Shown one piece after another: positions 1 through 64,000 of a DNA stretch of 64,000 nucleotides. Made by a program: the position numbers and the translations under genes. How positions within the stretch are numbered: position 1 is the first letter of the stretch; the number at the start of each line of letters is the position of its first letter. The DNA is from a virus (lineage: Duplodnaviria; Caudoviricetes). Under the pieces are notes generated by a model that saw nothing but the letters and a program-made list of their open reading frames with translations, was not told where the DNA came from and did no database searches. Where the stretch lies: IMG/VR virus record IMGVR_UViG_3300033074_000984; one strand, given 5' to 3'.

Positions 1-4
1 CGGC

Positions 5-250
5 TTGGCTGTCGCGCTCGCCGCTGTCTCTCTCGCCGCGTGTGGCGAGCACTCCCTCACCTCAGCCGAAATTGCTCAGGCGGAGCTCGGCGCACGCGAC
101 TTCGCGGCTCGCGGCGGCTACAACTTCCTCGGCTGCAGCGCCCTGGACTCGGACGGCGATCGTTACACGACCTGCAACCTGACCGACAAGAACGACAAGC
201 GCGTGGACATCGTCTGCGCCTACTCCGATCGCGGCTGCAAGATGAAGTGA
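5..250 (+). CDS. Putative small lipoprotein (5' end may lie outside the window)
   Basis: Hydrophobic N-terminus ending in a lipobox-like LAAC; Cys-containing mature part. Confidence 0.5.
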   Translation: MAVALAAVSLAACGEHSLTSAEIAQAELGARDFAARGGYNFLGCSALDSDGDRYTTCNLTDKNDKRVDIVCAYSDRGCKMK

Positions 251-255
251 CGACT

Positions 256-282
256 CGGGGCGGGCCGCGCAGGCCCGCCCCG
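256..282 (+). terminator. GC-rich intergenic hairpin (no U-tract)
   Basis: CGGGGCGGGCC-GCGCA-GGCCCGCCCCG, a perfect 11-bp stem right after a stop codon. Confidence 0.45.
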
Positions 283-299
283 CTCAACAAGGATAACAG

Positions 300-758
300 A
301 TGCCCCGAAAGTCAGTGAGCGCTACTCTAGCAGAGATATCTGCTGAGCCCGACGTAAACAGACGCATCGCCGCGCTCAGAGCTGTTCCAGCACTGACGCC
401 GCTCTTGCAAGGAGCGATGCATCCCGGTATCAAGTGGTTGATACCGGAAGGATCTCCGCCGTTTAGGCCAAATATGTTTCCGGACCAAGACAGCGCTCTT
501 TGGCAAGAGCTGAGGCGTCTGTACTTGTTCGTTGAGGGTGGTCACAAGACGCTCAGTCAGGCTCGACGAGAGTCGCTCTTCATTGACATCCTCGAAGCGG
601 TGAACACGGAAGACGCTGCCCTGATGATCGCCGCTAAAGACAAGAAGCTTCCATATCCAGGAATCACTCCCGAAGTGGTGCGAGCGGCCTTTCCTGGCCT
701 CCTTGGGCAGGACGAGCCCGCACCAAAACGAAGACGAAGAGGACAGAAGAGTGTCTAA
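300..758 (+). CDS. Conserved T4-like phage hypothetical protein
   Basis: Motifs WLIPEGSPPF, LWQELRRLYLF and KDKKLPYPGIT...AFPGLL resemble a family common in T4-like phages. Confidence 0.6.
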   Translation: MPRKSVSATLAEISAEPDVNRRIAALRAVPALTPLLQGAMHPGIKWLIPEGSPPFRPNMFPDQDSALWQELRRLYLFVEGGHKTLSQARRESLFIDILEAVNTEDAALMIAAKDKKLPYPGITPEVVRAAFPGLLGQDEPAPKRRRRGQKSV

Positions 759-1445
759 CGACCTTCTTGACTGGGCAGTCGTGCAATGGAAGCGCGAGGT
801 CGCTAACAGGCCGCTTCAGAACATTCACCGTCGTACGCTAGACGGCACGTGGAGGCAGATGGTGCGTAAGCTCGGCGGCGACGACCTCGAGCTTCTCGGT
901 CCCTGTCATGACGACCTGCTTGACGCGCAGGTGCGAGCTTGAGATGGGCAGGTGGCTGCCACCAACGGATCATGCAGAGTGGACCGAACGCAGGTGTCCA
1001 CGCTGCGGCTCGAGAGTAGTCGTAACCGGCTTCAGCGGTGCAGTCGCTGAGTGGTGCGAGAATCATCGAGGCTGGGTAGACGGGCTCGACAACGTGCAAG
1101 AGCCAGACACCGGACAGAGCTGTAACTACGTGCTGTTTGCAGGATAGTGACATGAGCAAGCACAGGTTCGAAGAAGACCACGAAGCTGAAGAGGACAAGA
1201 GAAGGACGCGCCGTGAGGACAGGATTCGCAGAGAAGCAAGAAGAAAAAGAGTCGTCCGAGAAGAAGACGCTGACTCTCGAGATTAGAGAGTCATTCATTC
1301 GCGCGATGGACGACGTCGCTGACATCTCTCTCATGAAGCTGATCGACGTCGCGGTCGCCGGCTCTATTCTTGCTGGAAGAGAGCCGGTCAAGCGCGTGGT
1401 TCTCACCATAGACATGGACGTTCCTAACGGAAGCGACTACCTCTA

Positions 1446-1676
1446 ATGGGAACCTTCACGTTTCGAGACAAGAGCACCGGAGAGGACGTCGTCATGACGA
1501 TGTCTATATCTGACGCTGAGGCCTTCGTCAAAGCCAACCCTCACATGGACTGGCTCTGCGGTGCACCGCTGCTTCACAGCGGTCGCGGCATGAAGAAGCC
1601 GGAAGACGGGTTCCGAGACGTCCTTCGTGACATAAAGAAGCGAAACGCCGGCGCCGACGGCATAAACACGTTTTGA
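1446..1676 (+). CDS. Small conserved T4-like protein (FmdB-like N-terminus)
   Basis: MGTFTFRDKSTGE...NPH...KKPEDGFRDVLRDIK pattern. Confidence 0.5.
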   Translation: MGTFTFRDKSTGEDVVMTMSISDAEAFVKANPHMDWLCGAPLLHSGRGMKKPEDGFRDVLRDIKKRNAGADGINTF

Positions 1677-1682
1677 GGTGGA

Positions 1683-1931
1683 ATGAGCACCGCTAACTGC
1701 GTATCTACAGACACCACCGCTTACTCTAGAATCGGTGAGTGGCAGACGTCTAGTCCCACGTGTCACCTGAGGTGGGTACCGAAGCTGATTCCTGGCGACA
1801 GTCGCCCGCGGTACGTGTTAGAGCAGCTGTGGGAGACGACGAACGTTTTTGGACACGTCGTCGCTGAGACCTGGCGAGACGTGCCGATAGAGCACCCTCA
1901 GCCGTTAGAGGGAGGTGCGGGAGTTGACTGA
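1683..1931 (+). CDS. Hypothetical protein
   Basis: GAGGTGG RBS upstream; tightly packed with neighbours. Confidence 0.45.
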   Translation: MSTANCVSTDTTAYSRIGEWQTSSPTCHLRWVPKLIPGDSRPRYVLEQLWETTNVFGHVVAETWRDVPIEHPQPLEGGAGVD

Positions 1932-2105
1932 TGGTGAAATCGAGGCTCTCGAAACTCGTATGGACACGGTGCTATCAATAGCACCGAAAGATGCGCTTGC
2001 TACGATCAACTTCAGCGCTGACGGGTTCAAATGCACCGCTGTGTTCAGCGTAAAAGAGCTTAGAAAGATCATGAGCGGCTACCAAGCTTACAAGGACCTC
2101 TGCAT

Positions 2106-2786
2106 ATGACCGGGCCAAAGTTCAGCCCAAGAGACAGGTTCATACTCGAGCTCCTACCGAAGCTCGACGGCGTGACTCGAGAGGACACGCCTGACGGCAG
2201 GTTCTATCGAGTTCCAAAGGATGACGGGACGAGCGGTCTCTATCCCAGCGTCACGACGGTGCTCGGGAGAACTGCAGACAAGAGGTGGCTCGATCGCTGG
2301 CGATCTCGAGTCGGCGATGTAGAAGCTGACAGGGTCTCGCACGTGGCTCGATCGAGGGGCAAGGCGCTTCACGAGGCGCTCGAGGCGTACGTCCTCAATC
2401 GCGACCTGCCGAGCATGATGCCTGACATAGCGGTAGACGTTGGCGCCGCTCGAAGAGCGCTTGACGTAGGGTTGACGCGAGTTTACGGCTCGGAGCACTT
2501 CCTCTACTCACACGAGCTCCGAGCAGCTGGCACGGCTGACCTGATAGGCCTCTGGGACGCCATGCCCGCCGTCATTGACTTCAAGACGGCTAAGGACGTC
2601 AAGCGAGAGGACGACATTCTTGACTACTTCATCCAAGCCACCGCTTACGCGTGGATGGTGGAGGAGCGGTACCAGATGCCGATCGTTAACGTCGTGATCT
2701 TGCTCATGAACGGATGTGCATGGCCACAGAAGATCGTTCGGCCAGTTAAGGACTACGTCAGTCTTGTACGGGATCGCTTCTCATGA
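2106..2786 (+). CDS. PD-(D/E)xK exonuclease (T4-like phage family)
   Basis: YPSVTTVL, RG..LH...E, AGTADLI, IDFKT and YFIQATAYA motifs. Confidence 0.85.
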   Translation: MTGPKFSPRDRFILELLPKLDGVTREDTPDGRFYRVPKDDGTSGLYPSVTTVLGRTADKRWLDRWRSRVGDVEADRVSHVARSRGKALHEALEAYVLNRDLPSMMPDIAVDVGAARRALDVGLTRVYGSEHFLYSHELRAAGTADLIGLWDAMPAVIDFKTAKDVKREDDILDYFIQATAYAWMVEERYQMPIVNVVILLMNGCAWPQKIVRPVKDYVSLVRDRFS

Positions 2787-3118
2787 ACATGGACCTCTCG
2801 ACTCTCTCTCCACGAGTCGCTCGGGCGGCGAAGTCAGCAGCGGCGCTGCTGTTGGGCGACAGAGCCAAGCGTATCGAGCTCAAGGCGCGAGCTCGTGGCA
2901 AGTCGCCAAAACTGTCCTATGACAGCACAGGACCCGCTCCGCCGGACAAGTTCCTGCTAGAGGTGCCCGCGCTCTTTACGGAGCAAGAGCAGGTGACGCA
3001 TCTCGTGTGCCACCTGGCGGACATAGCTCGCATACTCAATCAGTATAAAAAGGACTGGCTCGTGCCAGGAGTTGACATGTGGAGCCATGTCGTCGTAGAC
3101 GAGACCGAGGAGGAGTAG
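2783..3118 (+). CDS. Hypothetical protein
   Basis: ATGA overlap with the exonuclease gene. Confidence 0.5.
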   Translation: MNMDLSTLSPRVARAAKSAAALLLGDRAKRIELKARARGKSPKLSYDSTGPAPPDKFLLEVPALFTEQEQVTHLVCHLADIARILNQYKKDWLVPGVDMWSHVVVDETEEE

Positions 3119-3119
3119 C

Positions 3120-3884
3120 TTGCCACCAAAACTGCCGCTACTAGAACCGATAGCGACGAAGGACTTGTCCGCGCTTCGTGAAGCGGCCGCTCTTGCGAAG
3201 CAGCTCAGGACAGAGCTGCTTTACGCGACGCAAGAGGGAGTGACTCCTAAAGAGCTGGACTCTCTCGCGTCAGACTTCTGTAAGCGATCTGGCGCCAGGG
3301 CCGTCCTAAAGGGCTACAACGGGTATCCTGCAGCGATATGCGTTTCAGTGAATGACGCCGTGCTGCATGGGGTCCCCAGCGCGCGGCCGTTCAGCAGGGG
3401 CGACGTCGTAACGGTGGACCTCGCACTCAAACTCGGAAGGATGCACGCCGACTGTGCAGCCACGAAGGTGATAGGAGCCGGCTCTAGAGACGTCGAGAAG
3501 CTCGTGCAAGTCGCGCGTGGCGCAACTGACGCTGGAATAGCAGCGTGTAAAGCGGGGTCTCGAGTGGGTGACATCAGCGCAGCTATAGAGTCATACGCCA
3601 GGTTCCATGAACACTTGTTCATTAGAGAGTTTGGCGGACACGGCATCGGCCGGCGGCTGCACGCAGAGCCGACAGTGCTGTCGTTTGGCAGAGCAGGTAC
3701 AGGCGAGGTGCTCGTAGAGGGTCTGACGCTCACTATCGAGCCCGCTCTAGTAACCGGCGGCTCGACGTGGCGACTCGACGATGACGGCTGGACCATAAGG
3801 ACGGTCGACGGAGGCTTCGGAGCCCAGTTCGAGGAGATGGTATACATAGGCCCGAACGGACCAGAAGTTCTTACGGGAGACTGA
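3120..3884 (+). CDS. map: Type I methionine aminopeptidase
   Basis: GY.GYPAAICVSVN..VLHGVP, TVDL...HAD, GGHGIG..LHAEP, TIEP and QFEEMV: all five metal ligands (D,D,H,E,E) present; TTG start after GGAGGAG. Confidence 0.92.
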   Translation: MPPKLPLLEPIATKDLSALREAAALAKQLRTELLYATQEGVTPKELDSLASDFCKRSGARAVLKGYNGYPAAICVSVNDAVLHGVPSARPFSRGDVVTVDLALKLGRMHADCAATKVIGAGSRDVEKLVQVARGATDAGIAACKAGSRVGDISAAIESYARFHEHLFIREFGGHGIGRRLHAEPTVLSFGRAGTGEVLVEGLTLTIEPALVTGGSTWRLDDDGWTIRTVDGGFGAQFEEMVYIGPNGPEVLTGD

Positions 3885-3887
3885 CAC

Positions 3888-4391
3888 ATGCACGTGTACG
3901 TGCTTTATGGACAAGGCGGCGTCATAACGAGCTACGGCATGAAGCTCCTTGCAGAGGACGTCGCTCGACAGAACCCTCGAGCCGTAGTTGAGACGCGAAA
4001 CTGGGAAGACTATGAACGAGTACGCGACGAGATCAACAAGCAAGTCGGCACCACCGAGAGCTTCGTCGTCATCGGTTACTCTCTTGGCGCTAACGCTCTG
4101 GGCGCTATAGCTCAGGGCCTTAAGCGCGACGTCGCTCTCATGGTCGGGTACGACCCCTCCGTTTGGTCTCCCAGCTACCCGCTCACGTCTCGAGTGAAGC
4201 GCGCTATTCATTTCAAGAACCTCGGTTTCGACTTCTTTGGAAGGGCGGACATGCTCTCGGAAGAGGACGGGCCAAAGATCGAGGTGCACGGCGTGTATGA
4301 CGCTCACCTGGCGATATGTTGGGACAAGTCGCTGCACGCGATCACGCTCGAGGCCGTATCAGAGGTTGCTAAGAATGAGAGACGAAGTTAG
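3888..4391 (+). CDS. Small alpha/beta-hydrolase (GxSxG)
   Basis: VVIGYSLGAN nucleophile elbow, downstream YDPS, and a C-terminal His (DAHLAI). Confidence 0.65.
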   Translation: MHVYVLYGQGGVITSYGMKLLAEDVARQNPRAVVETRNWEDYERVRDEINKQVGTTESFVVIGYSLGANALGAIAQGLKRDVALMVGYDPSVWSPSYPLTSRVKRAIHFKNLGFDFFGRADMLSEEDGPKIEVHGVYDAHLAICWDKSLHAITLEAVSEVAKNERRS

Positions 4392-4626
4392 TGCGGCTGT
4401 CGCCGTACCAAGCGAGCGCGGCTACTACTTTTCAAGACTCGTCGACTCTGACGCTGAGGAGCATCATCGTGCGGTCTACTGGACCGGCGATCACTTCAGA
4501 GTGAACTTTAGCGCCAAGAACGCAGAAGTTGTGGGATGGCTAGCTTGCTCTTTTAAGAGCCAGCCCCTCTGCCAGAACTTCGGCCTCTACAGCCTCAAAA
4601 AAGACGGCTAGTCGAGCTTTTGAGGG

Positions 4627-4654
4627 TTTACTTCTGCCTCAGCTGTGATATAAT
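4627..4654 (+). promoter_or_regulatory. Sigma70-type early promoter
   Basis: (G)TTTACT ... TG-A-TATAAT extended -10; an ATG at 4661 follows directly. Confidence 0.65.
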
Positions 4655-4660
4655 GCTGCC

Positions 4661-4825
4661 ATGATCGACGCCACTCCCGATGAACTCTGGTGGGCCATTC
4701 GCCGCGCTAGTTGCAGCGACCCAGCCAAAGCGGTGCGCGTCGTGTTGTTCTCACGAGCTGACCTAGACAAGGCGCTCAAGCTTCTTAACTATGTGAAGGA
4801 AAAATCTAATGGCTCATGCGATTGA
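4661..4825 (+). CDS. 54-aa hypothetical protein, possibly leaderless
   Basis: Hand-translated MIDATPDELWWAIRR...; ATG 6 nt after the -10 box; not in the ORF track. Confidence 0.4.
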   Translation: MIDATPDELWWAIRRASCSDPAKAVRVVLFSRADLDKALKLLNYVKEKSNGSCD

Positions 4826-5783
4826 ACGGCTCGCTGACGGCACCTACTCCATGGCCTGGGCTGGCGACGTTCCCTGGCACGGTCTCGGTAAGAAGGTTCC
4901 GAGCGACCTCACGCCCGAACAGATGCTTCAGGCGGCCGGTCTCGACTGGGAGGTCGTAAAGGCTCCCGGCTTCGCTGACCTTAACGGCGAGCGCGTTGAC
5001 ATTGGTCGGTCGGCCCTCATTCGCACGAGCGACAACTCCGTGCTCGACGTCGTCTCGTCCGACTGGCACCCGCTCCAGAACGCAGAGGCGTTCGGCTTCT
5101 TCCATGACTGGGTCATGGCCGGTGACATGGAGATGCACACTGCCGGCAGCTTGCGTGACGGCAAGATCGTCTGGGCTCTCGCCAAGATGAAGTCGTCCGC
5201 GATCGAGCTCTTCAAGGGTCGTGACGTTATCGAGCCCTACATGCTCTTCACCAACCCGCACCAGTACGGCTGGAGCGTTGACGTCCGCCTGACCCCGATC
5301 CGCGTGGTCTGCAACAACACCATCACCGTCGCTCTCTCGAAGGGCACCGGCGCTGACAAGGTCGTTCGCGTCTCCCACCGCAACCAGTTCAACGCGGAGG
5401 AGGTCAAGGAGACCATGGGCATCGCTCACGACAAGCTGAATCGCTACGCAGAGGCTGCTGCGTTCCTCGGCTCCAAGCGCTACAAGGACGAGACGATGGT
5501 CGACTACTTCCGGGAGATGTTTCCCGGTGGCAGCTTCAACGAGGACGGCTCGCGCGAGCTGTCACGCACCGCGCGCGTCGCGACCGACATCGTCGAGACA
5601 CAGCCCGGCGCTGACGTCGCTCCCGGCTCCTTCTGGAACCTCTTTAACGGCGTCACGTTCCTCGTTGACCATCACGTCGGTCGCTCGACCGACACCCGCG
5701 TCGCCAACGCCTGGTACGGCGGCGCTCGGACGCTGAAGCAGAAGGCGCTGCGGCGCGCAGTTGAACTCGCGGAGGCGGCCTAA
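4809..5783 (+). CDS. DUF932 family phage/plasmid protein
   Basis: VPWHGLG, AGLDWEV, TAGSLRDGKIVWALA and TPIRVVCNNT motifs. Confidence 0.88.
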   Translation: MAHAIERLADGTYSMAWAGDVPWHGLGKKVPSDLTPEQMLQAAGLDWEVVKAPGFADLNGERVDIGRSALIRTSDNSVLDVVSSDWHPLQNAEAFGFFHDWVMAGDMEMHTAGSLRDGKIVWALAKMKSSAIELFKGRDVIEPYMLFTNPHQYGWSVDVRLTPIRVVCNNTITVALSKGTGADKVVRVSHRNQFNAEEVKETMGIAHDKLNRYAEAAAFLGSKRYKDETMVDYFREMFPGGSFNEDGSRELSRTARVATDIVETQPGADVAPGSFWNLFNGVTFLVDHHVGRSTDTRVANAWYGGARTLKQKALRRAVELAEAA

Positions 5784-5794
5784 CGGCCGCTCCC

Positions 5795-6049
5795 ATGGAG
5801 GCGAACATGGACCCCATTCAAGCGATCATCGAAGCGATCAACGAGAGCGTTCCAGACTTTGTCGATCGCTTCGTGATCTATGTCGCCCTAGCTGGCAAGC
5901 TGGGCGACGAGAACGAGCTGCTCGCCGCAGCTGCTAGCGACAACGCCGAGCTCGCCGCTGCAATCGTCGAGGCTCAGCGCATTCGTGCAGCGGGCAGCGT
6001 CGTGGTCGCTCTCGGAGCAGAGAGCCTCGTTGTCGAACAGCCGGAGTAA
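5795..6049 (+). CDS. Hypothetical protein
   Basis: ORF with GGAGG upstream of the second Met. Confidence 0.45.
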   Translation: MEANMDPIQAIIEAINESVPDFVDRFVIYVALAGKLGDENELLAAAASDNAELAAAIVEAQRIRAAGSVVVALGAESLVVEQPE

Positions 6050-6053
6050 AGCC

Positions 6054-6353
6054 GTGACCCCCTTCGCAGAGCTCTGTCAGAGCGTCGAGCGTCTCGTGAA
6101 CGACTTCACCGCCACCTTGAAAGAGGTCGAGCCTCAAGATCTCGGTCTCGACGAGCGTTGCGGCAAGCTCTACGTCTCGGACGAGACGATTGCTACGCGA
6201 AAGATTCGCGACAAGTCGCTGCGATACTACGGCGGCTTCGAGTACGTTGACGACTCTTATCGGATCGAGGTCAGTGACTGGGTCTTCTACCTCGCCATCT
6301 GCCCACGCGTCGGCGACCACCTCGAGCGCCTCCAAGTCAAGGAGGCTGCGTGA
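6054..6353 (+). CDS. Hypothetical protein
   Basis: GTG start after GGAG; LGLDERCG and LRYYGGFEYVD look like conserved phage motifs. Confidence 0.5.
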   Translation: MTPFAELCQSVERLVNDFTATLKEVEPQDLGLDERCGKLYVSDETIATRKIRDKSLRYYGGFEYVDDSYRIEVSDWVFYLAICPRVGDHLERLQVKEAA

Positions 6354-6566
6354 CAGAGGACCGCTGCTGTCGCACGTGCCTGTGGATCGAGCATCCACCC
6401 AAGGGACATAAAGAGCACAGGTTCTACAACTGCACGTACCCAATAGAGAGCATAAGCGTTCCAGACTCGCTTAAAGCGAGTCTCAGGGTGCCCTACGCTC
6501 GAGACTGGGTGCGCCTTTCAGACGGTGCAACTTGTAAGACGTGGGCACCGATGGTGCTAAGTTATT

Positions 6567-6610
6567 GAGTCCGCGTAACTATCTTTTTTAGTCGCGGACT
6601 CATTTTTTTA
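6567..6610 (+). terminator. Rho-independent terminator
   Basis: TGAGTCCGCG...CGCGGACTCA stem followed by a T7 tract. Confidence 0.8.
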
Positions 6611-6639
6611 TTGACAGAAGAGTCAAAAAGGCGTACCAT
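6611..6639 (+). promoter_or_regulatory. Sigma70-type early promoter
   Basis: TTGACA-N17-TACCAT. Confidence 0.75.
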
Positions 6640-6667
6640 CTACCCACGATGAACGAGGGAAACTGAC

Positions 6668-6829
6668 ATGCTGTACCACATCAAGACCCGTTCTCTTCGA
6701 CGCCTTGCTCTTGTGACCGTCGGTCCGTTCTTGGTCGTTGGACAGGTCGCCATCGACCTCAGCGTCGCTCTGGCGCAGTCAGTTAAAGACGTCGCACATG
6801 ACGTCGCTAACATCTGGACCATGGAGTAG
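6668..6829 (+). CDS. 53-aa predicted membrane peptide (paralog 1)
   Basis: Hand-translated MLYHIKTRSLRRLALVTVGPFLVVGQVAIDLSVALAQSVKDVAHDVANIWTME; GAGGGA RBS. Confidence 0.65.
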   Translation: MLYHIKTRSLRRLALVTVGPFLVVGQVAIDLSVALAQSVKDVAHDVANIWTME

Positions 6830-6833
6830 CTTC

Positions 6834-7163
6834 GTGACCTCCCAGACACACGACATCCACCAGCACGACTACGTGCTCTTTGACTCCTCCAAGATCGACG
6901 TTGAAAAGACGAGCCTTCGCGGTCCGTGCGGCGTCCTTCTTGTCACCGACGACGCTGTCTGGATCTACGGCGACTACTGTGACCTCGTGTTCGAGTTCGT
7001 TGAGCCCGTAACGCGCAACGGCGAGCCGGCTCTTGACGTCGAGGGCAACTGCATCATCGCCGTTCCACGCAAGTACGTGAAGGCGTGGCTCACCGAAGAC
7101 GAAGCGGTCACTGTGTGGCGCTGCATGGACGAGTCTGACCGACTTCTCTCTTACGCCCACTAA
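6834..7163 (+). CDS. Hypothetical protein
   Basis: GTG start after GGAG within the ORF-track frame 6738..7163. Confidence 0.5.
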   Translation: MTSQTHDIHQHDYVLFDSSKIDVEKTSLRGPCGVLLVTDDAVWIYGDYCDLVFEFVEPVTRNGEPALDVEGNCIIAVPRKYVKAWLTEDEAVTVWRCMDESDRLLSYAH

Positions 7164-7173
7164 GGAGGCGAAC

Positions 7174-7335
7174 ATGAAGACCAAGATCAGCCCGCTGCGT
7201 CGCACCGTCATCGCCGTCGCTTACGTCGCCGCCACCCCCGTCGTACTGACGATGGTGTTGACCGCGATCTTGCTCGGATTGAAAAACGAAGCTGTCGAGT
7301 GCTGGAAGCTCTCTCAGCGCAACCGCCGAGCCTAA
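7174..7335 (+). CDS. 53-aa predicted membrane peptide (paralog 2)
   Basis: MKTKISPLRRTVIAVAYVAATPVVLTMVLTAILLGLKNEAVECWKLSQRNRRA; strong TAAGGAGG RBS. Confidence 0.7.
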   Translation: MKTKISPLRRTVIAVAYVAATPVVLTMVLTAILLGLKNEAVECWKLSQRNRRA

Positions 7336-7348
7336 CGAGGATCGAGTC

Positions 7349-7513
7349 ATGAAGCTTCGCATCTGCAATATCAAGAGCCGAGGCTTGCGCCGGCTCGCTG
7401 TTGTGGCTTACGCAGTGTTTCTCCTGCCACTCGTTCTGTTACTCGCAGCTCTTCTCGCTATGCAAGAACAGATCGAGTGGTTCTATGACGCCTCCAAGAG
7501 CTACTGGAAGTGA
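7349..7513 (+). CDS. 54-aa predicted membrane peptide (paralog 3)
   Basis: MKLRICNIKSRGLRRLAVVAYAVFLLPLVLLLAALLAMQEQIEWFYDASKSYWK; GAGGA RBS. Confidence 0.65.
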   Translation: MKLRICNIKSRGLRRLAVVAYAVFLLPLVLLLAALLAMQEQIEWFYDASKSYWK

Positions 7514-7517
7514 CGCC

Positions 7518-8054
7518 ATGAGAGAAGAGTTCAAAACGTTCGCCGACCTGCCTCTCATCGAGAGAGCTCTCGAGGTGGCTAAGATCGCCCATGGCGATCA
7601 AAAGCGAAAGTACACCGACGAGCCCTACGTCACGCACTGCGTTCGTGTCGCGTTCACTGTGTTCGCGGTCGGCGCTCGTGACGAGCTGATCTCTGCGGCG
7701 CTGCTCCACGACGTCGTGGAGGACACGGACGTCACGCTTGAAGAGCTCGAGGAGCTGTTCGGCGCTGAGGTCGCCTCGCTGGTCGAGCAAGTGACTGACG
7801 TATCTCGTCCAGAAGACGGCAATCGCGCGGTTCGAAAGAAGCTCGACCGCGAACACCTGGCGCTGGCGAGCGCTGAGGGGGCGACGTTGAAGCTGGCTGA
7901 CCTGCTCGACAATCACAGCGACATCAGCAGGCGCGACCCAGACTTCGCTCGCGTCTATCGCTCAGAGGCTCGTCTCACCCTCAAGCTGCTACAGCACGGT
8001 GACAAGCGGCTGCTGTTCCATCTGTCATCGGTGCTGATGGGAGGCGAGAAGTGA
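7518..8054 (+). CDS. HD-domain small alarmone hydrolase-like protein (RelA/SpoT hydrolase, Mesh1 type)
   Basis: AHGDQKRK...EPYVTH, AALLHDVVEDT, FG.EVA.LV..VTD and KLAD.LDN motifs. Confidence 0.85.
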   Translation: MREEFKTFADLPLIERALEVAKIAHGDQKRKYTDEPYVTHCVRVAFTVFAVGARDELISAALLHDVVEDTDVTLEELEELFGAEVASLVEQVTDVSRPEDGNRAVRKKLDREHLALASAEGATLKLADLLDNHSDISRRDPDFARVYRSEARLTLKLLQHGDKRLLFHLSSVLMGGEK

Positions 8055-9136
8055 TCGCTCGTAGGGCGCGGCGGGCTCCGCAGAAGCGAGGGTCCGCCCG
8101 CTCTCGAGCAGAGAGCGTAGCGCTGAACGCGAAGTTCTACGGCAAGGAGCCGTCTGTAGAGGCGACGATGTCCGAGTCACACATCGGCGCCGCACTGAAC
8201 TGGTACTCTATGACGTGCGACGTCGAGCACGCTCGCGCGTTCCTCGACTCCGCTTTGGATAAAGCTCGAGCAGAGCGGATGCGCGCTGTCCCTGACGACT
8301 GGGTGCCTCGAACGGCTGCCTGGCTCCTTCGGTTACGCGACAGAGGCGTCTTGCTTCCGTCTCGAATGCTCGATCGGGCTGCCGGCTGGGTCGAGGAGGC
8401 CCTCTCAAAAGAGAGGCGGGCGGCAGTCGCGCGTCGGCCTCTCCAAGCAGGAAAGCCGTCAAGCGCAGCCAGAGAGGCTGCGGCCATGATCGAAGGCCGG
8501 CTTGACGACTGTGAGGAGACCCGAGCCTCGGAGCTTATCGGGACTTCACGCGCGACTGCTCAGTACCTCCTTGAGAAGTACTCTCCTCAGCTCGACGAGC
8601 TCGAAAGAGCGCTGACGAGCTCTGACGAGGAGGACGTGTTCCAGTTTCGGGGCTACTCTGCAGATGACATCGTGGGTCACCTCGAGAAGCTACGCTCTGT
8701 CGTGGAGGCGGCGAAGACCGCTCTCGCTGCGCCGAGGGAGCGTCCACCGGAGAGCATCGAGCGACGCGCGAAGCGCCTTCGGTGGTCGAGGAGGGACGAG
8801 GAGTCTGGCGTTGACGGAGCCAGCTCTATGGCTCTGCTCGGATCAGTCGAAGCGTGGGTGTACGACCCACGACGCAACGTCGTGTCAGTGTTTCGTGCTG
8901 CAAAGCCGAGCGGCCTTGACTCTCGCGGAACGAGCATCTTTGAGTTCGACGTCGAGACCAGCAAGGCCTACTCTTTAGGCAGAAAGAAGACGCGAGCCGA
9001 CACGGTCCGCGCAATATCAACGGCCCCGAAAGGGACGCTTAAGAAGATCGCTGCCGGCTTGAAGGAGACCAGACTGTCTCCAAGAACCAACAGCGAGTCT
9101 GTGTTCATTCGTGTTATCAAGAGAACAAGGAGCTGA
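8051..9136 (+). CDS. Conserved T4-like hypothetical protein
   Basis: ALNWY near the N-terminus; WVYD.RR and GTSIFEFD near the C-terminus. Confidence 0.55.
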   Translation: MIARRARRAPQKRGSARSRAESVALNAKFYGKEPSVEATMSESHIGAALNWYSMTCDVEHARAFLDSALDKARAERMRAVPDDWVPRTAAWLLRLRDRGVLLPSRMLDRAAGWVEEALSKERRAAVARRPLQAGKPSSAAREAAAMIEGRLDDCEETRASELIGTSRATAQYLLEKYSPQLDELERALTSSDEEDVFQFRGYSADDIVGHLEKLRSVVEAAKTALAAPRERPPESIERRAKRLRWSRRDEESGVDGASSMALLGSVEAWVYDPRRNVVSVFRAAKPSGLDSRGTSIFEFDVETSKAYSLGRKKTRADTVRAISTAPKGTLKKIAAGLKETRLSPRTNSESVFIRVIKRTRS

Positions 9137-9138
9137 GA

Positions 9139-9888
9139 ATGCTACTCCAGAAGGGACGATTCTACCTCACCCGTGACGGACATCGAGCCGAGGTGCTCAA
9201 GACCGGCATCGGGAGTCGAGAGTACTACAAGGTCGTCGGGCTCGTTGACGACGGCGATGGAGAGTTCTTTACGTGCGAGTGGGGAGATGACGGACGGTAC
9301 TACGTCTCACAGAGCGACCGAGACCTGATCACCCAGGTCCGCTCTCGAGACCTCAAGTGCAAGATCGTCATCGACTCCTCGTTCGCCGGCACCAGGCTCT
9401 TCACGCGGCCGGCGAACGAGGACTTCTGGGATACCGGCTACAAGGTCATCGACGTCTACGTCGAAAAGAACACGGAAATTAACGAGCCGTTCGTCGTTAG
9501 AGGCAACGCCACGAAGATCGAGGTCAATGAGACCTATGCGGTCACGGTGAACCTGCTTGGCTACAAGCAGGCCAAGATACTTTACGAGGGAATGGAGGAG
9601 CCGTACACCTACCTCGGCGTGATGACTGTAACCATGGAGCCGCTAACGTGTCGGTGGGACCGGCACGGCAAGGCAGAGACCGCTGGCGGCCCGGCTCTTG
9701 TGCTGCCATACACCTCGCCGGAGCAGACGCTGTGGTTCCTGTTTTATGAGAGCGGCGAGGTCGTCTTCCGTGACAACAGGGAGGAGGCGGAGGAGGTCGC
9801 TCTTAACGTACTGCGGTCCAGCGGCGAGGTGGTCGAGATCCTTGAGGTTCACCTCGAGGCTGGCTGGGACAAGAGGGTTGCACGATGA
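9139..9888 (+). CDS. Hypothetical protein with G..Y.TRDG...W..DG repeat domain
   Basis: Shares a ~65-aa motif with the next two ORFs. Confidence 0.6.
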   Translation: MLLQKGRFYLTRDGHRAEVLKTGIGSREYYKVVGLVDDGDGEFFTCEWGDDGRYYVSQSDRDLITQVRSRDLKCKIVIDSSFAGTRLFTRPANEDFWDTGYKVIDVYVEKNTEINEPFVVRGNATKIEVNETYAVTVNLLGYKQAKILYEGMEEPYTYLGVMTVTMEPLTCRWDRHGKAETAGGPALVLPYTSPEQTLWFLFYESGEVVFRDNREEAEEVALNVLRSSGEVVEILEVHLEAGWDKRVAR

Positions 9889-10637
9889 AGCTCGAGTCAG
9901 GAAAAAAGTACCTCTTGAAGAACGAGAGGGTCTGCACGGTTGACGTCGTCGGTAGCGGCGTTGCCAGCGGCGTCGTCTACGTTCCAGAAAAGAACGATGC
10001 TCAGTTCGACCTTATGCGTTGGACTGAAGACGGAAGGGCGTACTCAGCCGACCCCGGCTTCGACGTCGATCGAGAGCGCTCCAACGAGGAGCAAGAGCTG
10101 CACGTCGCGATCGACGTGGGCTACACCTCACTCGGCGTCACGTACTCGGCTCGACTCGAAGGCGCGCCGGTGTTGCCGATGGCTACGCGCGTGGCGTACT
10201 TCACTCTCAAGAGGGGACTTGGCACCGACGCCACCATCTACGTCCCCTCCGAGCACGAGCCGATGAGAGAGACCCTCAAAGAGGGCAACTATCGCACTCG
10301 CGACGGCCGGCTGGTAACGGTGTGGCGCACAGACGTCAACGGCCGGCTTCCGGTTCTCGGGGTCGTCTACGGCGCTGAGGGTGTCGAAGCGAGGCTGTGG
10401 CGCGACGACGGCAGGCTTCTACAGATGAACGAGTCGCCTGACGACATCATGCTTGGCGTAGAGCCGGCTCGCTCGATCTACTTCAACCTCTACGAGATTG
10501 ACGGAAAGCTCTCGTTCACTGCTCATAACGAGCGCGTCAACGCGAGCCGCAATCAAAGAGACGGCTATGTCAACACCATTCGAGTCGTTCTTGACTCTGG
10601 CTGGTCAGCAGCGGCTAAAGCAGATGTCGCCGGGTGA
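9885..10637 (+). CDS. Hypothetical protein, two copies of the same repeat domain
   Basis: LESGKKYLLKN...WTEDG and LKEGNYRTRDG...WRDDG. Confidence 0.6.
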   Translation: MKLESGKKYLLKNERVCTVDVVGSGVASGVVYVPEKNDAQFDLMRWTEDGRAYSADPGFDVDRERSNEEQELHVAIDVGYTSLGVTYSARLEGAPVLPMATRVAYFTLKRGLGTDATIYVPSEHEPMRETLKEGNYRTRDGRLVTVWRTDVNGRLPVLGVVYGAEGVEARLWRDDGRLLQMNESPDDIMLGVEPARSIYFNLYEIDGKLSFTAHNERVNASRNQRDGYVNTIRVVLDSGWSAAAKADVAG

Positions 10638-10845
10638 CTCGTTCAAGTTGAAGAGGGGCGACGACGTAACGGTCATCACCGCCTCGCTCAAGAGTCGCTA
10701 TCCCGTGGCTGGAGTCGCTAGACGGCTCCTTCCATGCGGAGCTGTTGACGAGTGGGTGGGTCAGTGGATGCTCAACGGCACCTATCGAACCTACTCAGGC
10801 AGCGTTGCTGGCCTGGACATGATCTTGGAGAAGGAGCAGGCGTGA
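10624..10845 (+). CDS. Hypothetical protein, single copy of the repeat domain
   Basis: PGDSFKLKRGD...YPVAGV...WMLNG..LDMI. Confidence 0.55.
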   Translation: MSPGDSFKLKRGDDVTVITASLKSRYPVAGVARRLLPCGAVDEWVGQWMLNGTYRTYSGSVAGLDMILEKEQA

Positions 10846-11558
10846 AACTAGCACTCATATCAGACACTCACGGTCACCACTGGGGTGGAAGCCGGTTCGA
10901 GCAGGAGCTGATCAACGGCGTCGTCCGCGCTTGCGAGCGAGAGCGCCCAGACGTTCTCATTGACGCCGGCGACTACGAGACGAAGAAGATACACGACGCG
11001 GTCGAGGCTCTCAAGATCCCAGTCATCTCGATCACCGGAAACCACGACTATTACGGGTCAGCGTGGGTTGACAGGGACGAGAGCCTTGAGACGTGCGACG
11101 TGACGATTGGCGGCAAGCGGATCGTCGGCGCCACGCTATGGAGCAACTTCCGTAACGCTGACCCGCTGCTTCTACTTCAAGCAGAGAGCATGCTCAACGA
11201 CTTTCGGTACATCGTTGGCTTCACTCCGTACACAGCGCTTGACTTGCACTACAAGCACCTCGCGTTCTTGCGAAGTCGAGCCGGCGAGGCAGACGTCGTA
11301 GTCACCCACAACGGCCCGACCATGCGCTCTGTTCACGAGCGCTACGGCGACGTGCCAATGAACTACCTCTTCTCCTCACCTCTCGACAACCTCGTTGTTG
11401 AGATGGGAGCGAAGCTGTGGCTTCACGGGCACACCCATGACGATCACGACTACATGGCCGGAGACACTCGCGTGCTGTGTCACCCGTGCGGCTATCCCTA
11501 CGAGCGTCGTCAAAGGGGATTCGTCGGCTACGAGCCGTTGTTCTTGGAGATCGACTAA
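10842..11558 (+). CDS. Calcineurin-like metallophosphoesterase
   Basis: DTH, AGD, GNHDYY, VTH.GP and HGHTH motifs; GTG start after AAGGAG. Confidence 0.9.
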   Translation: MKLALISDTHGHHWGGSRFEQELINGVVRACERERPDVLIDAGDYETKKIHDAVEALKIPVISITGNHDYYGSAWVDRDESLETCDVTIGGKRIVGATLWSNFRNADPLLLLQAESMLNDFRYIVGFTPYTALDLHYKHLAFLRSRAGEADVVVTHNGPTMRSVHERYGDVPMNYLFSSPLDNLVVEMGAKLWLHGHTHDDHDYMAGDTRVLCHPCGYPYERRQRGFVGYEPLFLEID

Positions 11559-11573
11559 TAAGGCCAATTTCGG

Positions 11574-11602
11574 TTGACTCTCAAACTCGTTTTTGATATA
11601 AG
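11574..11602 (+). promoter_or_regulatory. Sigma70-type promoter of the tmRNA gene
   Basis: TTGACT-N17-TATAAG. Confidence 0.65.
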
Positions 11603-11604
11603 TA

Positions 11605-12010
11605 GGCGTGACGATCGGTGAGGCCGATACGCAATCTCAGAGGACCCGGGGGCAGTACCCGGCGCCTCCACCAAAGCCGTCGATAGAGGAGTAGTCGTCC
11701 TGCCAGGGACGTTACGCCTCGACAAGAGACACCGCGAGTCCGCTGGCACGGACGAACTGCACGTCCTCTCGCATAGAGAGAAGGAGCCGATCGATCGCGG
11801 GTCGGTCCCGGTTAAGCCCGGGTTGGTGTAAAGTGTCTTCGACGACTTTGGCGGGGGCGATGTAGGATCGACTCGAGATGAGGTAGAGGAAGAGGTCGTC
11901 GGGTGACTCCCTGATAGTCCGTAAACTAAGCGCCAACGACAACGACGCACCCGTGATGGCCCTTGCGGCCTGACGCAGCTCGGGGGAGCTGGGCAACAGA
12001 ATCCCCCACC
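11605..12010 (+). ncRNA. ssrA: Circularly permuted two-piece tmRNA (alphaproteobacterial type); outer ends approximate
   Basis: Acceptor piece ends CCGGG-GGCAGTA-CCCGG-CGCCTCC-A-CCA at 11673. Coding piece starts GGGGGCG at 11853 (G3:U70 pair), followed by TAGGATCGAC. Tag at 11932-11973 reads ANDNDAPVMALAA*. 3' end has GGCAACAGAA. Confidence 0.95.
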
Positions 12011-12032
12011 TATTTCTCTAGTGGAGCACATC

Positions 12033-12302
12033 ATGGCTACCGACTTCGTCGTTTGCGGCCGCATCGTAGGCCACTTCTACGCTTGGGACCAGATCGACGC
12101 AGACGTGATCGTCATCATCGGTCTCCAGCCGGTGCAAGAGCTCGGGCTCCCGCCAGGAGACACGTTCTTCGACTTCTATCACGGCACGATCACACAGCGC
12201 GTGATCGGCTCAAGGGATAACAGGGTCCTCGACCTAGTCGACGCTCTTTCTAAGCTGCCACGCGCCTTTCCGACGGACGAGTCGCCGCGCGATCAGAGCT
12301 GA
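12033..12302 (+). CDS. Hypothetical protein
   Basis: GGAG RBS before ATGGCTACC. Confidence 0.45.
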   Translation: MATDFVVCGRIVGHFYAWDQIDADVIVIIGLQPVQELGLPPGDTFFDFYHGTITQRVIGSRDNRVLDLVDALSKLPRAFPTDESPRDQS

Positions 12303-12785
12303 CGCTCCTAATGCAGAACACTCCAACCTTTTATGAGATACAGGACGCGCTGTCTTGGGGTCGCGAGCATGCACAACAAGTTGCTCGCCTAATCGCCACT
12401 GCTAACGAAGCTTATCCTCCGACAGGCTTCGATTGCAGCCGTCCTGAGGCGTGGAAGAGTGAGCACTGGAACTGGCTCAGGCTGTGGGGCTACCTTTGAC
12501 AGAGCTCCGTAACAGGAAGATGCAAGATGACTATGAACAACCAAAGTGAGCTCTTATCAGCCGTCGAAGACGGTCGCGCTCTAGTGTGGGAGCCAGCTGA
12601 CTCTGTCGTGATCGACGAGTACGACGGCGCGGACTGGCTCGTCAAGACTAACGGTGACGAGTGGAGAGACGTCTCGTTACGCGTGATGAGATCTTGGCAG
12701 CTTAGACACGAGCTAAGACCAGAAGTCGTTCGCGGTAGACCCATCTGGGTCGCTCGAATCAAAACCCCAAAATAGGAACATCGTC

Positions 12786-12986
12786 ATGGGTAGCTCTACC
12801 TCAAAGAAGGGCCGCAAGTGCGGTCGCATGAAGATCTGGTGTCAGGCCTACAGGGCTCGCAACCAGCGCGGCAAGAACAAGGTGCGGCGGCTCGAGCGAC
12901 GCGTCGCTCGTCATCCCAACGACGCGCGGGCGAAGCTCGACCTCAAGCGCTACACCGCAGCCGTCTACGGTCGTACTGTCGCGTAG
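12786..12986 (+). CDS. Small, very basic protein
   Basis: 66 aa, Arg/Lys-rich, with RRLERRVARHPNDARA. Confidence 0.55.
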   Translation: MGSSTSKKGRKCGRMKIWCQAYRARNQRGKNKVRRLERRVARHPNDARAKLDLKRYTAAVYGRTVA

Positions 12987-12993
12987 AATGATC

Positions 12994-13039
12994 ACAAGGG
13001 CGTCTAGTGTTCATCTTATGATGCATTAGACGTCCTTGT
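12994..13039 (+). terminator. Long intergenic hairpin
   Basis: ACAAGGGCGTCTAGTG ... CATTAGACGTCCTTGT. Confidence 0.55.
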
Positions 13040-13084
13040 TGCCTTGAGAGCACACTAAGCGCGTTAGCGTCACTTTGAGAGCAC

Positions 13085-13312
13085 ATGGCCGTAGCATCCG
13101 TAGATCCCCAGTCTGTCTTTGTGTCAGAGATCGAACGTCTAGTCACTGTAGACGGACTCGGTCTCGTTGAGGCCGTGCTGCACTGGTGCGAGACTCGCAG
13201 TCTAGAAGTAGACTACGCGGCCGGGCTCGTAAAGAAGAACAAGACGCTCAAGCGACTGCTTCGTGAAGAGGCGTTAAGACTTCACATGCTCAAACAAGAG
13301 GTCAAGTGTTGA
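13085..13312 (+). CDS. 33: Late-promoter transcription co-activator gp33
   Basis: F..EIE.LV......VEAVLHWCE....E....A.L.....LK..L.EEA..L.ML pattern; lies upstream of gp59 and gp32. Confidence 0.85.
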   Translation: MAVASVDPQSVFVSEIERLVTVDGLGLVEAVLHWCETRSLEVDYAAGLVKKNKTLKRLLREEALRLHMLKQEVKC

Positions 13313-13337
13313 CAGCCGCGAGCATGAGTGATATCGT
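13309..13337 (+). promoter_or_regulatory. Sigma70-type promoter
   Basis: TTGACA-N17-TATCGT with extended TG. Confidence 0.6.
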
Positions 13338-13355
13338 GTCATCCTGGAGGATTGT

Positions 13356-14006
13356 ATGAAAGAAGAGGTGCTTAACAGCGTTAGCGAGTGCGCGGAGACG
13401 CGTCTCGACATCGAAAACTTACAACTCGAGTTCCGCGACCTAGGCGAGGCGTTCAAAGGACTCACGGCTCATACGCGTCGAGCGTTCAAGAACGCCAGCA
13501 ACGTGATATACTACCAAGGTGGCTGGCCGTCAGCGGACACCCCTCCACGATATCAGACGCTCGCGCATGGTCTTGTAGAGACGCTCGCTGTTCTCCGGCT
13601 TGTTGGAGCCAGTCAGTTCGAGCGCTACTTGAACGATCTTGGCGTCACGTTCGAGCCGAAGTCGCCCGTCGGCGTTCGCGTTACGAAGTCTCTCGAAGAG
13701 TCGCTCGCAAACTCACGGGTGTCTTACACCGACGCTCCCGAAGACGCAGAGGAGGGCTGCCGATGGCTCATGGCCAGGGCGCAGGGCGTACAGAAGAGAG
13801 TGTGCGAGCTCTCTGACAAGGTGAAGGACGAGGCTGCGACTGTGGAGGAGGCGCACGGCGTCTCGCGTACAGCGTTCATGCGGGCTGTCGGAGCGAAGAA
13901 GCTCGAGCTCTCGAAGGGCAGGAGCGACATGGTCGTCAAGATCGACGAGGTGCTCGAGCAGATCGAGGCCACCGACGAGCTCCTCCGTAGCGTTCGAGAT
14001 CGATGA
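13356..14006 (+). CDS. Hypothetical helical protein (possibly T4 DsbA-like)
   Basis: GGGAGG RBS; adjacent to gp33. Confidence 0.5.
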   Translation: MKEEVLNSVSECAETRLDIENLQLEFRDLGEAFKGLTAHTRRAFKNASNVIYYQGGWPSADTPPRYQTLAHGLVETLAVLRLVGASQFERYLNDLGVTFEPKSPVGVRVTKSLEESLANSRVSYTDAPEDAEEGCRWLMARAQGVQKRVCELSDKVKDEAATVEEAHGVSRTAFMRAVGAKKLELSKGRSDMVVKIDEVLEQIEATDELLRSVRDR

Positions 14007-14036
14007 GTCAGCGACTTACTAACTGGAGACTATGAG

Positions 14037-14444
14037 ATGAGTGAAACTGGTTTTGGCTTCGGTGCAGGCTCTGCAGTGAGCATGTTCCTTATCATCCTCT
14101 TGTGTGGCAGCTTGTACGGCTGCCCGCAGTACAACGTCTATACCAAGAGGCTTGACGGCGAGGCAGAGCTCGCCAAGGCTGAGTACGAGAGGCAGGTCCA
14201 GGTCAAGGACGCTCAGGGCAAGCTCGACGCTGCAAGCATGCTTGCACAGGTCGAGATTCGCCGCGCCGAGGGCGTGGCTCAGGCCAACAAGATCATCGGT
14301 GACAGCCTCAAGGACAACGAGGCGTATCTTCGGTGGCTCTGGATCAACGAGCTGACGCAGTCCGGCAAGCACGCGCCGTCAGTGATCTACGTGCCGACTG
14401 AGGCCGGTCTGCCGATCCTCGAGGCTGGAAAGCGCCCGCAATGA
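14037..14444 (+). CDS. Membrane-anchored coiled-coil phage protein (stomatin/prohibitin C-terminal-like)
   Basis: TM helix, GEAELA.AE, RAEGVA.ANKIIGDSLK.NE.YLR.LWI and IYVPTEAGLPILEAG. Confidence 0.7.
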   Translation: MSETGFGFGAGSAVSMFLIILLCGSLYGCPQYNVYTKRLDGEAELAKAEYERQVQVKDAQGKLDAASMLAQVEIRRAEGVAQANKIIGDSLKDNEAYLRWLWINELTQSGKHAPSVIYVPTEAGLPILEAGKRPQ

Positions 14445-14923
14445 ACGCACGAGCAGGAACGACTCGCTTCTCAGTGTCGAGCGACCTCAATCACGAAGAC
14501 GACTCAGTCGATCAAGTGAAGCTTCGTGTAGAGGTCATCAATGCAGACAAGACAGTCACTCGTGACGAGACGTGGTACCTCAGTCCAGCTCAAGCTCGAG
14601 GCGTGCGTGACTCACTCGTGGACGTGTTCGAGGGCGACAGCTCTCGACGTCTCGCGATCATCACGGCCATGTATCGAACCGTTACTGAGTGCGCAATCGT
14701 CGCGCTTGATCCAACGCTTGGACCGGCGACGCTAAAAGACCTCGAGACTAATGACGAGGTAGACACACTGTCTTACATTTTCGGCATGTGCGCGCGTCTC
14801 ACCTCCGACATGTCTGAAGACAAGCTTAACAGGTGGCTCGGCTACGTTCAAGGAGTGGCCGTAGCGAGGGGCTGGCTGTCTTTGGAGGACTGTAAGTGCA
14901 TCAACAGAAAAACTCTTGGCTAG
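14441..14923 (+). CDS. Hypothetical protein
   Basis: DKLNRWLGYVQG motif; ATGA overlap. Confidence 0.55.
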   Translation: MNARAGTTRFSVSSDLNHEDDSVDQVKLRVEVINADKTVTRDETWYLSPAQARGVRDSLVDVFEGDSSRRLAIITAMYRTVTECAIVALDPTLGPATLKDLETNDEVDTLSYIFGMCARLTSDMSEDKLNRWLGYVQGVAVARGWLSLEDCKCINRKTLG

Positions 14924-15120
14924 AGCGAGTTCGCTCTATGTGGAACGAGCTGCTGGAAGAGCTTTCAAGGCGCATGACTGTACAGTGTCCGTCTTGCGGC
15001 AGCGAGCTCTTTTACGTAGAGCGATCGGAGGCCCTGTTCGCAGACGTCAGGTGCGCACACCCTGACTGCGAGAAGCGCTTTCGATGGGTGCCTATCGTCA
15101 ACTCTCTCGTGGAGCACTGA
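14896..15120 (+). CDS. Zinc-ribbon small protein
   Basis: CPSC...C.HPDC; start uncertain. Confidence 0.45.
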   Translation: MHQQKNSWLERVRSMWNELLEELSRRMTVQCPSCGSELFYVERSEALFADVRCAHPDCEKRFRWVPIVNSLVEH

Positions 15121-15719
15121 TGACGCCGTTTGAGTGCTACGTCAGGCTCCTAGCTCTAAAGGCGCACTTCGCAGGCAAGTTTGACTTCTTCAAGTACAAC
15201 GGCAAGGTGCGCGCGAGCGTAGCGAAGTTTGAGAAGAGCGCTGACGCTCGATTCTATGAAAAGATAGCTGCTAACCCGGACCCCGAGGAGCTCATGCTCT
15301 CTGGGGTCCTAGTCAACTCTAGGATTTACGTGCGTGACGTCGTGCGAGACCCTCTCGTAGCCGCTTATCACGACGCTCGGCTCGGCAGGGTTCAGTCGCT
15401 GAGCTACCTCGTAGACAAAGAGCTAGACGCTCTTGGAACGAGCCTGACCGACGCTCTCGTTCCTGTCTCGGGTCGACACCCACTCATCCTTCGCGAGTAC
15501 CTAGCAGAGCGCTTGTCGCTTGAAACGATGGCCGCGGTCGCAACGACCGTTGACGCGACGCGAGCGTGGAAGAGGTCTCTAGACCCACACGACCCAGTCC
15601 TAGCCGCTGCGATCCTCTTAACTCGTCGATACGAGCCGTTCATCAGGTACGACAGGAGCGCTATGCGAGACAAGATCATGAGGAGGCTGAGAGCGAGCGT
15701 GCCAGACAACGATACATAG
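15120..15719 (+). CDS. 59: Helicase loader gp59
   Basis: Y..LLALKAHF.G.FDFFKYNGK, HP.IL.EYL...LSLET and Y.PFI; immediately before gp32. Confidence 0.9.
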   Translation: MTPFECYVRLLALKAHFAGKFDFFKYNGKVRASVAKFEKSADARFYEKIAANPDPEELMLSGVLVNSRIYVRDVVRDPLVAAYHDARLGRVQSLSYLVDKELDALGTSLTDALVPVSGRHPLILREYLAERLSLETMAAVATTVDATRAWKRSLDPHDPVLAAAILLTRRYEPFIRYDRSAMRDKIMRRLRASVPDNDT

Positions 15720-15775
15720 CTGACATCCAACTACAGATGCACAGCGAGAAATAGATGCAAAAGCAAGGAAATCAG

Positions 15776-16753
15776 ATGGCATATTCGTTCGCAGAGATGA
15801 AGGCGGCTAGAGACGCCGACAAAGAGAAGCTGCTCAAGCAGCTCGACAACATGGACAAGCGTCGTCGCGAAGACGACGGGACCTGGTGGGTCCCTACCGT
15901 AGACAAGGCCGGAAACGGCGTCGCGGTGTTTCGATGGCTCCCCGCTCCTCTAGGCGAGACCGACACCCACGTGAAGTGGATGGACCACGGCTTCAAGGGT
16001 CCAGGCGGCTGGTACATCGAGAACAACCTACAGAGCATCGGCCTCGACGACCCGGTCTCGGAGATGAACTCCATGCTCTGGGCTCAGGGCGAGGGCTCTG
16101 AGGGACGCAAGCGAGTGTCGGGCGGAGGACCGAAGGGCTCGCTTAACGAGTTCGGCACGAAGCGTCGCCAGCACCTGGCGAGCAACATCTACATCATCTC
16201 TGATCCCGCGAAGCGAGAGAACGAGGGAAGGGTGTTCCGCTTCAAGTACGGGCCGAGGATCTTCTCGAAGATCAACGACCTCATGCACCCCGTACTCCCT
16301 GACGACCCGATCATTAACCCGTTTGACCTGTGGGACGGCTGCAACTTCAAGCTCGTGATTCGTCGCGAGGACGGACAGCGCAACTACAACTCATCCGAGT
16401 GGATCAAGCCGCCACAGCCGTTGTTCAAAGACGACGCGAAGATGGAGGCCGTTTGGAGCCAGTGCCACTCACTCGCGGCGCTGATCGATCCCAAGAACTA
16501 CAAGTCGTACGACGAGCTCAAGAAGAAGCTCGAGCGCGTCATGGGTGGGAAGCCTGCTCCAGGTTACGAACGTGACGACAACGACCCGCCAGCTCGCGAG
16601 CCAGCACCGCGGCGATCTTCCCCTGCCCCGGCAGCGCCCGCAACTGGCGCTAGGAGCTCTGTCTCAGAAGAGGTAGAGCCCTGGGAAGAGAGGTCAACTG
16701 AGGACGAGGACCCCGCGTCCTACTTCGCGAAGCTCGTTGACAAGGACGTCTAG
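15776..16753 (+). CDS. 32: Single-stranded DNA-binding protein gp32
   Basis: DKAGNG.AV.R.LP, HGFKGPGGWYIEN, ENEGRVF.FKYG, INPFDLWDGCNFKL and acidic tail SYFAKL. Confidence 0.95.
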   Translation: MAYSFAEMKAARDADKEKLLKQLDNMDKRRREDDGTWWVPTVDKAGNGVAVFRWLPAPLGETDTHVKWMDHGFKGPGGWYIENNLQSIGLDDPVSEMNSMLWAQGEGSEGRKRVSGGGPKGSLNEFGTKRRQHLASNIYIISDPAKRENEGRVFRFKYGPRIFSKINDLMHPVLPDDPIINPFDLWDGCNFKLVIRREDGQRNYNSSEWIKPPQPLFKDDAKMEAVWSQCHSLAALIDPKNYKSYDELKKKLERVMGGKPAPGYERDDNDPPAREPAPRRSSPAPAAPATGARSSVSEEVEPWEERSTEDEDPASYFAKLVDKDV

Positions 16754-19700
16754 TCCGTATCCTTGTTGATCTTCTCTTGACCCTTAGCATGGGGGGGAGG
16801 CACGTCTGGCTTCCCTCCCTTTTCTTCTTTGTCTTCCCCGCCACCGCTCTTTTCAGAGCGCACGTGCTCTACCGTGCTCTCGCTCTTCTCCTCGCCACCG
16901 CCCTTAGACGCTTCTGGCGCCTCTCTCGGCTCGTCCTTCTGACGCGGCGCCTGATCCGCCTTCTCTGAGAGCTCGTCTGACGTCGTCGAGTCCTCTGTGC
17001 CCTTTCCAACTCTTCCTGGACTAGAGTCTGCGTCTGGTGCCGGCGGACCCATAGAGCTGAGATCTGCTCCTGTAGCCCTGCCGTCTGAGTCTCTAGCGTC
17101 TCTTACGAGGTCGCCGAGCGGCTTCGGCCTCTTACTTGATTCCGGCTCGGGCGCGTGAGACAGTGGAGAGTCTGGCTCTGCACCAGTGGGCTTGGCGCTT
17201 GGGTCTGCCCAGCGCTGCTCTATCAACGCTCTCTCTCTAATGCGCTGGTCTATTCCCGAGCTGAGCTGGTCAGTGGGTATTCCCCACGCGTTTGCGTATC
17301 GCTTGTCAAGACCGTTCTTCCAGCTCCCCACGATGCCACGAGAGCCGTAGAAGTCGTTGTGCATCATGTCGCCCGCGCCGTAGCCTCGAACAGCTCCACC
17401 GCTGCCCGGAAAGTACATTCCGGGACTCTGCTGACGAGCCAGTGCAGGGTTGTTCTTTCGCAGCCAGAGCTGAACGTCCTGATTGAAGCGCTCGTACATT
17501 CCCCAGTTGCTGCGGCTGCCGGCGTACTTCGCGTGCGCGCCCTCGTGCTCGCCCTGGATGTAGTTCCCGAGTATGTTGTGATGCTCGTCGCGAATGCGAT
17601 AGTCCACAGCGGCGTACTTCGAGTGGCCCGTGCTGCCTGGCCTATAACCAGAGTACGCCTCGGCGCTGTATCCAGGAGGAAGGTACCGACTGGCGTCTCG
17701 ATACGCGTCTAGCATCACCGCTCGTCGCGGGTCTCCTCCAGAGCTGTACTGCGGCGTGGTGGAGAACCTTACGTCTCCACCCGCACCCGTAAAGCGCTGT
17801 CCCCCGGCTCCCCACACAGGGCCTGGACCAGTCATTGCAGGAGCCATGACCGGCTGAGACGTTGACGGCTGAGACGGCATGGGGTGTAGCGACGCGAGCT
17901 GCTGCTGTATCTGCATGTGCCTGGCGTCTAAGAATCGACCGTCACCGCTCGGCGTGCCAGCAAGCGTGCCTGTTCCAGAGCTCTTGTCTGGGTAGTTGTT
18001 CCACCTCACGCCACTAGACTGTATGTTCTCTAGGTTCGCCGACCTAAACGCGCCGAGCGTCGTGACGTCCTTGACCCCCTTGAACGCGTCGTCGCCGAGA
18101 GCACGATTTATCGACTGGGCTCCAAGAGAGAAGCCGTACATCGCGCTCGGTCCAGCGCCACCGGCCGCGCGCTTCTTAGCCTCTTCAACAGCTGCAGCTG
18201 GAGAGGACGCGCCGATCGTTACTGGGTCATAGCCCCTTGCACGAGCGTAGCTCTCAAACGCCTCTTGGTTCCAAGCGCCGTTGAGGCCCTTGAAGCCGTA
18301 CATATCACCGTTTGAGAGACGCGTAGCTCCTGCCCCCGTGTCTCCGACACTCGCAGTGGCGCCCTTCGGCGCACCAGCGCTAGCAGGCACCGGCTGCTTG
18401 AGGGTCGGGCTAGGGCCGGTCTGTACGAACTGACTGGTCTCGTCTCCAGTAGACAGTCGTGGGAGTCGCTTTACTCCCTCTACGTCAGCGGCGTGCGTCC
18501 CGAACGTCTCGGAGCTGTTTATGCTGTCACCCGCAGTTTTACCAACCGCGAAGTCGCCGAATGGGCTACCAGTCCTTCGCGCCAACGCGTTCCTAGCGAC
18601 GCTGCCACTGGCCTGACCGGTAGACGGCATCCCAGTAAACTCTTCTGTCATGTGCGAGCCCTTCATGACCTTTTGGTCAAGAAGCTCGTTAGTCTGCTTC
18701 ACCCACCAAGCTGGCGGGTTGCGTTGGACGTTAAGGCCCTCGTAGTAGCCGCCCTTCACCGTTGACGGCTTGAGGTCTGTCCACAGCCCTTCCCGGTCAT
18801 ACCGCTTCGCGTAGCTCTTACCTGACAGCGCTCGAGCCTGAGCGCGATCGAAGTGCTGCTCAAGCCACATCTGATGGTTCTTTATGCCCTGTCCCCTAAC
18901 CTCGCCCCAGCTCGCCTGAGCGAGCTTCATGCGAAGGTTAGGGTCTTTGATCTGCTCTTCGTATCGACTACGGTCTATGCCACCCTTGAAACCAACGGGC
19001 TCGAATCGTCCCTGGTTCCTCGGGTCCATCGGCGTCTTGGAGAAGTCTGCGGGTGACAGGGTCGCACCGTACCTCTCAAAGCCGCCCTTTCCAGACATCT
19101 TGGGATCGAGCATCGCGCCCGACTTAGAGAAGAAGCCGGTGCCCTGCTCTAGGCCAGACGTGTTCTTCTCGCCGGCTCTCGTTATCGGCGGAGTGAGTTG
19201 CGCCGGCGGAGAGAACGAACCGGACCTGTAGTCGCTCGTCTGTCCGCTAGAAGAGAAGGTCGACGGGCCCGAGCCCATCTTCACTGCATACGGCGTATCA
19301 CTCCACGCGCGCGCTCGCTGCTCTGGGGAGCCCGTGTCGCCGTATCCGGGACCGACCGCACCAGACCCACTAGACGGCCCTGAGCCGTACGAGCCCCTGC
19401 CGCTAGATCCGGGGCCATACGTGTCTGAACCTCCCCCGGGGCCGTATGACGGCGCCCCCTGAGAGTATCCCGGGCCCCAGTCACCGCCGTAACCCTGACC
19501 TCCCCAGCTTGACCCGCCACCAGACGGACCAGGCAGCGCGTTGCTGAGCCGACCAGACCACGACGGAGCTCCAGAGCCGAACGACGACCCGCCACTAAAA
19601 GCTGGTCCTCCACCTATGCCGGATCGTGACGTGAAGCCGCCGCTCGATCCGCCACCTGAGTACGAGGCGTTCTGAAACCCGCCTGACCCGGTGCTAGACC

Positions 19701-20451
19701 CAGCAGAGAACTCACCAACGTCAAAGATGATCTTCTGCGCACGGAACCGTATCTTGTCCGCCTTTATTGTCAGCTTTCTTGACTGCTGCCCACCAAAGCT
19801 GGCTTGTCTGAAGCCCTCGTTGGATCCGAACGACGAAGAGGCGTAGTCGTCGCCGAGTGGCGTTTCAGAGCCGTCTCTCTCGATCCTTCGAAAGGATCCA
19901 GGCACCATTTGAAAGCTCGTAGGGTCAGGCTTCGGTGTCCAGCCGCCAGAGTCGGGAGCAGACGGGCCAGGTATCGGCGCAGGCGGCTCGGCCTCTTGCG
20001 GCTGAGACGACTCTCTAGACTGTGCTGGGGCGAGGCTGCTGGCTTCGTCCTCCTTCTCGTTAGCGCTTGACGCGCCTGCCATGCTGGCGGCGCCGGCAGC
20101 TACAGACGCCAGAGCCGCGCCCTTAAGAAGCGAAGCGAGCACGCCTGACTCTTTCTTTCGAGAGTCTTCTGCCTCAACGCTCTCACGTCGCATGTCCGTG
20201 AGGGTGGCGTTGATCCTTCCAAGGTGCTCGCTTATGTTCTGAGTCGAGAGGCTGATGTCTTGAAGGACGCTTGGCACGTCACCCGGCTCAGTCGACCCAG
20301 CTCGAGAGCTCTGTCCCTGAAGCGCTGCCGGCGCCTCTCTGCGCCTTGATCCGCCACTTGAAGAGATGCCGAGCGCTTGTCTTCCTACGTACTTACCCAC
20401 GGTGCCAAGGGCGCCGACCACTCTCGTTGCTACCGCTGCAAACGCTGCCAT
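16750..20451 (-). CDS. Large low-complexity virion/baseplate-hub protein with putative SleB-like, GxSxG esterase and M15 peptidase domains
   Basis: GEVRGQG...DRA; MYGFSLGAQ; SGYRPGSTGHSKYAAVD...DMMHND; in the gp26/gp51 operon. Confidence 0.6.
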   Translation of the reverse strand: MAAFAAVATRVVGALGTVGKYVGRQALGISSSGGSRRREAPAALQGQSSRAGSTEPGDVPSVLQDISLSTQNISEHLGRINATLTDMRRESVEAEDSRKKESGVLASLLKGAALASVAAGAASMAGASSANEKEDEASSLAPAQSRESSQPQEAEPPAPIPGPSAPDSGGWTPKPDPTSFQMVPGSFRRIERDGSETPLGDDYASSSFGSNEGFRQASFGGQQSRKLTIKADKIRFRAQKIIFDVGEFSAGSSTGSGGFQNASYSGGGSSGGFTSRSGIGGGPAFSGGSSFGSGAPSWSGRLSNALPGPSGGGSSWGGQGYGGDWGPGYSQGAPSYGPGGGSDTYGPGSSGRGSYGSGPSSGSGAVGPGYGDTGSPEQRARAWSDTPYAVKMGSGPSTFSSSGQTSDYRSGSFSPPAQLTPPITRAGEKNTSGLEQGTGFFSKSGAMLDPKMSGKGGFERYGATLSPADFSKTPMDPRNQGRFEPVGFKGGIDRSRYEEQIKDPNLRMKLAQASWGEVRGQGIKNHQMWLEQHFDRAQARALSGKSYAKRYDREGLWTDLKPSTVKGGYYEGLNVQRNPPAWWVKQTNELLDQKVMKGSHMTEEFTGMPSTGQASGSVARNALARRTGSPFGDFAVGKTAGDSINSSETFGTHAADVEGVKRLPRLSTGDETSQFVQTGPSPTLKQPVPASAGAPKGATASVGDTGAGATRLSNGDMYGFKGLNGAWNQEAFESYARARGYDPVTIGASSPAAAVEEAKKRAAGGAGPSAMYGFSLGAQSINRALGDDAFKGVKDVTTLGAFRSANLENIQSSGVRWNNYPDKSSGTGTLAGTPSGDGRFLDARHMQIQQQLASLHPMPSQPSTSQPVMAPAMTGPGPVWGAGGQRFTGAGGDVRFSTTPQYSSGGDPRRAVMLDAYRDASRYLPPGYSAEAYSGYRPGSTGHSKYAAVDYRIRDEHHNILGNYIQGEHEGAHAKYAGSRSNWGMYERFNQDVQLWLRKNNPALARQQSPGMYFPGSGGAVRGYGAGDMMHNDFYGSRGIVGSWKNGLDKRYANAWGIPTDQLSSGIDQRIRERALIEQRWADPSAKPTGAEPDSPLSHAPEPESSKRPKPLGDLVRDARDSDGRATGADLSSMGPPAPDADSSPGRVGKGTEDSTTSDELSEKADQAPRQKDEPREAPEASKGGGEEKSESTVEHVRSEKSGGGEDKEEKGGKPDVPPPHAKGQEKINKDTD

Positions 20452-20452
20452 G

Positions 20453-23128
20453 CTACCTACTCGTTATGCTCGCTGAAGAGCCGATGTCTGCTGCGGACGA
20501 CAGCTCGTCCGCCGTACTTGAATCGCTTCCTGGTGACCTGCGAGCTCTTGGAGTCGTTGGAACGCCGCGCTGTGGCTGAGAGCTGCTCGAGTCTATCACG
20601 ACTGTTCTGGTCACAGTTCGAAGGCTCGTCTCGTTAGCAGCGCTCGTCGCTGCGCTAGACGCGGCGAGCGAAGCCTCTGCAGCGGACCTTGACGTCGTGA
20701 CACCGCTCAGGAAGGCCTCAGAGCTGACACCAGAGCCCCCCGATCGGTCTGCACGCGGCGACCCAGGAGGTTGAGGCGCAGACGGCTGTGCCGGTGATCC
20801 CTGAGGCTGTATAGGAGCCTGGCCAGCCGTGTCCGTGACAGGCTTTCCGTAGTTCGCGTGGTACTTGTCCATGTCATCGGGAGAGACGACAGGCGACGCG
20901 AGCTGCTCACTCGAGAAGTTACGAGCGCTTACGCCGCCCGACTGAAAGTGCATCCTGTCATACGGCACTCCCGAGTTAAAGTGTCCACCCCAGACGAACT
21001 TCTCCTTTGGGTAGTACTTCTCCTGGTACTGACGAGCTGCCAGCGCCATTCGCTCGTAGACGCCGTAGCCCGGAACGCCAGGGCTGCCTATGTACGGCAC
21101 CCTCTTGTTGTTAGAGTCGTATATCTGAAAGTCAATGGCTCTGCCTGACGGGTGCCAGGGCGTGCCTGTCGATCGCGCGTCTACGGTGCTGATGACTCGA
21201 GCGTGATACCCCTCTGGAAGGCCCTTCTCCGCGGCGAACCGAGACGCCTCTACCAGCCAAGGTCGAACGTGTACGTCTCCTCGCTGGTAGCCGTGCGCGC
21301 CTGACTCGTCGAGTGCAGAGCTCTTGCCGAGAGGCGGGGGCCGTTCAGAGCCGCCGGTTGTCGGCCCAGAGTCATAGCCAGAGCTGCCAGAGCTTGGCGA
21401 GCCGCTCAGTTGAGACGAGCCTATGCTCGGCGACGAGAAAGACGGGGCGGCGACGTCGCCTCCCCCTATCTCACCAGCAGACCCGCCAGCAATCGAAGGC
21501 ATCTCCATAGACGGAGCAGAGCCACCGGCATCTCTTGGCGGGGGAGCGTAGTAGTCACGGCCAGGGCTGGATCCGCCGTACGGAGTCGCACCGACCGCCG
21601 CTCTCGGACCAGAGCCGCCGTAAGACGCTGCCACGAAACCGTTCGACGAGCCGTAGGACCCTGAGCCAGTCGCGAGGCCGTTAGGCGCTCTGCGCTCCAA
21701 CTCTTTAGCCTCGAACACGATCTCGTTAGCGTCAAACACGAGCTCGTCGAGTCGTATCTCGTCAGAGCTTCCAGACATGCTGGTCGGTGTAGCCCTAGGC
21801 TTCGCCTCAGACCGCTTGTCCGACTGCTCTCTCAGACCCTTGTCTGTCTTCTTCTTCTTGGCGCCGTTTAGATAGCCGCCGATCGTCTGCTTGCCAGTTA
21901 GTACGTCTAGAAGAGTTGACGGCTCGTAGTCCTCTGGAGACGCCTCTTCAGTCCTCTTTCGCTCTTCAGCTCGCTTTCCTATCTCTTCAAGGAACTTTCG
22001 TCGTCTCCACTCAGTCACGCCCGCGAGTATAGCAGCGGGACCGAACCTTAGCGCGTACGGCGTGGCCCACCGCAGAGCTGCAAGGCCACCTCTTCCCGCC
22101 CAACGCGCTCCCTTAAGACCGGCTGTGCCGGCTATTCGTAGCCCCTTTAGCGCTACGCGAGCTCCAGTCCGTACGCCGCGACCGAGCGCTCCGAGGCCCA
22201 ACTTTGCTCCTCGTAGCATGCGCTTAAACGTGCCAAGACCCAACAGTCCGCCCAGCAGCTTCTTTAGCCAGCCACCGTCTGACGACCCAGAAGGGTCTGA
22301 TGAGCCGTGCATGGCTGATCCGGCAGCAGCCCCTCTCTTGATACCACTCAGGCCGTCGGCCATCGTCTTCACGAGACCCTCTATGCCTGCCACGCTCACC
22401 CTGATGGCTTCTACCTGTTGAGGCTCTACGGAGCTCGACGACTGCTGATCACTCTGAACAGAGCGAGGACGTCGAGCTTGTGGCGGCCTTCGCGTAACCT
22501 CTGATATGCTGGGCTTGAGTCCGACGGCGTTAAGCGCTGAGTACTTCACGACGCCGCTGATCATGCCGGACGGCGTACGCCCAGACATTGAGAGACTCTT
22601 CGCCAGGCTCTTGCCACCAACGCCGAGAGCGAGACGTGTCAGAGCCCCGAACGTAGAGCCTACTACGCCACTCTTTCTCTTACGTCGTCTTGTCTTTAGC
22701 CGCGCTCTCGGCCTCTTCTCCGTCTTTGTCTCGTCAGCCTCTTCTGGCTCAGACTCGTCTTCAGCGTCACTCGGCTCCTCTGGAAACGAGAGGCCCATGC
22801 GCTCCATCTGAGCGTCAACGTCTTTCTTAGAGCCGCCAAACTGCTGCTTGACGAGCGAGTACACGTCTTCACGAGACAAGCCCTGATCAACGAGCTTCTT
22901 GAGGAACGCTGCGTTCTGCTTAGACCACGGACCGACGTCGTCTCCTCGATAGCCGCTCGAGGAGAACGTCAAGCCCATGCGCTTCATCTGCTCATCGACG
23001 TCCTCCGCCGACCCGCCAAAGTATCGCTTTATGATGGAGTAGACGTCGTCGCGAGACGTTCCCCGCTCTACGAGCTTCTTTAGGAACGCTGCGTTCTCTG
23101 CCGTCCAGGGGCCTGAGCCGGTGCTCAT
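20453..23128 (-). CDS. Large virion/baseplate-hub protein with M15 (LAS) peptidase and duplicated N-terminal HTH-like repeat
   Basis: WHPSGRAIDF...WGGHF...DRMHFQ; two ~50-aa WT.E...LKKL repeats. Confidence 0.65.
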   Translation of the reverse strand: MSTGSGPWTAENAAFLKKLVERGTSRDDVYSIIKRYFGGSAEDVDEQMKRMGLTFSSSGYRGDDVGPWSKQNAAFLKKLVDQGLSREDVYSLVKQQFGGSKKDVDAQMERMGLSFPEEPSDAEDESEPEEADETKTEKRPRARLKTRRRKRKSGVVGSTFGALTRLALGVGGKSLAKSLSMSGRTPSGMISGVVKYSALNAVGLKPSISEVTRRPPQARRPRSVQSDQQSSSSVEPQQVEAIRVSVAGIEGLVKTMADGLSGIKRGAAAGSAMHGSSDPSGSSDGGWLKKLLGGLLGLGTFKRMLRGAKLGLGALGRGVRTGARVALKGLRIAGTAGLKGARWAGRGGLAALRWATPYALRFGPAAILAGVTEWRRRKFLEEIGKRAEERKRTEEASPEDYEPSTLLDVLTGKQTIGGYLNGAKKKKTDKGLREQSDKRSEAKPRATPTSMSGSSDEIRLDELVFDANEIVFEAKELERRAPNGLATGSGSYGSSNGFVAASYGGSGPRAAVGATPYGGSSPGRDYYAPPPRDAGGSAPSMEMPSIAGGSAGEIGGGDVAAPSFSSPSIGSSQLSGSPSSGSSGYDSGPTTGGSERPPPLGKSSALDESGAHGYQRGDVHVRPWLVEASRFAAEKGLPEGYHARVISTVDARSTGTPWHPSGRAIDFQIYDSNNKRVPYIGSPGVPGYGVYERMALAARQYQEKYYPKEKFVWGGHFNSGVPYDRMHFQSGGVSARNFSSEQLASPVVSPDDMDKYHANYGKPVTDTAGQAPIQPQGSPAQPSAPQPPGSPRADRSGGSGVSSEAFLSGVTTSRSAAEASLAASSAATSAANETSLRTVTRTVVIDSSSSQPQRGVPTTPRARRSPGSDSSTADELSSAADIGSSASITSR

Positions 23129-23439
23129 CAGTCTCCCTTAGCAGCTCGCGCTATGATGTCTCGCTTCTCTCGACCGCGAGACCAGGCGTAGACGCCGAGT
23201 ATCGCTCCGAAAGAGAGGTGAAAGAGCCCCGCGCCTTGAAGGGTTATTGGGGTCCAGACAATAACCGGTACGCCCAGAAAAAAGCACCACCAAGGCATAA
23301 AGATGGGCGCGACCATGAAGTCGAACGCGCATATGGTCAGATAGACCCAAGCCGCTGCGGGCCTCCACCAGCGCTTGAACGCGCTGTTCTCTGTGATCTC
23401 GATGTCGTCAGCCGCTCGACTTATCTCGCTCTCTGTCAC
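23128..23439 (-). CDS. Small membrane protein, holin-like
   Basis: WWRPAAAWVY..ICAFDF..AP, W.PITLQGAGLFHLSFGAILG..AW.RG.EK; 2-3 TM segments. Confidence 0.65.
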   Translation of the reverse strand: MTESEISRAADDIEITENSAFKRWWRPAAAWVYLTICAFDFMVAPIFMPWWCFFLGVPVIVWTPITLQGAGLFHLSFGAILGVYAWSRGREKRDIIARAAKGD

Positions 23440-23716
23440 CCTCGCCCCCTCGCGCTTCTATCATCCTACGCTTATTTAGGGCAGCTACGCGCATGAGGTC
23501 AGCCATGTCGTCGTTGGACACTGCTTTCATGTCGAGAGAGGTTGGGTGCTGCTCTTGAGACCCCCCGTCTGTCGCCCCACGACGAGCGTTGAGCATATCG
23601 ACATACAAGTCGCGCTCGAACGGTACGAGATCGTTGATGTCGGCTATGCTCCAGCCGTGATCTTCTACTAGAGCGAGTACGGTCTTGTAATACGAGGAGA
23701 GGGTCGAGTTACTCAA
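23408..23716 (-). CDS. 51: Baseplate hub assembly catalyst gp51-like
   Basis: LSSYYKT..AL...HGWSI.DI..L.PFERDLYVDML; directly after gp26. Confidence 0.8.
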   Translation of the reverse strand: MSNSTLSSYYKTVLALVEDHGWSIADINDLVPFERDLYVDMLNARRGATDGGSQEQHPTSLDMKAVSNDDMADLMRVAALNKRRMIEARGGEGDRERDKSSG

Positions 23717-24426
23717 CCCAAGTCGAAAAAATCCGCTAACGTGTTCAGCGTCACGCGCCGATCCCTACCGAGAGAGTTCTTGTAAGCTACGACGTACTCG
23801 AGCCTGGGTGCAGAGTCAAGGTACTCGCGCATCTTAAGCAGGCTACGCATGTCAAGGCCGTCGATGAACTCCTCTATGTCCGCGTCTGTCATGCTCGATC
23901 GATCGTAGACGGTCTCGCCGTCCCAGACGCTCTTCACGCAGCTCTTGAGCACCTCATAGACGGCGTTCTCCTCGTCCAGCTCCGAGAGCCTCTCGTCACC
24001 GTACACGCCAGCCGGTGGGTATCGCAGCTCTACGCCGACGGTGTCTGTCACGCGAACGCGTGAGTCTATCGTCGTCTCCGGCCTCTTGACCTTGATGTCA
24101 GATATCTGGATATCAAACGGGTACGTCTGTTGGTCCTCGGGATCGAGGTATCGCACGGTTATGACGCCGTCTACAGAGATCGCGCGAAGCTGCAAAAAGA
24201 GCCACTCTACGTCGAGCACCGTAAGGTCGTCTACGTCAAAGCCCTCACGCAAAGCGCACAGGTTCACCACCTGCTTAATCGCCCTGATCATGTCAGAGCG
24301 AGACCCTGAAGTCTTGGCCATGAGGAAGAGCTTCTCCTCTCGAACGGTGTACGGCCGAAACTTCTCCTTCTTGCCGAGAGAGGGCACGAGTATGTCATGA
24401 ATCGGGAGAACGATCTTTGGTAGCAT
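23713..24426 (-). CDS. 26: Baseplate hub subunit gp26
   Basis: MLPKI..P, FRPYTVREEK.FL, D.EWLFLQLRA.SV and L.DFF. Confidence 0.88.
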   Translation of the reverse strand: MLPKIVLPIHDILVPSLGKKEKFRPYTVREEKLFLMAKTSGSRSDMIRAIKQVVNLCALREGFDVDDLTVLDVEWLFLQLRAISVDGVITVRYLDPEDQQTYPFDIQISDIKVKRPETTIDSRVRVTDTVGVELRYPPAGVYGDERLSELDEENAVYEVLKSCVKSVWDGETVYDRSSMTDADIEEFIDGLDMRSLLKMREYLDSAPRLEYVVAYKNSLGRDRRVTLNTLADFFDLG

Positions 24427-24441
24427 TCACTTGTCCTGCTG

Positions 24442-25104
24442 TTAAACTACTGCCTGCTGCGCTCCGAGCACCATGTTCCACTCCTGGAACGTGAAGCTCA
24501 CGACGAGTCTCTGTACAGAGTTGATCATGCCCCACCCAACTGGTCTGTCTGCCACCATGGTCGGAAACGCGTGAGTGAGGTCTATCTGCTCTATCTGACG
24601 GCCCGTGGGGTCGTACTGTCTAATATTTATGGGCGCCGTGTATTGGTCTGGATAGTCGATCTCATAAGACGGCAACCTTCCTCCAGCAGAGGCCACAGAG
24701 CCGATGCCCAGCGACTGCCCAAAGTTGACTATGGAGTTCAACCACGAGTAAAAGAAGCTCTGCACGAGTCCGCTCTGATCGACTATGAAGCTCACGGCGA
24801 TGTCAGAGAACACAGCGTTTATAGCCTGCTTCCTTATCGGCCCGAAGCCGTACCTCTGCACCATCTGCGTACCGACAAGCGTGCCTGGCAGGCGACAAGT
24901 GTCGGCTCGAAGCAGGAGCATTCGCGACACGTCAGTCGAGAGCATCTCCCTTCCAGAGTAAGAGCCGATAGAGCTCGGAGCGCCGAACGCGTTCCCTGGA
25001 CCAGAAAGCGCTGGCGGCACTGTTATCTGCACCTCGAACGAGTGCTGCTTAAGGTAGCCGCGCTCAGCCAGCTCTCCCCGCATATCCGATAGCTTGAAAG
25101 GCAC
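24442..25104 (-). CDS. 54: Baseplate tail-tube initiator gp54 / tail-tube-like protein
   Basis: C.LPG, FF..W.N.I, YPDQY...I.I.QYD, AFP..V and V.FTF..W (gp19/gp54 fold pattern). Confidence 0.7.
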   Translation of the reverse strand: MPFKLSDMRGELAERGYLKQHSFEVQITVPPALSGPGNAFGAPSSIGSYSGREMLSTDVSRMLLLRADTCRLPGTLVGTQMVQRYGFGPIRKQAINAVFSDIAVSFIVDQSGLVQSFFYSWLNSIVNFGQSLGIGSVASAGGRLPSYEIDYPDQYTAPINIRQYDPTGRQIEQIDLTHAFPTMVADRPVGWGMINSVQRLVVSFTFQEWNMVLGAQQAVV

Positions 25105-25670
25105 TACATCCTCCCTCTAGAGTCTGCCCAGACCCTCTCGGAGTCGGCTCCCTTGAAACGTTGCGTCGGCAGCATCACGACCCTGTTCCAGTCTAGCGGC
25201 GACACGAGCCTGATCTCAGACGTCACGTGTCGCGACAGGTACTGCTTCACGCACGGCCGAAACCAACGACTAGCTGCTGCTCCCTTAAGGGCTCTGTAAG
25301 ACAGCGCCAGTCTTGTTCGCTCGGTTATCTTTGAGTTGTCGGGGGCCAGCTCCCAGAGGGCGTCCATCAGCCTCGACCGCAGCTCCGGTGGCAGGTAATG
25401 CACGTTAAGGCCAAGGAAACCGTCGCGCCTCATGTCTGTAACGAACACGAGTGGGTACCTGTCGTAGTACGGAAGTCGCGCCTTGAGCTTCGGGTCGTAG
25501 CCGAACATGACGAGTGACCCGATAACTCGCGACGTAACGAGCGAGATCTTGCCAGTATCCGGCCTAGCAACGAACGTTGATATCTTCTTGAGCTCGCGCC
25601 TCAGCCAGGCTACAGAGTCTCTAGTCAGCGACTCGCGAGTGCCCGTCGGCGGTTTTGGTAGCTTTGCCAT
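25104..25670 (-). CDS. 2: DNA end protector protein gp2
   Basis: F.YDPKLK..LPYYDRYPLVF, GFLGLN.HYLPP..R and PCVKQYL..HV.S. Confidence 0.92.
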   Translation of the reverse strand: MAKLPKPPTGTRESLTRDSVAWLRRELKKISTFVARPDTGKISLVTSRVIGSLVMFGYDPKLKARLPYYDRYPLVFVTDMRRDGFLGLNVHYLPPELRSRLMDALWELAPDNSKITERTRLALSYRALKGAAASRWFRPCVKQYLSRHVTSEIRLVSPLDWNRVVMLPTQRFKGADSERVWADSRGRM

Positions 25671-25697
25671 CTTCCTCGAGAATACATAGGAGTGAGC

Positions 25698-25705
25698 TAT
25701 TTATG
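25698..25705 (-). promoter_or_regulatory. T4-type late promoter for the gp2 operon
   Basis: CATAAATA on the - strand, ~30 nt upstream of gp2. Confidence 0.6.
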
Positions 25706-25724
25706 CTCTCTTCTAGGAGTTAAG

Positions 25725-26213
25725 ATGAAGGGGCTGTTCAAGCCTACACGACCAGAAAGGTACTCGGGCGACGCGCGGCAGATAGTGTACCGCTCCTCCT
25801 ACGAGCTTAAGTACATGCGCTTTCTCGACTCGTCCCCAGAGATAGAGCGCTGGTCCTCAGAGGAGGTCGTGGTGCCGTACGTGTCCCCAAAAGACGGTCG
25901 GGTGCACCGATACTTCGTCGACTTCTGGGTGCTTCGCAAGGACGGACAAGAGGCGATCATCGAGATCAAGCCGATGGTGGAGTGTCGACCGCCAAAACAG
26001 CCCAAGTCGCCTCGCGGAAAGAACAAGTACGTCGCCGAGGTCATGACGTACGCCGTCAATCAAAAGAAGTGGGAGGCCGCTAGCGCGTACGCGCGCGAGC
26101 GTGGCATAGAGTTTCTGGTTCTCACCGAGCGAGAGCTCGACATACCGATAAGGAGGACGAGACGTGCGAGGAAGAGCGCTTCGAAGGCACCACGCAGAGA
26201 GGTGCTCGTCTAG
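25725..26213 (+). CDS. 4: Head completion nuclease gp4
   Basis: KG.FKP..PE.Y.GD...IVYRSS.E, WSSEE..VPY.SP.DG..HRYFVDF, EIKP and NQKKWEAA. Confidence 0.92.
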   Translation: MKGLFKPTRPERYSGDARQIVYRSSYELKYMRFLDSSPEIERWSSEEVVVPYVSPKDGRVHRYFVDFWVLRKDGQEAIIEIKPMVECRPPKQPKSPRGKNKYVAEVMTYAVNQKKWEAASAYARERGIEFLVLTERELDIPIRRTRRARKSASKAPRREVLV

Positions 26214-26406
26214 AAGGACTAGCGAGTACCGTAACCAGCACCAGCTGATCTGGGACACGTACGATGATCAGGGTCAGCGGGCTCGCAGTTTTAGAGAGCA
26301 GCCAAAAGGGTGCTCGTGCTTCATGTGTGGAAACCCGAGGCGCTGGTTCGGCGCCTCGACGATTCAAGAGCGCAGGTACGAGACGACCTCTTGGGAAGAA
26401 GAATAA
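26164..26406 (+). CDS. Small basic Cys-motif protein
   Basis: CSCFMCGNPRRWFG..TIQE.R. Confidence 0.5.
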   Translation: MRGRALRRHHAERCSSRRTSEYRNQHQLIWDTYDDQGQRARSFREQPKGCSCFMCGNPRRWFGASTIQERRYETTSWEEE

Positions 26407-26409
26407 ATA
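26402..26409 (+). promoter_or_regulatory. T4-type late promoter
   Basis: AATAAATA just before gp48. Confidence 0.65.
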
Positions 26410-26416
26410 ACGAGAC

Positions 26417-27382
26417 ATGGCAAACTACGCACCCAACAGCAGAGCTCCACTCGCTAACTTTCCTGGAGGACCAAACTCTCCCGAAGAGCTCACGTTTCCG
26501 CTCGACCTGCCGAGCTACAAGTACCACATCACGTTCGACTTTCGCAAGTTCGTCCGTAGGTCGTTGTACGACCGGGCGTTCTACGCCGCTCTCGGCGGCG
26601 TGAGGCTACCGATACCTGCTAACCTCGTAGACGCTGAAGCGGAGAAGTGGGGCACGATGGAGGCTGGCCCGGTGATCGGCTCTGTCATGGAGGCAGCGAT
26701 GCAAGCCAAGGCTGGGCTGCCGGCCTTCGACGTCAACCAACTAGCTGCACAGGTTCAAGACCTGTTCTCGTCCGGCAAGAGCATGACAGAGTCTCTCAGC
26801 TCTGTGCTCGGCGTGACGGGTGACGTCGCCAAGTCCATAGCAGCTACCATCCCTGGAGCGGCGACTAACTTTGCGATCGCCAACGCCATCCAGGCGTCGC
26901 AAGAGATAACTCGAGGGGGCTCGAGCGCCTACCTGGGCCTCTTTGGAAAGTCTATCAACCCGTTTCAAGTAGTCCTCTATCAGTGCCCCGTCTACAAGAG
27001 GCACAGCTTCACGTGGGTGCTCTCACCGCGAAACGAGCAAGAGAGCACCATCATCAAGAACATCGTAGCTAAGTTCCGGTATCACATGAAGTCTGACTTT
27101 ACCGGAGGGGTAGCTGGTGGTCTCATATTCGACTATCCAGACATGTGCTACGTCACCCTCTATCCCAAAGACGAGTACCTGTACAAGTTCAAGCCGTGCG
27201 TGGTCGAGGGTTTTCAGGCTAACTACGCCCGCCAGGCTCCCATGGGACCGAGCTTCTATCGTGGCACCGGCGCGCCGAGCGAGGTCGAGATAACGGTGAA
27301 CCTGCTTGAGATCGAGTACTGGGTCAAGGAGGACGTCCAGAACTCTTGGAGCTGGTCAAGTTCGGAGCCCGTCAGTGTCTGA
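26417..27382 (+). CDS. 48: Baseplate tail-tube cap gp48
   Basis: FP.DL, LPIPANL, INPFQ.VLY..P..KRHSFTW.LSPRN.QES and I..NLLEIE. Confidence 0.85.
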   Translation: MANYAPNSRAPLANFPGGPNSPEELTFPLDLPSYKYHITFDFRKFVRRSLYDRAFYAALGGVRLPIPANLVDAEAEKWGTMEAGPVIGSVMEAAMQAKAGLPAFDVNQLAAQVQDLFSSGKSMTESLSSVLGVTGDVAKSIAATIPGAATNFAIANAIQASQEITRGGSSAYLGLFGKSINPFQVVLYQCPVYKRHSFTWVLSPRNEQESTIIKNIVAKFRYHMKSDFTGGVAGGLIFDYPDMCYVTLYPKDEYLYKFKPCVVEGFQANYARQAPMGPSFYRGTGAPSEVEITVNLLEIEYWVKEDVQNSWSWSSSEPVSV

Positions 27383-28259
27383 GCAGTTCTTTAGAAAGTT
27401 CCCGGTAGTACGATACGGCGACTTCAACGCAGTAGACATCACGCGCGGCGTGGCTCTCCTGGACACGATTGACAAGAACCCGTTCGTGTTCTATCCGTAC
27501 GAGATAGCTTACGGCGAGCGACCCGACCAGCTGTCTGATCGCTACTACGACGACCCCTACCTCTCCTGGCTCGTGTACCTGAGCGCGGGCGTCTATGACC
27601 CCTACTATGACTGGTACATGCCAGATGACGAGTTCATGGAGTACGTCACAGAGCGCTACGGCACGCTCGCTGAGGCGGCCCGTGAGGTTCGCGGCTACAG
27701 GTGTAACTGGTACGAGGATGACAGCGTCATCACTCCAGGAAGGTTCTCGTCTCTAGACGTCGAGGAGATAAAGTACTGGGAGCCCGTTCGTGACGAGCGA
27801 GGAGCCGTCACGTCTTATCGACGCGCTCGGCGAGACTGGAGAAGGCACACCAACAGGATAGTCTCCTATCCGGTTAGCGGCGCTGGCTTCGTGCGAGGGG
27901 AGGCCGTGTCGATCGTCATCTCTGCACCCAGCCGCACAGGAAAGGGCTTCGTAGCGAGAGCTGCGTCTGACCAGCTGGTGCTCCAGCACCTGTCTGGCTA
28001 CTACGTCGACTCTGTCGAGACGCCGCTCTCGAGCGCCACGATAACTGGCTACTCGTCAGGAGCCGTCGTGGCTCTAGAGTCCTCCCCAACCGTTCTTGTA
28101 GAGCTCATAAAGCCGGAGGAGCAGGCTTATTGGTCAGAGGTGACCGCTCTAGACGAGGAGCAGGAGAGAAACGCCTCTAAGAAGAGCGTGCGTGTCATGG
28201 ACAAGAGACTGGCGGTGCAAGCCAGCCTAGACCTCTCTAAGGCGCTGAGCGACGACTGA
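27375..28259 (+). CDS. 53: Baseplate wedge subunit gp53
   Basis: FF.KFP.V.Y, Y.I..GERPDQL..RYYDDP...WLV and DPYYDW; GTG start. Confidence 0.88.
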   Translation: MSEQFFRKFPVVRYGDFNAVDITRGVALLDTIDKNPFVFYPYEIAYGERPDQLSDRYYDDPYLSWLVYLSAGVYDPYYDWYMPDDEFMEYVTERYGTLAEAAREVRGYRCNWYEDDSVITPGRFSSLDVEEIKYWEPVRDERGAVTSYRRARRDWRRHTNRIVSYPVSGAGFVRGEAVSIVISAPSRTGKGFVARAASDQLVLQHLSGYYVDSVETPLSSATITGYSSGAVVALESSPTVLVELIKPEEQAYWSEVTALDEEQERNASKKSVRVMDKRLAVQASLDLSKALSDD

Positions 28260-29452
28260 TGGCCAATGATGTGAGACCAGGCGAGGTGGAGATCCTCGCC
28301 CTTACCCTTACCAGCTCTCACGGCTACTTTGACATGGCCGTCTACGCACAGCGCTGCTCTGTGTTCGAGAGCATCTTCAAGAACGGCAACTACGCAGAGT
28401 TCGAGGTGCTCGACATAGACGACGCGCTCGGAGACCTGCGCATGAACGGCACAGAGAGGGTGCACTTCTCGTTCCGTGTACCGACAAGGGACGAGATAGC
28501 CACCTACGAGTTCGCTGTCAACTCCATACGACTCTCCGAGTCACAGGCTGGTCGCGCCAGGACCTACACGATAGAGTGCGTCTCGATCGAGGTGCAGAAC
28601 TCTCGAATGGGTCTCATCTCTAAGAAGTGGAAGTCAACAGTCACCGCCGCGACCAGCGACATCTTTAGAAACTTCCTAGGCAGTGCTAAGTCGCTCCAAG
28701 CCGATCAGACGAGAGGCGTCCAGGAGCTGAGAATAAGCAACAAGAAGGCGTTCACTGCTATCAACGAGTTCGCGCAGCGAGCGAACGGAGCTGACGGCAA
28801 CCAGTGGCTGTTCTTTGAGAACCGTGACGGGTACCACTTCTCGCCCATCGAGAAGATGCAGCAGCAGGGATCTGTGAGGTCCCTCACCCAGCACCTCCAG
28901 CCAGGACGTGACGGCGTCGCCACCTTCGGCCCAGACGACCCGTTAGGCCTCTACAGACACATCCTCCACTACGAGATACTCTCTAAGCTCAACGTGGAGA
29001 AGACGATCAAGATGGGCGCGTTGAAGACTAACGTGAGCACGTGGAACTTCGACACGCGTGAGTTCAACACAAAAGACATCGTGCCGAAAGTGGCCAGCGC
29101 CGCGCTTCAGGGCATGGTGTCTGTCTTCGGCAAGGCTGGTCGGTCTGTGTCCGTGCCTGTGAACGGCCGCATGCCTACCAGTCACATACCGACGAGCGCT
29201 CCAGAGGCTGCTGGAGCAGCGGCTGCTATAATGCAGCTCGTCGTCATCGTTCAGACGTACGGAGACACGATCTACAGAGCGGGCTGGGTGATAGACGTCA
29301 ACATACCGAGGCCGGTGGCGCTAACCGGCCCACAACAGCCAGACCAGGTCGTGTCTGGCAACTTTCTCATCTCTAAGCTTCGTCACGAGATACTACACTT
29401 CGGTCACGAGCCGAGGTACACCTGTGTGGTCGAAGCGCTTCAGAACTACTAG
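28259..29452 (+). CDS. Baseplate hub protein (gp27-like)
   Basis: SVFESIF, LFFENRDGYHF.PIE, GD...RAG.VI.V and SGNFLISKLRH; between gp53 and gp5. Confidence 0.7.
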   Translation: MANDVRPGEVEILALTLTSSHGYFDMAVYAQRCSVFESIFKNGNYAEFEVLDIDDALGDLRMNGTERVHFSFRVPTRDEIATYEFAVNSIRLSESQAGRARTYTIECVSIEVQNSRMGLISKKWKSTVTAATSDIFRNFLGSAKSLQADQTRGVQELRISNKKAFTAINEFAQRANGADGNQWLFFENRDGYHFSPIEKMQQQGSVRSLTQHLQPGRDGVATFGPDDPLGLYRHILHYEILSKLNVEKTIKMGALKTNVSTWNFDTREFNTKDIVPKVASAALQGMVSVFGKAGRSVSVPVNGRMPTSHIPTSAPEAAGAAAAIMQLVVIVQTYGDTIYRAGWVIDVNIPRPVALTGPQQPDQVVSGNFLISKLRHEILHFGHEPRYTCVVEALQNY

Positions 29453-29460
29453 GAGGAGCC

Positions 29461-29946
29461 GTGGGTAATCAGACAGAGTTCGGCATGTCGCCGCGCATGT
29501 TCTACGCGGTGGTAGAGCAAGACGACAGGAAGGCGAACGGCGGGCGCGAGGCCGGCTGCTATCGCATGAGGATACCAGACATCCATCACGGGATGGAGAC
29601 CGAGGACCTGCCGTGGTTTCGGCAGATGACGCACTCTCAGTCTCATCAGAAGCTCGGCAAGTCGCCGACTCGACTGGCCAAGGGAAGCTGCTGTCTCGTC
29701 ATGTACAACGACTCGGGCGAGAACCCACTCGTCATCGGTTCGGTAGACACGTCTGGCCTCACCAAGGGAGGAAAGACGCTAGACGGCGCCCCAGAGGTGG
29801 ACCAGAAGTACAACTCGTTGCCGCCAGCGTGCCACGGCTCTGAAGAGACCGACGTCCAGCACTACTTCGTTGGCAGGCAGCCAGACAGCGTCAAGCACGA
29901 CGACCCAGAGGTCCTTCTCGAAACGCCGGGGCTGAGCGATGGCTAA
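29461..29946 (+). CDS. gp5 N-terminal OB-fold domain as a stand-alone ORF
   Basis: AVVE..D....GCYRMRI..IH....TEDLPW and P.VIGS match the gp5 OB-fold pattern. Confidence 0.75.
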   Translation: MGNQTEFGMSPRMFYAVVEQDDRKANGGREAGCYRMRIPDIHHGMETEDLPWFRQMTHSQSHQKLGKSPTRLAKGSCCLVMYNDSGENPLVIGSVDTSGLTKGGKTLDGAPEVDQKYNSLPPACHGSEETDVQHYFVGRQPDSVKHDDPEVLLETPGLSDG

Positions 29947-31156
29947 GGTAGAGCCGGTACACGTCTTTCAGAAGCTGTCTGAGAAGATGCACGGTCGCGA
30001 CCTCAAGACGGTCGGCAACCCGACAAACGCCGCACGCGACGCGAGCGACCTTCTTAAGCAGATTCAGAAGCTTGACGGCAACAAGTCTGGCGTCTTCAAG
30101 AACGGCGCGTCGCTCGTAAAGCAGATGCGTGACATCATCTCTAAGGCGCAGACGAGTGGCGCCGGCGGCGCGAGCTCGGGCTCTGGCGTCGGCGCCGGGC
30201 TCGCTGGTGGTGCTAGCTCCGGAGCGAGCTCCACAGTGGCCGAGGCGATGCGACGAGTGGCCGATGACCAGACAGACGGAGAGTACTACGACGCAGCCTC
30301 TGAGGCGGCTGAGGCAGCTGAGGACGTCGCCCACGTCGAGAGCGTAATAGCCACCGTAGCGACCGGCGTCACCGCGCTCATCAACACAGAGTCTGCGTCA
30401 GAGGCTCAGGCCGCGGTGATCTCTGTCTGGGACGCTCTCGGCACGCTGACCGGCATCAACCCTACGAACCTGCCATGGAGAGTCGTGGGTGACGTGATGC
30501 GCTCCATGCGCGACCTCCTCCTCGCTCTAAACTTCGCCTGGAGCCTGATACCTGTCGGCTTCGGAACGTCGCGACTCACCCTGGCCTACATAACCCTGTT
30601 CGACTCTGTAGACCTGCAGGGCGCGGCTGTCTTGATACCGGTAGCTGACGAGTTGGCAGCTGTCATGGTAGCCTTCTCACACGACGAGGCAGAGGTCCTC
30701 GTAGACGCGGCGGCTAGACTTCAAGCGGCCGTTCGTGCTCCTGCGGAGACAGACGAGGAGGACGGATGCACCAAGCGAATGATGATCGAGTACGTCGAGA
30801 ACTGGCTCGTCACGAATCAGAAGAAAGCAGAGGAACTCACAGACACAGAGCTCTCCTCCCTCACCAGGTACCTCGTAGACAGCTGCAAGGCTAAGAAGAA
30901 CAAGAACCTGTTCCCGACACAACCTAGCTCTGACAACGCCGGCTCTTTCATACCAGACGTCGGCAGCATGGTCGAGCAGACCATGAAGAGCTTTGTCAAG
31001 AGGTCTGACGTCGACCAGGGCAAGATAAAGAGCGCTCTAGACAAGTTCAGCTACAACCAGGCAGTCGCTGAGAAGCTCAGACAAGTCGTCAAGCAGAAGC
31101 TACAACCGAACCAGACACCCAAGCCGCCTGGGGCGAGTGACGGAGCGACAAGCTGA
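29939..31156 (+). CDS. Ala-rich helical protein between the gp5 halves
   Basis: 405 aa, overlapping both neighbours; no lysozyme motif recognised. Confidence 0.6.
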   Translation: MAKVEPVHVFQKLSEKMHGRDLKTVGNPTNAARDASDLLKQIQKLDGNKSGVFKNGASLVKQMRDIISKAQTSGAGGASSGSGVGAGLAGGASSGASSTVAEAMRRVADDQTDGEYYDAASEAAEAAEDVAHVESVIATVATGVTALINTESASEAQAAVISVWDALGTLTGINPTNLPWRVVGDVMRSMRDLLLALNFAWSLIPVGFGTSRLTLAYITLFDSVDLQGAAVLIPVADELAAVMVAFSHDEAEVLVDAAARLQAAVRAPAETDEEDGCTKRMMIEYVENWLVTNQKKAEELTDTELSSLTRYLVDSCKAKKNKNLFPTQPSSDNAGSFIPDVGSMVEQTMKSFVKRSDVDQGKIKSALDKFSYNQAVAEKLRQVVKQKLQPNQTPKPPGASDGATS

Positions 31157-32049
31157 TGGCTAGAAGCAGAAGCAACATTCAAGACACGGACGAGCGTCGT
31201 AGCCGCATGGACAAGAAGGCCATGTTCTACGGCACCTACCCTTGGGTAGACGCAGAGCAGTACCCCTCTGGTCACCAGACGGTGCACGGCAACGAGGAGG
31301 GAGCGGAGTATCATCGAACCGAGAGCCGGTCACACGTTCATGAGAGGCTGGCCAGCTCTAACAATCGCGAGACGATATTCAACCTTGGCCCGAGTCACAC
31401 AGGCTCGCCACAAGGAACTACTAGCACTATCGGTAAGAGCAGAGACAGCATGACCGTCGAGAACGAGCGGTCGGGGGTCTTCGGCTCTGGACACGGCGAG
31501 ACGAAGAAGTGGCAGACGAGCGCTACCGGGAAGGGAACGGTGTCTAAGCGGGACGGTCCAGCCGCTGCGGGCAGTCTCGGATCGACGTGGAGCGTCTCGG
31601 CGTCTTCTAGCGCTGGCGGTGACAGCACGGGCATGGTGGACGGCGACCAGCACAGCTCGACGCGTGGAGACAAGGTCGCTTACCACGTAGGGACGCACGT
31701 CACAGTCAACAAGGGCGAGCGTTACGAAGACATCCAGAACGGCAACAAGGGAACAGTCGTCGAGGGCAAGTACAGCACCAACGCTTCGAAGACGTCAAAC
31801 CACAAGTCAGGTAGCGACTACACCATAGAGTCTAGCACCATGATTCGACTGAAGGTCGGGTCCTGCTACGTCGAGATAAAGCCTAACTACATCATGTGCT
31901 ACTACAACGACCCGACTACGAGCATGCTCGTGACTCAAGAGCACGTTCACATTCGTAAGAACGACAATCGCATCTTCGTAGACGACCAGGGCTGCTGGTC
32001 AACCAAGCCGATCGTAACGAAGAACGACCCGTACGACAGCACCAGTTAA
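31156..32049 (+). CDS. gp5 C-terminal spike (beta-helix) region
   Basis: YP......SGH.......G.E motif, V.G repeats and I.LKVG.C.VEI. Confidence 0.65.
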   Translation: MARSRSNIQDTDERRSRMDKKAMFYGTYPWVDAEQYPSGHQTVHGNEEGAEYHRTESRSHVHERLASSNNRETIFNLGPSHTGSPQGTTSTIGKSRDSMTVENERSGVFGSGHGETKKWQTSATGKGTVSKRDGPAAAGSLGSTWSVSASSSAGGDSTGMVDGDQHSSTRGDKVAYHVGTHVTVNKGERYEDIQNGNKGTVVEGKYSTNASKTSNHKSGSDYTIESSTMIRLKVGSCYVEIKPNYIMCYYNDPTTSMLVTQEHVHIRKNDNRIFVDDQGCWSTKPIVTKNDPYDSTS

Positions 32050-32058
32050 GAGGCAGAC

Positions 32059-32478
32059 ATGGCGACTCGAGCAGACAGACTAACACAGACGCAGAAGAAG
32101 CGAGAGCTCTACTCTGACTTTCTTGGAAGCTTCGCTAAGCACCCGTTGTCTGGAGACCTCGCTCGTGTGACCAACGAGGAGTCTGTAAAGCAGTCCGTCA
32201 AGAACATACTGCTCACCAATCTAGGCGAGAGGCCGTTCGAGCCGCACGTGGGAGGCGACGTACGACGCGCAGCGTTCGAGCCGAGCACCGGTTTCACTGA
32301 CGAGATCGTGGCCTGTAACGTCAGAGAGGCTCTTGACTACTCAGAGCCGAGGATAAGCGTGCTCGAGATCAAGGTGGTCGCCTCGCCAGACTCTAACGAC
32401 CTTAGAGTGTCGGTGACGTTCGTGCTGGTCAACGACCGCGTGCCACTGTCTGTAGACGTCATTGTCAAGCGCGTCTGA
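32059..32478 (+). CDS. 25: Baseplate wedge subunit gp25
   Basis: YSDF...F.KHP, NEESVKQSVKNILLTN.GERPFEP and EPRI. Confidence 0.93.
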   Translation: MATRADRLTQTQKKRELYSDFLGSFAKHPLSGDLARVTNEESVKQSVKNILLTNLGERPFEPHVGGDVRRAAFEPSTGFTDEIVACNVREALDYSEPRISVLEIKVVASPDSNDLRVSVTFVLVNDRVPLSVDVIVKRV

Positions 32479-32484
32479 TAAATA
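32477..32484 (+). promoter_or_regulatory. T4-type late promoter
   Basis: GATAAATA before gp6. Confidence 0.65.
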
Positions 32485-32502
32485 AGGCTTAGGAGGAGTT
32501 AC

Positions 32503-34278
32503 GTGAGCACAATTCAGACGCTGGCAGGGCTGGACTTCAACGACGCTAAGGCGGCGATAAAGACGTTCCTTCGTAGTCAGAGCATCTTTCGTGACTACGA
32601 CTGGGACGGCTCTAATATGTCCGTGCTCGTCGGCGCGCTAGCGTATAACCAGTTCCTCTACAACTTCTACCTTAACATGGTGAGCTCTGAGGGGCGACTG
32701 TCGAGCGCCAGACTTCTAGACTCTGTAGTGGCGACCGCCAAGCCGCTCGGCTACGTGCCCCGTAGTCCTCGATCAGCGGTCGCGAGCCTTGACCTCTCTG
32801 TACCGACGACAGGAGCTCAGAGCCTCACCCTTCCAAAGAACACCCAGTTCTCGTCGCAGAACGCTAACGGCACGTACACGTTCTGCACCAGAAGCTCTGG
32901 CGTCTACTACTCCTCGAGCAACACCTTCCTCGTGTCTAACCTCGAGGTCTTTGAAGGGTCGTACGTCACTGACGCCTACGTGTTCGACTCTACCGACGAG
33001 CTCCAACGATTCACGCTCGAGTCTAACTCAGCGGACACCGACAGCCTCTCTGTGTCAGTAGCAACGCCCAGCGGAAGCAACGTCGCTAGCTGGAAGCTGG
33101 CCACTAACCTCTACGGCCTCGACGAGACGTCAAACGTCTACTTCGTCCAGGGCGCCGAGGGAGGAAAGTTCGAGGTCGTGTTCGGCGACGGCGTGTTCGG
33201 CAGGAGGCCTGATGACGGCTCGGTAGTCACTCTCGAGTACATGGTGACTGAGGGCGCTAACGGCAACGGCTGCGACACCTTCGTCATGGACGACGACCTC
33301 GGCCAGATCAACGGCACGACCATACTATCCCCGTTCGTCATCGAGACGACCGGCGTGTCCGCTGGAGGTGACGAGCGAGAGACGGTCGAGAGCATAAAGT
33401 TCCGTGCGCCTCGACACTATCAGACGCAAGAGGCCGCCATAACAGCTAGCGACTACGCGTCTATGGTGCTCAAGAACTTCTCAGACGTCGCCGGGTGCTT
33501 CGCCTACGGAGGGGAGACTGTAAGCGGCTCTGTTCAATACGGAAGAACGTTCGTGGCGGTTGTCGGCCGAAACGGCGCTCCGATAATTGACGCGCGCAAG
33601 GAGGAGATCAAAGCGTTTCTCGAGTCGAGATCTGGCATGAACATGGAGGCGGTCATGATATCGCCAGAGACGACGTACCTCGGCTTGAACGTCTCCCTAC
33701 ACGTAGACAGCTCTAAACTGGTCGGCACCCTCGCTCAGCTAGAGGGCGCTGTGTCTAAGGCCCTTACAAAGTACAACGCCTCGAGTCTCGGACGCTTCAA
33801 CAAGCACTTTCTTGACTCACGCGTCACTGACGTCATTCAGGCCGTAGACGCGGCCATAGACAGCGTAGAGCTCTCGACGACGATCTCGAAGCTTGCAGAC
33901 ATGGGGCTCAACGAGCCAAAGACTGTAACCCTTGAGTTCAAGAACGCAATAGCGAAGGGGGTCAGGTCTTCTCACTTCACGTATCTCGGCAAGCGCTACG
34001 TCCTCACAGACACGCTCTCCTCAAGGTCGCCGAACGGAGCTCTCTACAAGCTCGAGGTTAACCCGCTCTATTCATCCGACTCTTACTCGACAGTCGGCAC
34101 CATAAACTACTCAACCGGAACCATCGACGTCTCCACCATAGAGGCCAGCTCTTTCGTTGGTGACGTCGGTCTGAGGTTCTTCGCGACGCCTGTGGCGGAT
34201 AACGTCTACGCTAAGAAGAACGAGGTGCTCAAGATCGACCTGTCTCGCTCTGTCATCTCCTCATCTACGAGCTACTAA
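32503..34278 (+). CDS. 6: Baseplate wedge subunit gp6
   Basis: LDF...K..IK.FL..Q..F.DYDWDGS.MSVL, LGYVPRS, FGDGVFG and ESIKFRAP..Y.TQ..AIT..DY. Confidence 0.93.
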   Translation: MSTIQTLAGLDFNDAKAAIKTFLRSQSIFRDYDWDGSNMSVLVGALAYNQFLYNFYLNMVSSEGRLSSARLLDSVVATAKPLGYVPRSPRSAVASLDLSVPTTGAQSLTLPKNTQFSSQNANGTYTFCTRSSGVYYSSSNTFLVSNLEVFEGSYVTDAYVFDSTDELQRFTLESNSADTDSLSVSVATPSGSNVASWKLATNLYGLDETSNVYFVQGAEGGKFEVVFGDGVFGRRPDDGSVVTLEYMVTEGANGNGCDTFVMDDDLGQINGTTILSPFVIETTGVSAGGDERETVESIKFRAPRHYQTQEAAITASDYASMVLKNFSDVAGCFAYGGETVSGSVQYGRTFVAVVGRNGAPIIDARKEEIKAFLESRSGMNMEAVMISPETTYLGLNVSLHVDSSKLVGTLAQLEGAVSKALTKYNASSLGRFNKHFLDSRVTDVIQAVDAAIDSVELSTTISKLADMGLNEPKTVTLEFKNAIAKGVRSSHFTYLGKRYVLTDTLSSRSPNGALYKLEVNPLYSSDSYSTVGTINYSTGTIDVSTIEASSFVGDVGLRFFATPVADNVYAKKNEVLKIDLSRSVISSSTSY

Positions 34279-36977
34279 TGCGCCCGTACAAGCACGTATC
34301 TCCTCTCGTTCCGAGACAGCTGCCGTCTGAGTACCTCGAAAACGGCTCGTTGCTGCCAGACTTCCTCAAGGCCTACTACTCCTGGCTAGAGCAGGGTGAC
34401 GTGACTCGACTCCGGGCAGCGGGTGGTGGCCCGACTCTCACGGTCGGCTCTTACGCGCTGCTCGAGAGAGACCCAGAGCAGCTCTTTCTCGTACTCGGCT
34501 CGAACGACTCGAGCACGCTCGTACTCGGAGACCCAGGCTCTCTCTTACCAGGTGACGTGGTTCGTGAGGTCGTGTCAGGCCCGACCGAGCTGACGGGACA
34601 GTTGTCATCCTCTGCGTCGTCACTGTACTTGTCTGGCAACGGCACGAGGTTCAGCGCAGAGCTGACTGTTGGCTCGTACGTCTTGCTCGACGGGGCGCTC
34701 AGGAAGATAGTCTCGATATACGACGACGTCTCAGCCACCACTGACACGCCGAGCTCCACAACAGTCGTTCTCAAGACGGCGCAGGCCTTCAGTCTCGGTG
34801 AACAGCTGATCGTAGGGAGCTCTACGCGAGAGCCAAACCCGATATACGGCGCGCGATCACTCCCTGAGTGGTTCGACGTCGACTATACGACTAACGATCT
34901 CCTGTCAAGGTTCAAGGAGGAGTACCTCGGAGACTTCCCAGAAGAGCTCGCTACAGACAAGCGCTTCTTCATAAAGCACGCCCTAGACTTTTACAGGGTG
35001 AAGGGCACGCCGCTCGCTGTAAAGGTGCTGTTTCGCGCTCTGTACGCAGAAGACGCGGTCGTGTTCGAGCCGTGGAAACACGTGTTCACGCCGAGCGCTG
35101 CGAAGTGGGTGGTCCCGAAGTACATCGAGGTAGCCGGCAGCGCTTCACTAGATGCGCTTCCTGGCAGGGTGATCCGGTCACAGATGAACGGCGGCTCGGC
35201 AGTTGTAGAGAGCTTCGTAAGACGTCTGTCTAGCGGCCAAGTCATAAACGTGTTGACTCTCTCTAATCTTAGCGGAGGGTTCCACAAGGGTGACGCTATC
35301 TTCTGTGACGAGCTGTCTCTGTACCCCGTAACTCGAGTTCTAGGCTCACTGAGCGCAGTCAGCGTCACAGACGGCGGCGCGAACTTCTCTGTTGGAGACA
35401 AGCTCACTGTGCTCGGTAGGGGCTACTCTGGCACAGGCGTCGTCACCAGCACTAGAGAGAGCAGAGGCATAGTCAACTTCTCTCTTAACTACGGCGGCAC
35501 GGGATACACGCGAGACGCAGTCGTCTCGATATCTGGTGGCGGCGGAGTCGGTGCGACCTTCAAGATCGGCGACATCGTCAACACCGAGACGCTGACGTAC
35601 GTCACGGACGTGATAGGCGACTATCAGGACAAGCAGCTCGACAACGACACCTCTGGGTTCGTCTTGTCGATCACCGGCACGTCCGGAACGTTCTCTGCTG
35701 GCCACTACGTAACATCCTCAGCCAACGTGTCTACGCTAGACGTAAACGTCTTGTCAGGAGAGCTGACTCCTGGAGAGCTGGTCTCTAACGGGGCCTTCAC
35801 TGCACGAGTGTCGCGATCTGACCAAGAGTTCTTAGAGCTCGTAGGCGCCAGCTCGACGTGCGCCCCAGGAACTGTACTTCTTGGTAACTCGTCTGGTGCA
35901 AGCGTCTCAGTAAACAGCTTCTTCGGCACCCGACTAGTCACGGCCAACGGCTACGTCACGGCAGCTAACTCTAGCCAGTTGTCTGTGAGAGACGTAAAGA
36001 GCGTGGGTGCGACTAACTGGCAGCTCGGGAACGTCGTCGTCACCTCCGGGGGCGTCGGATACTCTAACACAGACTACGTGACGTTTCAAGGAGTCGGCTC
36101 TGGCGGCTCAGGCGCTATAACCACTGACGCTAACGGCTCCGTTCAGAGCGTCGCGATTCAAGACGCCGGCTCGAGCTGGACGGCAACGCCTAACGTCGCG
36201 TTCGTGACGTCTACCGGCTCGAACGCTAGCGCTACCGGAAGCGTGTTCCTGACATCAGGGGCCTTTCTCATAAGGTCTGTGGTCACAGACTCCACGTCTG
36301 GTGCGACGGCTACGACATCCTCGGTGCAAAGAGAGACTGACTGGGGGTTCTCTGACCCTTACAATCCGTGGAACGACGTGCCAGACAACCTTGACACACC
36401 GATGTCTGACTCCTTCTCGTTGGAGAGCAAGCTCGTCGGCTCTATAGGCTCCTTGATATCTGTAGCTCACGGCTCTGGCTACAGCTCTAACCCAGTTGTT
36501 ACGGTGACACAGACAGACGTCGCGTCTATAGGTCTGTCTGACGGTCAGGGAGGCGTCGTGGGTAACAACGCCATAATCACAGCGAACGGCTCTTACGGCA
36601 CGGGCATAGTCAGCTCTGTGCGCGTCGTCGACTCTGGCTTTGGGTACGAGCCGAACGAGACGTTGTCCATGCTGAGAGCTGACGGGGCTCTCGTGTCTGG
36701 ACGAGCGGTCGTTGATCAGCACGGCAAGTTTGACGGCTACTGGCGGAACAACAAGGGCTTCTGTAACAGCGACCAGTACATTCAAGACAGCTATTACTGG
36801 CAGAGGTTCTCGTACGAGGTGCAAGCGCCTCGCGTTCTAGAGAGCTACGAAGACGACTTGAGAGCTCTCGCGCACCCGACAGGGTACGCGCTGTTCGGGA
36901 AGTTCAGCAAGATAGAGTCTCTTGAAACGCCGCCTACACTCGTTGAAGAGGCGTTCACGACAGAGGTCGTGTCTTAA
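34278..36977 (+). CDS. Baseplate wedge protein (gp7-like)
   Basis: QLP.......FLKAYY.WLE, DFYRVKGT....K.LFR.LY and IQDSYYWQRFSYEV...HPTG..LFG. Confidence 0.8.
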   Translation: MRPYKHVSPLVPRQLPSEYLENGSLLPDFLKAYYSWLEQGDVTRLRAAGGGPTLTVGSYALLERDPEQLFLVLGSNDSSTLVLGDPGSLLPGDVVREVVSGPTELTGQLSSSASSLYLSGNGTRFSAELTVGSYVLLDGALRKIVSIYDDVSATTDTPSSTTVVLKTAQAFSLGEQLIVGSSTREPNPIYGARSLPEWFDVDYTTNDLLSRFKEEYLGDFPEELATDKRFFIKHALDFYRVKGTPLAVKVLFRALYAEDAVVFEPWKHVFTPSAAKWVVPKYIEVAGSASLDALPGRVIRSQMNGGSAVVESFVRRLSSGQVINVLTLSNLSGGFHKGDAIFCDELSLYPVTRVLGSLSAVSVTDGGANFSVGDKLTVLGRGYSGTGVVTSTRESRGIVNFSLNYGGTGYTRDAVVSISGGGGVGATFKIGDIVNTETLTYVTDVIGDYQDKQLDNDTSGFVLSITGTSGTFSAGHYVTSSANVSTLDVNVLSGELTPGELVSNGAFTARVSRSDQEFLELVGASSTCAPGTVLLGNSSGASVSVNSFFGTRLVTANGYVTAANSSQLSVRDVKSVGATNWQLGNVVVTSGGVGYSNTDYVTFQGVGSGGSGAITTDANGSVQSVAIQDAGSSWTATPNVAFVTSTGSNASATGSVFLTSGAFLIRSVVTDSTSGATATTSSVQRETDWGFSDPYNPWNDVPDNLDTPMSDSFSLESKLVGSIGSLISVAHGSGYSSNPVVTVTQTDVASIGLSDGQGGVVGNNAIITANGSYGTGIVSSVRVVDSGFGYEPNETLSMLRADGALVSGRAVVDQHGKFDGYWRNNKGFCNSDQYIQDSYYWQRFSYEVQAPRVLESYEDDLRALAHPTGYALFGKFSKIESLETPPTLVEEAFTTEVVS

Positions 36978-36982
36978 AGACG

Positions 36983-36990
36983 AATAAATA
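36983..36990 (+). promoter_or_regulatory. T4-type late promoter
   Basis: AATAAATA before gp8. Confidence 0.65.
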
Positions 36991-36998
36991 GGACCGAT

Positions 36999-39900
36999 AT
37001 GGGCATCCTCACTAAGAACTACGGCGTCGACTCCGCTAAGTCGTTTTACAACGACCTCGCGTCTACGAGCTCCAGCACCTACGTGTTCGTTGGCCGGCCA
37101 ACGCCGTGGACAGATGACCAGTCGCCTCCGACAGCTAACCTCTCAGTCGAGTCTACGAACCTCGTCGTCTATCCAACGATAGCCTACGGAAAGCGCGTAA
37201 GCTCCGCTGACTCTGTGTTGATGGCTCGACGAGTGCAGTGGACGAGCAACACGGTCTACGCGGCGTACGACCACGCTGACGAAGACCTGTACTCTAAGGA
37301 CTTCTATGTGGTCACGGACGACCTAGCGGTCTTCAAGTGTCTGCACAACGCTGGTGGAGAGCCGAGCACTATCAAGCCAGCGGTGTTCTCCACAGACGGC
37401 TTCTTTCAGACGAGTGACGGCTACGTCTGGAAGTACCTCTACAGCATCAGTCCGACAACGAACTCCAAGCACTACAGCGCCTCCTACGTTCCGGTCGTGC
37501 CCAACTCTGCTGTAGCAGCAGCTGCAGTTGACGGGTCGATAGACTTCGTCGAGGTTGAGAGCGCTGGTCAGAACTTCACTGCTCACGCTCGAGGGTTCCT
37601 TGGCTCTGTCGTCAACACGTCTGCGATAGGCCTGTCTACAGACGCCAGCACCACGCCTGGCGCTTACACCGGTGCGGGGATCTACCTTCATAGCAGTCCT
37701 GGTGGCAGCCAGCTCGCGCGAATAACGAACTACGTAGGCGGCACGAGTCGTCTCGCAATCGTAGATCCGCCGCTGAGCGTACACGAGACCCTGGTGCTCA
37801 ACAACATACAGGGCACCTTCGCTATCGCCGACGTGATGATTCAAGAGGTCTACTCGATCGGTACGTCTACTCTTAGAGGCGACGCGAGCTACGGCTCGGT
37901 TGTTCAGCAGTCAGACAGCGCCGCGGCCGGCGTCGTGCAATCGTCTAACTCGACAGTCGTCGTCGTTTATCCCACCACCAACACCGCGTTCGAAGCGACC
38001 ACCCCGATATACAACACGACCGACTCTGGATCACTACAGACCGGCACTGTGACGACTACGTCTGGCTCTGCTAACGTCGTCGGCGCCGGCACCGCCTTCA
38101 CCACTGACTACACAGTTGGTCAGTACGTTCGCGTTGGACCCGTTGCAAACACTCAGATAAGACGAGTGACGTCCATCGCTAACGCCACCCACATGTCTGT
38201 CACGCCTGCGTTCAGTCAGTCACTCACAGGCAACTCGCACTACTTAGTCTCGAGCGCGTTCACGCCGACGGCCGTGACGCTCTCAAGCGCTAACGGCACA
38301 ATCGACTACGTCAACGTAGACGGTCAAATAGTAGAGTTCGCTAACGTTCTCGTCGAGGGAGTAGCTTTCGTTCCTGGTGAGACCGTCGTCGAGGTCAACG
38401 GCGCTGGTGACTCACAAAGCGTCACTGGCGTGGTCGACTACGCCAACGCCAGCCACCTCATACTCTCTTCTATATCTGGGTCACTGACGACTGGCTTGTA
38501 CCTTCTCGGCTCGTCAAGCGCCCAGAGAGCTCAGATCGTAGAGCTCGACTCGTACCCGTCCGTTGGCGTGCTCGCCTCTCACTCGGACTTTAGAGCGGGG
38601 TGGCCGGCTAGAGCAGTCAGCGCGTCTAGCGGAGCACAGACCGGCAACGCTCAAGTCGTCACAGCGACGCCGTTTCCAGGCGAGCTCTCAGAGTACGTCG
38701 TCGGCCCACAGATAGTCATCGAGGGCGACGGTTACGGAGCAACAGCGTACGCCACCGTGAGCGACGAGGTCGGCCTAGTGAACTCCGTGGCTAGCGTTAC
38801 GGTCTTGGATCACGGCGCCGGCTACACCTACGCCAACGTGTACGTGTCTGACAACACGGCCTTCGGTAACTCTGCTGTGTTTAGAGCCATCATAGCGCCT
38901 CACGGCGGGCACGGCGCTGACGCTTACTCTGAGCTTGACGCTCGCTACGTCAGCGTCTCTGTAGAGTTCGACACCTTCGAGAACGAGCTCTACGACCTGC
39001 CAACATACGGCTCTTATCGAACGATCGGCTTGCTAAGAGACCCACAGTACTCCAGCGTCAGGCTCGGCCTGTCAGAACCCACGCGAGTCGGACTAGAAGT
39101 TGCTGGCACGTCTGGCTCGTTCGTTGTCGGAGAGGTCGCGTACCAGGCCAACACGGGCGCAGGCGGTACGGTGGAGTGGTCTAACACGAACTACGTAGAG
39201 CTGTCTCACAGGTCTGGTGACTTCGCTTCAGGCAGCGCAGTCGTCGGCCTCTCATCAGGGGCCACGGCTAACGTGACGTCTGCAGCGAACATAGAGTTCT
39301 CTGTAGACGGCGTGGACCTCACAGTGACTCAAGACGTCACCTCTGCGTCTATGACGCTGTACGACGTCGACCCAGCCGGCCCCTACATAGACGTCACCGG
39401 TGTCACCGGTCGCATCGCGAACTCTTACGCGGTCTCTGCCGTAGAGGGGAACGCGACAGCCAACGTGGTGTCTATAACCGAGTCGGGACGCGACGTGTCG
39501 GCCACCTTCGGAGCAAGGTTCACGCAGACGCAACGCGTCGCCATGACCACCAACACGGGCTCGTTCTCCGTGTACGAGCGAGTGATTCAGGACACGAGCA
39601 ACGCCTCTGGCGTCATCATCTCGCTCGACTCTGACGTAGACCTCATAGTCTCTGGCGCTACCGGATCGTTCTATAGAGGAAACGAGCTGTCCTCGAATAA
39701 CGGAGCAACCGCTGTCGTCGTCGGAGTCGGAAATACTACGCATCTGAAGCTGTCTTCTGTAACTGGAGACTGGGTACCAGGAAACTACGCCATAAATAAC
39801 GTCGGGATAGAAGCTCTCATAGAAGCGGCTTATCCGGCGCTGTGTCTTACAGACTCGCGCGGGACGATGCTCGAGGGCTCTTATAACATAGTCGGCGACG

Positions 39901-40055
39901 AGAGCGGCAGCATAGCGAGGGCAGCTCACGCCAACTCCATAAGCAACCCCTCTCTAGTGAGAGACACGGGTGTCGTGACTTACGTCTCGCACCAGTCGCC
40001 ATTCACGAGAGGTAAAAACACCCGCGAGCAGGTAAAGCTCGTTCTGAAGTACTAG
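36999..40055 (+). CDS. 8: Baseplate wedge subunit gp8 with large insertions
   Basis: YVFVGRPTPW, FYVVT....VFKCL.N, DGYVWKYLY, P.GGHGAD...EL and EQVKLVL. Confidence 0.85.
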   Translation: MGILTKNYGVDSAKSFYNDLASTSSSTYVFVGRPTPWTDDQSPPTANLSVESTNLVVYPTIAYGKRVSSADSVLMARRVQWTSNTVYAAYDHADEDLYSKDFYVVTDDLAVFKCLHNAGGEPSTIKPAVFSTDGFFQTSDGYVWKYLYSISPTTNSKHYSASYVPVVPNSAVAAAAVDGSIDFVEVESAGQNFTAHARGFLGSVVNTSAIGLSTDASTTPGAYTGAGIYLHSSPGGSQLARITNYVGGTSRLAIVDPPLSVHETLVLNNIQGTFAIADVMIQEVYSIGTSTLRGDASYGSVVQQSDSAAAGVVQSSNSTVVVVYPTTNTAFEATTPIYNTTDSGSLQTGTVTTTSGSANVVGAGTAFTTDYTVGQYVRVGPVANTQIRRVTSIANATHMSVTPAFSQSLTGNSHYLVSSAFTPTAVTLSSANGTIDYVNVDGQIVEFANVLVEGVAFVPGETVVEVNGAGDSQSVTGVVDYANASHLILSSISGSLTTGLYLLGSSSAQRAQIVELDSYPSVGVLASHSDFRAGWPARAVSASSGAQTGNAQVVTATPFPGELSEYVVGPQIVIEGDGYGATAYATVSDEVGLVNSVASVTVLDHGAGYTYANVYVSDNTAFGNSAVFRAIIAPHGGHGADAYSELDARYVSVSVEFDTFENELYDLPTYGSYRTIGLLRDPQYSSVRLGLSEPTRVGLEVAGTSGSFVVGEVAYQANTGAGGTVEWSNTNYVELSHRSGDFASGSAVVGLSSGATANVTSAANIEFSVDGVDLTVTQDVTSASMTLYDVDPAGPYIDVTGVTGRIANSYAVSAVEGNATANVVSITESGRDVSATFGARFTQTQRVAMTTNTGSFSVYERVIQDTSNASGVIISLDSDVDLIVSGATGSFYRGNELSSNNGATAVVVGVGNTTHLKLSSVTGDWVPGNYAINNVGIEALIEAAYPALCLTDSRGTMLEGSYNIVGDESGSIARAAHANSISNPSLVRDTGVVTYVSHQSPFTRGKNTREQVKLVLKY

Positions 40056-40066
40056 GACACAGTCAC

Positions 40067-43000
40067 TTGGCACTCGAAATCGACCTCTCGAAGAGTCCCT
40101 ACTACGACGACTACAGCCCAGACAAGCACTTTCATAGGGTGCTCGTCAGGCCGGCAATTCCTGTGCAGGCTAGAGAGCTCACGACGTCCCAGACGATCAT
40201 GCAAGACCAGATCGAACGGTTCGGTCGGCACATCTTCAAGGACGGCTCCATCGTCGAGAAGTGCGAGCTTTACTACGAGCCTGGCCTGCAGTACGTCAAG
40301 CTCGGTGACACGTACGCCAACGGCTACTCGCTAACCGTCGCTGACCTGGTTGGTAAGCAGCTTCGTAGTGACGCTTCCGGCCTTCGAGCGCTCGTGACAG
40401 ACTCTGCACAGGGCGCGACGACCAGCTCTCCAGACCTCAACACCGTCTACATCGACTACCTCAACTCTGGAAACGACTACGTCACTAAGACGTTCGCCGA
40501 GGACGAGGTCCTTACTGTCTACACGACTAGCAACGTAGCCATCGGTCAGGTCTCCACCGCTAACGCCGCTGTGTCGGGCAACAGCGCCTACGTGGGCTAC
40601 GCCTACAAGATGGCAGTGTCGGGCGGAACCGTCTTCCAGAAGGGCTTCTTCATCGGCGTCGAGCCGCAGTCTATCGTCGTCACGAAGTACCACAACCGCC
40701 CTGACAAGCTGTCTGTGGGCTTTCACACCGTAGAGTCTATCGTAACGCCAGAGGAGGACCCGAGCCTCCTTGACAACGCTGCCGGATCTGAGAACTACGG
40801 AGCTCCAGGCGCGCACCGACTTCGCCTCACACCGACCCTGGTCGTTCGCGACACCTCCAACACGACTAACAGCAACACTGAGGTCTTCTTCGCCCTCGCA
40901 GACTTCGTCGAGGGCGCCCCGTCAAGAGCCGCTGGCGTTGACCCGGCCTACGCAGCGCTCGGCGACGAGCTGGCTAAGAGGACTAACGAGGAGTCTGGCG
41001 ACTACATAATCGAGCCGTTCAACATGCGAGCGCTGCCGATATCTGGCAACAACACGCACCTGAAGCTCGAGCTAGACCCTGGCCTGGCCTACATCAAGGG
41101 CTATCGTGTCAAGACCGTTGGCAAGCTGGTCAGCTCGATCAGGAAGTCTGACGACATCAGACAGATAGAGGACCAAGTCGTGTCTGCCACCGTTGGCAGC
41201 TACGTCTACGCGACAGAGTATGCAGGCCTGTTCGACTTTCCGACGATAGCGTCGGTGTCACTCCGAAGCGCCAACGCTCAGGTCGTCACGACCGCTCTAG
41301 CGACTGGAGCCAGCGTTGACAGCGTCTCTGCTCCCGGCTCTGAGATCGGCACGGCGAAGATCATCGGCGCGTATCACGACTCAGGCTCTGTTGGTCTGCC
41401 GAGCACGACCTATCGCATGTACCTCACTGACATCGTCATGGCGCCGAACACGAGCTTCTCGAGCGTTCGGTCTCTGTACAGCGTCTCGGGAGGGGCGAAG
41501 GGCTTCGCAGACCTCGTTCTCGAGTCTAACAACGCGATCCTCAAGGACTCGTCTCTAACCCCACTCATCTACGACCTCGGCACCGATCACACTCGAGCGC
41601 TCATAAGCAGCGCCAACACCATCAACGCGCAGTTCGACTTCCGTACGGCGTCTAACGTCACGTTCGCAGTTGGCGGCACGGCTACGCTTAGCGTGCCCAG
41701 CCACGTAGGCGGCACTAACAAGTTCCCTTACGGCGTAGGCGCGCTAGACTCTACGTCCGAGAACGACTTCATGGTCGTCGTCACGAGCAACGCGGCCACG
41801 GCTAACCTGGCGGGTCGAGTCAGCAACACCAGCGCTAACACTGTTGGGTGGACGATAGGACAGTCGTCAGACTTCACCTCCCAGTACTCTGTTGGCGAGC
41901 ACGTCCTGTTCCTTAACGCTACGGCGTCAGAGGTGGGACGAGTAACCGCGGTTACGAGCTCGAGCATCTCTCTAGCCAACAACCTCACCTACGCCTGGTC
42001 AAACTCGGCGCACGCCAAGTACTACCCTGTCGGCTACACCATACCGTTCAGCTCGAGCTCGGGACGATCTATCACTATAAGCTCTGCGACGAGCGCCTCT
42101 CTGGCCCTCGGTGAGACCTTTACTGGGTCCTTCAACTCCAGGATCTACTACAACGTACGACGAACGAACGCCGTGCCAGCAGCGAAGACCCTTAACACAA
42201 GCGTCTTTGTCAAGATCAACACTGACACCCACACCAACGGGACAACCGGCCCGTGGAGCCTCGGGCTGCCAGACACGTTCCTACTCAAGCACGTCTATGT
42301 CGGCTCTGGCACCTACGCCAACACCAACCCGGACAGGACGTCTCTGTTCTCTGTAGATCCTGGACAAAAGGACACCTACTACGGACTCTCTCGCCTGACC
42401 AAGAGCCCGACGTACGCGCTTCCGGCCAACGCATCACTGCTCGTCGAAGTCATGTGCTTCGCTCCTGACACGTCACAGGGTGTCGGCTACTTCTCCGTGG
42501 ACTCGTTCGACATCGACGACTCCGGTAACAGCAGCTCTAACAGCATCTCGACGCAGTACGTGCCGAGCTACACCTCTGCTAGCTCCGGCAAGAGCTACTC
42601 GTTCCGTGACTCGGTGGACTTCAGACAGTACGCCGTAGCAACCGCGGCGTACGCCGCCAACGCCAGCTCTGCCACCACGAACCCCAACGGCAACAACAGC
42701 CTCTCTGTCACGTCTAGCTTCTTCCCCGTAGTCGACTCCACGTTCGAGTCGGACGTTCAGTACTACCTCGGAAGGAAAGACGTCGTCGGACTGACCCCAG
42801 AGGGCTCTGTCGTGGTCGTCGAGGGCACCCCGTCTGAGAGGCCGATAGAGCCGCACAAGATCTCATCCGGCATCTCGCTCTCATACGTCACGGTTCCGCC
42901 GTACCCGTCGCTCACCTCTACAGAGGCGCGTGACAACCAGTCCGGCGTTGACACGATCCAGTTCACGCCTATCAAGAACCGTCGCTACACCATGAGCGAC

Positions 43001-46000
43001 ATCGGCAAGCTCGACGACCGCATCTCAGTCGTAGAGTACTACACCTCTCTGAGCCTTCTCGAGCAGTCGACTAAGTCGCTACTGCTAGAGTCAGAGACGG
43101 GTGGTGACAGGTTCAAGAACGGCATCATCGCTGACCCGTTTAACGGTCACGACATCGGCAACGTGACCGACCCTGACTATAACATAGCTATGGACTCTGC
43201 GACGTCAGAGGCTCGCCCGATCGTCACGCAGAAGCTCGTACAGATGAAGTACGACTCCGCCACGCCAACTTCGAGCAGCATCTACGTCAGCGACAACGGG
43301 AAGCTCGTGATTCTCGGCTGCGAACGCGTCGAGAACCCGTACCTCTTCCAGATGTACGCCACGCAGCTGCGCAATCCCAGCCAGGACATCGCGTACCGCT
43401 GGGTCGGCACAGTCAACCTGACGCCAGAGGGCGACTACACCCCCGACGTCACGGTCAACCCAGACGTGACTGTCGGTCTCGACTTGTACTCCAACTTCAA
43501 GTACCTCTACGACCGTCTCAACCTCGCTGACGGCGGCATCGGCCAGGGAGCATGGGTGACGCAGTACGGCACGTGGAGAGAGACAGGCACCACGTCGACC
43601 ACCGACACAAGCACGACTCCCGGCAGCACCACGTACAGCCCGCAATACAGCGTTCACGTTGACAGCGTTGGATGGTACTACGTCGATCCAGCTACCGGTC
43701 AGAAGGTGTATGTCGCTGACATCTCCATGGGCCCGAACGCTGGCGGGCTCAACTTCGGTTGGAAGGAGACCGGTGACCAGACCGTTCAGTTCGTCACGAA
43801 GACGGCTGCTAGCACCACCACGACAGTCACCACGAGCGTTGACCAGACGCGAACTGGAATACAGTCAAACGTTCAAGAGAACACTACGACGTACAGTCTC
43901 GGCTCGTACGTAACAGACGTCGCGCTTCAGCCGTTCATCAAGGCCCAGGCGATCTACTTCGGAGCCGTCGGCTTGAAGCCGTCCACCCGCATGTGGATGT
44001 TCTTCGACGACGACGCGATCTCGCAGTACTGCGCACAGCTCACAAACGGCGTGCTCGGCCCGCTGGGCGGACCGTTCGTCACAGACGAGCTCGGGTCTAT
44101 CGAGGGCTGGTTCTTCCTTCCCTCGAGCACCTTCAGGACGGGAGAGCGCAAGTTCCGCATACTTGACATCTCGGACCTCGTCACAGAGACGACAATCTTG
44201 CGCTCGAGCGCAGAGGCCACCTTCTACGGCACGAACCTCTCGTACGCCAAGAACAACATCAACCTCGAGATCAAAGACGCGACGGTCTATCAGAAAGACA
44301 TCCAGGAGTCTCGAACTGTCGTCTCTAGCGTGAGCACGACGACCGGCGGCCAGGTGTCTACGGCCGTCGTGAACTGCAAGTGCTACGGATCGCCGTGCGC
44401 TCAGAGCTTCATAATGCCCGAGGAGAAGCTCGGAGAGAACGACATCTCTGGCGTCTACATCGCGGCCATGGACCTGTTCTTCTCGAAGAAGCACGAGACG
44501 CTAGGCCTCACGGTCATGATCCGTGAGATGGAGAACGGCTACCCGGCGCCTAGGATCCTCCCGTACGGCTCTAAGCACCTGACGTCCGACGACGTCCTGC
44601 TCTCTGACGACGCTACGCTGGCCACCACGGTGGTCTTCGAGGCGCCGGTGTTCCTCGAGAGCAAGAAGGAGTACTGCATAGTCGTCAAGGCCGACGGCTT
44701 CAATCCTGACTACGCCATGTGGACCGCTGCTCTCGGCGGTGATCCCGACGTCACTCTCAACGTGCCCGTCTATCACAACAGCTTCGTAGGAAACTTCTTT
44801 ACGAGCTCGACGGACACCGGCTGGACCGCGTACCAGCAAGAGGACCTGAAGATCGCGATCTATCGACTGACGTTCACCACCCTGGACGCAGTCGCAAGCT
44901 TCGTCAACGAGGACTGGGAGTTCTTGAAGCTTAACAGCCAGCTCGGCACGTTCATGGTTGGCGAGCAGGTGTACTTCGCTAACACCGCCGACTACTCAAA
45001 CGGCGTCTACGTCGAGTCTGGTAACACGACGATCGGCCTCTCAAGCAACGCCGGCTTCTCCGCCAACGACAAGATCTACGTGCTCTCCAACACGAACGTC
45101 TCAGCGTTCGTGGCCAACGTCGTGTCCGTCGGATCAAACACCATCACCGTCAACGCGACGCCTGACTTCTCAGACGCAGACTGCGAGATCGGTCACCTGA
45201 GAAACTCGGGACAGCTGTACGGCAGCCTCTATGAGTGGGTTCCGGTGACGGGCGAGATGACCGTGGCTAACTCGACCGCTACGGGCGCGAGCTACGTCAT
45301 AGCCAACACCCGTGTCATCGGCGCCATGTCTAACGCGAGCGCCAACGTCGCTCTCGTAGACGACCTGCCGTACAACGTGGTGATGCCCAAGCTCGCCACG
45401 AGCGTCCCTCACCAGACGGCGCTGACGTTCTCGTTCAAGGGCTCGTCAAACACCTACGTCTATGACACCGCTGAGACTGCGCTCGAGTTCGCTAACGACA
45501 GAGAGCTTCGAGACTACGAACGCCTAGTCCTGTCGCGCTCGAACGAGCTCGCGGGCTCTTACGGCAAGTCGCTAAGGCTGTACGCTCACTACTACTCGAA
45601 CTCTGAGAAGACGAGCCCGGCCATTGACATGAACAAGTGTGGAATGCACACTGTTCGTAACATAATCAACGCAGACGCAGCTAACAACTACATCCGCGAT
45701 TCTGAGAAGGGAAACGGCGGCTACGCCATCGACAGGTACATCTCTAGGGCGGTCGTCTTGGCTGACGGTCAAGACGCCGAGGACATCAAGATACTTGTCG
45801 CGGCTTACCAGCCGGCGAGCTCCAAGGTGCTCGTCTATGCTCGTATCCAGCACTACGCCGATCCAGACCTGTTCACCGAGAAGCCGTGGACGCTCCTGGA
45901 GACCGGCACCACTCTCGTGTCTAGTCGAGCTAACGCTCAGGACTTCATCGAGTACGAGTACGGCTTCCCGACAGTCGACCCAGGCGACGGCTCTGCGTGG

Positions 46001-46159
46001 TGCAACCCGAGCAACTACGGCATAGTGCAGTACGAGGGTGCAGACGGTCAGGTCTATGAGGGCTACAAGGTCTTCGCTGTAAAGATCGTGCTTCTCTCGA
46101 GCGACTCAGCCGTCGTGCCAAGGCTGCAAGACATGAGGGGCATGGCTCTTCAACAGTGA
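40067..46159 (+). CDS. VrlC-like (DUF4815) large virion structural protein
   Basis: SPYYDDY..KHFHRVL.RP..PVQARELT..Q...Q.QIERFG, APGAHRL, RT.EESGDY, RYTM.DIGKL..RI..VEYY and RFKNG.I.D.F. Confidence 0.88.
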   Translation: MALEIDLSKSPYYDDYSPDKHFHRVLVRPAIPVQARELTTSQTIMQDQIERFGRHIFKDGSIVEKCELYYEPGLQYVKLGDTYANGYSLTVADLVGKQLRSDASGLRALVTDSAQGATTSSPDLNTVYIDYLNSGNDYVTKTFAEDEVLTVYTTSNVAIGQVSTANAAVSGNSAYVGYAYKMAVSGGTVFQKGFFIGVEPQSIVVTKYHNRPDKLSVGFHTVESIVTPEEDPSLLDNAAGSENYGAPGAHRLRLTPTLVVRDTSNTTNSNTEVFFALADFVEGAPSRAAGVDPAYAALGDELAKRTNEESGDYIIEPFNMRALPISGNNTHLKLELDPGLAYIKGYRVKTVGKLVSSIRKSDDIRQIEDQVVSATVGSYVYATEYAGLFDFPTIASVSLRSANAQVVTTALATGASVDSVSAPGSEIGTAKIIGAYHDSGSVGLPSTTYRMYLTDIVMAPNTSFSSVRSLYSVSGGAKGFADLVLESNNAILKDSSLTPLIYDLGTDHTRALISSANTINAQFDFRTASNVTFAVGGTATLSVPSHVGGTNKFPYGVGALDSTSENDFMVVVTSNAATANLAGRVSNTSANTVGWTIGQSSDFTSQYSVGEHVLFLNATASEVGRVTAVTSSSISLANNLTYAWSNSAHAKYYPVGYTIPFSSSSGRSITISSATSASLALGETFTGSFNSRIYYNVRRTNAVPAAKTLNTSVFVKINTDTHTNGTTGPWSLGLPDTFLLKHVYVGSGTYANTNPDRTSLFSVDPGQKDTYYGLSRLTKSPTYALPANASLLVEVMCFAPDTSQGVGYFSVDSFDIDDSGNSSSNSISTQYVPSYTSASSGKSYSFRDSVDFRQYAVATAAYAANASSATTNPNGNNSLSVTSSFFPVVDSTFESDVQYYLGRKDVVGLTPEGSVVVVEGTPSERPIEPHKISSGISLSYVTVPPYPSLTSTEARDNQSGVDTIQFTPIKNRRYTMSDIGKLDDRISVVEYYTSLSLLEQSTKSLLLESETGGDRFKNGIIADPFNGHDIGNVTDPDYNIAMDSATSEARPIVTQKLVQMKYDSATPTSSSIYVSDNGKLVILGCERVENPYLFQMYATQLRNPSQDIAYRWVGTVNLTPEGDYTPDVTVNPDVTVGLDLYSNFKYLYDRLNLADGGIGQGAWVTQYGTWRETGTTSTTDTSTTPGSTTYSPQYSVHVDSVGWYYVDPATGQKVYVADISMGPNAGGLNFGWKETGDQTVQFVTKTAASTTTTVTTSVDQTRTGIQSNVQENTTTYSLGSYVTDVALQPFIKAQAIYFGAVGLKPSTRMWMFFDDDAISQYCAQLTNGVLGPLGGPFVTDELGSIEGWFFLPSSTFRTGERKFRILDISDLVTETTILRSSAEATFYGTNLSYAKNNINLEIKDATVYQKDIQESRTVVSSVSTTTGGQVSTAVVNCKCYGSPCAQSFIMPEEKLGENDISGVYIAAMDLFFSKKHETLGLTVMIREMENGYPAPRILPYGSKHLTSDDVLLSDDATLATTVVFEAPVFLESKKEYCIVVKADGFNPDYAMWTAALGGDPDVTLNVPVYHNSFVGNFFTSSTDTGWTAYQQEDLKIAIYRLTFTTLDAVASFVNEDWEFLKLNSQLGTFMVGEQVYFANTADYSNGVYVESGNTTIGLSSNAGFSANDKIYVLSNTNVSAFVANVVSVGSNTITVNATPDFSDADCEIGHLRNSGQLYGSLYEWVPVTGEMTVANSTATGASYVIANTRVIGAMSNASANVALVDDLPYNVVMPKLATSVPHQTALTFSFKGSSNTYVYDTAETALEFANDRELRDYERLVLSRSNELAGSYGKSLRLYAHYYSNSEKTSPAIDMNKCGMHTVRNIINADAANNYIRDSEKGNGGYAIDRYISRAVVLADGQDAEDIKILVAAYQPASSKVLVYARIQHYADPDLFTEKPWTLLETGTTLVSSRANAQDFIEYEYGFPTVDPGDGSAWCNPSNYGIVQYEGADGQVYEGYKVFAVKIVLLSSDSAVVPRLQDMRGMALQQ

Positions 46160-46204
46160 CTAGCACGTTTTGCGCATATATAGTTCCACATGGAGGACTA
46201 ACAT

Positions 46205-46960
46205 ATGCAAACCAAGTACGGCTTCGTCTACGTCTGGAGAGACAGAAAGCACAAGAGGTACTACGTAGGGTCCCACTGGGGACGGGAGGATGACGGCTAC
46301 GTCTGTAGCTCTCGATGGATGCTAGCCGCAATCAATCGACGTCCGAACGACTTTAAGCGACGCGTGATCAAGCGAGGATTCATCGACAGAGCCGCTCTAT
46401 ATGCAGAAGAGCGTAGATGGCTCTCCATGATCAAGCCTGAAGAGATAAAGCAGGGCTCAAAGAGCCGTTACTATAACCTCAACATAAAGGGCGCTGGTCA
46501 CTGGGTCGCGTTTCCAGACACCAGGAGCATTCGCGAGAAGATCAGCGCTGCTAACAAGGCCTCTCACAAAGGGATGACTCCCTTCTGGGCAATAGAAGCT
46601 AATCGTGGTAGAAAGCACTCCCAGGAGCGCAAAGATCGACAGATCGCTGCCTGGAAAAGCAACCCCGCAAACGTGGAGAGGGCGAGAGCGACTGGTCAAG
46701 CGCGACGCGGATCAAAGGCGTCTCCAGAGAGCATAGAAAAGATGCTAGAAACGAGAAGACGCAACGGCACGCGTAGCGTGATCACTGAAAAAACTAGGGA
46801 GATGTCTAGGACCGTAGAGGCTCTAGCAAAGAGGTCCCTGTCAATGGCTGGAAAGAACACTGGTAAGCGACCAGTCGCAACGTGTCCGCACTGCGGTAAG
46901 ATCGGTGGAGACAACGCCATGCGGCGCTATCACTTCAACAACTGTAGAGAGGCAGCATGA
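46205..46960 (+). mobile_element. Free-standing GIY-YIG (Seg-like) homing endonuclease gene 1
   Basis: GFVYVW...YYVGSH...DDGY..SS, E..WL and YYNL; C-terminal CPHCGK...HFNNC. Confidence 0.88.
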
Positions 46961-47178
46961 ACCTGGTAAAGGTGAGGGACCACCCCGGCCTCGCGCGCGA
47001 CATGAACAGCAAGGCGGTTCTCTCCACTGACGAGAGAGCGCTGCGACAGTACAGGGCTCGTAGGAAGCGAGCCCGCGAGCTCGCCTCAGAGCAGAGAGAG
47101 ACTGCGAAGACTATCGAAGACCTTCGTGCGCAGGTAGAAGAGCTGCGTTCAGCGATGTCTGCCATCCTCGGAAAGTAG
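46957..47178 (+). CDS. Small conserved protein typically following VrlC-like genes
   Basis: KV.DHPGL.RD..SKAVL..D...Y plus a coiled coil. Confidence 0.7.
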   Translation: MNLVKVRDHPGLARDMNSKAVLSTDERALRQYRARRKRARELASEQRETAKTIEDLRAQVEELRSAMSAILGK

Positions 47179-47179
47179 A

Positions 47180-48532
47180 ATGAAGTTTAAGGTGCTAGCA
47201 GTTAAACACGTGCTCGGCAGCCCGAAGCTCGCAGAGTTCACGTACGACAACGACACGTCAGAGCTTCGCGATCGAAACGGCGTGCTCATCGTAGACGACG
47301 CAGCGCGAGCGAAGATCGGATGCGCGTCCTGGGGAGTCGCCGAGGCTACGAGCGAGCAGAGCCCGCTCGGAAAGCTGACGAGAGTGAGAGACCTCAAGAT
47401 CCAGCTCGGGCTCCAGTGCAACTACTCTTGCACGTATTGTAGTCAACGGTTCGTCGAGCGAGCTGAGACCGGCGGCCCGTCTCAGGCAGAGGTCTTCATG
47501 AACAACCTCGACACCTGGCTAGACGGCTCGCCCGAGAAGATAGAGCTCTGGGGCGGCGAGCCGTTCGTCTACTGGAAGACGCTGAGGCCTCTAGGAGAGG
47601 CTCTTCGTGAACGTTTTCCAGACGCACAGATCATGGTGATCACGAACGGCTCTCTCCTCAACGAAGAGATCAATGACTGGATAGAGCGGCTCGGCGTCTG
47701 CGTCGGCGTGAGTCACGACGGCCCAGGACAGCACGTGCGAGGCCCAGACCCGCTCGAGGACCCAGAGAAGAGGCGCTGGGTGATCGACCTGTGGAGACGT
47801 CTGTCTCCCGTCGGTAAGATCTCGTTCAACCCGATGACTAACCGGCTGAACATGGACCGCGGCAAGATCCAGGAGTTCTTTCGCGAGCTCCTCGGCACCG
47901 ACGAGTTCTTGCTCGGAGAGGGAGACTTCATAGACGCATACGACGAGGGCGGCTCGGCGTGCTCTATGCAGAGCCGCGAGGAGCACCTCGGCTTTCGACG
48001 ACTCACCCTCGCGCAGACGAGAGCTGGCCAGAACGACCGACTCGAGATCGTCAATCGCAGGGTCGCTGAGTGGGTCAACTCTATATCCACTCAGCGACCG
48101 TCGTCCTCTCTCTGGCAGAAGTGCGGCATGGATCGACTTGACACGCTGGCCGTAGACCTCAAGGGGAACGTGATCACGTGCCAGAACGTGTCAGCCGCAG
48201 CGGTGGCCCCGAACGGCCGAGGGCACAAGATAGGCCACGTGTCTAGGATGGATCGCGTGGCTCTGAGAACGTCTACTCACTGGAGCGAGCGACCAGGCTG
48301 CCCCACGTGCCCGATGCTGCAGCTCTGCAAGGGCAGCTGCATGTTCCTTGAAGACGAGCTGTTCAAGAGGTCGTGCGACTCCTCTTACTCAGACCACGTG
48401 CCGTTCTTCGCGGTAGCGATCGAGCGGCTGACAGGCTACCTTCCGTTCAGGATAGAGCCGCTCGAGGGCAGTCTTCCAGAAGATCGAGCTGACCTTTGGG
48501 GAAGGCCTGACGAGGAGGGGGTAGTGCCGTGA
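47180..48532 (+). CDS. Radical SAM enzyme with SPASM domain
   Basis: CNYSCTYC, WGGEP, ITNGSLL and VSHDGP; C-terminal CG...VD.KGNV.TC and CPTCP..QLCKGSC. Confidence 0.92.
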   Translation: MKFKVLAVKHVLGSPKLAEFTYDNDTSELRDRNGVLIVDDAARAKIGCASWGVAEATSEQSPLGKLTRVRDLKIQLGLQCNYSCTYCSQRFVERAETGGPSQAEVFMNNLDTWLDGSPEKIELWGGEPFVYWKTLRPLGEALRERFPDAQIMVITNGSLLNEEINDWIERLGVCVGVSHDGPGQHVRGPDPLEDPEKRRWVIDLWRRLSPVGKISFNPMTNRLNMDRGKIQEFFRELLGTDEFLLGEGDFIDAYDEGGSACSMQSREEHLGFRRLTLAQTRAGQNDRLEIVNRRVAEWVNSISTQRPSSSLWQKCGMDRLDTLAVDLKGNVITCQNVSAAAVAPNGRGHKIGHVSRMDRVALRTSTHWSERPGCPTCPMLQLCKGSCMFLEDELFKRSCDSSYSDHVPFFAVAIERLTGYLPFRIEPLEGSLPEDRADLWGRPDEEGVVP

Positions 48533-49311
48533 GCTTCTCAGTGTCAGTGCGTGGAAAAACACTTAAAGACCCGATCAAGCTGTTCCTTACGGACTCGTAT
48601 CCCGAGACGCCCATCTCTGACATCGACAGCGTCTTCGGGTTCCTCATAGAGAGCACGCCGCTCTATGGAGGCAGGAACTACTACGTCAACCCGTGGGTGA
48701 CTAGGAAGCGTGTCCCTGAGCTCTCTGCGAGAGACGTAGAGGCTCTTAAAGAGCTGAAGATCGGGTTACGAGTGCCTCTGACGAGTCTGTTCGTGACCGA
48801 GAAAGAGTACGAGAACAGCGCCCCGTTCTTTGAGAGGCTCAAGACCGTCTACTCGCCCACAGCGCTCGTCGCGCGCGACGAGCTCGCTAGGGCTATACGG
48901 CGCGACTATCCGTGGCTCAAGATCGAGGCGAGCGTGATACGCGACCTCCGAACAGTCAGCTCCATAGAGCGAGCACTCGAGACGTACGACTCCGTAGTTC
49001 CAGCGTTCGAGGCTCACGAGGACCTCGACCTACTTGACAAGCTACCGAGAGACAAGACGCGACTGTTCGCCAACGTCTCGTGCGAGAGAGCCTGTCCCGC
49101 TCGCATATGCTACGCGTACTTCTCAAGAGTTAACAAGAACCCACGCGACGGAGTCGACCTGGGACCGCCATGCTCACAGAGCATCGAGAGGCTCTCTAAA
49201 GCCACCACGCCCACCGGCGGCATGACGCGATACCCGATAGAGAGATACAAAGAGATGGGCTTCGACAAGTTCAAGCTCCTAAGAGAGCGCGTACCCGGAC
49301 AAGCTGCGTGA
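48529..49311 (+). CDS. Peptidase U32-like Fe-S protein (putative)
   Basis: IEASVI, ANVSCERACPARICY, a further Cys, and GFDKFKL; GTGA overlap with the rSAM gene. Confidence 0.55.
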   Translation: MSFSVSVRGKTLKDPIKLFLTDSYPETPISDIDSVFGFLIESTPLYGGRNYYVNPWVTRKRVPELSARDVEALKELKIGLRVPLTSLFVTEKEYENSAPFFERLKTVYSPTALVARDELARAIRRDYPWLKIEASVIRDLRTVSSIERALETYDSVVPAFEAHEDLDLLDKLPRDKTRLFANVSCERACPARICYAYFSRVNKNPRDGVDLGPPCSQSIERLSKATTPTGGMTRYPIERYKEMGFDKFKLLRERVPGQAA

Positions 49312-49317
49312 TAAATA
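49310..49317 (+). promoter_or_regulatory. T4-type late promoter
   Basis: GATAAATA before the fibre gene. Confidence 0.65.
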
Positions 49318-49326
49318 GGCTCGACC

Positions 49327-50103
49327 ATGACGATACAGATATCCAGACTAGCTAATAACCAGACGTTCGGCACACTCACCGAGCGACTAAACCTGCTGTT
49401 GGGCATGCTCTCGAGCAACGTCGTCACGCTCGACCAGGGAGCCTCTGGGGCGGTCAACACCGGTAACGGTCAGGTCAACGGCTACTTTTACTCTACAGTT
49501 CTGAGTGCTGGCACCCTTCGTGGCGGCACCGTCGCGTCACCAAACACCCTTCCCATATCTTCGAACGCGGTGTTCCAGTCATACCTCGGCGCGAACGTGG
49601 CTCAGTTCCTCTCGAACTCTACAGCCACGTGGGTGAACTGCACCCCAACGTCGTTCTACATCAACCCAGCAAGCGTCTTCTCTCTATCCAACGGAGCTTT
49701 CAGGGCGTACGGCAACGGCGAGGTCACCGTCTCTGGCGTCAGCGTCGGCAACAGCAGCGTCAACGTAAGCGTTAACAGCACTTCATTCAGCGGCACTGCC
49801 GCGTACGCGAACAACTCCACATACGCGTACGGCAAGGGAGAGGCCGCTCTAAACGTCAACTCTGCCGCGTACGCGAACAACTCCACATACGCGTACGGCA
49901 AGGGAGAGGCCGCTCTTAACGTCAACAGCGCCGTAACAGCCACCACGGCCAACAACTCCACCTACGCGTACGGCAAGGGAGAGGCCGCTCTAAACGTCAA
50001 CAGCGCCGCGAGCGCTACGAACTCTACAAACGCTAACAACGCGTCATATCTCGGAGGGAGCGCCGTCGGCGACCTGATCGCGATATCGGTAGCCATGGGC
50101 TAG
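49327..50103 (+). CDS. Short fibre/virion protein with internal repeats
   Basis: N-terminal NQTFGTL.ER.N baseplate-attachment-like motif; three NNSTYAYGKGEAALNVNSA repeats; C-terminal IAISVAMG. Confidence 0.65.
   Translation: MTIQISRLANNQTFGTLTERLNLLLGMLSSNVVTLDQGASGAVNTGNGQVNGYFYSTVLSAGTLRGGTVASPNTLPISSNAVFQSYLGANVAQFLSNSTATWVNCTPTSFYINPASVFSLSNGAFRAYGNGEVTVSGVSVGNSSVNVSVNSTSFSGTAAYANNSTYAYGKGEAALNVNSAAYANNSTYAYGKGEAALNVNSAVTATTANNSTYAYGKGEAALNVNSAASATNSTNANNASYLGGSAVGDLIAISVAMG
49796..50007 (+). repeat. Near-identical coding tandem repeat, 3 copies (66-nt period for the first two)
   Basis: AACAACTCCAC(A/C)TACGCGTACGGCAAGGGAGAGGCCGCTCT(A/T)AACGTCAAC at about 49811, 49877 and 49951. Confidence 0.9.
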
Positions 50104-50114
50104 GAGAAAGATAA

Positions 50115-50435
50115 ATGGCCTCAAACTTCAACGTAACCGGCTCTGTGAGCATCGGCACCAGCGCCGTCCAGGTCGGCTCCTACACCCCCGGTGCTGGCGT
50201 CAAGACCGTCGTCCTCAGCTTGATTCTGAGCAACAAGCTCACGAGCGACATAACTGTCAGCGCCTGGCACTACAACGCTACGGCTAACACGACCCTGATA
50301 ACCAACGCACCAGTAGCGGCCGGAGAGTCGCTAGCTCTACAGAAGATCGTCATGGCGGCTAACAACAAGCTGTGGGTGTCGTCTAACACAGCGTCAAGCG
50401 TTGACGCGACGCTGAGCTACCTAGAGATCACCTGA
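50115..50435 (+). CDS. Small beta-rich virion adaptor protein
   Basis: MASNF...SVDATLSYLEIT pattern typical of fibre-associated genes; AGGAG RBS. Confidence 0.6.
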   Translation: MASNFNVTGSVSIGTSAVQVGSYTPGAGVKTVVLSLILSNKLTSDITVSAWHYNATANTTLITNAPVAAGESLALQKIVMAANNKLWVSSNTASSVDATLSYLEIT

Positions 50436-50438
50436 TCT

Positions 50439-51737
50439 ATGCAGATACTGGAGAGCATACGATCTCTGTCCCACTCTTCTGGGACAGCGTCTGTTACCGG
50501 CGCAGTGAGGGCGACGCGCAACCCCACGGGAACGGTCGATCGGCTGCGTCTGCCTTGCAACGGCGCCAACTACTCCCAGTCACAGTACAGCGGTCTCTAT
50601 CAGAAGATTGGTGGTGCGTACTCTAGGTCAACCAACGTCCACGTGAACGGCAAGCCGTGGAAGAATCGCTTTTTAGACATGAATGCTGGAACGAGCACGC
50701 TAGGCAGCTGGACAACAGGCACGAGCCTGCCAGGCGCGTTGAATTACTCTCAGGCTATAGTCACAAAGAGTCGCGTATATCTTCTTGGAGGATATAACGG
50801 CTCTAGCTACATAGCAACCGTCTACACCGCTCCGATCAACTCGGACGGCACGCTTGGCAGCTGGACGACTGGCACCAGCTTGCCAGATAGTATAGGTCGA
50901 TCTCAACCGATCATGACTAAAGATCGTGTATATCTTCTTGGAGGATGGAACAGCTCTATAGTCTCCACGGTCTACACAGCCCCTATAAACTCTGACGGCA
51001 CTCTAGGGACCTGGACGACTGGCACGAGTCTTCCAGCCGGGTGGACCAGCTCTCAAGCTATAGTCACAAATAGTCGCGTATATCTTCTTGGAGGATATAA
51101 CGGCTCTAGCTACACAGCAACCGTCTACACGGCTCCGATCAACTCTGACGGCACTCTGGGCACCTGGACGACTGGCACGAGCGTACCAGATAGTATAGGT
51201 CGATCTCAATCGATCATGACCAAAGATCGCGTCTACCTTCTCGGAGGATATAACGGCTCTCCAGTCTCCACGGTCTATACGGCTCCGATCAACTCAGACG
51301 GTACTCTAGGCACCTGGACGACAGGAACGAGTCTTCCAGGAGCGCTGTGCAACTCCCAAGCTATAGTCACAAATAGTCGCGTATATCTTCTAGGAGGCGA
51401 AAACGGCTCTCCAGTCTCCACGGTCTATACGGCTCCGATCAACTCAGACGGCACTCTGGGCACCTGGACGACTGGTACGAGTCTTCCAGGAGGACTAACT
51501 AGCACTCAAGTCATAGTAACTAACGGCCATGTTTATCTGCTCGGTGGAAATAACGGCTCTGTAACGTCTACTGTCTACACAGCTACTATCTCTAACTTGG
51601 GAGCTAATGACTATCTCACTGGAACCACACTCGAGTGCTACCTGCCAGCCACCGGCGGCTCTGAGTTCGCCGTGCCGCGTTATCCGTACGAGTACACGCT
51701 AGACGGCGGCAGGATGCCGGTCTATATAGACGAGTAG
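50439..51737 (+). CDS. Tail-collar protein with inserted 6-blade Kelch propeller (paralog 1)
   Basis: CNGANYSQ..YSGLY..IG, six VYLLGG blades, then EFAVP. Confidence 0.8.
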   Translation: MQILESIRSLSHSSGTASVTGAVRATRNPTGTVDRLRLPCNGANYSQSQYSGLYQKIGGAYSRSTNVHVNGKPWKNRFLDMNAGTSTLGSWTTGTSLPGALNYSQAIVTKSRVYLLGGYNGSSYIATVYTAPINSDGTLGSWTTGTSLPDSIGRSQPIMTKDRVYLLGGWNSSIVSTVYTAPINSDGTLGTWTTGTSLPAGWTSSQAIVTNSRVYLLGGYNGSSYTATVYTAPINSDGTLGTWTTGTSVPDSIGRSQSIMTKDRVYLLGGYNGSPVSTVYTAPINSDGTLGTWTTGTSLPGALCNSQAIVTNSRVYLLGGENGSPVSTVYTAPINSDGTLGTWTTGTSLPGGLTSTQVIVTNGHVYLLGGNNGSVTSTVYTATISNLGANDYLTGTTLECYLPATGGSEFAVPRYPYEYTLDGGRMPVYIDE

Positions 51738-51742
51738 ACACA

Positions 51743-53038
51743 GTGAGCGACAACGCATTCTACGTGCGATCATCACCAGACAGCACACAAGGAACTGACG
51801 TAGGCGTCGGCTACTACGCGGGAGCGCGCACAGCGCTCCCGACTGGGATAGCGCTGTGCGACGGAGCCAACTACTCTCAAGCGCTCTTTCCTAAGAGCTA
51901 CGCAGCGCTGGGTGATCGGTTCTCGCGTTCGACTAACGTCCACGTAAACGGCAAGCCGTGGAAGAGCAGCCCAACCGCTTCTGGCACAATAACCTCATGG
52001 ACTACGGGTACGAGCCTGCCAGGCGTGCTGAAGGACTCACAGGCCGTAGTCACCAAGAACAGAGTGTACCTTCTTGGCGGGTCTAACGACTCCAGCTACC
52101 TCGCAACCGTCTACACGGCTCCGATCAACTCTGACGGCACTCTAGGGACCTGGACGACTGGCACGAGCTTGCCTGGCAACTTAAAGCAGTCTCAAGCCGT
52201 GATGACGAAGGACCGAGTTCATCTCATGGGAGGTGACAACGGCTCTTCAGTCTCCACGGTCTATACGGCTCCAGTCAACTCAGACGGGACTCTAGGCACC
52301 TGGACGACTGGCACCAGCCTGCCAGCTGCCAAGCACACAGCATCTGCGGTTGTCACGAAGGACCGCGTCTACCTGATGGGTGGAGACAACGGCTCTGGAC
52401 TCGTCTCTAACGTCTACACAGCTCCCGTCAACTCAGACGGCACGCTTGGCAGCTGGAGCACGACGACGAGCCTGCCAGGCGGATTAAGGTTCTCTCAAGC
52501 TGTAGTGAACGGCAACTGGGTATACCTGCTCGGCGGAGGCACGCCCAACGCCGTGTCTACCGTCTATCGAGCCAGGGTCTACGACGACGGCTCGCTCGGA
52601 GCATGGAGCACCGACACCAGCCTCCCTGGCGTGCTGCGCATGAGCCAAGCCGTGGTGGTGAAGAACTACGTGTACCTCCTTGGCGGCTCTATAACTAGCA
52701 CGAGCGTGTCGACTGTGTACATGGCGCAGATCAACGCTGACGGGTCTATAGGCGCCTGGACGACCGGCACGAGCTTGCCAGGAAACCTTGAGGTGTCGCA
52801 AGCAATCATCACTAAGGATCACGTTTACACTCTTGGTGGCTGGAACGGATCTAACACGGTGTCTACGGTCTACGTGGGCGCAGCCTCAGGGGCTGGCCTC
52901 AACGACTACCTCACCGGAACTACGCTCTCATGCTACCTGCCGGCTACTGGCGGCTCTGAGTTCGCAGTGCCGAGACTACCGCTGATAAACGACTCTGGCA
53001 TAGTCCACCTTCTTTATCCCTATGTGAGTCTCAAATGA
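51743..53038 (+). CDS. Tail-collar protein with inserted 6-blade Kelch propeller (paralog 2)
   Basis: PTGIALCDGANYSQ..FP..YAALG, six blades, EFAVPRL. Confidence 0.8.
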   Translation: MSDNAFYVRSSPDSTQGTDVGVGYYAGARTALPTGIALCDGANYSQALFPKSYAALGDRFSRSTNVHVNGKPWKSSPTASGTITSWTTGTSLPGVLKDSQAVVTKNRVYLLGGSNDSSYLATVYTAPINSDGTLGTWTTGTSLPGNLKQSQAVMTKDRVHLMGGDNGSSVSTVYTAPVNSDGTLGTWTTGTSLPAAKHTASAVVTKDRVYLMGGDNGSGLVSNVYTAPVNSDGTLGSWSTTTSLPGGLRFSQAVVNGNWVYLLGGGTPNAVSTVYRARVYDDGSLGAWSTDTSLPGVLRMSQAVVVKNYVYLLGGSITSTSVSTVYMAQINADGSIGAWTTGTSLPGNLEVSQAIITKDHVYTLGGWNGSNTVSTVYVGAASGAGLNDYLTGTTLSCYLPATGGSEFAVPRLPLINDSGIVHLLYPYVSLK

Positions 53039-54345
53039 GCATAGAAAAGATCGGCGCGTTCTCGTCAACGCCTAGTGGAGCTCTAAACCCTGGAGTCGTG
53101 TACTGGTCTTCTACGACGAACGGCGTGCTGTGCGACGGAGCCAACTACGCACAGTCTAGCAAGTCTGGCTTGTACGGAGCTCTCGGCAGCCGATTCACAC
53201 GATCTACAAACATTCACATTAACGGCCACCCGTCAAAGAATCGCTTCCTGGACACTGGTACCGGCTCTGGTGACATAGCCTCATGGAGCACCGGCACCAG
53301 TCTGCCGGTAGCCTCGACACTCTCGCAAGCCTTCGTCACCAAGGACCGAGTCCATCTCATCGTCGGGCATGACGCCTCAGGCGCATCTAGCTCTGTCTAC
53401 ACGGCTCCGATCAACTCAGACGGCACGCTCGGTACGTGGGCCGCCGGAGGAAGCCTTCCAGTAGGCGTCTACAGCTTTAACTCACTGATGACAAAGGACC
53501 GCGTCTACCTTCTCGGAGGCGACACGGGCTCGGTAACCTCTACCGTCTACACAGCTCCAGTCAACTCAGACGGCACGCTCGGTACGTGGACCACTGGCAC
53601 CAGCCTGCCCAGCGCCAGACGAGCTTTTCAAACTGTGGTGACGCATGATCGAGCCTACCTGTTCGGAGGTGACACCGTTCCAAACGGCGTCGTAAACACT
53701 AACGGCGGCGCCAGCTCCACGGTCTACACGGCTCCGATCAACTCTGACGGGACCCTCGGCAGCTGGACGACAGCCGCGTCTCTACCAGAGGGAAGCTACG
53801 GATCGCAGTTCGTGGCGCTGGGCAGCAGAGTGTACATGCTGGGCGGCGCCAACGGAACTGGTGTCATATCTACCGTAAGGTCTGCAGTAATCAACGAAGA
53901 CGGCACGATCGGCACCTGGCAGACAGAGCTGAGCTTGCCGGGTGCGCGACGGTACTCTGCTGCACTCGTGCTGAAGAACAAGATCTATCTCGTAGGCGGC
54001 CACGACGGCACGAACTACTATTCAACCACGTATTACGCTACGCTGAACAGCGACGGCTCTATAGGCTCGTGGTCTAGCGGCATCAGCATTCCAGCAGCCA
54101 GGATGTCCTCGCAAGTGATAGCCACGAAGGACCACGTATACGTCCTCGGCGGCTACAACGGCGGCTACCTGTCGGACGTCTACTACGCTAGCGTCTCTGG
54201 TGTTGGAACGAACGATTGCCTAACTGGAACCACCCTCGAGTGCTACCTGCCAGCCACCAGCGGCTCTGAGTTCGCAGTGCCGCGACTGGCGCCAAGAACC
54301 AACTTCTATTCTGGAACTCGAGAGTATCCCCTAATTACGTCGTAG
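53035..54345 (+). CDS. Tail-collar protein with inserted 6-blade Kelch propeller (paralog 3)
   Basis: LCDGANYAQ...GLYGALG, six blades, EFAVPRL. Confidence 0.8.
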   Translation: MSIEKIGAFSSTPSGALNPGVVYWSSTTNGVLCDGANYAQSSKSGLYGALGSRFTRSTNIHINGHPSKNRFLDTGTGSGDIASWSTGTSLPVASTLSQAFVTKDRVHLIVGHDASGASSSVYTAPINSDGTLGTWAAGGSLPVGVYSFNSLMTKDRVYLLGGDTGSVTSTVYTAPVNSDGTLGTWTTGTSLPSARRAFQTVVTHDRAYLFGGDTVPNGVVNTNGGASSTVYTAPINSDGTLGSWTTAASLPEGSYGSQFVALGSRVYMLGGANGTGVISTVRSAVINEDGTIGTWQTELSLPGARRYSAALVLKNKIYLVGGHDGTNYYSTTYYATLNSDGSIGSWSSGISIPAARMSSQVIATKDHVYVLGGYNGGYLSDVYYASVSGVGTNDCLTGTTLECYLPATSGSEFAVPRLAPRTNFYSGTREYPLITS

Positions 54346-54353
54346 GAGACATC

Positions 54354-54809
54354 ATGGCACAGTACACGTCTAGCCCACTCATAATACAAACAAACGCTGG
54401 CGAGCTCGTCGCGGTCAACAACTCTAACCCGGCGTACCTAGCTCTACTAGCGTCTGGCGAGGAGATACTCCCGTACGTGCCGCCGCCGGCTGACGAGTTC
54501 CTAGCGCGTGACCTGTTCTATCAGTTCACGGCTGGCGACGTGGCCAGGCTCCAGATCGCTATCGAGGACGAGTCAACCGCGGCAAGAGCCGCGATCGCGG
54601 CACAACAGGAGCCGTCAGCTCCTCTGCGCCTTCTGTGGGACTCTCTCACTGCGCAGGGAGAGTGGAAGATCCGCACAACTAGCCAACAGTTCAAAGACGG
54701 CTGGGGCGCGATGACGGCCATACTCGGAGCTACGAGAATGGAAGAGATCGCAATCGCGCTCTACATCAATCCAGACGCAGTCCTACTGACAGAGACCCCG
54801 CCCGCATGA
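54354..54809 (+). CDS. Hypothetical protein, possible tail-fibre chaperone
   Basis: NP.Y.A.LA.G..I.PY.PPP motif; follows the fibre genes. Confidence 0.5.
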   Translation: MAQYTSSPLIIQTNAGELVAVNNSNPAYLALLASGEEILPYVPPPADEFLARDLFYQFTAGDVARLQIAIEDESTAARAAIAAQQEPSAPLRLLWDSLTAQGEWKIRTTSQQFKDGWGAMTAILGATRMEEIAIALYINPDAVLLTETPPA

Positions 54810-55054
54810 CGCCCTTGATCTTTCTTAGAAACTACGCCTACAACGCGCTCTGTCTCGCGTCCCAAGCCGCGAACACCCTGCTGCTCGGCGGTGACCCAGA
54901 CGAGAGCCTCTCCTCACGAGCTGGCAAGAGCATTCGTGATGGTGGCTGGGTGTCGGACGTTCCCCTGCCTGAATGGCTGCGCGCTCACTTTCTCTGGTCT
55001 ATAGAGGATGATCGCGGAGACGCGAGTGCGTGGCTACGGAGAGAGATCGGCTGA
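54806..55054 (+). CDS. Conserved fibre-associated small protein
   Basis: Q..NT..LGGDPDESLSSRAGK motif. Confidence 0.55.
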   Translation: MTPLIFLRNYAYNALCLASQAANTLLLGGDPDESLSSRAGKSIRDGGWVSDVPLPEWLRAHFLWSIEDDRGDASAWLRREIG

Positions 55055-55374
55055 TGGCGCAGAAGAGAAACCTAACTATTGACCAACGAGCCACGTTCTC
55101 ACACGTCTTCGACGTCATTCGTGACGGAGAGGCGGCGAGCCTCTCAGGCTACGAGGGCGCTGCGGCCATGAAGACCAGCTACTACGCAGAGAGCAACGCC
55201 GCGGTCTTCGACGTGACGGTCGGGAACACGAACGTCACTGTAAGCATGAACGCTGAGACCACCGCAGCTATCGAGCCAGGAAGGTACGTCTATGACGTTC
55301 GCGTGTACGCGCCATCCGGCGCCAGCACTCGGGTCGTAGAGGGCCTCGTCACCGTCAAGGGCGGCGTTTCATAA
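55054..55374 (+). CDS. Small Ig-like virion protein
   Basis: NLTIDQ.ATF, TAAI.PGRYVYDV and RVVEG.VTV..GVS. Confidence 0.7.
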   Translation: MAQKRNLTIDQRATFSHVFDVIRDGEAASLSGYEGAAAMKTSYYAESNAAVFDVTVGNTNVTVSMNAETTAAIEPGRYVYDVRVYAPSGASTRVVEGLVTVKGGVS

Positions 55375-55377
55375 ATA
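55370..55377 (+). promoter_or_regulatory. T4-type late promoter
   Basis: CATAAATA. Confidence 0.6.
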
Positions 55378-55405
55378 AGTCAGACAACACGGGAACTAGG
55401 GCACA

Positions 55406-55789
55406 ATGGCAGCTAACATCGCAGACTCCAGACCTCTTGACTACGGACTCACGGTCTTTAGCAACGAGGCGTCGCACATCTACATCACCAGCGCTGAAGC
55501 TACGACGTTCGCCCAAGCCACGTCGACCTATGCGCTTGGTAACAAGAACTTCGGCGCAGGAAGCACGTTCGGCGCGCCGGCGGCCGGCTCCCCTAACGGT
55601 CGCAAGGTCACCTCGGTGGCGGTGACTAACGGCTCTGTGACGGCGAACGGGACGGCGACTAACTGGGCCGTTGTAGACTCTGCCAACTCGCGACTCCTCG
55701 CTGTCGGCAGCCTCACGGCGTCCCAGGTAGTGACGAACGGCAACCAGTTCACGCTGAGCGCCTTCGACATCCGCTATCCGAACCAGTAA
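55406..55789 (+). CDS. Virion structural protein
   Basis: GTAT.WAVVD...RLLA.GSL..SQ.VT.GN.FTL..FDI. Confidence 0.6.
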   Translation: MAANIADSRPLDYGLTVFSNEASHIYITSAEATTFAQATSTYALGNKNFGAGSTFGAPAAGSPNGRKVTSVAVTNGSVTANGTATNWAVVDSANSRLLAVGSLTASQVVTNGNQFTLSAFDIRYPNQ

Positions 55790-55816
55790 GCTTCGCGCGA
55801 GACTAGGTCATGAGAG

Positions 55817-56209
55817 ATGGTGCTCAGAGCGGCCTCGAGAGAGGAGATCGCTGAAACGACCCTCGCTGCGTTCGGCGAGAGTGTTAAGATCGACGCAGAG
55901 CTTGAAAGGGGTGAGGCGTACGCGCTCAAAACTGAGCACGGCCCCGCCCTTTTTGTTAAGAGCGACGTCCACGAGTACAAGATAACGATCGTCTTCACGG
56001 GCTCAGGCGTCGAGAACAAGCTAGAGGCCATATCTGTTGTCGACTGGATGTTTGAGAACACCGACGCTGAGCGCGTGATCGGATATATCAGCTCCGACAA
56101 CAAGGCGTGCCTAGCTCTGATCAAGTACTTGAAGAGCTACACGCTAGATGACGGCCCTGACGGACTAAAGATCTACAGAGTTGTAAAGAGCTCGTGGCTG
56201 GGAGGGTAA
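55817..56209 (+). CDS. Possible GNAT-fold protein
   Basis: DWMFENTDAERVIGYI..DNKACL.L resembles RimJ/DUF2824-type C-termini. Confidence 0.45.
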   Translation: MVLRAASREEIAETTLAAFGESVKIDAELERGEAYALKTEHGPALFVKSDVHEYKITIVFTGSGVENKLEAISVVDWMFENTDAERVIGYISSDNKACLALIKYLKSYTLDDGPDGLKIYRVVKSSWLGG

Positions 56210-56212
56210 CGA

Positions 56213-59200
56213 ATGGCCCTTCACGTCATAGTACTTACCAGCGGCAACACAGCAGCTGTACCCAGCAACTGGAACAGCGGTAACAACTCTGTCGAGGTCA
56301 TCGGCGTCGGAGGCACCGGATACGGCGGAGGCACCGGTGGCGGTGGCGGTGGCGGTGGCGCTTACGCCAAGACGACAAACCTCTCAGCTACGCCTGGTGG
56401 AACGTTCTATCTAAGCATACCGTCTGGCGGCTCTCAAACCGCCGCATGGCTGTCAACTACTGGTAGCGCGCCGGGCAATTCGAGCCAGGGCGTACTGGCT
56501 GACTACGGTCGTAACGCTACTAGCTCTACTAGAGCTGTCGGCGGACTAAACACAAACTCTATAGGCAGCGTAACATACTCCGGCGGCTCTGGTGGAAACG
56601 GCGGCAGCTCGTCTCAGGGAGGCGGCGGTGGAGGCGGCGCTGCAGGTAGCTCTGGCGCAGGAAAGAACGGCGGAGTAAACAACTCCACTGGCGGAGGCGG
56701 CGGTGGTGGCTCTAACGGAGGGTCATCTACTGACGGCTCGTCATCTTCTAGCGGTGGCGCTGGTGGAGCAGGCACCGGCGGCGGAGGAGGGGGCGGATCG
56801 GGCGCCTCAGGAAGCTCTGGAGGCGGCGGCGGCGGTGGTGGTGCCGCCGCCGCAGGTGGAGCTGGTGGCTCAGACGTAACTCTAGACGGCTCCAGTGCTG
56901 GATCCGGCGGCGGCGGCGGTGGAGGCGGCTCTTCTTTTGGTGCCGGCCACGCTGGTGGCGCTGGTGGTGGATACGGCGGCGGCGGTGGTGGTGCCGGCGC
57001 CAGCAAGTCCTCGAACGGCACTGGCGGCGTAGGCGCACAAGCCGTGATCGTCATCACCTATGACGACTCTGTGGCGCTCTCGTCTAGCTCTCTTACGACA
57101 TCGTCGCCGTCTATTGGCTCGTCAACTCTTGTGCAGATACACGCGGTATCTACTGACGGACTGACGACTGAGGGGCTGTCGCTCGGCACCGTCGGTCCTG
57201 AGTTCTGGGCGGACGCCTACGACCCGTTCACGCTGTCTGACGACGGCTGGATCTTCTACGAGTACCAAGACGCGAACCCGACCATAGTCGAGATCGTGTT
57301 CTATAACTTCACCACTGCGGGAGTGACGACTTCTAGCCCGGCACTCGGCAGCGCGTCAGTGGGACAGGTTCACGCTCTAGCTGCGACCGGCAAGGCCATC
57401 TCGTCTCCAGCGATCGGTGCGTCATCTGTCGGCCAGGTACACGCGTTCACTGGAGCCTCTTTAACTACGGGCTCGCCTGTCATCGGCCCGTCAGCTCTGG
57501 GTCAGGTACACACCCTCGCAGGCACGTCTCTCTCGAGAGGCTCTCCTGCGATAGCGTCCGCGACTGTTGGTCAGGTGCAAGGCCTGACTGGAGCCTCGAT
57601 CGCTACGAGCTCGCCGGTCATCGGCTCGTCTGCGGTGGCGCAAACGCATGGACTGACGAGCACGTCCCTCGCTACGACGTCACCGACCCTGGCGTCTCCT
57701 AGCGCAGTAATATACGCGACGATCACGGCCACGTCTCTTAGTAGAGGCTCGCCGGTTATTGGGTCGCCGTCAGCAACGATATATGCAACGCTGTCAGCCG
57801 CCTCTCTCGACAGAGGAGCGCCGGTCCTCGGCTCAGCTTCAGCGACGATATACGCCACAGCAGCGGCCACTGGTCTAGCAACCAGTTCACCGGTCATAGG
57901 CTCGTCAGTCATCGCGCAGACGCATGGACTTACGAGCGCGTCTCTCTCGAGAGGCTCTCCGGTCATCTCCTCAGCAGTTGTAGGACAGGTTCACTCTGTC
58001 GCAACTACTGCCTCTACTATCGGCTCACCAGTCATCGGCTCGGCTACGGTGGCACAGACGCACTCTGTCTCTGCAGCCGGTCTGTCAACCGGCTCTCCGA
58101 CCATCGAAGATGCAGACGCAGTGGTGTACGCTGTGGCTGGCGGTGCATCTGTAGCGACGTCGTCCCCCGCTCTCGGTTCGCCGTCACTGACACAGACGCA
58201 CGGCCTCAGTGCTACGTCACTGACCACTGCAGGCGCTGTGCCTGGAATAGCTACAGTCGCCGCTGCTGGAGACTTTATAAGCGACCCACTGGTAATAGTG
58301 GCGCTCTCAATAGAGACGGCGACGATCGCCCAGACTCACGAGCTTGCTAGCGAGTCGCTCGTGACGAGCTCGCCTGTCAGTGAAGACGCGTCACTGAGAC
58401 AGACCCATGCGATCTTGGCGTCTGCTCTCGCGTCAGGACAACCCTCCGTCACGGACGCCGTTATCCAGCAGGCTCACGCACTCTCTACAGGCGCTGTAGA
58501 GCTCTCTTCAACGTCGATACAAGACAGCGATCTCAGTCAGACCCATGACCTCGAAGCGACTTCAGTCGCTACAGCGTCGCCGGCACTTGACGCAGCAGAG
58601 CTGATTCGTCGAGCGCTCCTTAGCGCTGACTCTGTATCGATCGAGCCTGTCTCCGTCAGCTCTCCAACGATTGCCCAGATCAACGGGCTCGTAAGCGCGG
58701 GCGTCTCGATCGGCTCAGTCGTCGTAGACGAGTCAATCGTCAAGCAGACTCACAGCCTCTACGGAGACGAGCTCTCTGTCCAAAGCGCAGTGATAACGAG
58801 CGCTGCCCCAGTAACAATCTCTGTCATAGAGCCTGTTGGGTTAGAAACAGCTGCGCCGCAGATACAAGAGCCGACTGTCGCTCAGATCCATGCGATCTCT
58901 GCTACGAGCTTCGCTACGTCTGAGCTCGCAATAGGCGTCCCTGCTGTTGGCCAGAACTACTACGTCGTCGCTGACCCTCTCAGCGTCACTCCGTCGTTCG
59001 ACGAGCCGTCTGTGTGTCAGACGCACGAGCTCTTAGCGGATCCTACGATCTGCTCCTCACCGGCCATAGACGCTCCTATCATAAAGGAGCTCTCTTACTC
59101 TCCGCCGGCCACCAGAAGCACAGTTACGATAGGCGCTGACAAGACGTCTCGCGTCACAGAGGTCGTGTCAGACCGTTCGCTCGCTGCGCTAACCTCCTCC

Positions 59201-59392
59201 TCGCCCTCAAAAGCCAGCCTAGCGCAAAGCTCTTCGACAAAAAGCGTGAGTGCGATAGACGGTGACAATACGTCTCAGGTCACAAGAGCTGCGCAAGAGC
59301 GCTCGTTCGCTGCATTAATAGCCTCTATGTCATCCAAAACGCGTTTGTCGCGAAGCTCTTCGACAAGAAGCAGCGTCACTCTGCCTAAATAG
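56213..59392 (+). CDS. Long fibre protein: Gly-rich N-domain plus ~25-aa QxH repeats
   Basis: GGGGGGAY Gly-rich domain; many Q(T/V)H.L...SL.T.SPVIG repeats. Confidence 0.7.
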   Translation: MALHVIVLTSGNTAAVPSNWNSGNNSVEVIGVGGTGYGGGTGGGGGGGGAYAKTTNLSATPGGTFYLSIPSGGSQTAAWLSTTGSAPGNSSQGVLADYGRNATSSTRAVGGLNTNSIGSVTYSGGSGGNGGSSSQGGGGGGGAAGSSGAGKNGGVNNSTGGGGGGGSNGGSSTDGSSSSSGGAGGAGTGGGGGGGSGASGSSGGGGGGGGAAAAGGAGGSDVTLDGSSAGSGGGGGGGGSSFGAGHAGGAGGGYGGGGGGAGASKSSNGTGGVGAQAVIVITYDDSVALSSSSLTTSSPSIGSSTLVQIHAVSTDGLTTEGLSLGTVGPEFWADAYDPFTLSDDGWIFYEYQDANPTIVEIVFYNFTTAGVTTSSPALGSASVGQVHALAATGKAISSPAIGASSVGQVHAFTGASLTTGSPVIGPSALGQVHTLAGTSLSRGSPAIASATVGQVQGLTGASIATSSPVIGSSAVAQTHGLTSTSLATTSPTLASPSAVIYATITATSLSRGSPVIGSPSATIYATLSAASLDRGAPVLGSASATIYATAAATGLATSSPVIGSSVIAQTHGLTSASLSRGSPVISSAVVGQVHSVATTASTIGSPVIGSATVAQTHSVSAAGLSTGSPTIEDADAVVYAVAGGASVATSSPALGSPSLTQTHGLSATSLTTAGAVPGIATVAAAGDFISDPLVIVALSIETATIAQTHELASESLVTSSPVSEDASLRQTHAILASALASGQPSVTDAVIQQAHALSTGAVELSSTSIQDSDLSQTHDLEATSVATASPALDAAELIRRALLSADSVSIEPVSVSSPTIAQINGLVSAGVSIGSVVVDESIVKQTHSLYGDELSVQSAVITSAAPVTISVIEPVGLETAAPQIQEPTVAQIHAISATSFATSELAIGVPAVGQNYYVVADPLSVTPSFDEPSVCQTHELLADPTICSSPAIDAPIIKELSYSPPATRSTVTIGADKTSRVTEVVSDRSLAALTSSSPSKASLAQSSSTKSVSAIDGDNTSQVTRAAQERSFAALIASMSSKTRLSRSSSTRSSVTLPK
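59384..59391 (+). promoter_or_regulatory. T4-type late promoter
   Basis: CCTAAATA before gp13. Confidence 0.55.
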
Positions 59393-59407
59393 AAATCGGA
59401 GCAAGAC

Positions 59408-60376
59408 ATGACACCAACAACTAGAGACGAGTTCAAGAAGTTCTGCCTCAGACAGCTCGGACACGGAGTCATCAAGGTGAACGTGTCACCAGAGCAGGTT
59501 GACGACTGTGTAGACATGGCTCTTACTCGATTCGCCGACTATCACTTCGACGCGTCGGAGTACACCTTCTATAAGTACCTCGTAGAGGAGAGCAACAAGC
59601 CCGATCGAGTCTACGTCGCCACCGTAGACGAGGGCGGATCAGGATACGCCAACAACGAGCCGCTTGTCTTCTCCGACCCTCGAGGCTCGGGCGCTGCCGG
59701 CTACGTGACGACTGACAGCTCTGGCAAGATCACGAGCGCGACGATCACCGCCTCTGGCGACTCCTACTTCAGTGACCCTACTACGACGATAGACACCGTC
59801 GCTGGCACTGGCGGCGTGGTCCGTGGAGAGCTCGGTGGCTGGGTGCCCATGCCAGACAACGCTCTGGGAGTCGTTGACCTGTTTGACATGGGCTCTGAGA
59901 CCGGCGTAAACAACATCTTCAACATCCGGTACCAGATCGCCCTCAACGACCTGTACACGCTGACGTCTGTCTCAATGGTGCCGTTCTACATGGCCATGCA
60001 GCACGTACAGTTCCTCGAGATGATGCTTGTTGGCAAGAAGCCGCTGAGGTATAACCGGTACCGTAACCGACTCTACATCGACATGGACTGGTCAATCACA
60101 ACTACGGGCACCATCATCGCAGCTAAGGCGTATCGAGTGATTGACCCAAACGAGTGCCGTAAGGTCTGGTCAGACTACTGGCTCCAGAAGTACTCTGTAC
60201 AGCTGATAAAGCGCGTATGGGGAACGAACCTCAGCAAGTACGCTCAGGTGCCAGGGCCGGGCGGCGTGATGCTCAACTCAGACAAGATATTCAACGACGC
60301 AACTGCAGAGATAGAGAAGCTCGAGTACGAACTGGTGAACAGCTGGTCTCTTCCCGCCATAGACATGATCGGATGA
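59408..60376 (+). CDS. 13: Neck protein gp13
   Basis: PTTR.EFK..CLR.LG..VI.VNV..EQV.DCVD, DYHFD, IKR.WG.NLSKY and PGGVMLN. Confidence 0.93.
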   Translation: MTPTTRDEFKKFCLRQLGHGVIKVNVSPEQVDDCVDMALTRFADYHFDASEYTFYKYLVEESNKPDRVYVATVDEGGSGYANNEPLVFSDPRGSGAAGYVTTDSSGKITSATITASGDSYFSDPTTTIDTVAGTGGVVRGELGGWVPMPDNALGVVDLFDMGSETGVNNIFNIRYQIALNDLYTLTSVSMVPFYMAMQHVQFLEMMLVGKKPLRYNRYRNRLYIDMDWSITTTGTIIAAKAYRVIDPNECRKVWSDYWLQKYSVQLIKRVWGTNLSKYAQVPGPGGVMLNSDKIFNDATAEIEKLEYELVNSWSLPAIDMIG

Positions 60377-60422
60377 CTGACATACTTTGTATATATATAC
60401 CTCATCAGCTGATGGAGGTACT

Positions 60423-61256
60423 ATGTCGGGGTTTGTCTATATCTGGCGCGATCGAAAGCATGCGCGCTACTACATTGGTTCCCACTGGGGCGATGAAGAC
60501 GACGGTTACGTCTGTAGCTCCAAGTGGATGATGCAAGCATATAAACGTCGTCCCCAAGACTTTAAGCGAAAGATTCTAGCTAGAATCGATTTGTCCCGTA
60601 AAGATCTTTTAGTAGAAGAAGCACGATGGCTCTCTATGATAAAGCCACAGGAGATCAAGAAACGCTACTACAACATCAACATAGGAAAAATTGGACATTG
60701 GATAGCGTCGGTCTCCAGCGAAAACGTATCCGAGACGATCAGTGCACGCACTAAAGCAGCCATGGCTCGCCCCGAAGTTCGTGCACGCTATGAAGCAGGG
60801 TTAGCGAAGCGTAATAATCACTCAAGTGACCCAAAAGTCAGAGCTAAGCGTTCCGCCTCCATGAAGGCTACTATGGCCGCCAAGTATGGAGAGCTTCGAG
60901 CCGCCAAGGCCCTTCTGCCTAGCGGGCCAGCATTCGGGTCTGAGGAGTACAGAGCAGCGCTGTCTGAGTCTTGCAAGCTCGCATGGAAAGACCCTTCTAG
61001 GTTGGAAAAGTCATCTTCCAAGCTTCGAGGCAGACGCTGGTGGAATGACGGCACTAAGAACACCTTCCAGGTAGAAACGCCTGGTATAGGATGGCGTTCT
61101 GGACGACTCTCGAGCTACAAGCCCACCAGGGAGCACGTCGAGAAGATCGCAACATCCAACAGGAGACAGAAGCGCTCAGCGACAGCCAAGATGAAGATGG
61201 GCATGTCCGCAAAGTGTCGCGCTAATAAATATACAGAAACACCTTCTCTATTATAG
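60423..61256 (+). mobile_element. Free-standing GIY-YIG homing endonuclease gene 2
   Basis: GFVYIWRD...YYIGSHWG.EDDGY, YYNIN and RWWNDG; lower GC; GGAGG RBS. Confidence 0.88.
61224..61231 (+). promoter_or_regulatory. T4-type late promoter
   Basis: AATAAATA upstream of the 61264 ORF. Confidence 0.55.
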
Positions 61257-61263
61257 GCTAGCG

Positions 61264-61734
61264 ATGATCGGCTTCAAAGAGTTCCAGCTGTACGAGAAGC
61301 TCCTCGACGCAGAGGACAAGCTGTATCACGTCTCGACCGGCACTGAGATGAACGCTCTTCACAAGAAGCTCGGCGACCTCCGCGGCATCCACTCAAAGAA
61401 GCACGGCACCTTCGTGTGGCGAGCGTACGACGCTACGCATGACGAGATGGCTAATCGCATAGAGAAGAAGCGCGGGATAACGTTGCAGCGAAGCAGTCAC
61501 GAGAGGTTCGACCCGAGCTCCGACACTCACTCCTTCTACGTAGACCGCGATCCAGGCCACGGAAGAGTGGCCGCATGGTCTCACCACAACTCGAACTCCC
61601 ACAAGGGAGACGAGCACGAGAGGGTCGCCGCTGCGGCTCACGAGGACCTGAAGAAGCGACTGTCAAGCGGGCGCGTTCACGTCGAGCGTCCGACGATAGA
61701 CGACGAGGAAGAAGACAAGAAGGGATGGTACTGA
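61264..61734 (+). CDS. Putative internal head protein
   Basis: N-terminus MIGFKEFQLYE resembles the T4 capsid-targeting sequence. Confidence 0.5.
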   Translation: MIGFKEFQLYEKLLDAEDKLYHVSTGTEMNALHKKLGDLRGIHSKKHGTFVWRAYDATHDEMANRIEKKRGITLQRSSHERFDPSSDTHSFYVDRDPGHGRVAAWSHHNSNSHKGDEHERVAAAAHEDLKKRLSSGRVHVERPTIDDEEEDKKGWY

Positions 61735-61735
61735 G

Positions 61736-62461
61736 TTGCCTTACAACCCGTTCTTCGACCAGTTAGAGAACGAGCCTGAACAGAACCTCTACTCTGACCT
61801 TTTTGAAGAGTCGATAGAGGTCATGGGCGACGTCATGGAGTACCTGCCAAGAAGACAGGGCTCGTACGACAAGCTACTCGGCGAGGACCCGCGCGCATAC
61901 TTCGACACGGCGCGAACTGTTCCGGTGTACCTCGAGAACTTCGACTCTTTCAGGGGCGACCGGACGTTCATATCCAAGTTCGGTGTAGAGATTCGAGACC
62001 AGATAGTGCTCATCATATCTCGCGCCATGTTCGAGAGAGAGGTCGGCCAGCCAGAGGGCTTCTCGAGACCTCGCGAGGGAGACCTGTTCTACTTCGGTAA
62101 GAACGGCAAGTGCTTCGAGATCAAGTACGTCGACTATACCACGCCGTTCTACCCGCTCGGCAGCCTGCCAGGCTTCAGACTGACGTGCGAGCTGTACGAG
62201 TACTCTGACGAACGATTCGAGACTGGCATAGACGAGATCGACTCGATTCAGACGAGACTCAGCACTGACGTGCTCGCTAGAGCCGTGCGCGACGAGAGCG
62301 GAGAGGTGCTGACAGACGAGAACGGCTTGCCAGTCGTAACAGAGGGAGCCGACCTGGCCGACGTCGACCCGACAGCGGACAACTTCAGCATTCAGCAAAC
62401 AGCTAACACCTACATCAACTTCAACGAGGCTGACCCGTTCAATGACGGCGAGACGTACTAG
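61736..62461 (+). CDS. 14: Neck protein gp14
   Basis: NPFF, EQ.L..DL..ESI...G....YLPR, SKFG.EIRD, RPREGDL.YF and CELYEYS.ERF.TG. Confidence 0.93.
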   Translation: MPYNPFFDQLENEPEQNLYSDLFEESIEVMGDVMEYLPRRQGSYDKLLGEDPRAYFDTARTVPVYLENFDSFRGDRTFISKFGVEIRDQIVLIISRAMFEREVGQPEGFSRPREGDLFYFGKNGKCFEIKYVDYTTPFYPLGSLPGFRLTCELYEYSDERFETGIDEIDSIQTRLSTDVLARAVRDESGEVLTDENGLPVVTEGADLADVDPTADNFSIQQTANTYINFNEADPFNDGETY

Positions 62462-62470
62462 GAGATCCGA

Positions 62471-63304
62471 GTGCTAGGAGAGGGCTTCTACTTTCACGAC
62501 ACGTTAAGACGCAGCGCTGCGCTGTTCGGCACCCTCTTCAATGAGATCTACATCCAGAGAGACTCTGGAGACGCGAACGGCAGCCAGCTGGTCCGCGTGC
62601 CACTCGTGTACTCTAACAAGGACAAGATGCTCGCGCGCGTCTACGCAGACCCAGACCTAGACAAGCCGGCCGCCATCGTGCTTCCGAGAATGGCGTTCGA
62701 GCAGAACGGGTTCGTCGTAGACAAGGCGCGACGGCTACCGACTCTTAACAGGTTCGTGAGCATGTACGCTCCCGACGCTAACAAGCTCTACACCGCTTAC
62801 AGCCCTGTGCCAATCACGGTGACCTACAGGCTGTACGTCGCCGTAAAAAACGTCTCAGACGGCAACAAGATAGTTGAGCAGATCGTGCCGTACTTCACGC
62901 CAGACCTTACGATGTCTGTTCAGCTCATAGACGAGATTGATCGGCTCTTCGACGTAGCTGTCGTGTTGAAAGAGCCTGTCACCTACGAGGACTCGTTCTC
63001 GGGACCTCTAGAACAGCGAAGGACCGTCATCTACACGCTGACGTTCGACCTCGAGACGTACCTGTTCGGACCGGTGAAGCCGAAGCCGATCATCAAGTTC
63101 TCGACGACGCGCTACTGGGCTGGCGGCGCGGGCGAGACGGTCGCTGACGCCGTTGCGAACTCGTCAATGGGATACGCGACGCACGCCCAGCCAGGACTCA
63201 CAGCTAACGGAGAGCCGGCGTACTCTGCCAGCGACTCCGTGGACCCCAACGTCATCTACGCAAACTCCGACTTCGGCTATATATACACTTCAAACGCGTA
63301 TTAA
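62471..63304 (+). CDS. 15: Tail sheath stabilizer / terminator gp15
   Basis: YFH.TLR....FGTLFN.I, VPL.Y..K.K.LAR, LPRM.FE, IVEQIVPYFTP and YLFGPV. Confidence 0.93.
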   Translation: MLGEGFYFHDTLRRSAALFGTLFNEIYIQRDSGDANGSQLVRVPLVYSNKDKMLARVYADPDLDKPAAIVLPRMAFEQNGFVVDKARRLPTLNRFVSMYAPDANKLYTAYSPVPITVTYRLYVAVKNVSDGNKIVEQIVPYFTPDLTMSVQLIDEIDRLFDVAVVLKEPVTYEDSFSGPLEQRRTVIYTLTFDLETYLFGPVKPKPIIKFSTTRYWAGGAGETVADAVANSSMGYATHAQPGLTANGEPAYSASDSVDPNVIYANSDFGYIYTSNAY

Positions 63305-63314
63305 GGAGAGCAGT

Positions 63315-63992
63315 TTGAAGCACGGCTTCGTTTACATCTGGAGAGACCGAAAGCATAAGAGGCACTACATAGGAGTACATTGGGGACGAGAAGATGACGG
63401 CTACGTCTGCTCTTCTAGCTGGATGACGCAAGCCTATAAACGTAGGCCAGCAGACTTCAAGCGAAAGATATTAAGACGCGTTGACACCAAAGAGGAGCTC
63501 TTCAAAGAAGAAGCGAGATGGCTGTCAATGATTCAAACGAGCGAACTTAAAACGAAGTACTACAACTTAAACATTAACTTAAAACATTGGCGCACAGGTG
63601 AAGACGCTGAAACCATGCGTGAAAAAATAAGCAGAACTACACGCGAAGCTATGGCTAAGCCGGTCACGCGCCAAAAATTTCTAGACAGCCGAAAGCAGAT
63701 GAGCTCTACTATCAGAAAAACTCTTGCTATAAAATACGCAGACGTACGAACCGCGAGAGTTCATATAAAGAGAAGAGGAAAGAGGGGTACGCTAAGTCAC
63801 AGGATCGCTATGAGCTCAGACGTGAAAGCGATGTGGAAAACGGAAGAGTATCGTAATAAGCAGCTCTCCTCACGAAAAGGACTTCGTTGGTGGACTGACG
63901 GCGCGACTAACACTCGTTCAACATCGCCTCCAAGCAAAGAGTGGCGACTTGGAAGAACTAAACAGTCAAAGAGAGATACAGAGATCTACTAA
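63315..63992 (+). mobile_element. Free-standing GIY-YIG homing endonuclease gene 3
   Basis: TTG start after AAGGAG; GFVYIWRD...HYIG.HWG.EDDGY, YYNLN and RWWTDG; AT-rich. Confidence 0.88.
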
Positions 63993-64000
63993 TGAACAAC

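Follow-up and report, generated by a model that had tools for sequence, protein, structure and literature searches.

What is carried by the segment that separates the two pieces of a permuted phage tmRNA gene, when that segment is longer than either piece? The question is raised by a gene in the window (the whole stretch of DNA analysed, 64,000 nt), which comes from a virus record of 161 kb that is ~95% complete (IMG/VR). The mature tmRNA pieces measure ~64 nt and ~158 nt, and the 179-nt intervening segment (IVS) between them exceeds both. The phage was typed as a T4-like myovirus via its gp6-type baseplate wedge protein. By this protein its closest cultured kin are Caulobacter phage Cr30, the Melnitz methylophages and pelagimyophage HTVC008M, at ~31-33% identity only, and a search of Cr30, the nearest cultured phage, found no tmRNA. 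A preliminary description of the window had proposed that the IVS is a highly structured RNA nested in the tmRNA gene and released by normal processing.

The tmRNA gene and the borders of its spacer

The window contains an alpha-type permuted tmRNA gene at 11570-12010 (+). Over this span the Rfam covariance models RF01849 (alpha_tmRNA) and RF04321 (tmRNA_permuted) score 99.2 and 90 bits, against gathering thresholds of 50 and 47, respectively, and ARAGORN calls a permuted tmRNA at 11580-12064 (+) with the tag ANDNDAPVMALAA. The tag ORF (11932-11973) encodes the peptide ANDNDAPVMALAA* and has the ALAA ending. In the model alignments the gene runs from acceptor piece to IVS to coding piece, and the acceptor stem pairs GGGGGCG (11853-11859) with CGCCUCC (11663-11669), including G3.U70 (G11855.U11667). 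Circularly permuted two-piece tmRNA genes of the alpha type were reportedly described by Keiler, Shapiro and Williams in 2000, and phage-borne two-piece tmRNAs are also known already (PMC9004378).

Both tmRNA models leave ~180 nt unaligned between the CCA at 11671-11673 and the GGGGGCG that begins at 11853. Because both alignments skip that stretch, the IVS is placed at 11674-11852, and the ARAGORN and Rfam alignments show that the borders proposed in the preliminary description are exact. A promoter-like element precedes the gene, but it is a weak call that a strict sigma-70 scan did not make. The features of the locus are collected in Table 1.

Table 1. Features of the tmRNA locus and of its IVS, in window coordinates.
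Feature	Position	Strand	Basis
Promoter-like TTGACT, 17-nt spacer, TATAAG (weak call)	11574..11602	+	Read from sequence; 5' leader part of RF01849 match
tmRNA acceptor piece: T-arm, acceptor 3' strand CGCCUCC, discriminator A11670, encoded CCA	11610..11673	+	RF04321 and RF01849 alignments, ARAGORN
IVS, conserved structured RNA domain, 179 nt	11674..11852	+	Unaligned insert in both tmRNA models; R1 match to L133 IVS; covariation
P0 5' strand, pairs with 11840-11848	11674..11682	+	8 pairs, all paired in three sequences, 7 compensatory
J0/1 junction (A)UA leading to G13; UAG motif common to window, L133 and L057	11683..11685	+	Structural alignments
P1 hairpin (GAGG/CCUC, GUA/UAC, CGUCCU/GGGACG); apical UGCCAG (11701-11706) is the kissing-loop partner	11686..11720	+	13 pairs, 6 compensatory
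J1/2 junction GACAA (motif CGACAAG), identical in window and L133; GA-AA in L057	11721..11725	+	Structural alignments
P2 5' strand GAGACAC, pairs with GUGUCUU (11833-11839); closes multibranch core	11726..11732	+	7 pairs, 5 compensatory
P3 hairpin GUCCG-CUGGCA-CGGAC; loop 11743-11748 complementary to P1 apex	11738..11753	+	5 pairs; P1xP3 duplex energies
J3/4 with conserved AACUGCAC	11754..11765	+	Alignment, RNAalifold
P4 hairpin CUCUC-GCAUA-GAGAG; loop motif CAYA kept in window, L133 and L057	11766..11780	+	5 pairs, 4 compensatory
J4/5 AAGGAG; GGAG kept in window and L133	11781..11786	+	Structural alignment
P5 hairpin CCGAUC-7 nt-GGUCGG	11787..11805	+	6 pairs, 2-3 compensatory
P6 hairpin CCCGG-UUAAGC-CCGGG	11807..11822	+	5 pairs, 4 compensatory, 100% paired
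J6/2 UUGGUGUAAA; GUGUAA common to window, L133 and L057	11823..11832	+	Structural alignments
tmRNA coding piece: acceptor 5' strand GGGGGCG, tag ORF, 3' terminal hairpin	11853..12010	+	ARAGORN, RF01849 alignment

A fold kept by compensatory change

Folded by itself, the IVS has a minimum free energy (MFE) of -74.4 kcal/mol, compared with -63.5 +/- 4.5 kcal/mol in dinucleotide shuffles (z = -2.44), and 2 of 200 shuffles fold equally well. The control against shuffled sequences suggested in the preliminary description thus favours the IVS by a modest margin, and the thermodynamic signal of the segment alone is suggestive, not decisive.

Stronger evidence comes from a homologous locus. The metallophosphoesterase encoded upstream of the tmRNA (P0001) led to L133, a Logan contig of 94.7 kb with an ortholog 45% identical, in which the gene order is the same as in the window (phosphoesterase, tmRNA and three small ORFs including a gp33-type coactivator) and the proteins are 45-59% identical. 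L133 has a permuted tmRNA with a 180-nt IVS and shows the same helices at the same positions in different letters. R1, a covariance model of 49 pairs derived solely from the window IVS, aligns over the full length of the L133 IVS with 50.4 bits and E ~1e-9 (742 kb searched; calibration rough). Two further models were built from the window and L133 (R2) and from the window, L133 and L057 (R3, see below).

In the structural alignment of the window and L133, 46 of the 49 pairs are kept and 25 are altered on both sides yet still paired, although these counts, like those that include L057, are biased since the alignments were fitted to the structure model. When the 3' partners were slid by 1-3 columns as a control, only 1-4 compensatory pairs and ~40% pairing were obtained, whereas 96-97% of cells are paired over the two- and three-sequence alignments. 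All seven helices P0-P6 are supported by the comparison with L133, in which ten G.U cells favour the tmRNA strand. Three further lines argue that the covariation is not an artefact of alignment. The unconstrained MFE structure of L133 has P0, P1, P2, P3 and P4 at the same coordinates; RNAalifold, run on the two sequences, independently returns all helices, together with a UGCAC/GUGUA pairing that joins the two best-conserved junction strands; and ~140 other IVS-bearing loci served as a negative control.

The distribution of sequence identity is also informative. Between the window and L133, identity amounts to 64-69% in the mature parts of the tmRNA and 50-52% in the IVS; within the IVS it is 40% in paired columns versus 69-70% in junction and loop columns. 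Stems that vary with compensation while junctions are conserved indicate a fold selected for function, since neutral decay would not yield that pattern. The conserved strands of the core are AACUGCAC, GGAG and GUGUAA.

In the predicted anatomy, P0 is stacked on the acceptor stem, P0, P1 and P2 meet in a three-way junction with the joiners UAG and GACAA, and P2 closes a core that contains P3-P6. The elements named in the preliminary description are all present in the sequence: the closing stem AAGCCGUCGA/UCGACGACUU that extends the acceptor stem, the GAGG/CCUC hairpin with its inner CGUCCU/GGGACG, whose pairs are kept with compensatory changes, the multibranch domain closed by GAGACAC/GUGUCUU, and inside it the hairpins GUCCG/CGGAC, CUCUC-GCAUA-GAGAG, CCGAUC/GGUCGG and CCCGG/CCGGG, every one of them supported by homolog comparison. 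The closing stem is lengthened further by pairing of the CCA (11671-11673) with UGG (11849-11851), so that it stacks on the acceptor stem, with 1 nt left ahead of the RNase P site. P0 and the 7-bp acceptor stem, with its G3.U70, together make up a quasi-continuous helix of ~21 positions in both the window phage and L133. P0 is seen in the MFE structure of both full precursors, which places the IVS as a closed domain atop the acceptor stem. A candidate 5-bp helix, P7 (UGCAC 11758-11762 with GUGUA 11826-11830), is predicted by RNAalifold in both sequences; it is unproven because its letters are invariant and give no covariation.

A third, weaker member was found with R2 when the filters were turned off. 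L057, a viral contig of 83 kb with no synteny shared with the window, gives a match of 14.7 bits (E ~0.003-0.005, rough calibration) at 2829-2978, which approximately covers the 152-nt IVS (2828-2979) of an alpha-type permuted tmRNA at 2722-3144 (89 bits with both Rfam models). ARAGORN does not call this gene, and can miss permuted tmRNAs with a long IVS. The layout of the L057 IVS is that of the window except for a short P1; of the 49 model pairs 31 are kept, 2 are broken and 16 are missing, and the UAG, GA-AAG, CAUA-loop and GUGUAA motifs are shared. An AACUGCA in L057 was considered as its J3/4 motif and rejected, as it is part of the P3 stem. With L057 added, compensatory pairs rise to 32 of 49, compared with 3-7 in slid controls.

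In each of the three sequences the P1 apical loop and the P3 loop are complementary, although the letters differ (UGCCAG/CUGGCA in the window, UAGCAGAAG/CUUCUGCUA in L133, UUAAGG/CCUUAA in L057). In the 3x3 matrix of loop pairings the cognate partners, at -24.5, -22.8 and -6.0 kcal/mol in the same order, form the most stable duplex of each row and each column; the window value compares with -8.6 to -14.0 kcal/mol for non-cognate partners, and perfect matches between non-cognate loops span just 2-4 nt. This covariation supports a putative kissing contact between the P1 and P3 loops in the three RNAs. In the window the same complementarity could instead form an alternative long helix, as the MFE prefers a long P1-P3 duplex (-74.4 kcal/mol) to the local hairpins (-65.0 kcal/mol). 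The complementary loops also support the membership of L057, and the family is taken to consist of two firm members (the window phage and L133) and one weak one. Described as a motif (IVS of an alpha-type permuted tmRNA; P0-P6; UAG, GA(C)AAG, CAYA-loop and GUGUAA; complementary P1 and P3 loops), the RNA shows all features in the window and L133, and L057 conforms with a short P1 and a weak score.

No known RNA family accounts for the fold. Searches with Rfam 15 (4227 models) gave nothing within the core of the window IVS at E up to 10, and the ribozyme, group I intron, riboswitch and sRNA models in that release matched neither the window nor L133 at the same limit. The best match for the window, Streptomyces-metK, is chance-level (18.8 bits against a threshold of 44) and overlaps only the 5' end of the IVS, and the L133 IVS gave solely a chance-level snoRNA match on the opposite strand. 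The Rfam scan proposed in the preliminary description therefore places the IVS in no Rfam family. Judged by comparative sequence analysis, selection maintains the IVS as an RNA domain of ~180 nt that folds independently. The separately folded RNA suspected inside the tmRNA gene is borne out as an evolutionarily conserved domain by the covariation, the RNAalifold result and the comparison with shuffles, and the test proposed for it, conserved structure with covariation in related tmRNAs, has a positive answer both with L133 (25 of 49 pairs compensatory) and after the addition of L057 (32 of 49 over the three sequences).

The early-region order common to the window (10752-13312) and L133 (3001-6166) is metallophosphoesterase, tmRNA, two small ORFs and gp33-type coactivator (PF16805); in Melnitz, ssrA is described as lying directly upstream of the coactivator (PMC9004378).

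Spacers of other tmRNA genes and the rarity of the family

The preliminary description had called the IVS short in Caulobacter. A short IVS is also seen in three typical alphaproteobacterial tmRNA genes (23, 37 and 38 nt), but a long IVS is not unique to this phage: the cellular outliers examined have 83-333 nt, and a pattern anchored on both tmRNA termini detected at least 119 viral contigs in which the IVS measures 150-180 nt. Full-length RF01849 matches in 151 sampled alphaproteobacterial genomes, a tally in which the unpublished genome G044 counts solely as part of the total, mostly span 283-400 nt, with nine above 400 nt; the match in the window spans 441 nt. In the phage HTVC008M the IVS is 49 nt.

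Most viral IVS of 150-180 nt are AT-rich and have a Shine-Dalgarno sequence and a start codon at their beginning, and a closing stem is common to all phage IVS types compared. In L006, L010, L012 and ~50 other viral loci an AT-rich IVS of 157-160 nt lies between CCTCCACCA and GGGGGCGA, begins with AAAGGAG and a start codon, and codes for a conserved peptide of 38 aa whose tail is hydrophobic (MKxPLVREVSKWMFKAYIVWSICADITLLAGLIYLVFF); the TGA of this reading frame overlaps the 3' end of the IVS, and a short acidic ORF lies upstream of the peptide. In the Methylophilales phage Melnitz the 142-nt IVS (inside 1541-1873 of the sequence used) has GGAG, 7 nt and an ATG ORF (MFKWLSKTRLVV...) that runs into the coding piece of the tmRNA. 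The glutamine riboswitch of the same ssrA locus (1926-1974, 52.8 bits) was considered as a precedent for an IVS RNA and rejected; it sits just downstream of the coding piece, 3' of the tmRNA and outside both IVS and mature tmRNA. Other viral contigs (L008, L011/L074, L019 and L079) have GC-richer IVS of 152-171 nt with closing stems and no obvious ORF; as they match none of R1, R2 and R3, they may hold further, unrelated non-coding cargos. In a cellular tmRNA gene on contig C23 of the alphaproteobacterial genome G110, the IVS is 333 nt long with 22% GC. It includes a ~100-nt segment twice (…TATATGATG.TTTTTTCA.TTATGTACTGATATGTACACA…) and may be a repeat or mobile insert.

Precedents for IVS cargo include a tRNA-Ala gene and a repeat element (tmRNA database, 2025; PMC11915505). 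The permuted tmRNA gene, the two-piece phage tmRNA and IVS cargo are thus all known, and a long cargo-bearing IVS is not new. A conserved structured non-coding RNA as the cargo is apparently undescribed; the literature searched describes no structured ncRNA within a tmRNA IVS.

Within the collections searched the family is very rare. R1 had no match at E up to 10 in other tmRNA-bearing viral loci, and R3 found no further members in ~140 tmRNA loci. R2 detected a single copy in the phage's own 161-kb genome, so that a dispersed repeat was rejected, and had no match in any of the 151 alphaproteobacterial genomes. DNA patterns based on the window motifs, scanned over viral, metagenome and genome collections, yielded no copies beyond L057: the 3 + 44 matches of a triple-motif pattern all lie outside tmRNA genes and were put down to chance, a CCA-anchored GATAG/GACAAG pattern and a closure-style pattern had no matches, and among the 9 + 77 matches of AACTGCA..GTGTAA..GGATCGAC L057 is the sole true tmRNA one. 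Six other contigs with phosphoesterase homologs (L134, L135 and L268-L271) have no adjoining tmRNA. The coactivator protein retrieved itself alone by word index, and exhaustive HMMER added P0123, 55% identical, on a 1-kb contig. The contigs L287-L289 have neither a tmRNA nor an R2 match, and the baseplate gp6 protein has no near kin in the viral contigs.

Possible roles of the spacer RNA

Maturation of the permuted precursor has been modelled with RNase P plus tRNase Z: the cut after CCA is probably made by tRNase Z, or by an endonuclease with subsequent trimming, and the 5' G of the acceptor stem is probably freed by RNase P, which yields a chargeable two-piece tmRNA (review PMC3985003). As the precursor must be cut at both places, the IVS is necessarily parted from both tmRNA pieces. 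We propose, at a probability of about 0.5, that the excised RNA is comparatively stable and is a second gene product that binds a protein or a small ligand. The IVS would make up the middle 40% of the tmRNA precursor transcript and be freed by the tRNA-maturation enzymes of the host, with RNase P acting at G11853 and an endonuclease plus trimming making the CCA11673 end. P0 would close both of its ends, and since P0 seals the ends of a compact fold the RNA should be comparatively stable; it would then most likely persist as a separate small RNA and bind its partner during infection. The cargo slot that supplies small protein genes in other phages would here supply a non-coding RNA. The analysis shows the fold, its conservation and its position; excision in one piece, stability and action in trans are inferred. 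The size of the domain is consistent with such a product, as 180 conserved nucleotides exceed what processing needs, given that cellular genes manage with an IVS of 23-38 nt.

The same conserved fold would fit a role in cis equally well, with the IVS guiding or gating the processing of the tmRNA precursor and being degraded after excision. The P0-plus-acceptor helix might be shown to RNase III or RNase P, the two pieces might be held until they have paired, or a P1-P3 switch might time the exposure of the CCA and the 5' end. The pairing of the CCA end with the UGG leader in a ~21-position helix that looks like an RNase III-type substrate, the presence of a closing stem in all phage IVS types and the two plausible conformers of the window RNA (the long P1-P3 form and the local hairpins) all speak for such a module. 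Cellular alpha tmRNA genes and HTVC008M, however, mature with an IVS of 23-49 nt, so that an eight-helix domain is unneeded for processing; unrelated ORFs fill the slot in other phages, which shows that it tolerates arbitrary content; and the conserved junctions and kissing loop suggest a specific three-dimensional shape, not a simple nuclease stem. We regard a cis-acting module as the main rival, possible but less probable than a stable second product. A more elaborate form of it, in which the IVS is a sensor or catalytic RNA that adopts either the kissing-loop fold or the extended P1-P3 helix depending on a ligand or protein, and in this way times the exposure of the CCA end and the RNase P site, seems unlikely. 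If it were true, the phage would turn on its own ribosome rescue according to the state of the infected cell, and this would be the first riboswitch-like control of a processing step of a stable RNA, inside a tmRNA gene.

Three other explanations carry much less weight. A functionless passenger, either the remnant of a mobile or repeat element or a neutral spacer that is hairpin-rich by accident, would suit the rarity of the family and the highly variable IVS content among phages, which includes the repeat element reported in one IVS (PMC11915505). It is quite improbable, as 25-32 compensatory pairs at 50% identity with junctions better conserved than stems are unlike neutral drift, the element is single-copy in the phage genome and absent from the alphaproteobacterial genomes, and no terminal repeats or target duplication are visible at the locus. 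A self-cleaving ribozyme that makes a tmRNA end itself, or a degenerate intron-like element, is slightly less probable again. The compact multi-helix fold, the conserved junction nucleotides, the loop-loop contact and the precise borders at both tmRNA termini would suit one, but RNase P together with trimming of the 3' end already accounts for the borders, the two ends of the IVS are paired to one another and form no local catalytic core, and no ribozyme or intron family was matched (see above). Cleavage by a ribozyme after CCA should moreover produce a cyclic phosphate end, which would prevent charging. Group I introns do occur in tmRNA genes, though in the T-loop (PMC11915505). A small protein gene, as in many phage tmRNA spacers, was rejected and is hardly credible: one frame is open across most of the IVS in the window and throughout that of L133, there are SD-like GGAG motifs and protein cargo is common in this slot, but no ATG, GTG or TTG lies at a workable distance from an SD, the peptides read from the open frames are unrelated, indels between the window and L133 are not multiples of three, and the variation is compensatory and concentrated in paired positions.

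Under the proposal of a stable second product, the IVS can be set beside several known systems. It resembles the IVS of other permuted alpha-type tmRNA genes (RF01849, RF04321) in lying between the encoded CCA and the acceptor 5' G, in being closed by a stem and in its removal by RNase P and a 3'-end nuclease; unlike the typical cellular IVS of 23-38 nt with no conserved fold, its 179 nt hold 7-8 conserved helices, conserved junctions and a putative kissing loop. With the small-protein genes in the spacers of aquatic T4-like phages (Melnitz and pelagimyophage-like contigs) it shares a stem-closed slot in which a discarded spacer carries a second product, but the cargo here has no start codon or conserved peptide and selection acts on base pairing. 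The rnaC and rnaD RNAs of the T4 tRNA operon (species 1 and 2 RNAs) owe their release to the tRNA-processing enzymes of the host. They are likewise RNAs of a T4-type phage (119-139 nt) that abut a tRNA gene and are without assigned function, but they flank tRNAs and are not inside a permuted gene, and they have no similarity in sequence or structure; homology was rejected, as R3 with filters off had no match on T4 70908-71171 (L290 4909-5172). In E. coli, the excised spacer 3'ETS-leuZ of the glyW-cysT-leuZ tRNA precursor reportedly acts as an sRNA sponge (Lalaouna et al. 2015). It too is a by-product of tRNA-type precursor processing with a function of its own, which for the IVS is proposed, but it is short, depends on Hfq and works through linear base pairing, and is neither multi-helix nor from a phage. 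Variable helices, invariant junction nucleotides and a loop-loop contact are also seen in junction riboswitch aptamers with kissing loops, such as the purine riboswitch, and Melnitz is an example of a phage tmRNA locus with a riboswitch, although one that lies 3' of the tmRNA and not in the IVS. Unlike the riboswitches, the window IVS matches no class and has no identified expression platform.

The spacer of a permuted tmRNA is usually treated as a throw-away, yet in one T4-like phage lineage it is an RNA selected for an elaborate fold. With the small protein genes that occupy the same slot elsewhere, this suggests that phage tmRNA genes are used as expression platforms, in which a strong early promoter and the tRNA-processing enzymes of the host would deliver a second product. 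The RNA would represent a new compact fold of ~150-180 nt with a testable kissing loop, and a candidate regulator tied to ribosome rescue; if it controls maturation of the tmRNA, it would add a new regulatory level to trans-translation.

A minor observation concerns the acceptor piece. The T-arm and acceptor 3' end (11641-11674, 34 nt) recur at 97% identity in Rhodobacter phage RcRudolph, within a gene annotated as hypothetical. The match may represent an attP-type core copied out of the tmRNA gene of a host, and is a hint that the host tmRNA is of a Rhodobacterales-like type.

Follow-up and report, generated by a model that had tools for sequence, protein, structure and literature searches.

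The radical SAM (rSAM) enzymes QhpD and PapB form thioethers from Cys to Asp or Glu, the pair QhpD/QhpC in the maturation of quinohemoprotein amine dehydrogenase, where QhpD works on a protein subunit, and PapB/PapA in the ranthipeptide freyrasin. Seven-Cys SPASM domains, which occur in enzymes of this kind, house two auxiliary 4Fe-4S clusters. CrpC of Methanococcus voltae installs thioether (ranthionine) links on the whole Cys-rich protein CrpA (Dieter et al. 2026; PMC13692751), so that there is a precedent for an rSAM enzyme placing thioethers on a whole protein. Members of the U32 family carry 4Fe-4S clusters and are associated with hydroxylation that needs no O2; the known substrates of UbiU/UbiV, TrhP and RlhA are quinone precursors and RNA bases, never proteins (PMC6747719, PMC10990095). 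Our literature search returned no paper that treats rSAM enzymes of phage fibre modules or their pairing with Cys ladders (runs of alternating Cys), and the one cyanophage paper with an rSAM maturase treats that maturase as an antibiotic gene.

The window analysed here is a 64,000-nt stretch of a tailed phage (Caudoviricetes; IMG/VR record IMGVR_UViG_3300033074_000984); the source phage is called T4-like and has a 161-kb genome. A preliminary description of this DNA, made from the sequence alone, had pointed to an rSAM/SPASM gene, a coupled Cys-motif gene, a tail setting and a three-repeat fibre, all of which are present. The enzyme pair lies in the late tail cluster as claimed, with baseplate wedge genes upstream and three collar/Kelch fibre paralogs downstream. 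The features concerned are:

40067..46159, + strand: giant DUF4815 tail/baseplate protein, 2030 aa, candidate rSAM substrate (Pfam, PHROG, synteny)
44372..44386, + strand: NCKCY motif, aa 1436-1440 of the giant protein (alignment column, co-variation with the rSAM gene)
46957..47178, + strand: small Cys-free virion protein, 73 aa (phrog_473, synteny with the giant gene)
47180..48532, + strand: radical SAM/SPASM enzyme, 450 aa (Pfam, NCBIfam, phrog_1802, AF2 model)
48529..49311, + strand: U32-fold TIM-barrel protein, 260 aa (fold match, four invariant Cys)
49327..50103, + strand: fibre protein with three YAYG repeats, syntenic neighbour (repeat detection, relatives' fibres)

The rSAM enzyme comprises a small N-terminal beta-sheet domain (aa 1-65), the rSAM core and a seven-Cys SPASM domain, and its AF2 model had a pLDDT of 88.5. 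The cluster motif CNYSCTYC is located at residues 80-87 (C80, C84 and C87). The protein scored above the cut-offs of Pfam Radical_SAM PF04055 (35.6 against 29.5 bits), which places it in the superfamily, and of the SPASM model TIGR04085 (30.5 against 27 bits, residues 315-391), confirming the intact CxxxCxxC plus SPASM architecture first proposed. The three rSAM Cys and the SPASM Cys C315, C334, C374, C377, C383, C387 and C399 were invariant among 22 homologs, and the enzyme matched phrog_1802 with an E value of 2.6e-55. Apart from a viperin model, the best NCBIfam matches were QhpD TIGR03906 (E 5.3e-14) and PapB NF047865 (E 6.3e-13), and all three were confined to the rSAM core. Their scores of 51.7 and 48.7 bits lay far below the equivalog cut-offs of 453 and 340 bits, as did those of anSME TIGR03942 (23.5 against 349 bits) and SCIFF TIGR03974 (27.2 against 425 bits). 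TIGR04463, cited as the CrpC family, was absent from the best 25 of the 42 NCBIfam matches. The top structural matches of the model were CteB (best), ChlB, anSME, SkfB and SuiB, with anSME also one of the best sequence matches. The assignment to the peptide- or protein-modifying kind of rSAM-SPASM enzyme was upheld.

CrpC resembles the window enzyme in having a seven-Cys SPASM domain and an N-terminal domain, which in CrpC is a recognition domain, but a sequence relationship between them is supported here at the superfamily level. CrpC/CrpA is archaeal and cellular, with no U32-like partner reported, whereas the system described here is viral and has a U32-like gene. CrpA is a separate 29-kDa Cys-rich protein, whereas the candidate site in the window consists of two Cys inside a 2030-aa virion protein. 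At 52 and 49 bits the window enzyme is not a member of the QhpD or PapB families, from which the system also differs in substrate motif (an NCxC ladder) and in its virion context.

By homology, the enzyme is a member of a large, highly conserved phage family that tracks short Asn-Cys motifs in tail proteins. More than 2332 homologs were recovered, the best 120 of which were all at least 50% identical to it; identity to more than 100 family members was 50-63%, and 582 of 599 IMG/VR candidate stretches were confirmed as carrying the family. Its members sit in the tail-fibre modules of myo- and siphoviruses. Neighbourhood analysis gave a very strong linkage to tail proteins, and the lack of linkage to structural genes, which the preliminary description had named as refuting its proposal, was not seen.

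Ladders were analysed in 85 rSAM loci, in which L004 and L009 are one locus fetched twice. The first scan detected a run of at least three alternating Cys in 61 of the 85, located upstream of the rSAM gene and on the same strand in all but three of these. A six-frame rescan recovered ladders in six of the 11 exceptions having at least 5 kb of upstream sequence, and NCxC was present in the other five (four distinct phages), as NTNCQCGN at the fibre end in RSP15 and as NC[KDQ]CY in the window clade. Wherever at least 5 kb of upstream sequence was available, an Asn-Cys motif was found (61/61 loci), as a ladder such as NCNCNCDC in 55 loci and as a two-Cys NCxC in six. In most loci the ladder had 4-7 Cys, lying at the C-terminal end of a fibre of ~300 aa or immediately ahead of a self-cleaving Hint domain. 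Asn preceded the first Cys in 40 of 47 ladders, and the 220 spacer residues included 88 N, 50 A and 45 D. Helper genes at these other loci encode a ~270-aa Ig-like protein and a 2OG-oxygenase-like protein, the latter in 50 of the 85 loci and rare in the myovirus branch. Orthologous rSAM genes (47-48% identity) occur in ladder cassettes such as gp028-gp030 of Achromobacter phage JWF and ORF045-048 of Ralstonia phage RSP15. These share with the window the place in the fibre module and an N-C-x-C motif in an upstream same-strand tail protein (the RSP15 fibre ends NTNCQCGN), and in the records their genes are annotated only as hypothetical or "anaerobic sulfatase-maturating enzyme".

Compared with such cassettes, the window has the phrog_1802 ortholog in the tail module but not the C-terminal fibre run of at least three Cys, and no run of at least three alternating Cys was found anywhere in the genome. 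The other loci place several Cys at a fibre C-terminus or before Hint, whereas the window has a minimal two-Cys motif, NCKCY, internal to the giant protein, and has a U32-fold gene instead of the Ig-like and 2OG-oxygenase-like helpers. NCKCY is the sole NCxC within a real gene of the 161-kb genome and lies in a linker directly before a conserved SPCAQSF motif. The gene for the giant protein (DUF4815, E 1.9e-47; phrog_358, E 0) follows the baseplate wedge genes, and its homologs are named virion structural or adsorption-associated tail proteins.

NCKCY aligned with the full ladders of P0288 and P0290-P0293 and with the NC[QD]CY of three relatives. One alignment column of the giant protein holds the motif in the clade, from NCKCY up to a seven-Cys run (NCDCDCACDCACAC in P0291). 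Among syntenic relatives, the rSAM gene directly followed the small virion gene in eight of eight motif-bearing giant proteins or contigs and was missing from that slot in all three giant proteins that lack the motif (P0286, P0294 and P0296). P0286, which is 66% identical over the searched region and nearer to the window than L004, has neither motif nor rSAM gene. In a quick tree the window enzyme grouped with those of L004, L005 and L017 (SH-aLRT 95). Across the loci compared, the conserved correlate of the enzyme is an Asn-Cys motif, here the NCKCY of the giant DUF4815 protein. By our own arithmetic, chance alone would yield ~0.2 NCxC per proteome of such size. A two-Cys motif may be a chance occurrence, and the weight here comes from its alignment position and from co-variation among related, non-independent phages. 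The short motif of the window clade is NC[KDQ]CY, and a Tyr closes it in all four of the mini-ladder phages.

The TGA stop codon of the rSAM gene (48530-48532) and the GTG at 48529 that starts the 260-aa ORF share bases within GTGA, and AGGAGGG lies ~8 nt upstream of that start, which agrees with the translational coupling proposed earlier. An overlap of 4-8 nt between the two genes is kept in three phages that are 50-55% identical, the relatives L004 and L005 included. The AF2 model of the ORF product (pLDDT 82.6) matched the U32 protein Mk0906 (5d88) best by a wide margin, both in Foldseek (E 1.8e-7 against 7.7e-4 for the next match; TM 0.61/0.64) and in VIA-align (Z 16.0 with 217 residues aligned, the runner-up reaching 10.5). 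It also matched an Atlas cluster with a TM of 0.76, 26% of whose members carry PF01136. As modelled, the protein has the U32 TIM-barrel fold. Four Cys (C185, C189, C194 and C215) were invariant among 32 diverse homologs and lie in the last third of the barrel, following a strand that ends in Gly/Ser-Cys. UbiU/UbiV, TrhP and RlhA have the same TIM-barrel fold and likewise four invariant Cys (PMC6747719, PMC10990095). The spacing here is CX3CX4CX20C as opposed to the published U32 pattern CX6CX15CX3/4C, and PF01136 was detected neither by hmmscan at E values up to 0.01 nor by a six-frame genome search at E values up to 10. No Pfam, PHROG or NCBIfam model matched the protein. The earlier label "U32-like" is borne out by the fold, and the PF01136 result and the Cys spacing speak against membership of the U32 family.

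The U32-like family comprises ~970 cluster representatives and, unlike the U32 family proper, is mainly tied to sulfotransferases, fused or adjacent, with repeated fusions to Sulfotransfer_1, _2 and _3 domains. The rSAM enzyme does not generally travel with the U32-like gene, which occurs in three distinct loci (one fetched twice, L004 = L009) among the 85 and is missing from the remaining five clade members that carry an rSAM gene. These include L096, whose short motif is NCDCY, so that the idea of a fixed pairing between the short motif and the U32-like gene was rejected. The genes flanking rSAM in RSP15 and JWF were considered as hidden U32-like homologs, but BLASTP showed no similarity. 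With the protein as query, tblastn found nothing in 50,697 phage records, a related-locus search with a narrow U32-like alignment added two new viral loci only, and the family profile found nothing useful among PDB sequences; the fold searches alone were informative.

The analysis establishes gene anatomy, superfamily-level family membership, fold, synteny and co-variation, and these data suggest that a tail protein of the phage is probably modified chemically by the phage itself. The best explanation, to which we give an even chance, is that the rSAM enzyme is the maturase of NCKCY in the giant protein, likely by thioether formation, and that the U32-fold protein adds an accessory step. The rSAM family would act on short alternating-Cys runs, usually with Asn-Cys first, in fibre or baseplate proteins, and its target here would most likely be the linker motif NCKCY (aa 1436-1440) of the giant protein. 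Because the closest characterised relatives (CteB, PapB, QhpD and CrpC) form thioethers, the probable chemistry is a radical reaction that joins the sulfur of a Cys, as a thioether, to a carbon in a neighbouring residue of the same or of another chain; such a covalent link would make this joint of the tail protein stiffer. The U32-fold protein is predicted to bind an Fe-S cluster through its four invariant Cys and may serve as an accessory enzyme that also acts on the giant protein. By analogy with other U32 proteins, hydroxylation without O2 is its most plausible activity; speculatively, it could stand in for the 2OG-oxygenase-like helper of other loci. Oxidation of Cys as by anSME, other cross-links or formation of a metal site would fit the same data.

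The preliminary description had proposed that both enzymes modify the downstream fibre, with three Tyr-Ala-Tyr repeats as a multi-copy core for aromatic cross-links or hydroxylation, and we consider this very unlikely. The three-repeat fibre does directly follow the pair, its gene starting 15 nt past it (a 66-bp unit in 3.2 copies with an 85% match, giving three YAYGKGEAALNVNSA units); characterised U32 enzymes work on aromatic rings, and some of the weak NCBIfam matches are cyclophane-forming rSAM models. YAYG is nevertheless not conserved with the enzymes, being missing from the orthologous fibres beside the pair in L004 and L005 and beside the lone rSAM gene (without a U32-like gene) in L017, which have only the N-terminal ~100 aa in common; the check for co-occurrence of pair and repeat that the preliminary description had asked for came out negative. 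The same fibre type (36% identity, E 4e-16) fills the slot after the small virion gene in L098 with neither enzyme seen, on a contig that stops 2.4 kb past the giant gene, so that an rSAM gene could lie farther downstream there. Direct homologs of P0003 never bear a ladder, the motif that tracks the rSAM family, which we count against the fibre as substrate, and the repeat appears to be a version of ANNxxYLGG, a repeat common in fibres and present in L004. Of the proposed virion-protein modification system, the virion-protein context, the rSAM kind and the U32 fold have stood, and the YAYG fibre as target has not. A substrate other than protein (a nucleotide, a cofactor, a lipid or a glycan of the host surface), with the place in the tail module incidental, appears just as improbable. 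It would suit the unusually high conservation of the rSAM family, with its many invariant residues, and the bacterial contig L094, where a U32-like homolog adjoins fatty-acid-type genes and an unrelated rSAM gene (tried as ortholog of the window enzyme and rejected); the phage also presumably has DNA hypermodification and sugar operons elsewhere. It is hard to reconcile with an enzyme found in the fibre modules of unrelated phage types, with an Asn-Cys motif at every locus having enough upstream sequence, and with co-variation of motif and rSAM gene inside one clade.

Two further readings are unlikely, though less so than the preceding ones. In a trimeric tail protein the Cys motif could bind a metal or an Fe-S cluster, with the rSAM enzyme performing another Cys-directed reaction, such as oxidation to formylglycine as by anSME, or aiding metal loading, and with no thioether formed. 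In a beta strand every second residue points in one direction, an arrangement found at the His-x-His iron sites of T4 fibres, and alternating Cys would be arranged likewise; anSME ranks with the best matches in both sequence and structure, and CrpA is suspected of metal binding. Against this, Asn, Asp and Ala make up most of the ladder spacers, the first two being known ranthionine acceptor residues (PapB, NxxcB, QhpD), and the top matches CteB, PapB and QhpD are thioether formers. It is equally doubtful that the U32-fold protein is independent of the rSAM enzyme, belonging to a sulfation-linked decoration pathway for fibres or glycans and simply inserted beside the rSAM gene in this clade. 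The repeated sulfotransferase fusions, the rarity of the gene among rSAM loci and the phage loci L092 and L095, in which a fibre-like protein, a sulfotransferase and the U32-like gene follow in that order and the stretches examined showed no rSAM gene, all fit such independence. The overlap with the rSAM gene kept in three phages speaks for a connection instead, and a search for a sulfotransferase in the genome of the window phage found none.

If maturation of NCKCY by the rSAM enzyme is correct, tailed phages would covalently rebuild their host-binding proteins by radical chemistry, beyond folding and cleavage, a chemistry that lies outside current models of virion assembly and outside fibre engineering. 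The target motif would be able to shrink to two Cys inside a giant baseplate-associated protein, and such a minimal internal motif would therefore be missed by searches for Cys-rich tails. The joint gain and loss of motif and enzyme among close relatives offers a clean natural experiment and a short peptide for testing. The unannotated U32-fold family, often sulfotransferase-fused, can be recruited to an rSAM cassette, and this hints that a fold until now connected with the hydroxylation of quinones and RNA alone may also act on proteins. A more ambitious version, which we rate as quite improbable, is that the rSAM enzyme cross-links the NCKCY joint and that an O2-independent hydroxylation of a protein residue by this new U32-fold family follows, perhaps on the Tyr at the end of the motif. 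This would be the first protein-directed U32 enzyme, and in its many sulfotransferase-fused homologs that step would be the first stage of a pathway in which fibres and surface proteins of bacteria are hydroxylated and then sulfated.

The preliminary description had found no separate small precursor peptide. None is present, but a small ORF does exist: the 73-aa gene at 46957-47178 ends 1 nt before the rSAM start and is the sole small ORF beside the maturase, so that the locus does not have the classical RiPP layout. A role as RiPP precursor was ruled out for its product, which is Cys-free, matches phrog_473 (E 4.8e-12) and is kept also where the rSAM gene is missing. The gene trails the giant gene with or without the rSAM gene and is tied to the giant gene, not to the enzyme.

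The window corresponds to the minus strand of bases 65131–129130 of a 161-kb IMG/VR phage record (~95% complete), and its 26–64 kb region is a block of structural genes, all on the plus strand. The radical SAM (rSAM)/SPASM gene and the U32-like gene after it (the pair) lie within this block, in agreement with the tail-cluster location assigned to them earlier. The features considered were:

within 26–64 kb, plus strand, baseplate wedge proteins (phrog_219, 17744, 438)
40067–46159, plus strand, 2030-aa DUF4815 tail/baseplate protein (phrog_358), the giant protein
46205–46960, plus strand, GIY-YIG-type homing endonuclease (phrog_314, E 4.8e-18)
46957–47178, plus strand, 73-aa virion protein (phrog_473), the small virion gene
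47180–48532, plus strand, rSAM gene (PF04055, TIGR04085)
48529–49311, plus strand, U32-fold gene, 260 aa (fold match 5d88)
downstream of the pair in the 26–64 kb block, plus strand, 258-aa fibre, then a 106-aa ORF
50439–54345, plus strand, three tandem collar/Kelch paralogs of 431–436 aa, each with a phage tail collar motif and Kelch repeats

The homing endonuclease gene is an insertion between the giant and small virion genes; this slot holds no gene in relatives L004, L005, and L096–L101, and another phrog_314 gene lies at 60387–61256.

The rSAM ORF carried CNYSCTYC and a C-terminal SPASM domain with seven Cys, and scored above the cut-offs of PF04055 and TIGR04085. All ten Cys (three plus the seven of SPASM) were invariant among 22 aligned homologs. 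Its stop codon shares GTGA with the GTG that opens the following ORF, preceded by AGGAGGG. Both the intact enzyme and the translational coupling of the preliminary description were thus confirmed. The closest curated models by sequence were QhpD and PapB, both scoring far below their cut-offs, with a viperin model scoring between them on the rSAM core only; the closest solved relatives were TigE, CteB, and anSME. The top structural matches of the predicted model (pLDDT 88.5) were CteB, ChlB, anSME, SkfB, and SuiB, which are SPASM enzymes modifying peptides or proteins, several of them forming thioethers. SPASM-type rSAM enzymes can cross-link whole proteins, as established for CrpC (PMC13692751).

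More than 2332 rSAM homologs were found, the best 120 having 50–63% identity, and at least 582 loci were confirmed in IMG/VR. In cultured phages, the gene occurs in fibre modules of unrelated phage types, with 48% identity to the window enzyme in the myovirus RSP15 and 43–47% in Achromobacter phages JWF and 2-1; JWF has a central-fibre gene set of siphovirus type. ORFs were called in 85 rSAM loci and their proteins clustered. A protein with at least three alternating Cys (a ladder, usually begun by Asn-Cys) was present in 61 of the 85, and in 58 of these (three exceptions) it was encoded upstream on the same strand, a few genes from rSAM. The typical ladder, YNFNCNCNCNCDCYC, forms the extreme C-terminus of a ~300-aa fibre, and in other loci a Hint domain comes directly after the ladder (JWF gp028, for example). 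A separately defined subset of 61 loci, those having 5 kb or more of upstream sequence, yielded ladders in 50 at the first pass and, after a six-frame rescan, in six of the 11 exceptions. The last five (four distinct phages) all carried a two-Cys NCxC, such as the C-terminal NTNCQCGN of RSP15 side tail fibre ORF048 and the NC[KDQ]CY of the window's clade. Linkage of the family to structural genes was therefore upheld, with a ladder or NCxC in 61/61 of these loci. No published account of the rSAM–ladder pairing was found in literature searches.

Ladder spacer residues (n = 220) comprised 88 N, 50 A, and 45 D, and 40 of the 47 distinct ladders had Asn ahead of their first Cys. Asn and Asp are the ranthionine-type acceptors of PapB, NxxcB, and QhpD. 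The Asn/Asp-rich spacers fit such acceptors, and by this analogy a thioether would be the favoured product, other Cys chemistry also being compatible.

Other features recurred in these loci. The Hint (intein-like) domain (CFPAGT...) directly follows the ladder in many phages (L003:4676–6127, the JWF gp028 gene; L012, L019, L033, L042, L080, L081), and its self-cleavage would leave the ladder as the C-terminus of the mature fibre. A ~200-aa 2OG-Fe(II)-oxygenase-like gene stands beside rSAM in 50 of the 85 loci (L082:7346–7963, L089:7114–7779, L043:1862–2536, and 47 others); these genes match PF13759 weakly, and their two sequence clusters were joined by hhalign (probability 98%). In 44 of the 85, a protein of ~270 aa whose C-terminus is Ig-like is encoded as well.

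No real gene of the window or the whole genome encodes a ladder. The sole NCxC in a real gene of the genome is NCKCY at aa 1436–1440 of the giant protein (window 44372–44386), in a linker immediately N-terminal to a conserved SPCAQSF motif. Sister giant proteins have NC[QD]CY or full ladders at this alignment column, that of L017 being DCNCDCACACAC with a Gly-rich stretch after it. The presence of motif and rSAM gene was compared across the contigs that encode the closest homologs of the giant protein. All eight motif-bearing contigs (window, L004, L005, L017, L096, L097, the contig of P0290, and L101) had the rSAM gene straight after the small virion gene. Homolog P0286 lacks the motif; its 66% identity to the window protein (region searched) places it among the motif-bearing proteins, indicating loss. 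On its contig a fibre gene comes right after the small gene and no rSAM gene is seen; P0294 and P0296, which are more distant and likewise motif-less, show this arrangement too (8/8 vs 0/3; Fisher P ~0.006 by our own arithmetic, relatedness ignored, and with contig L098 ending 2.4 kb past the giant gene). This co-variation is the strongest evidence that the enzyme acts on the NCxC motif. The likely substrate is the giant protein's Asn-Cys motif rather than the YAYG fibre.

The preliminary description had proposed the Tyr-Ala-Tyr repeat of the fibre behind the pair as a multi-copy core. The repeat itself is real (66-bp unit, 3.2 copies), but the fibre was not supported as substrate. Where a fibre gene follows the pair (L004, L005) or a lone rSAM gene (L017), its product has just the N-terminal ~100 residues in common with the window fibre and lacks YAYG; the repeat is not conserved. 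In L098 the equivalent slot is filled by a homolog of the window fibre (36% identity, E 4e-16), with neither enzyme gene seen within 2.4 kb before the contig end. The fibre is thus a syntenic neighbour, and its repeat a variant, specific to this lineage, of the repeats usual in fibres. L033 and L080 encode a homologous fibre followed by a separate ladder-plus-Hint protein.

The close relative L098 (5001–12986) is also a natural double-loss control: its giant protein has lost NCxC and the Cys of SPCAQSF (now DPAAQSW), and the usual rSAM slot holds no rSAM gene, a call limited by the contig stopping 2.4 kb beyond the giant gene.

The 260-aa partner had no match in Pfam, PHROGs, or NCBIfam, and PF01136 matched nothing in the genome. 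Its AlphaFold2 model (11 homologs, pLDDT 82.6) bore out the U32 likeness noticed by eye, with U32 protein Mk0906 (5d88) as clear top match by Foldseek (E 1.8e-7; runner-up 7.7e-4) and by VIA-align, run on 48,161 chains (Z 16.0 with 217 residues aligned; runner-up 10.5); an Atlas search gave the same fold. C185, C189, C194, and C215 were invariant in 32 diverse homologs. Characterised U32 proteins carry 4Fe-4S clusters and have been tied to a hydroxylation that depends on prephenate but not on O2 (PMC6747719, PMC10990095), but their Cys spacing differs from that of the window protein. The gene was present in three distinct loci among the 85 rSAM loci (window, L004, L005; four fetched loci represent three, L004 and L009 being one contig). 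The short motif is present in all three; it also occurs in L096, which has no U32-like gene, and the four full-ladder relatives lack the gene.

An exhaustive profile search returned 973 U32-like representatives at E ≤ 1e-3 and 156 at ≤ 1e-30, a sizeable and so far unannotated family. Many members are fused, in both orders, to PAPS-type sulfotransferases (Sulfotransfer_1, _2, or _3), or to TPR/DUF4915 (P0150, P0154, P0170, P0184, P0185, P0224, P0242, P0164, P0140). One stand-alone member lies amid TPR-sulfotransferase genes, and in two phage loci a gene for a fibre-like protein is followed by a sulfotransferase gene and then a U32-like gene. This phage genome encodes no sulfotransferase. On bacterial contig L094 (8001–16789), the U32-like gene comes before a 466-aa rSAM gene that is unrelated, and genes of fatty-acid type (thioesterase, enoyl-CoA hydratase, KAS, 3-hydroxyacyl-CoA dehydrogenase) come after both. 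That the partner is a hydroxylase is a tentative and rather doubtful reading; it would explain the sulfotransferase fusions, a hydroxyl being made and then sulfated, and would parallel the 2OG-oxygenase-like genes.

The reading of the two genes as a virion-protein modification cassette is partly supported: the genes probably form such a cassette, and its likely target shifts from the YAYG fibre to the Asn-Cys motif. It would be a new form of protein-directed rSAM-SPASM maturation, unusual in that its target is minimal and internal, with a U32-fold protein as putative accessory enzyme.

The sister phage L004 (IMGVR_UViG_3300027902_000155; region 12810–16786) encodes another rSAM-SPASM enzyme, a shorter one of 335 aa, ~4 kb downstream of the pair. 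Its gene is flanked by glycosyltransferase and methyltransferase genes, and together they may form a distinct set for modifying glycans or the virion.
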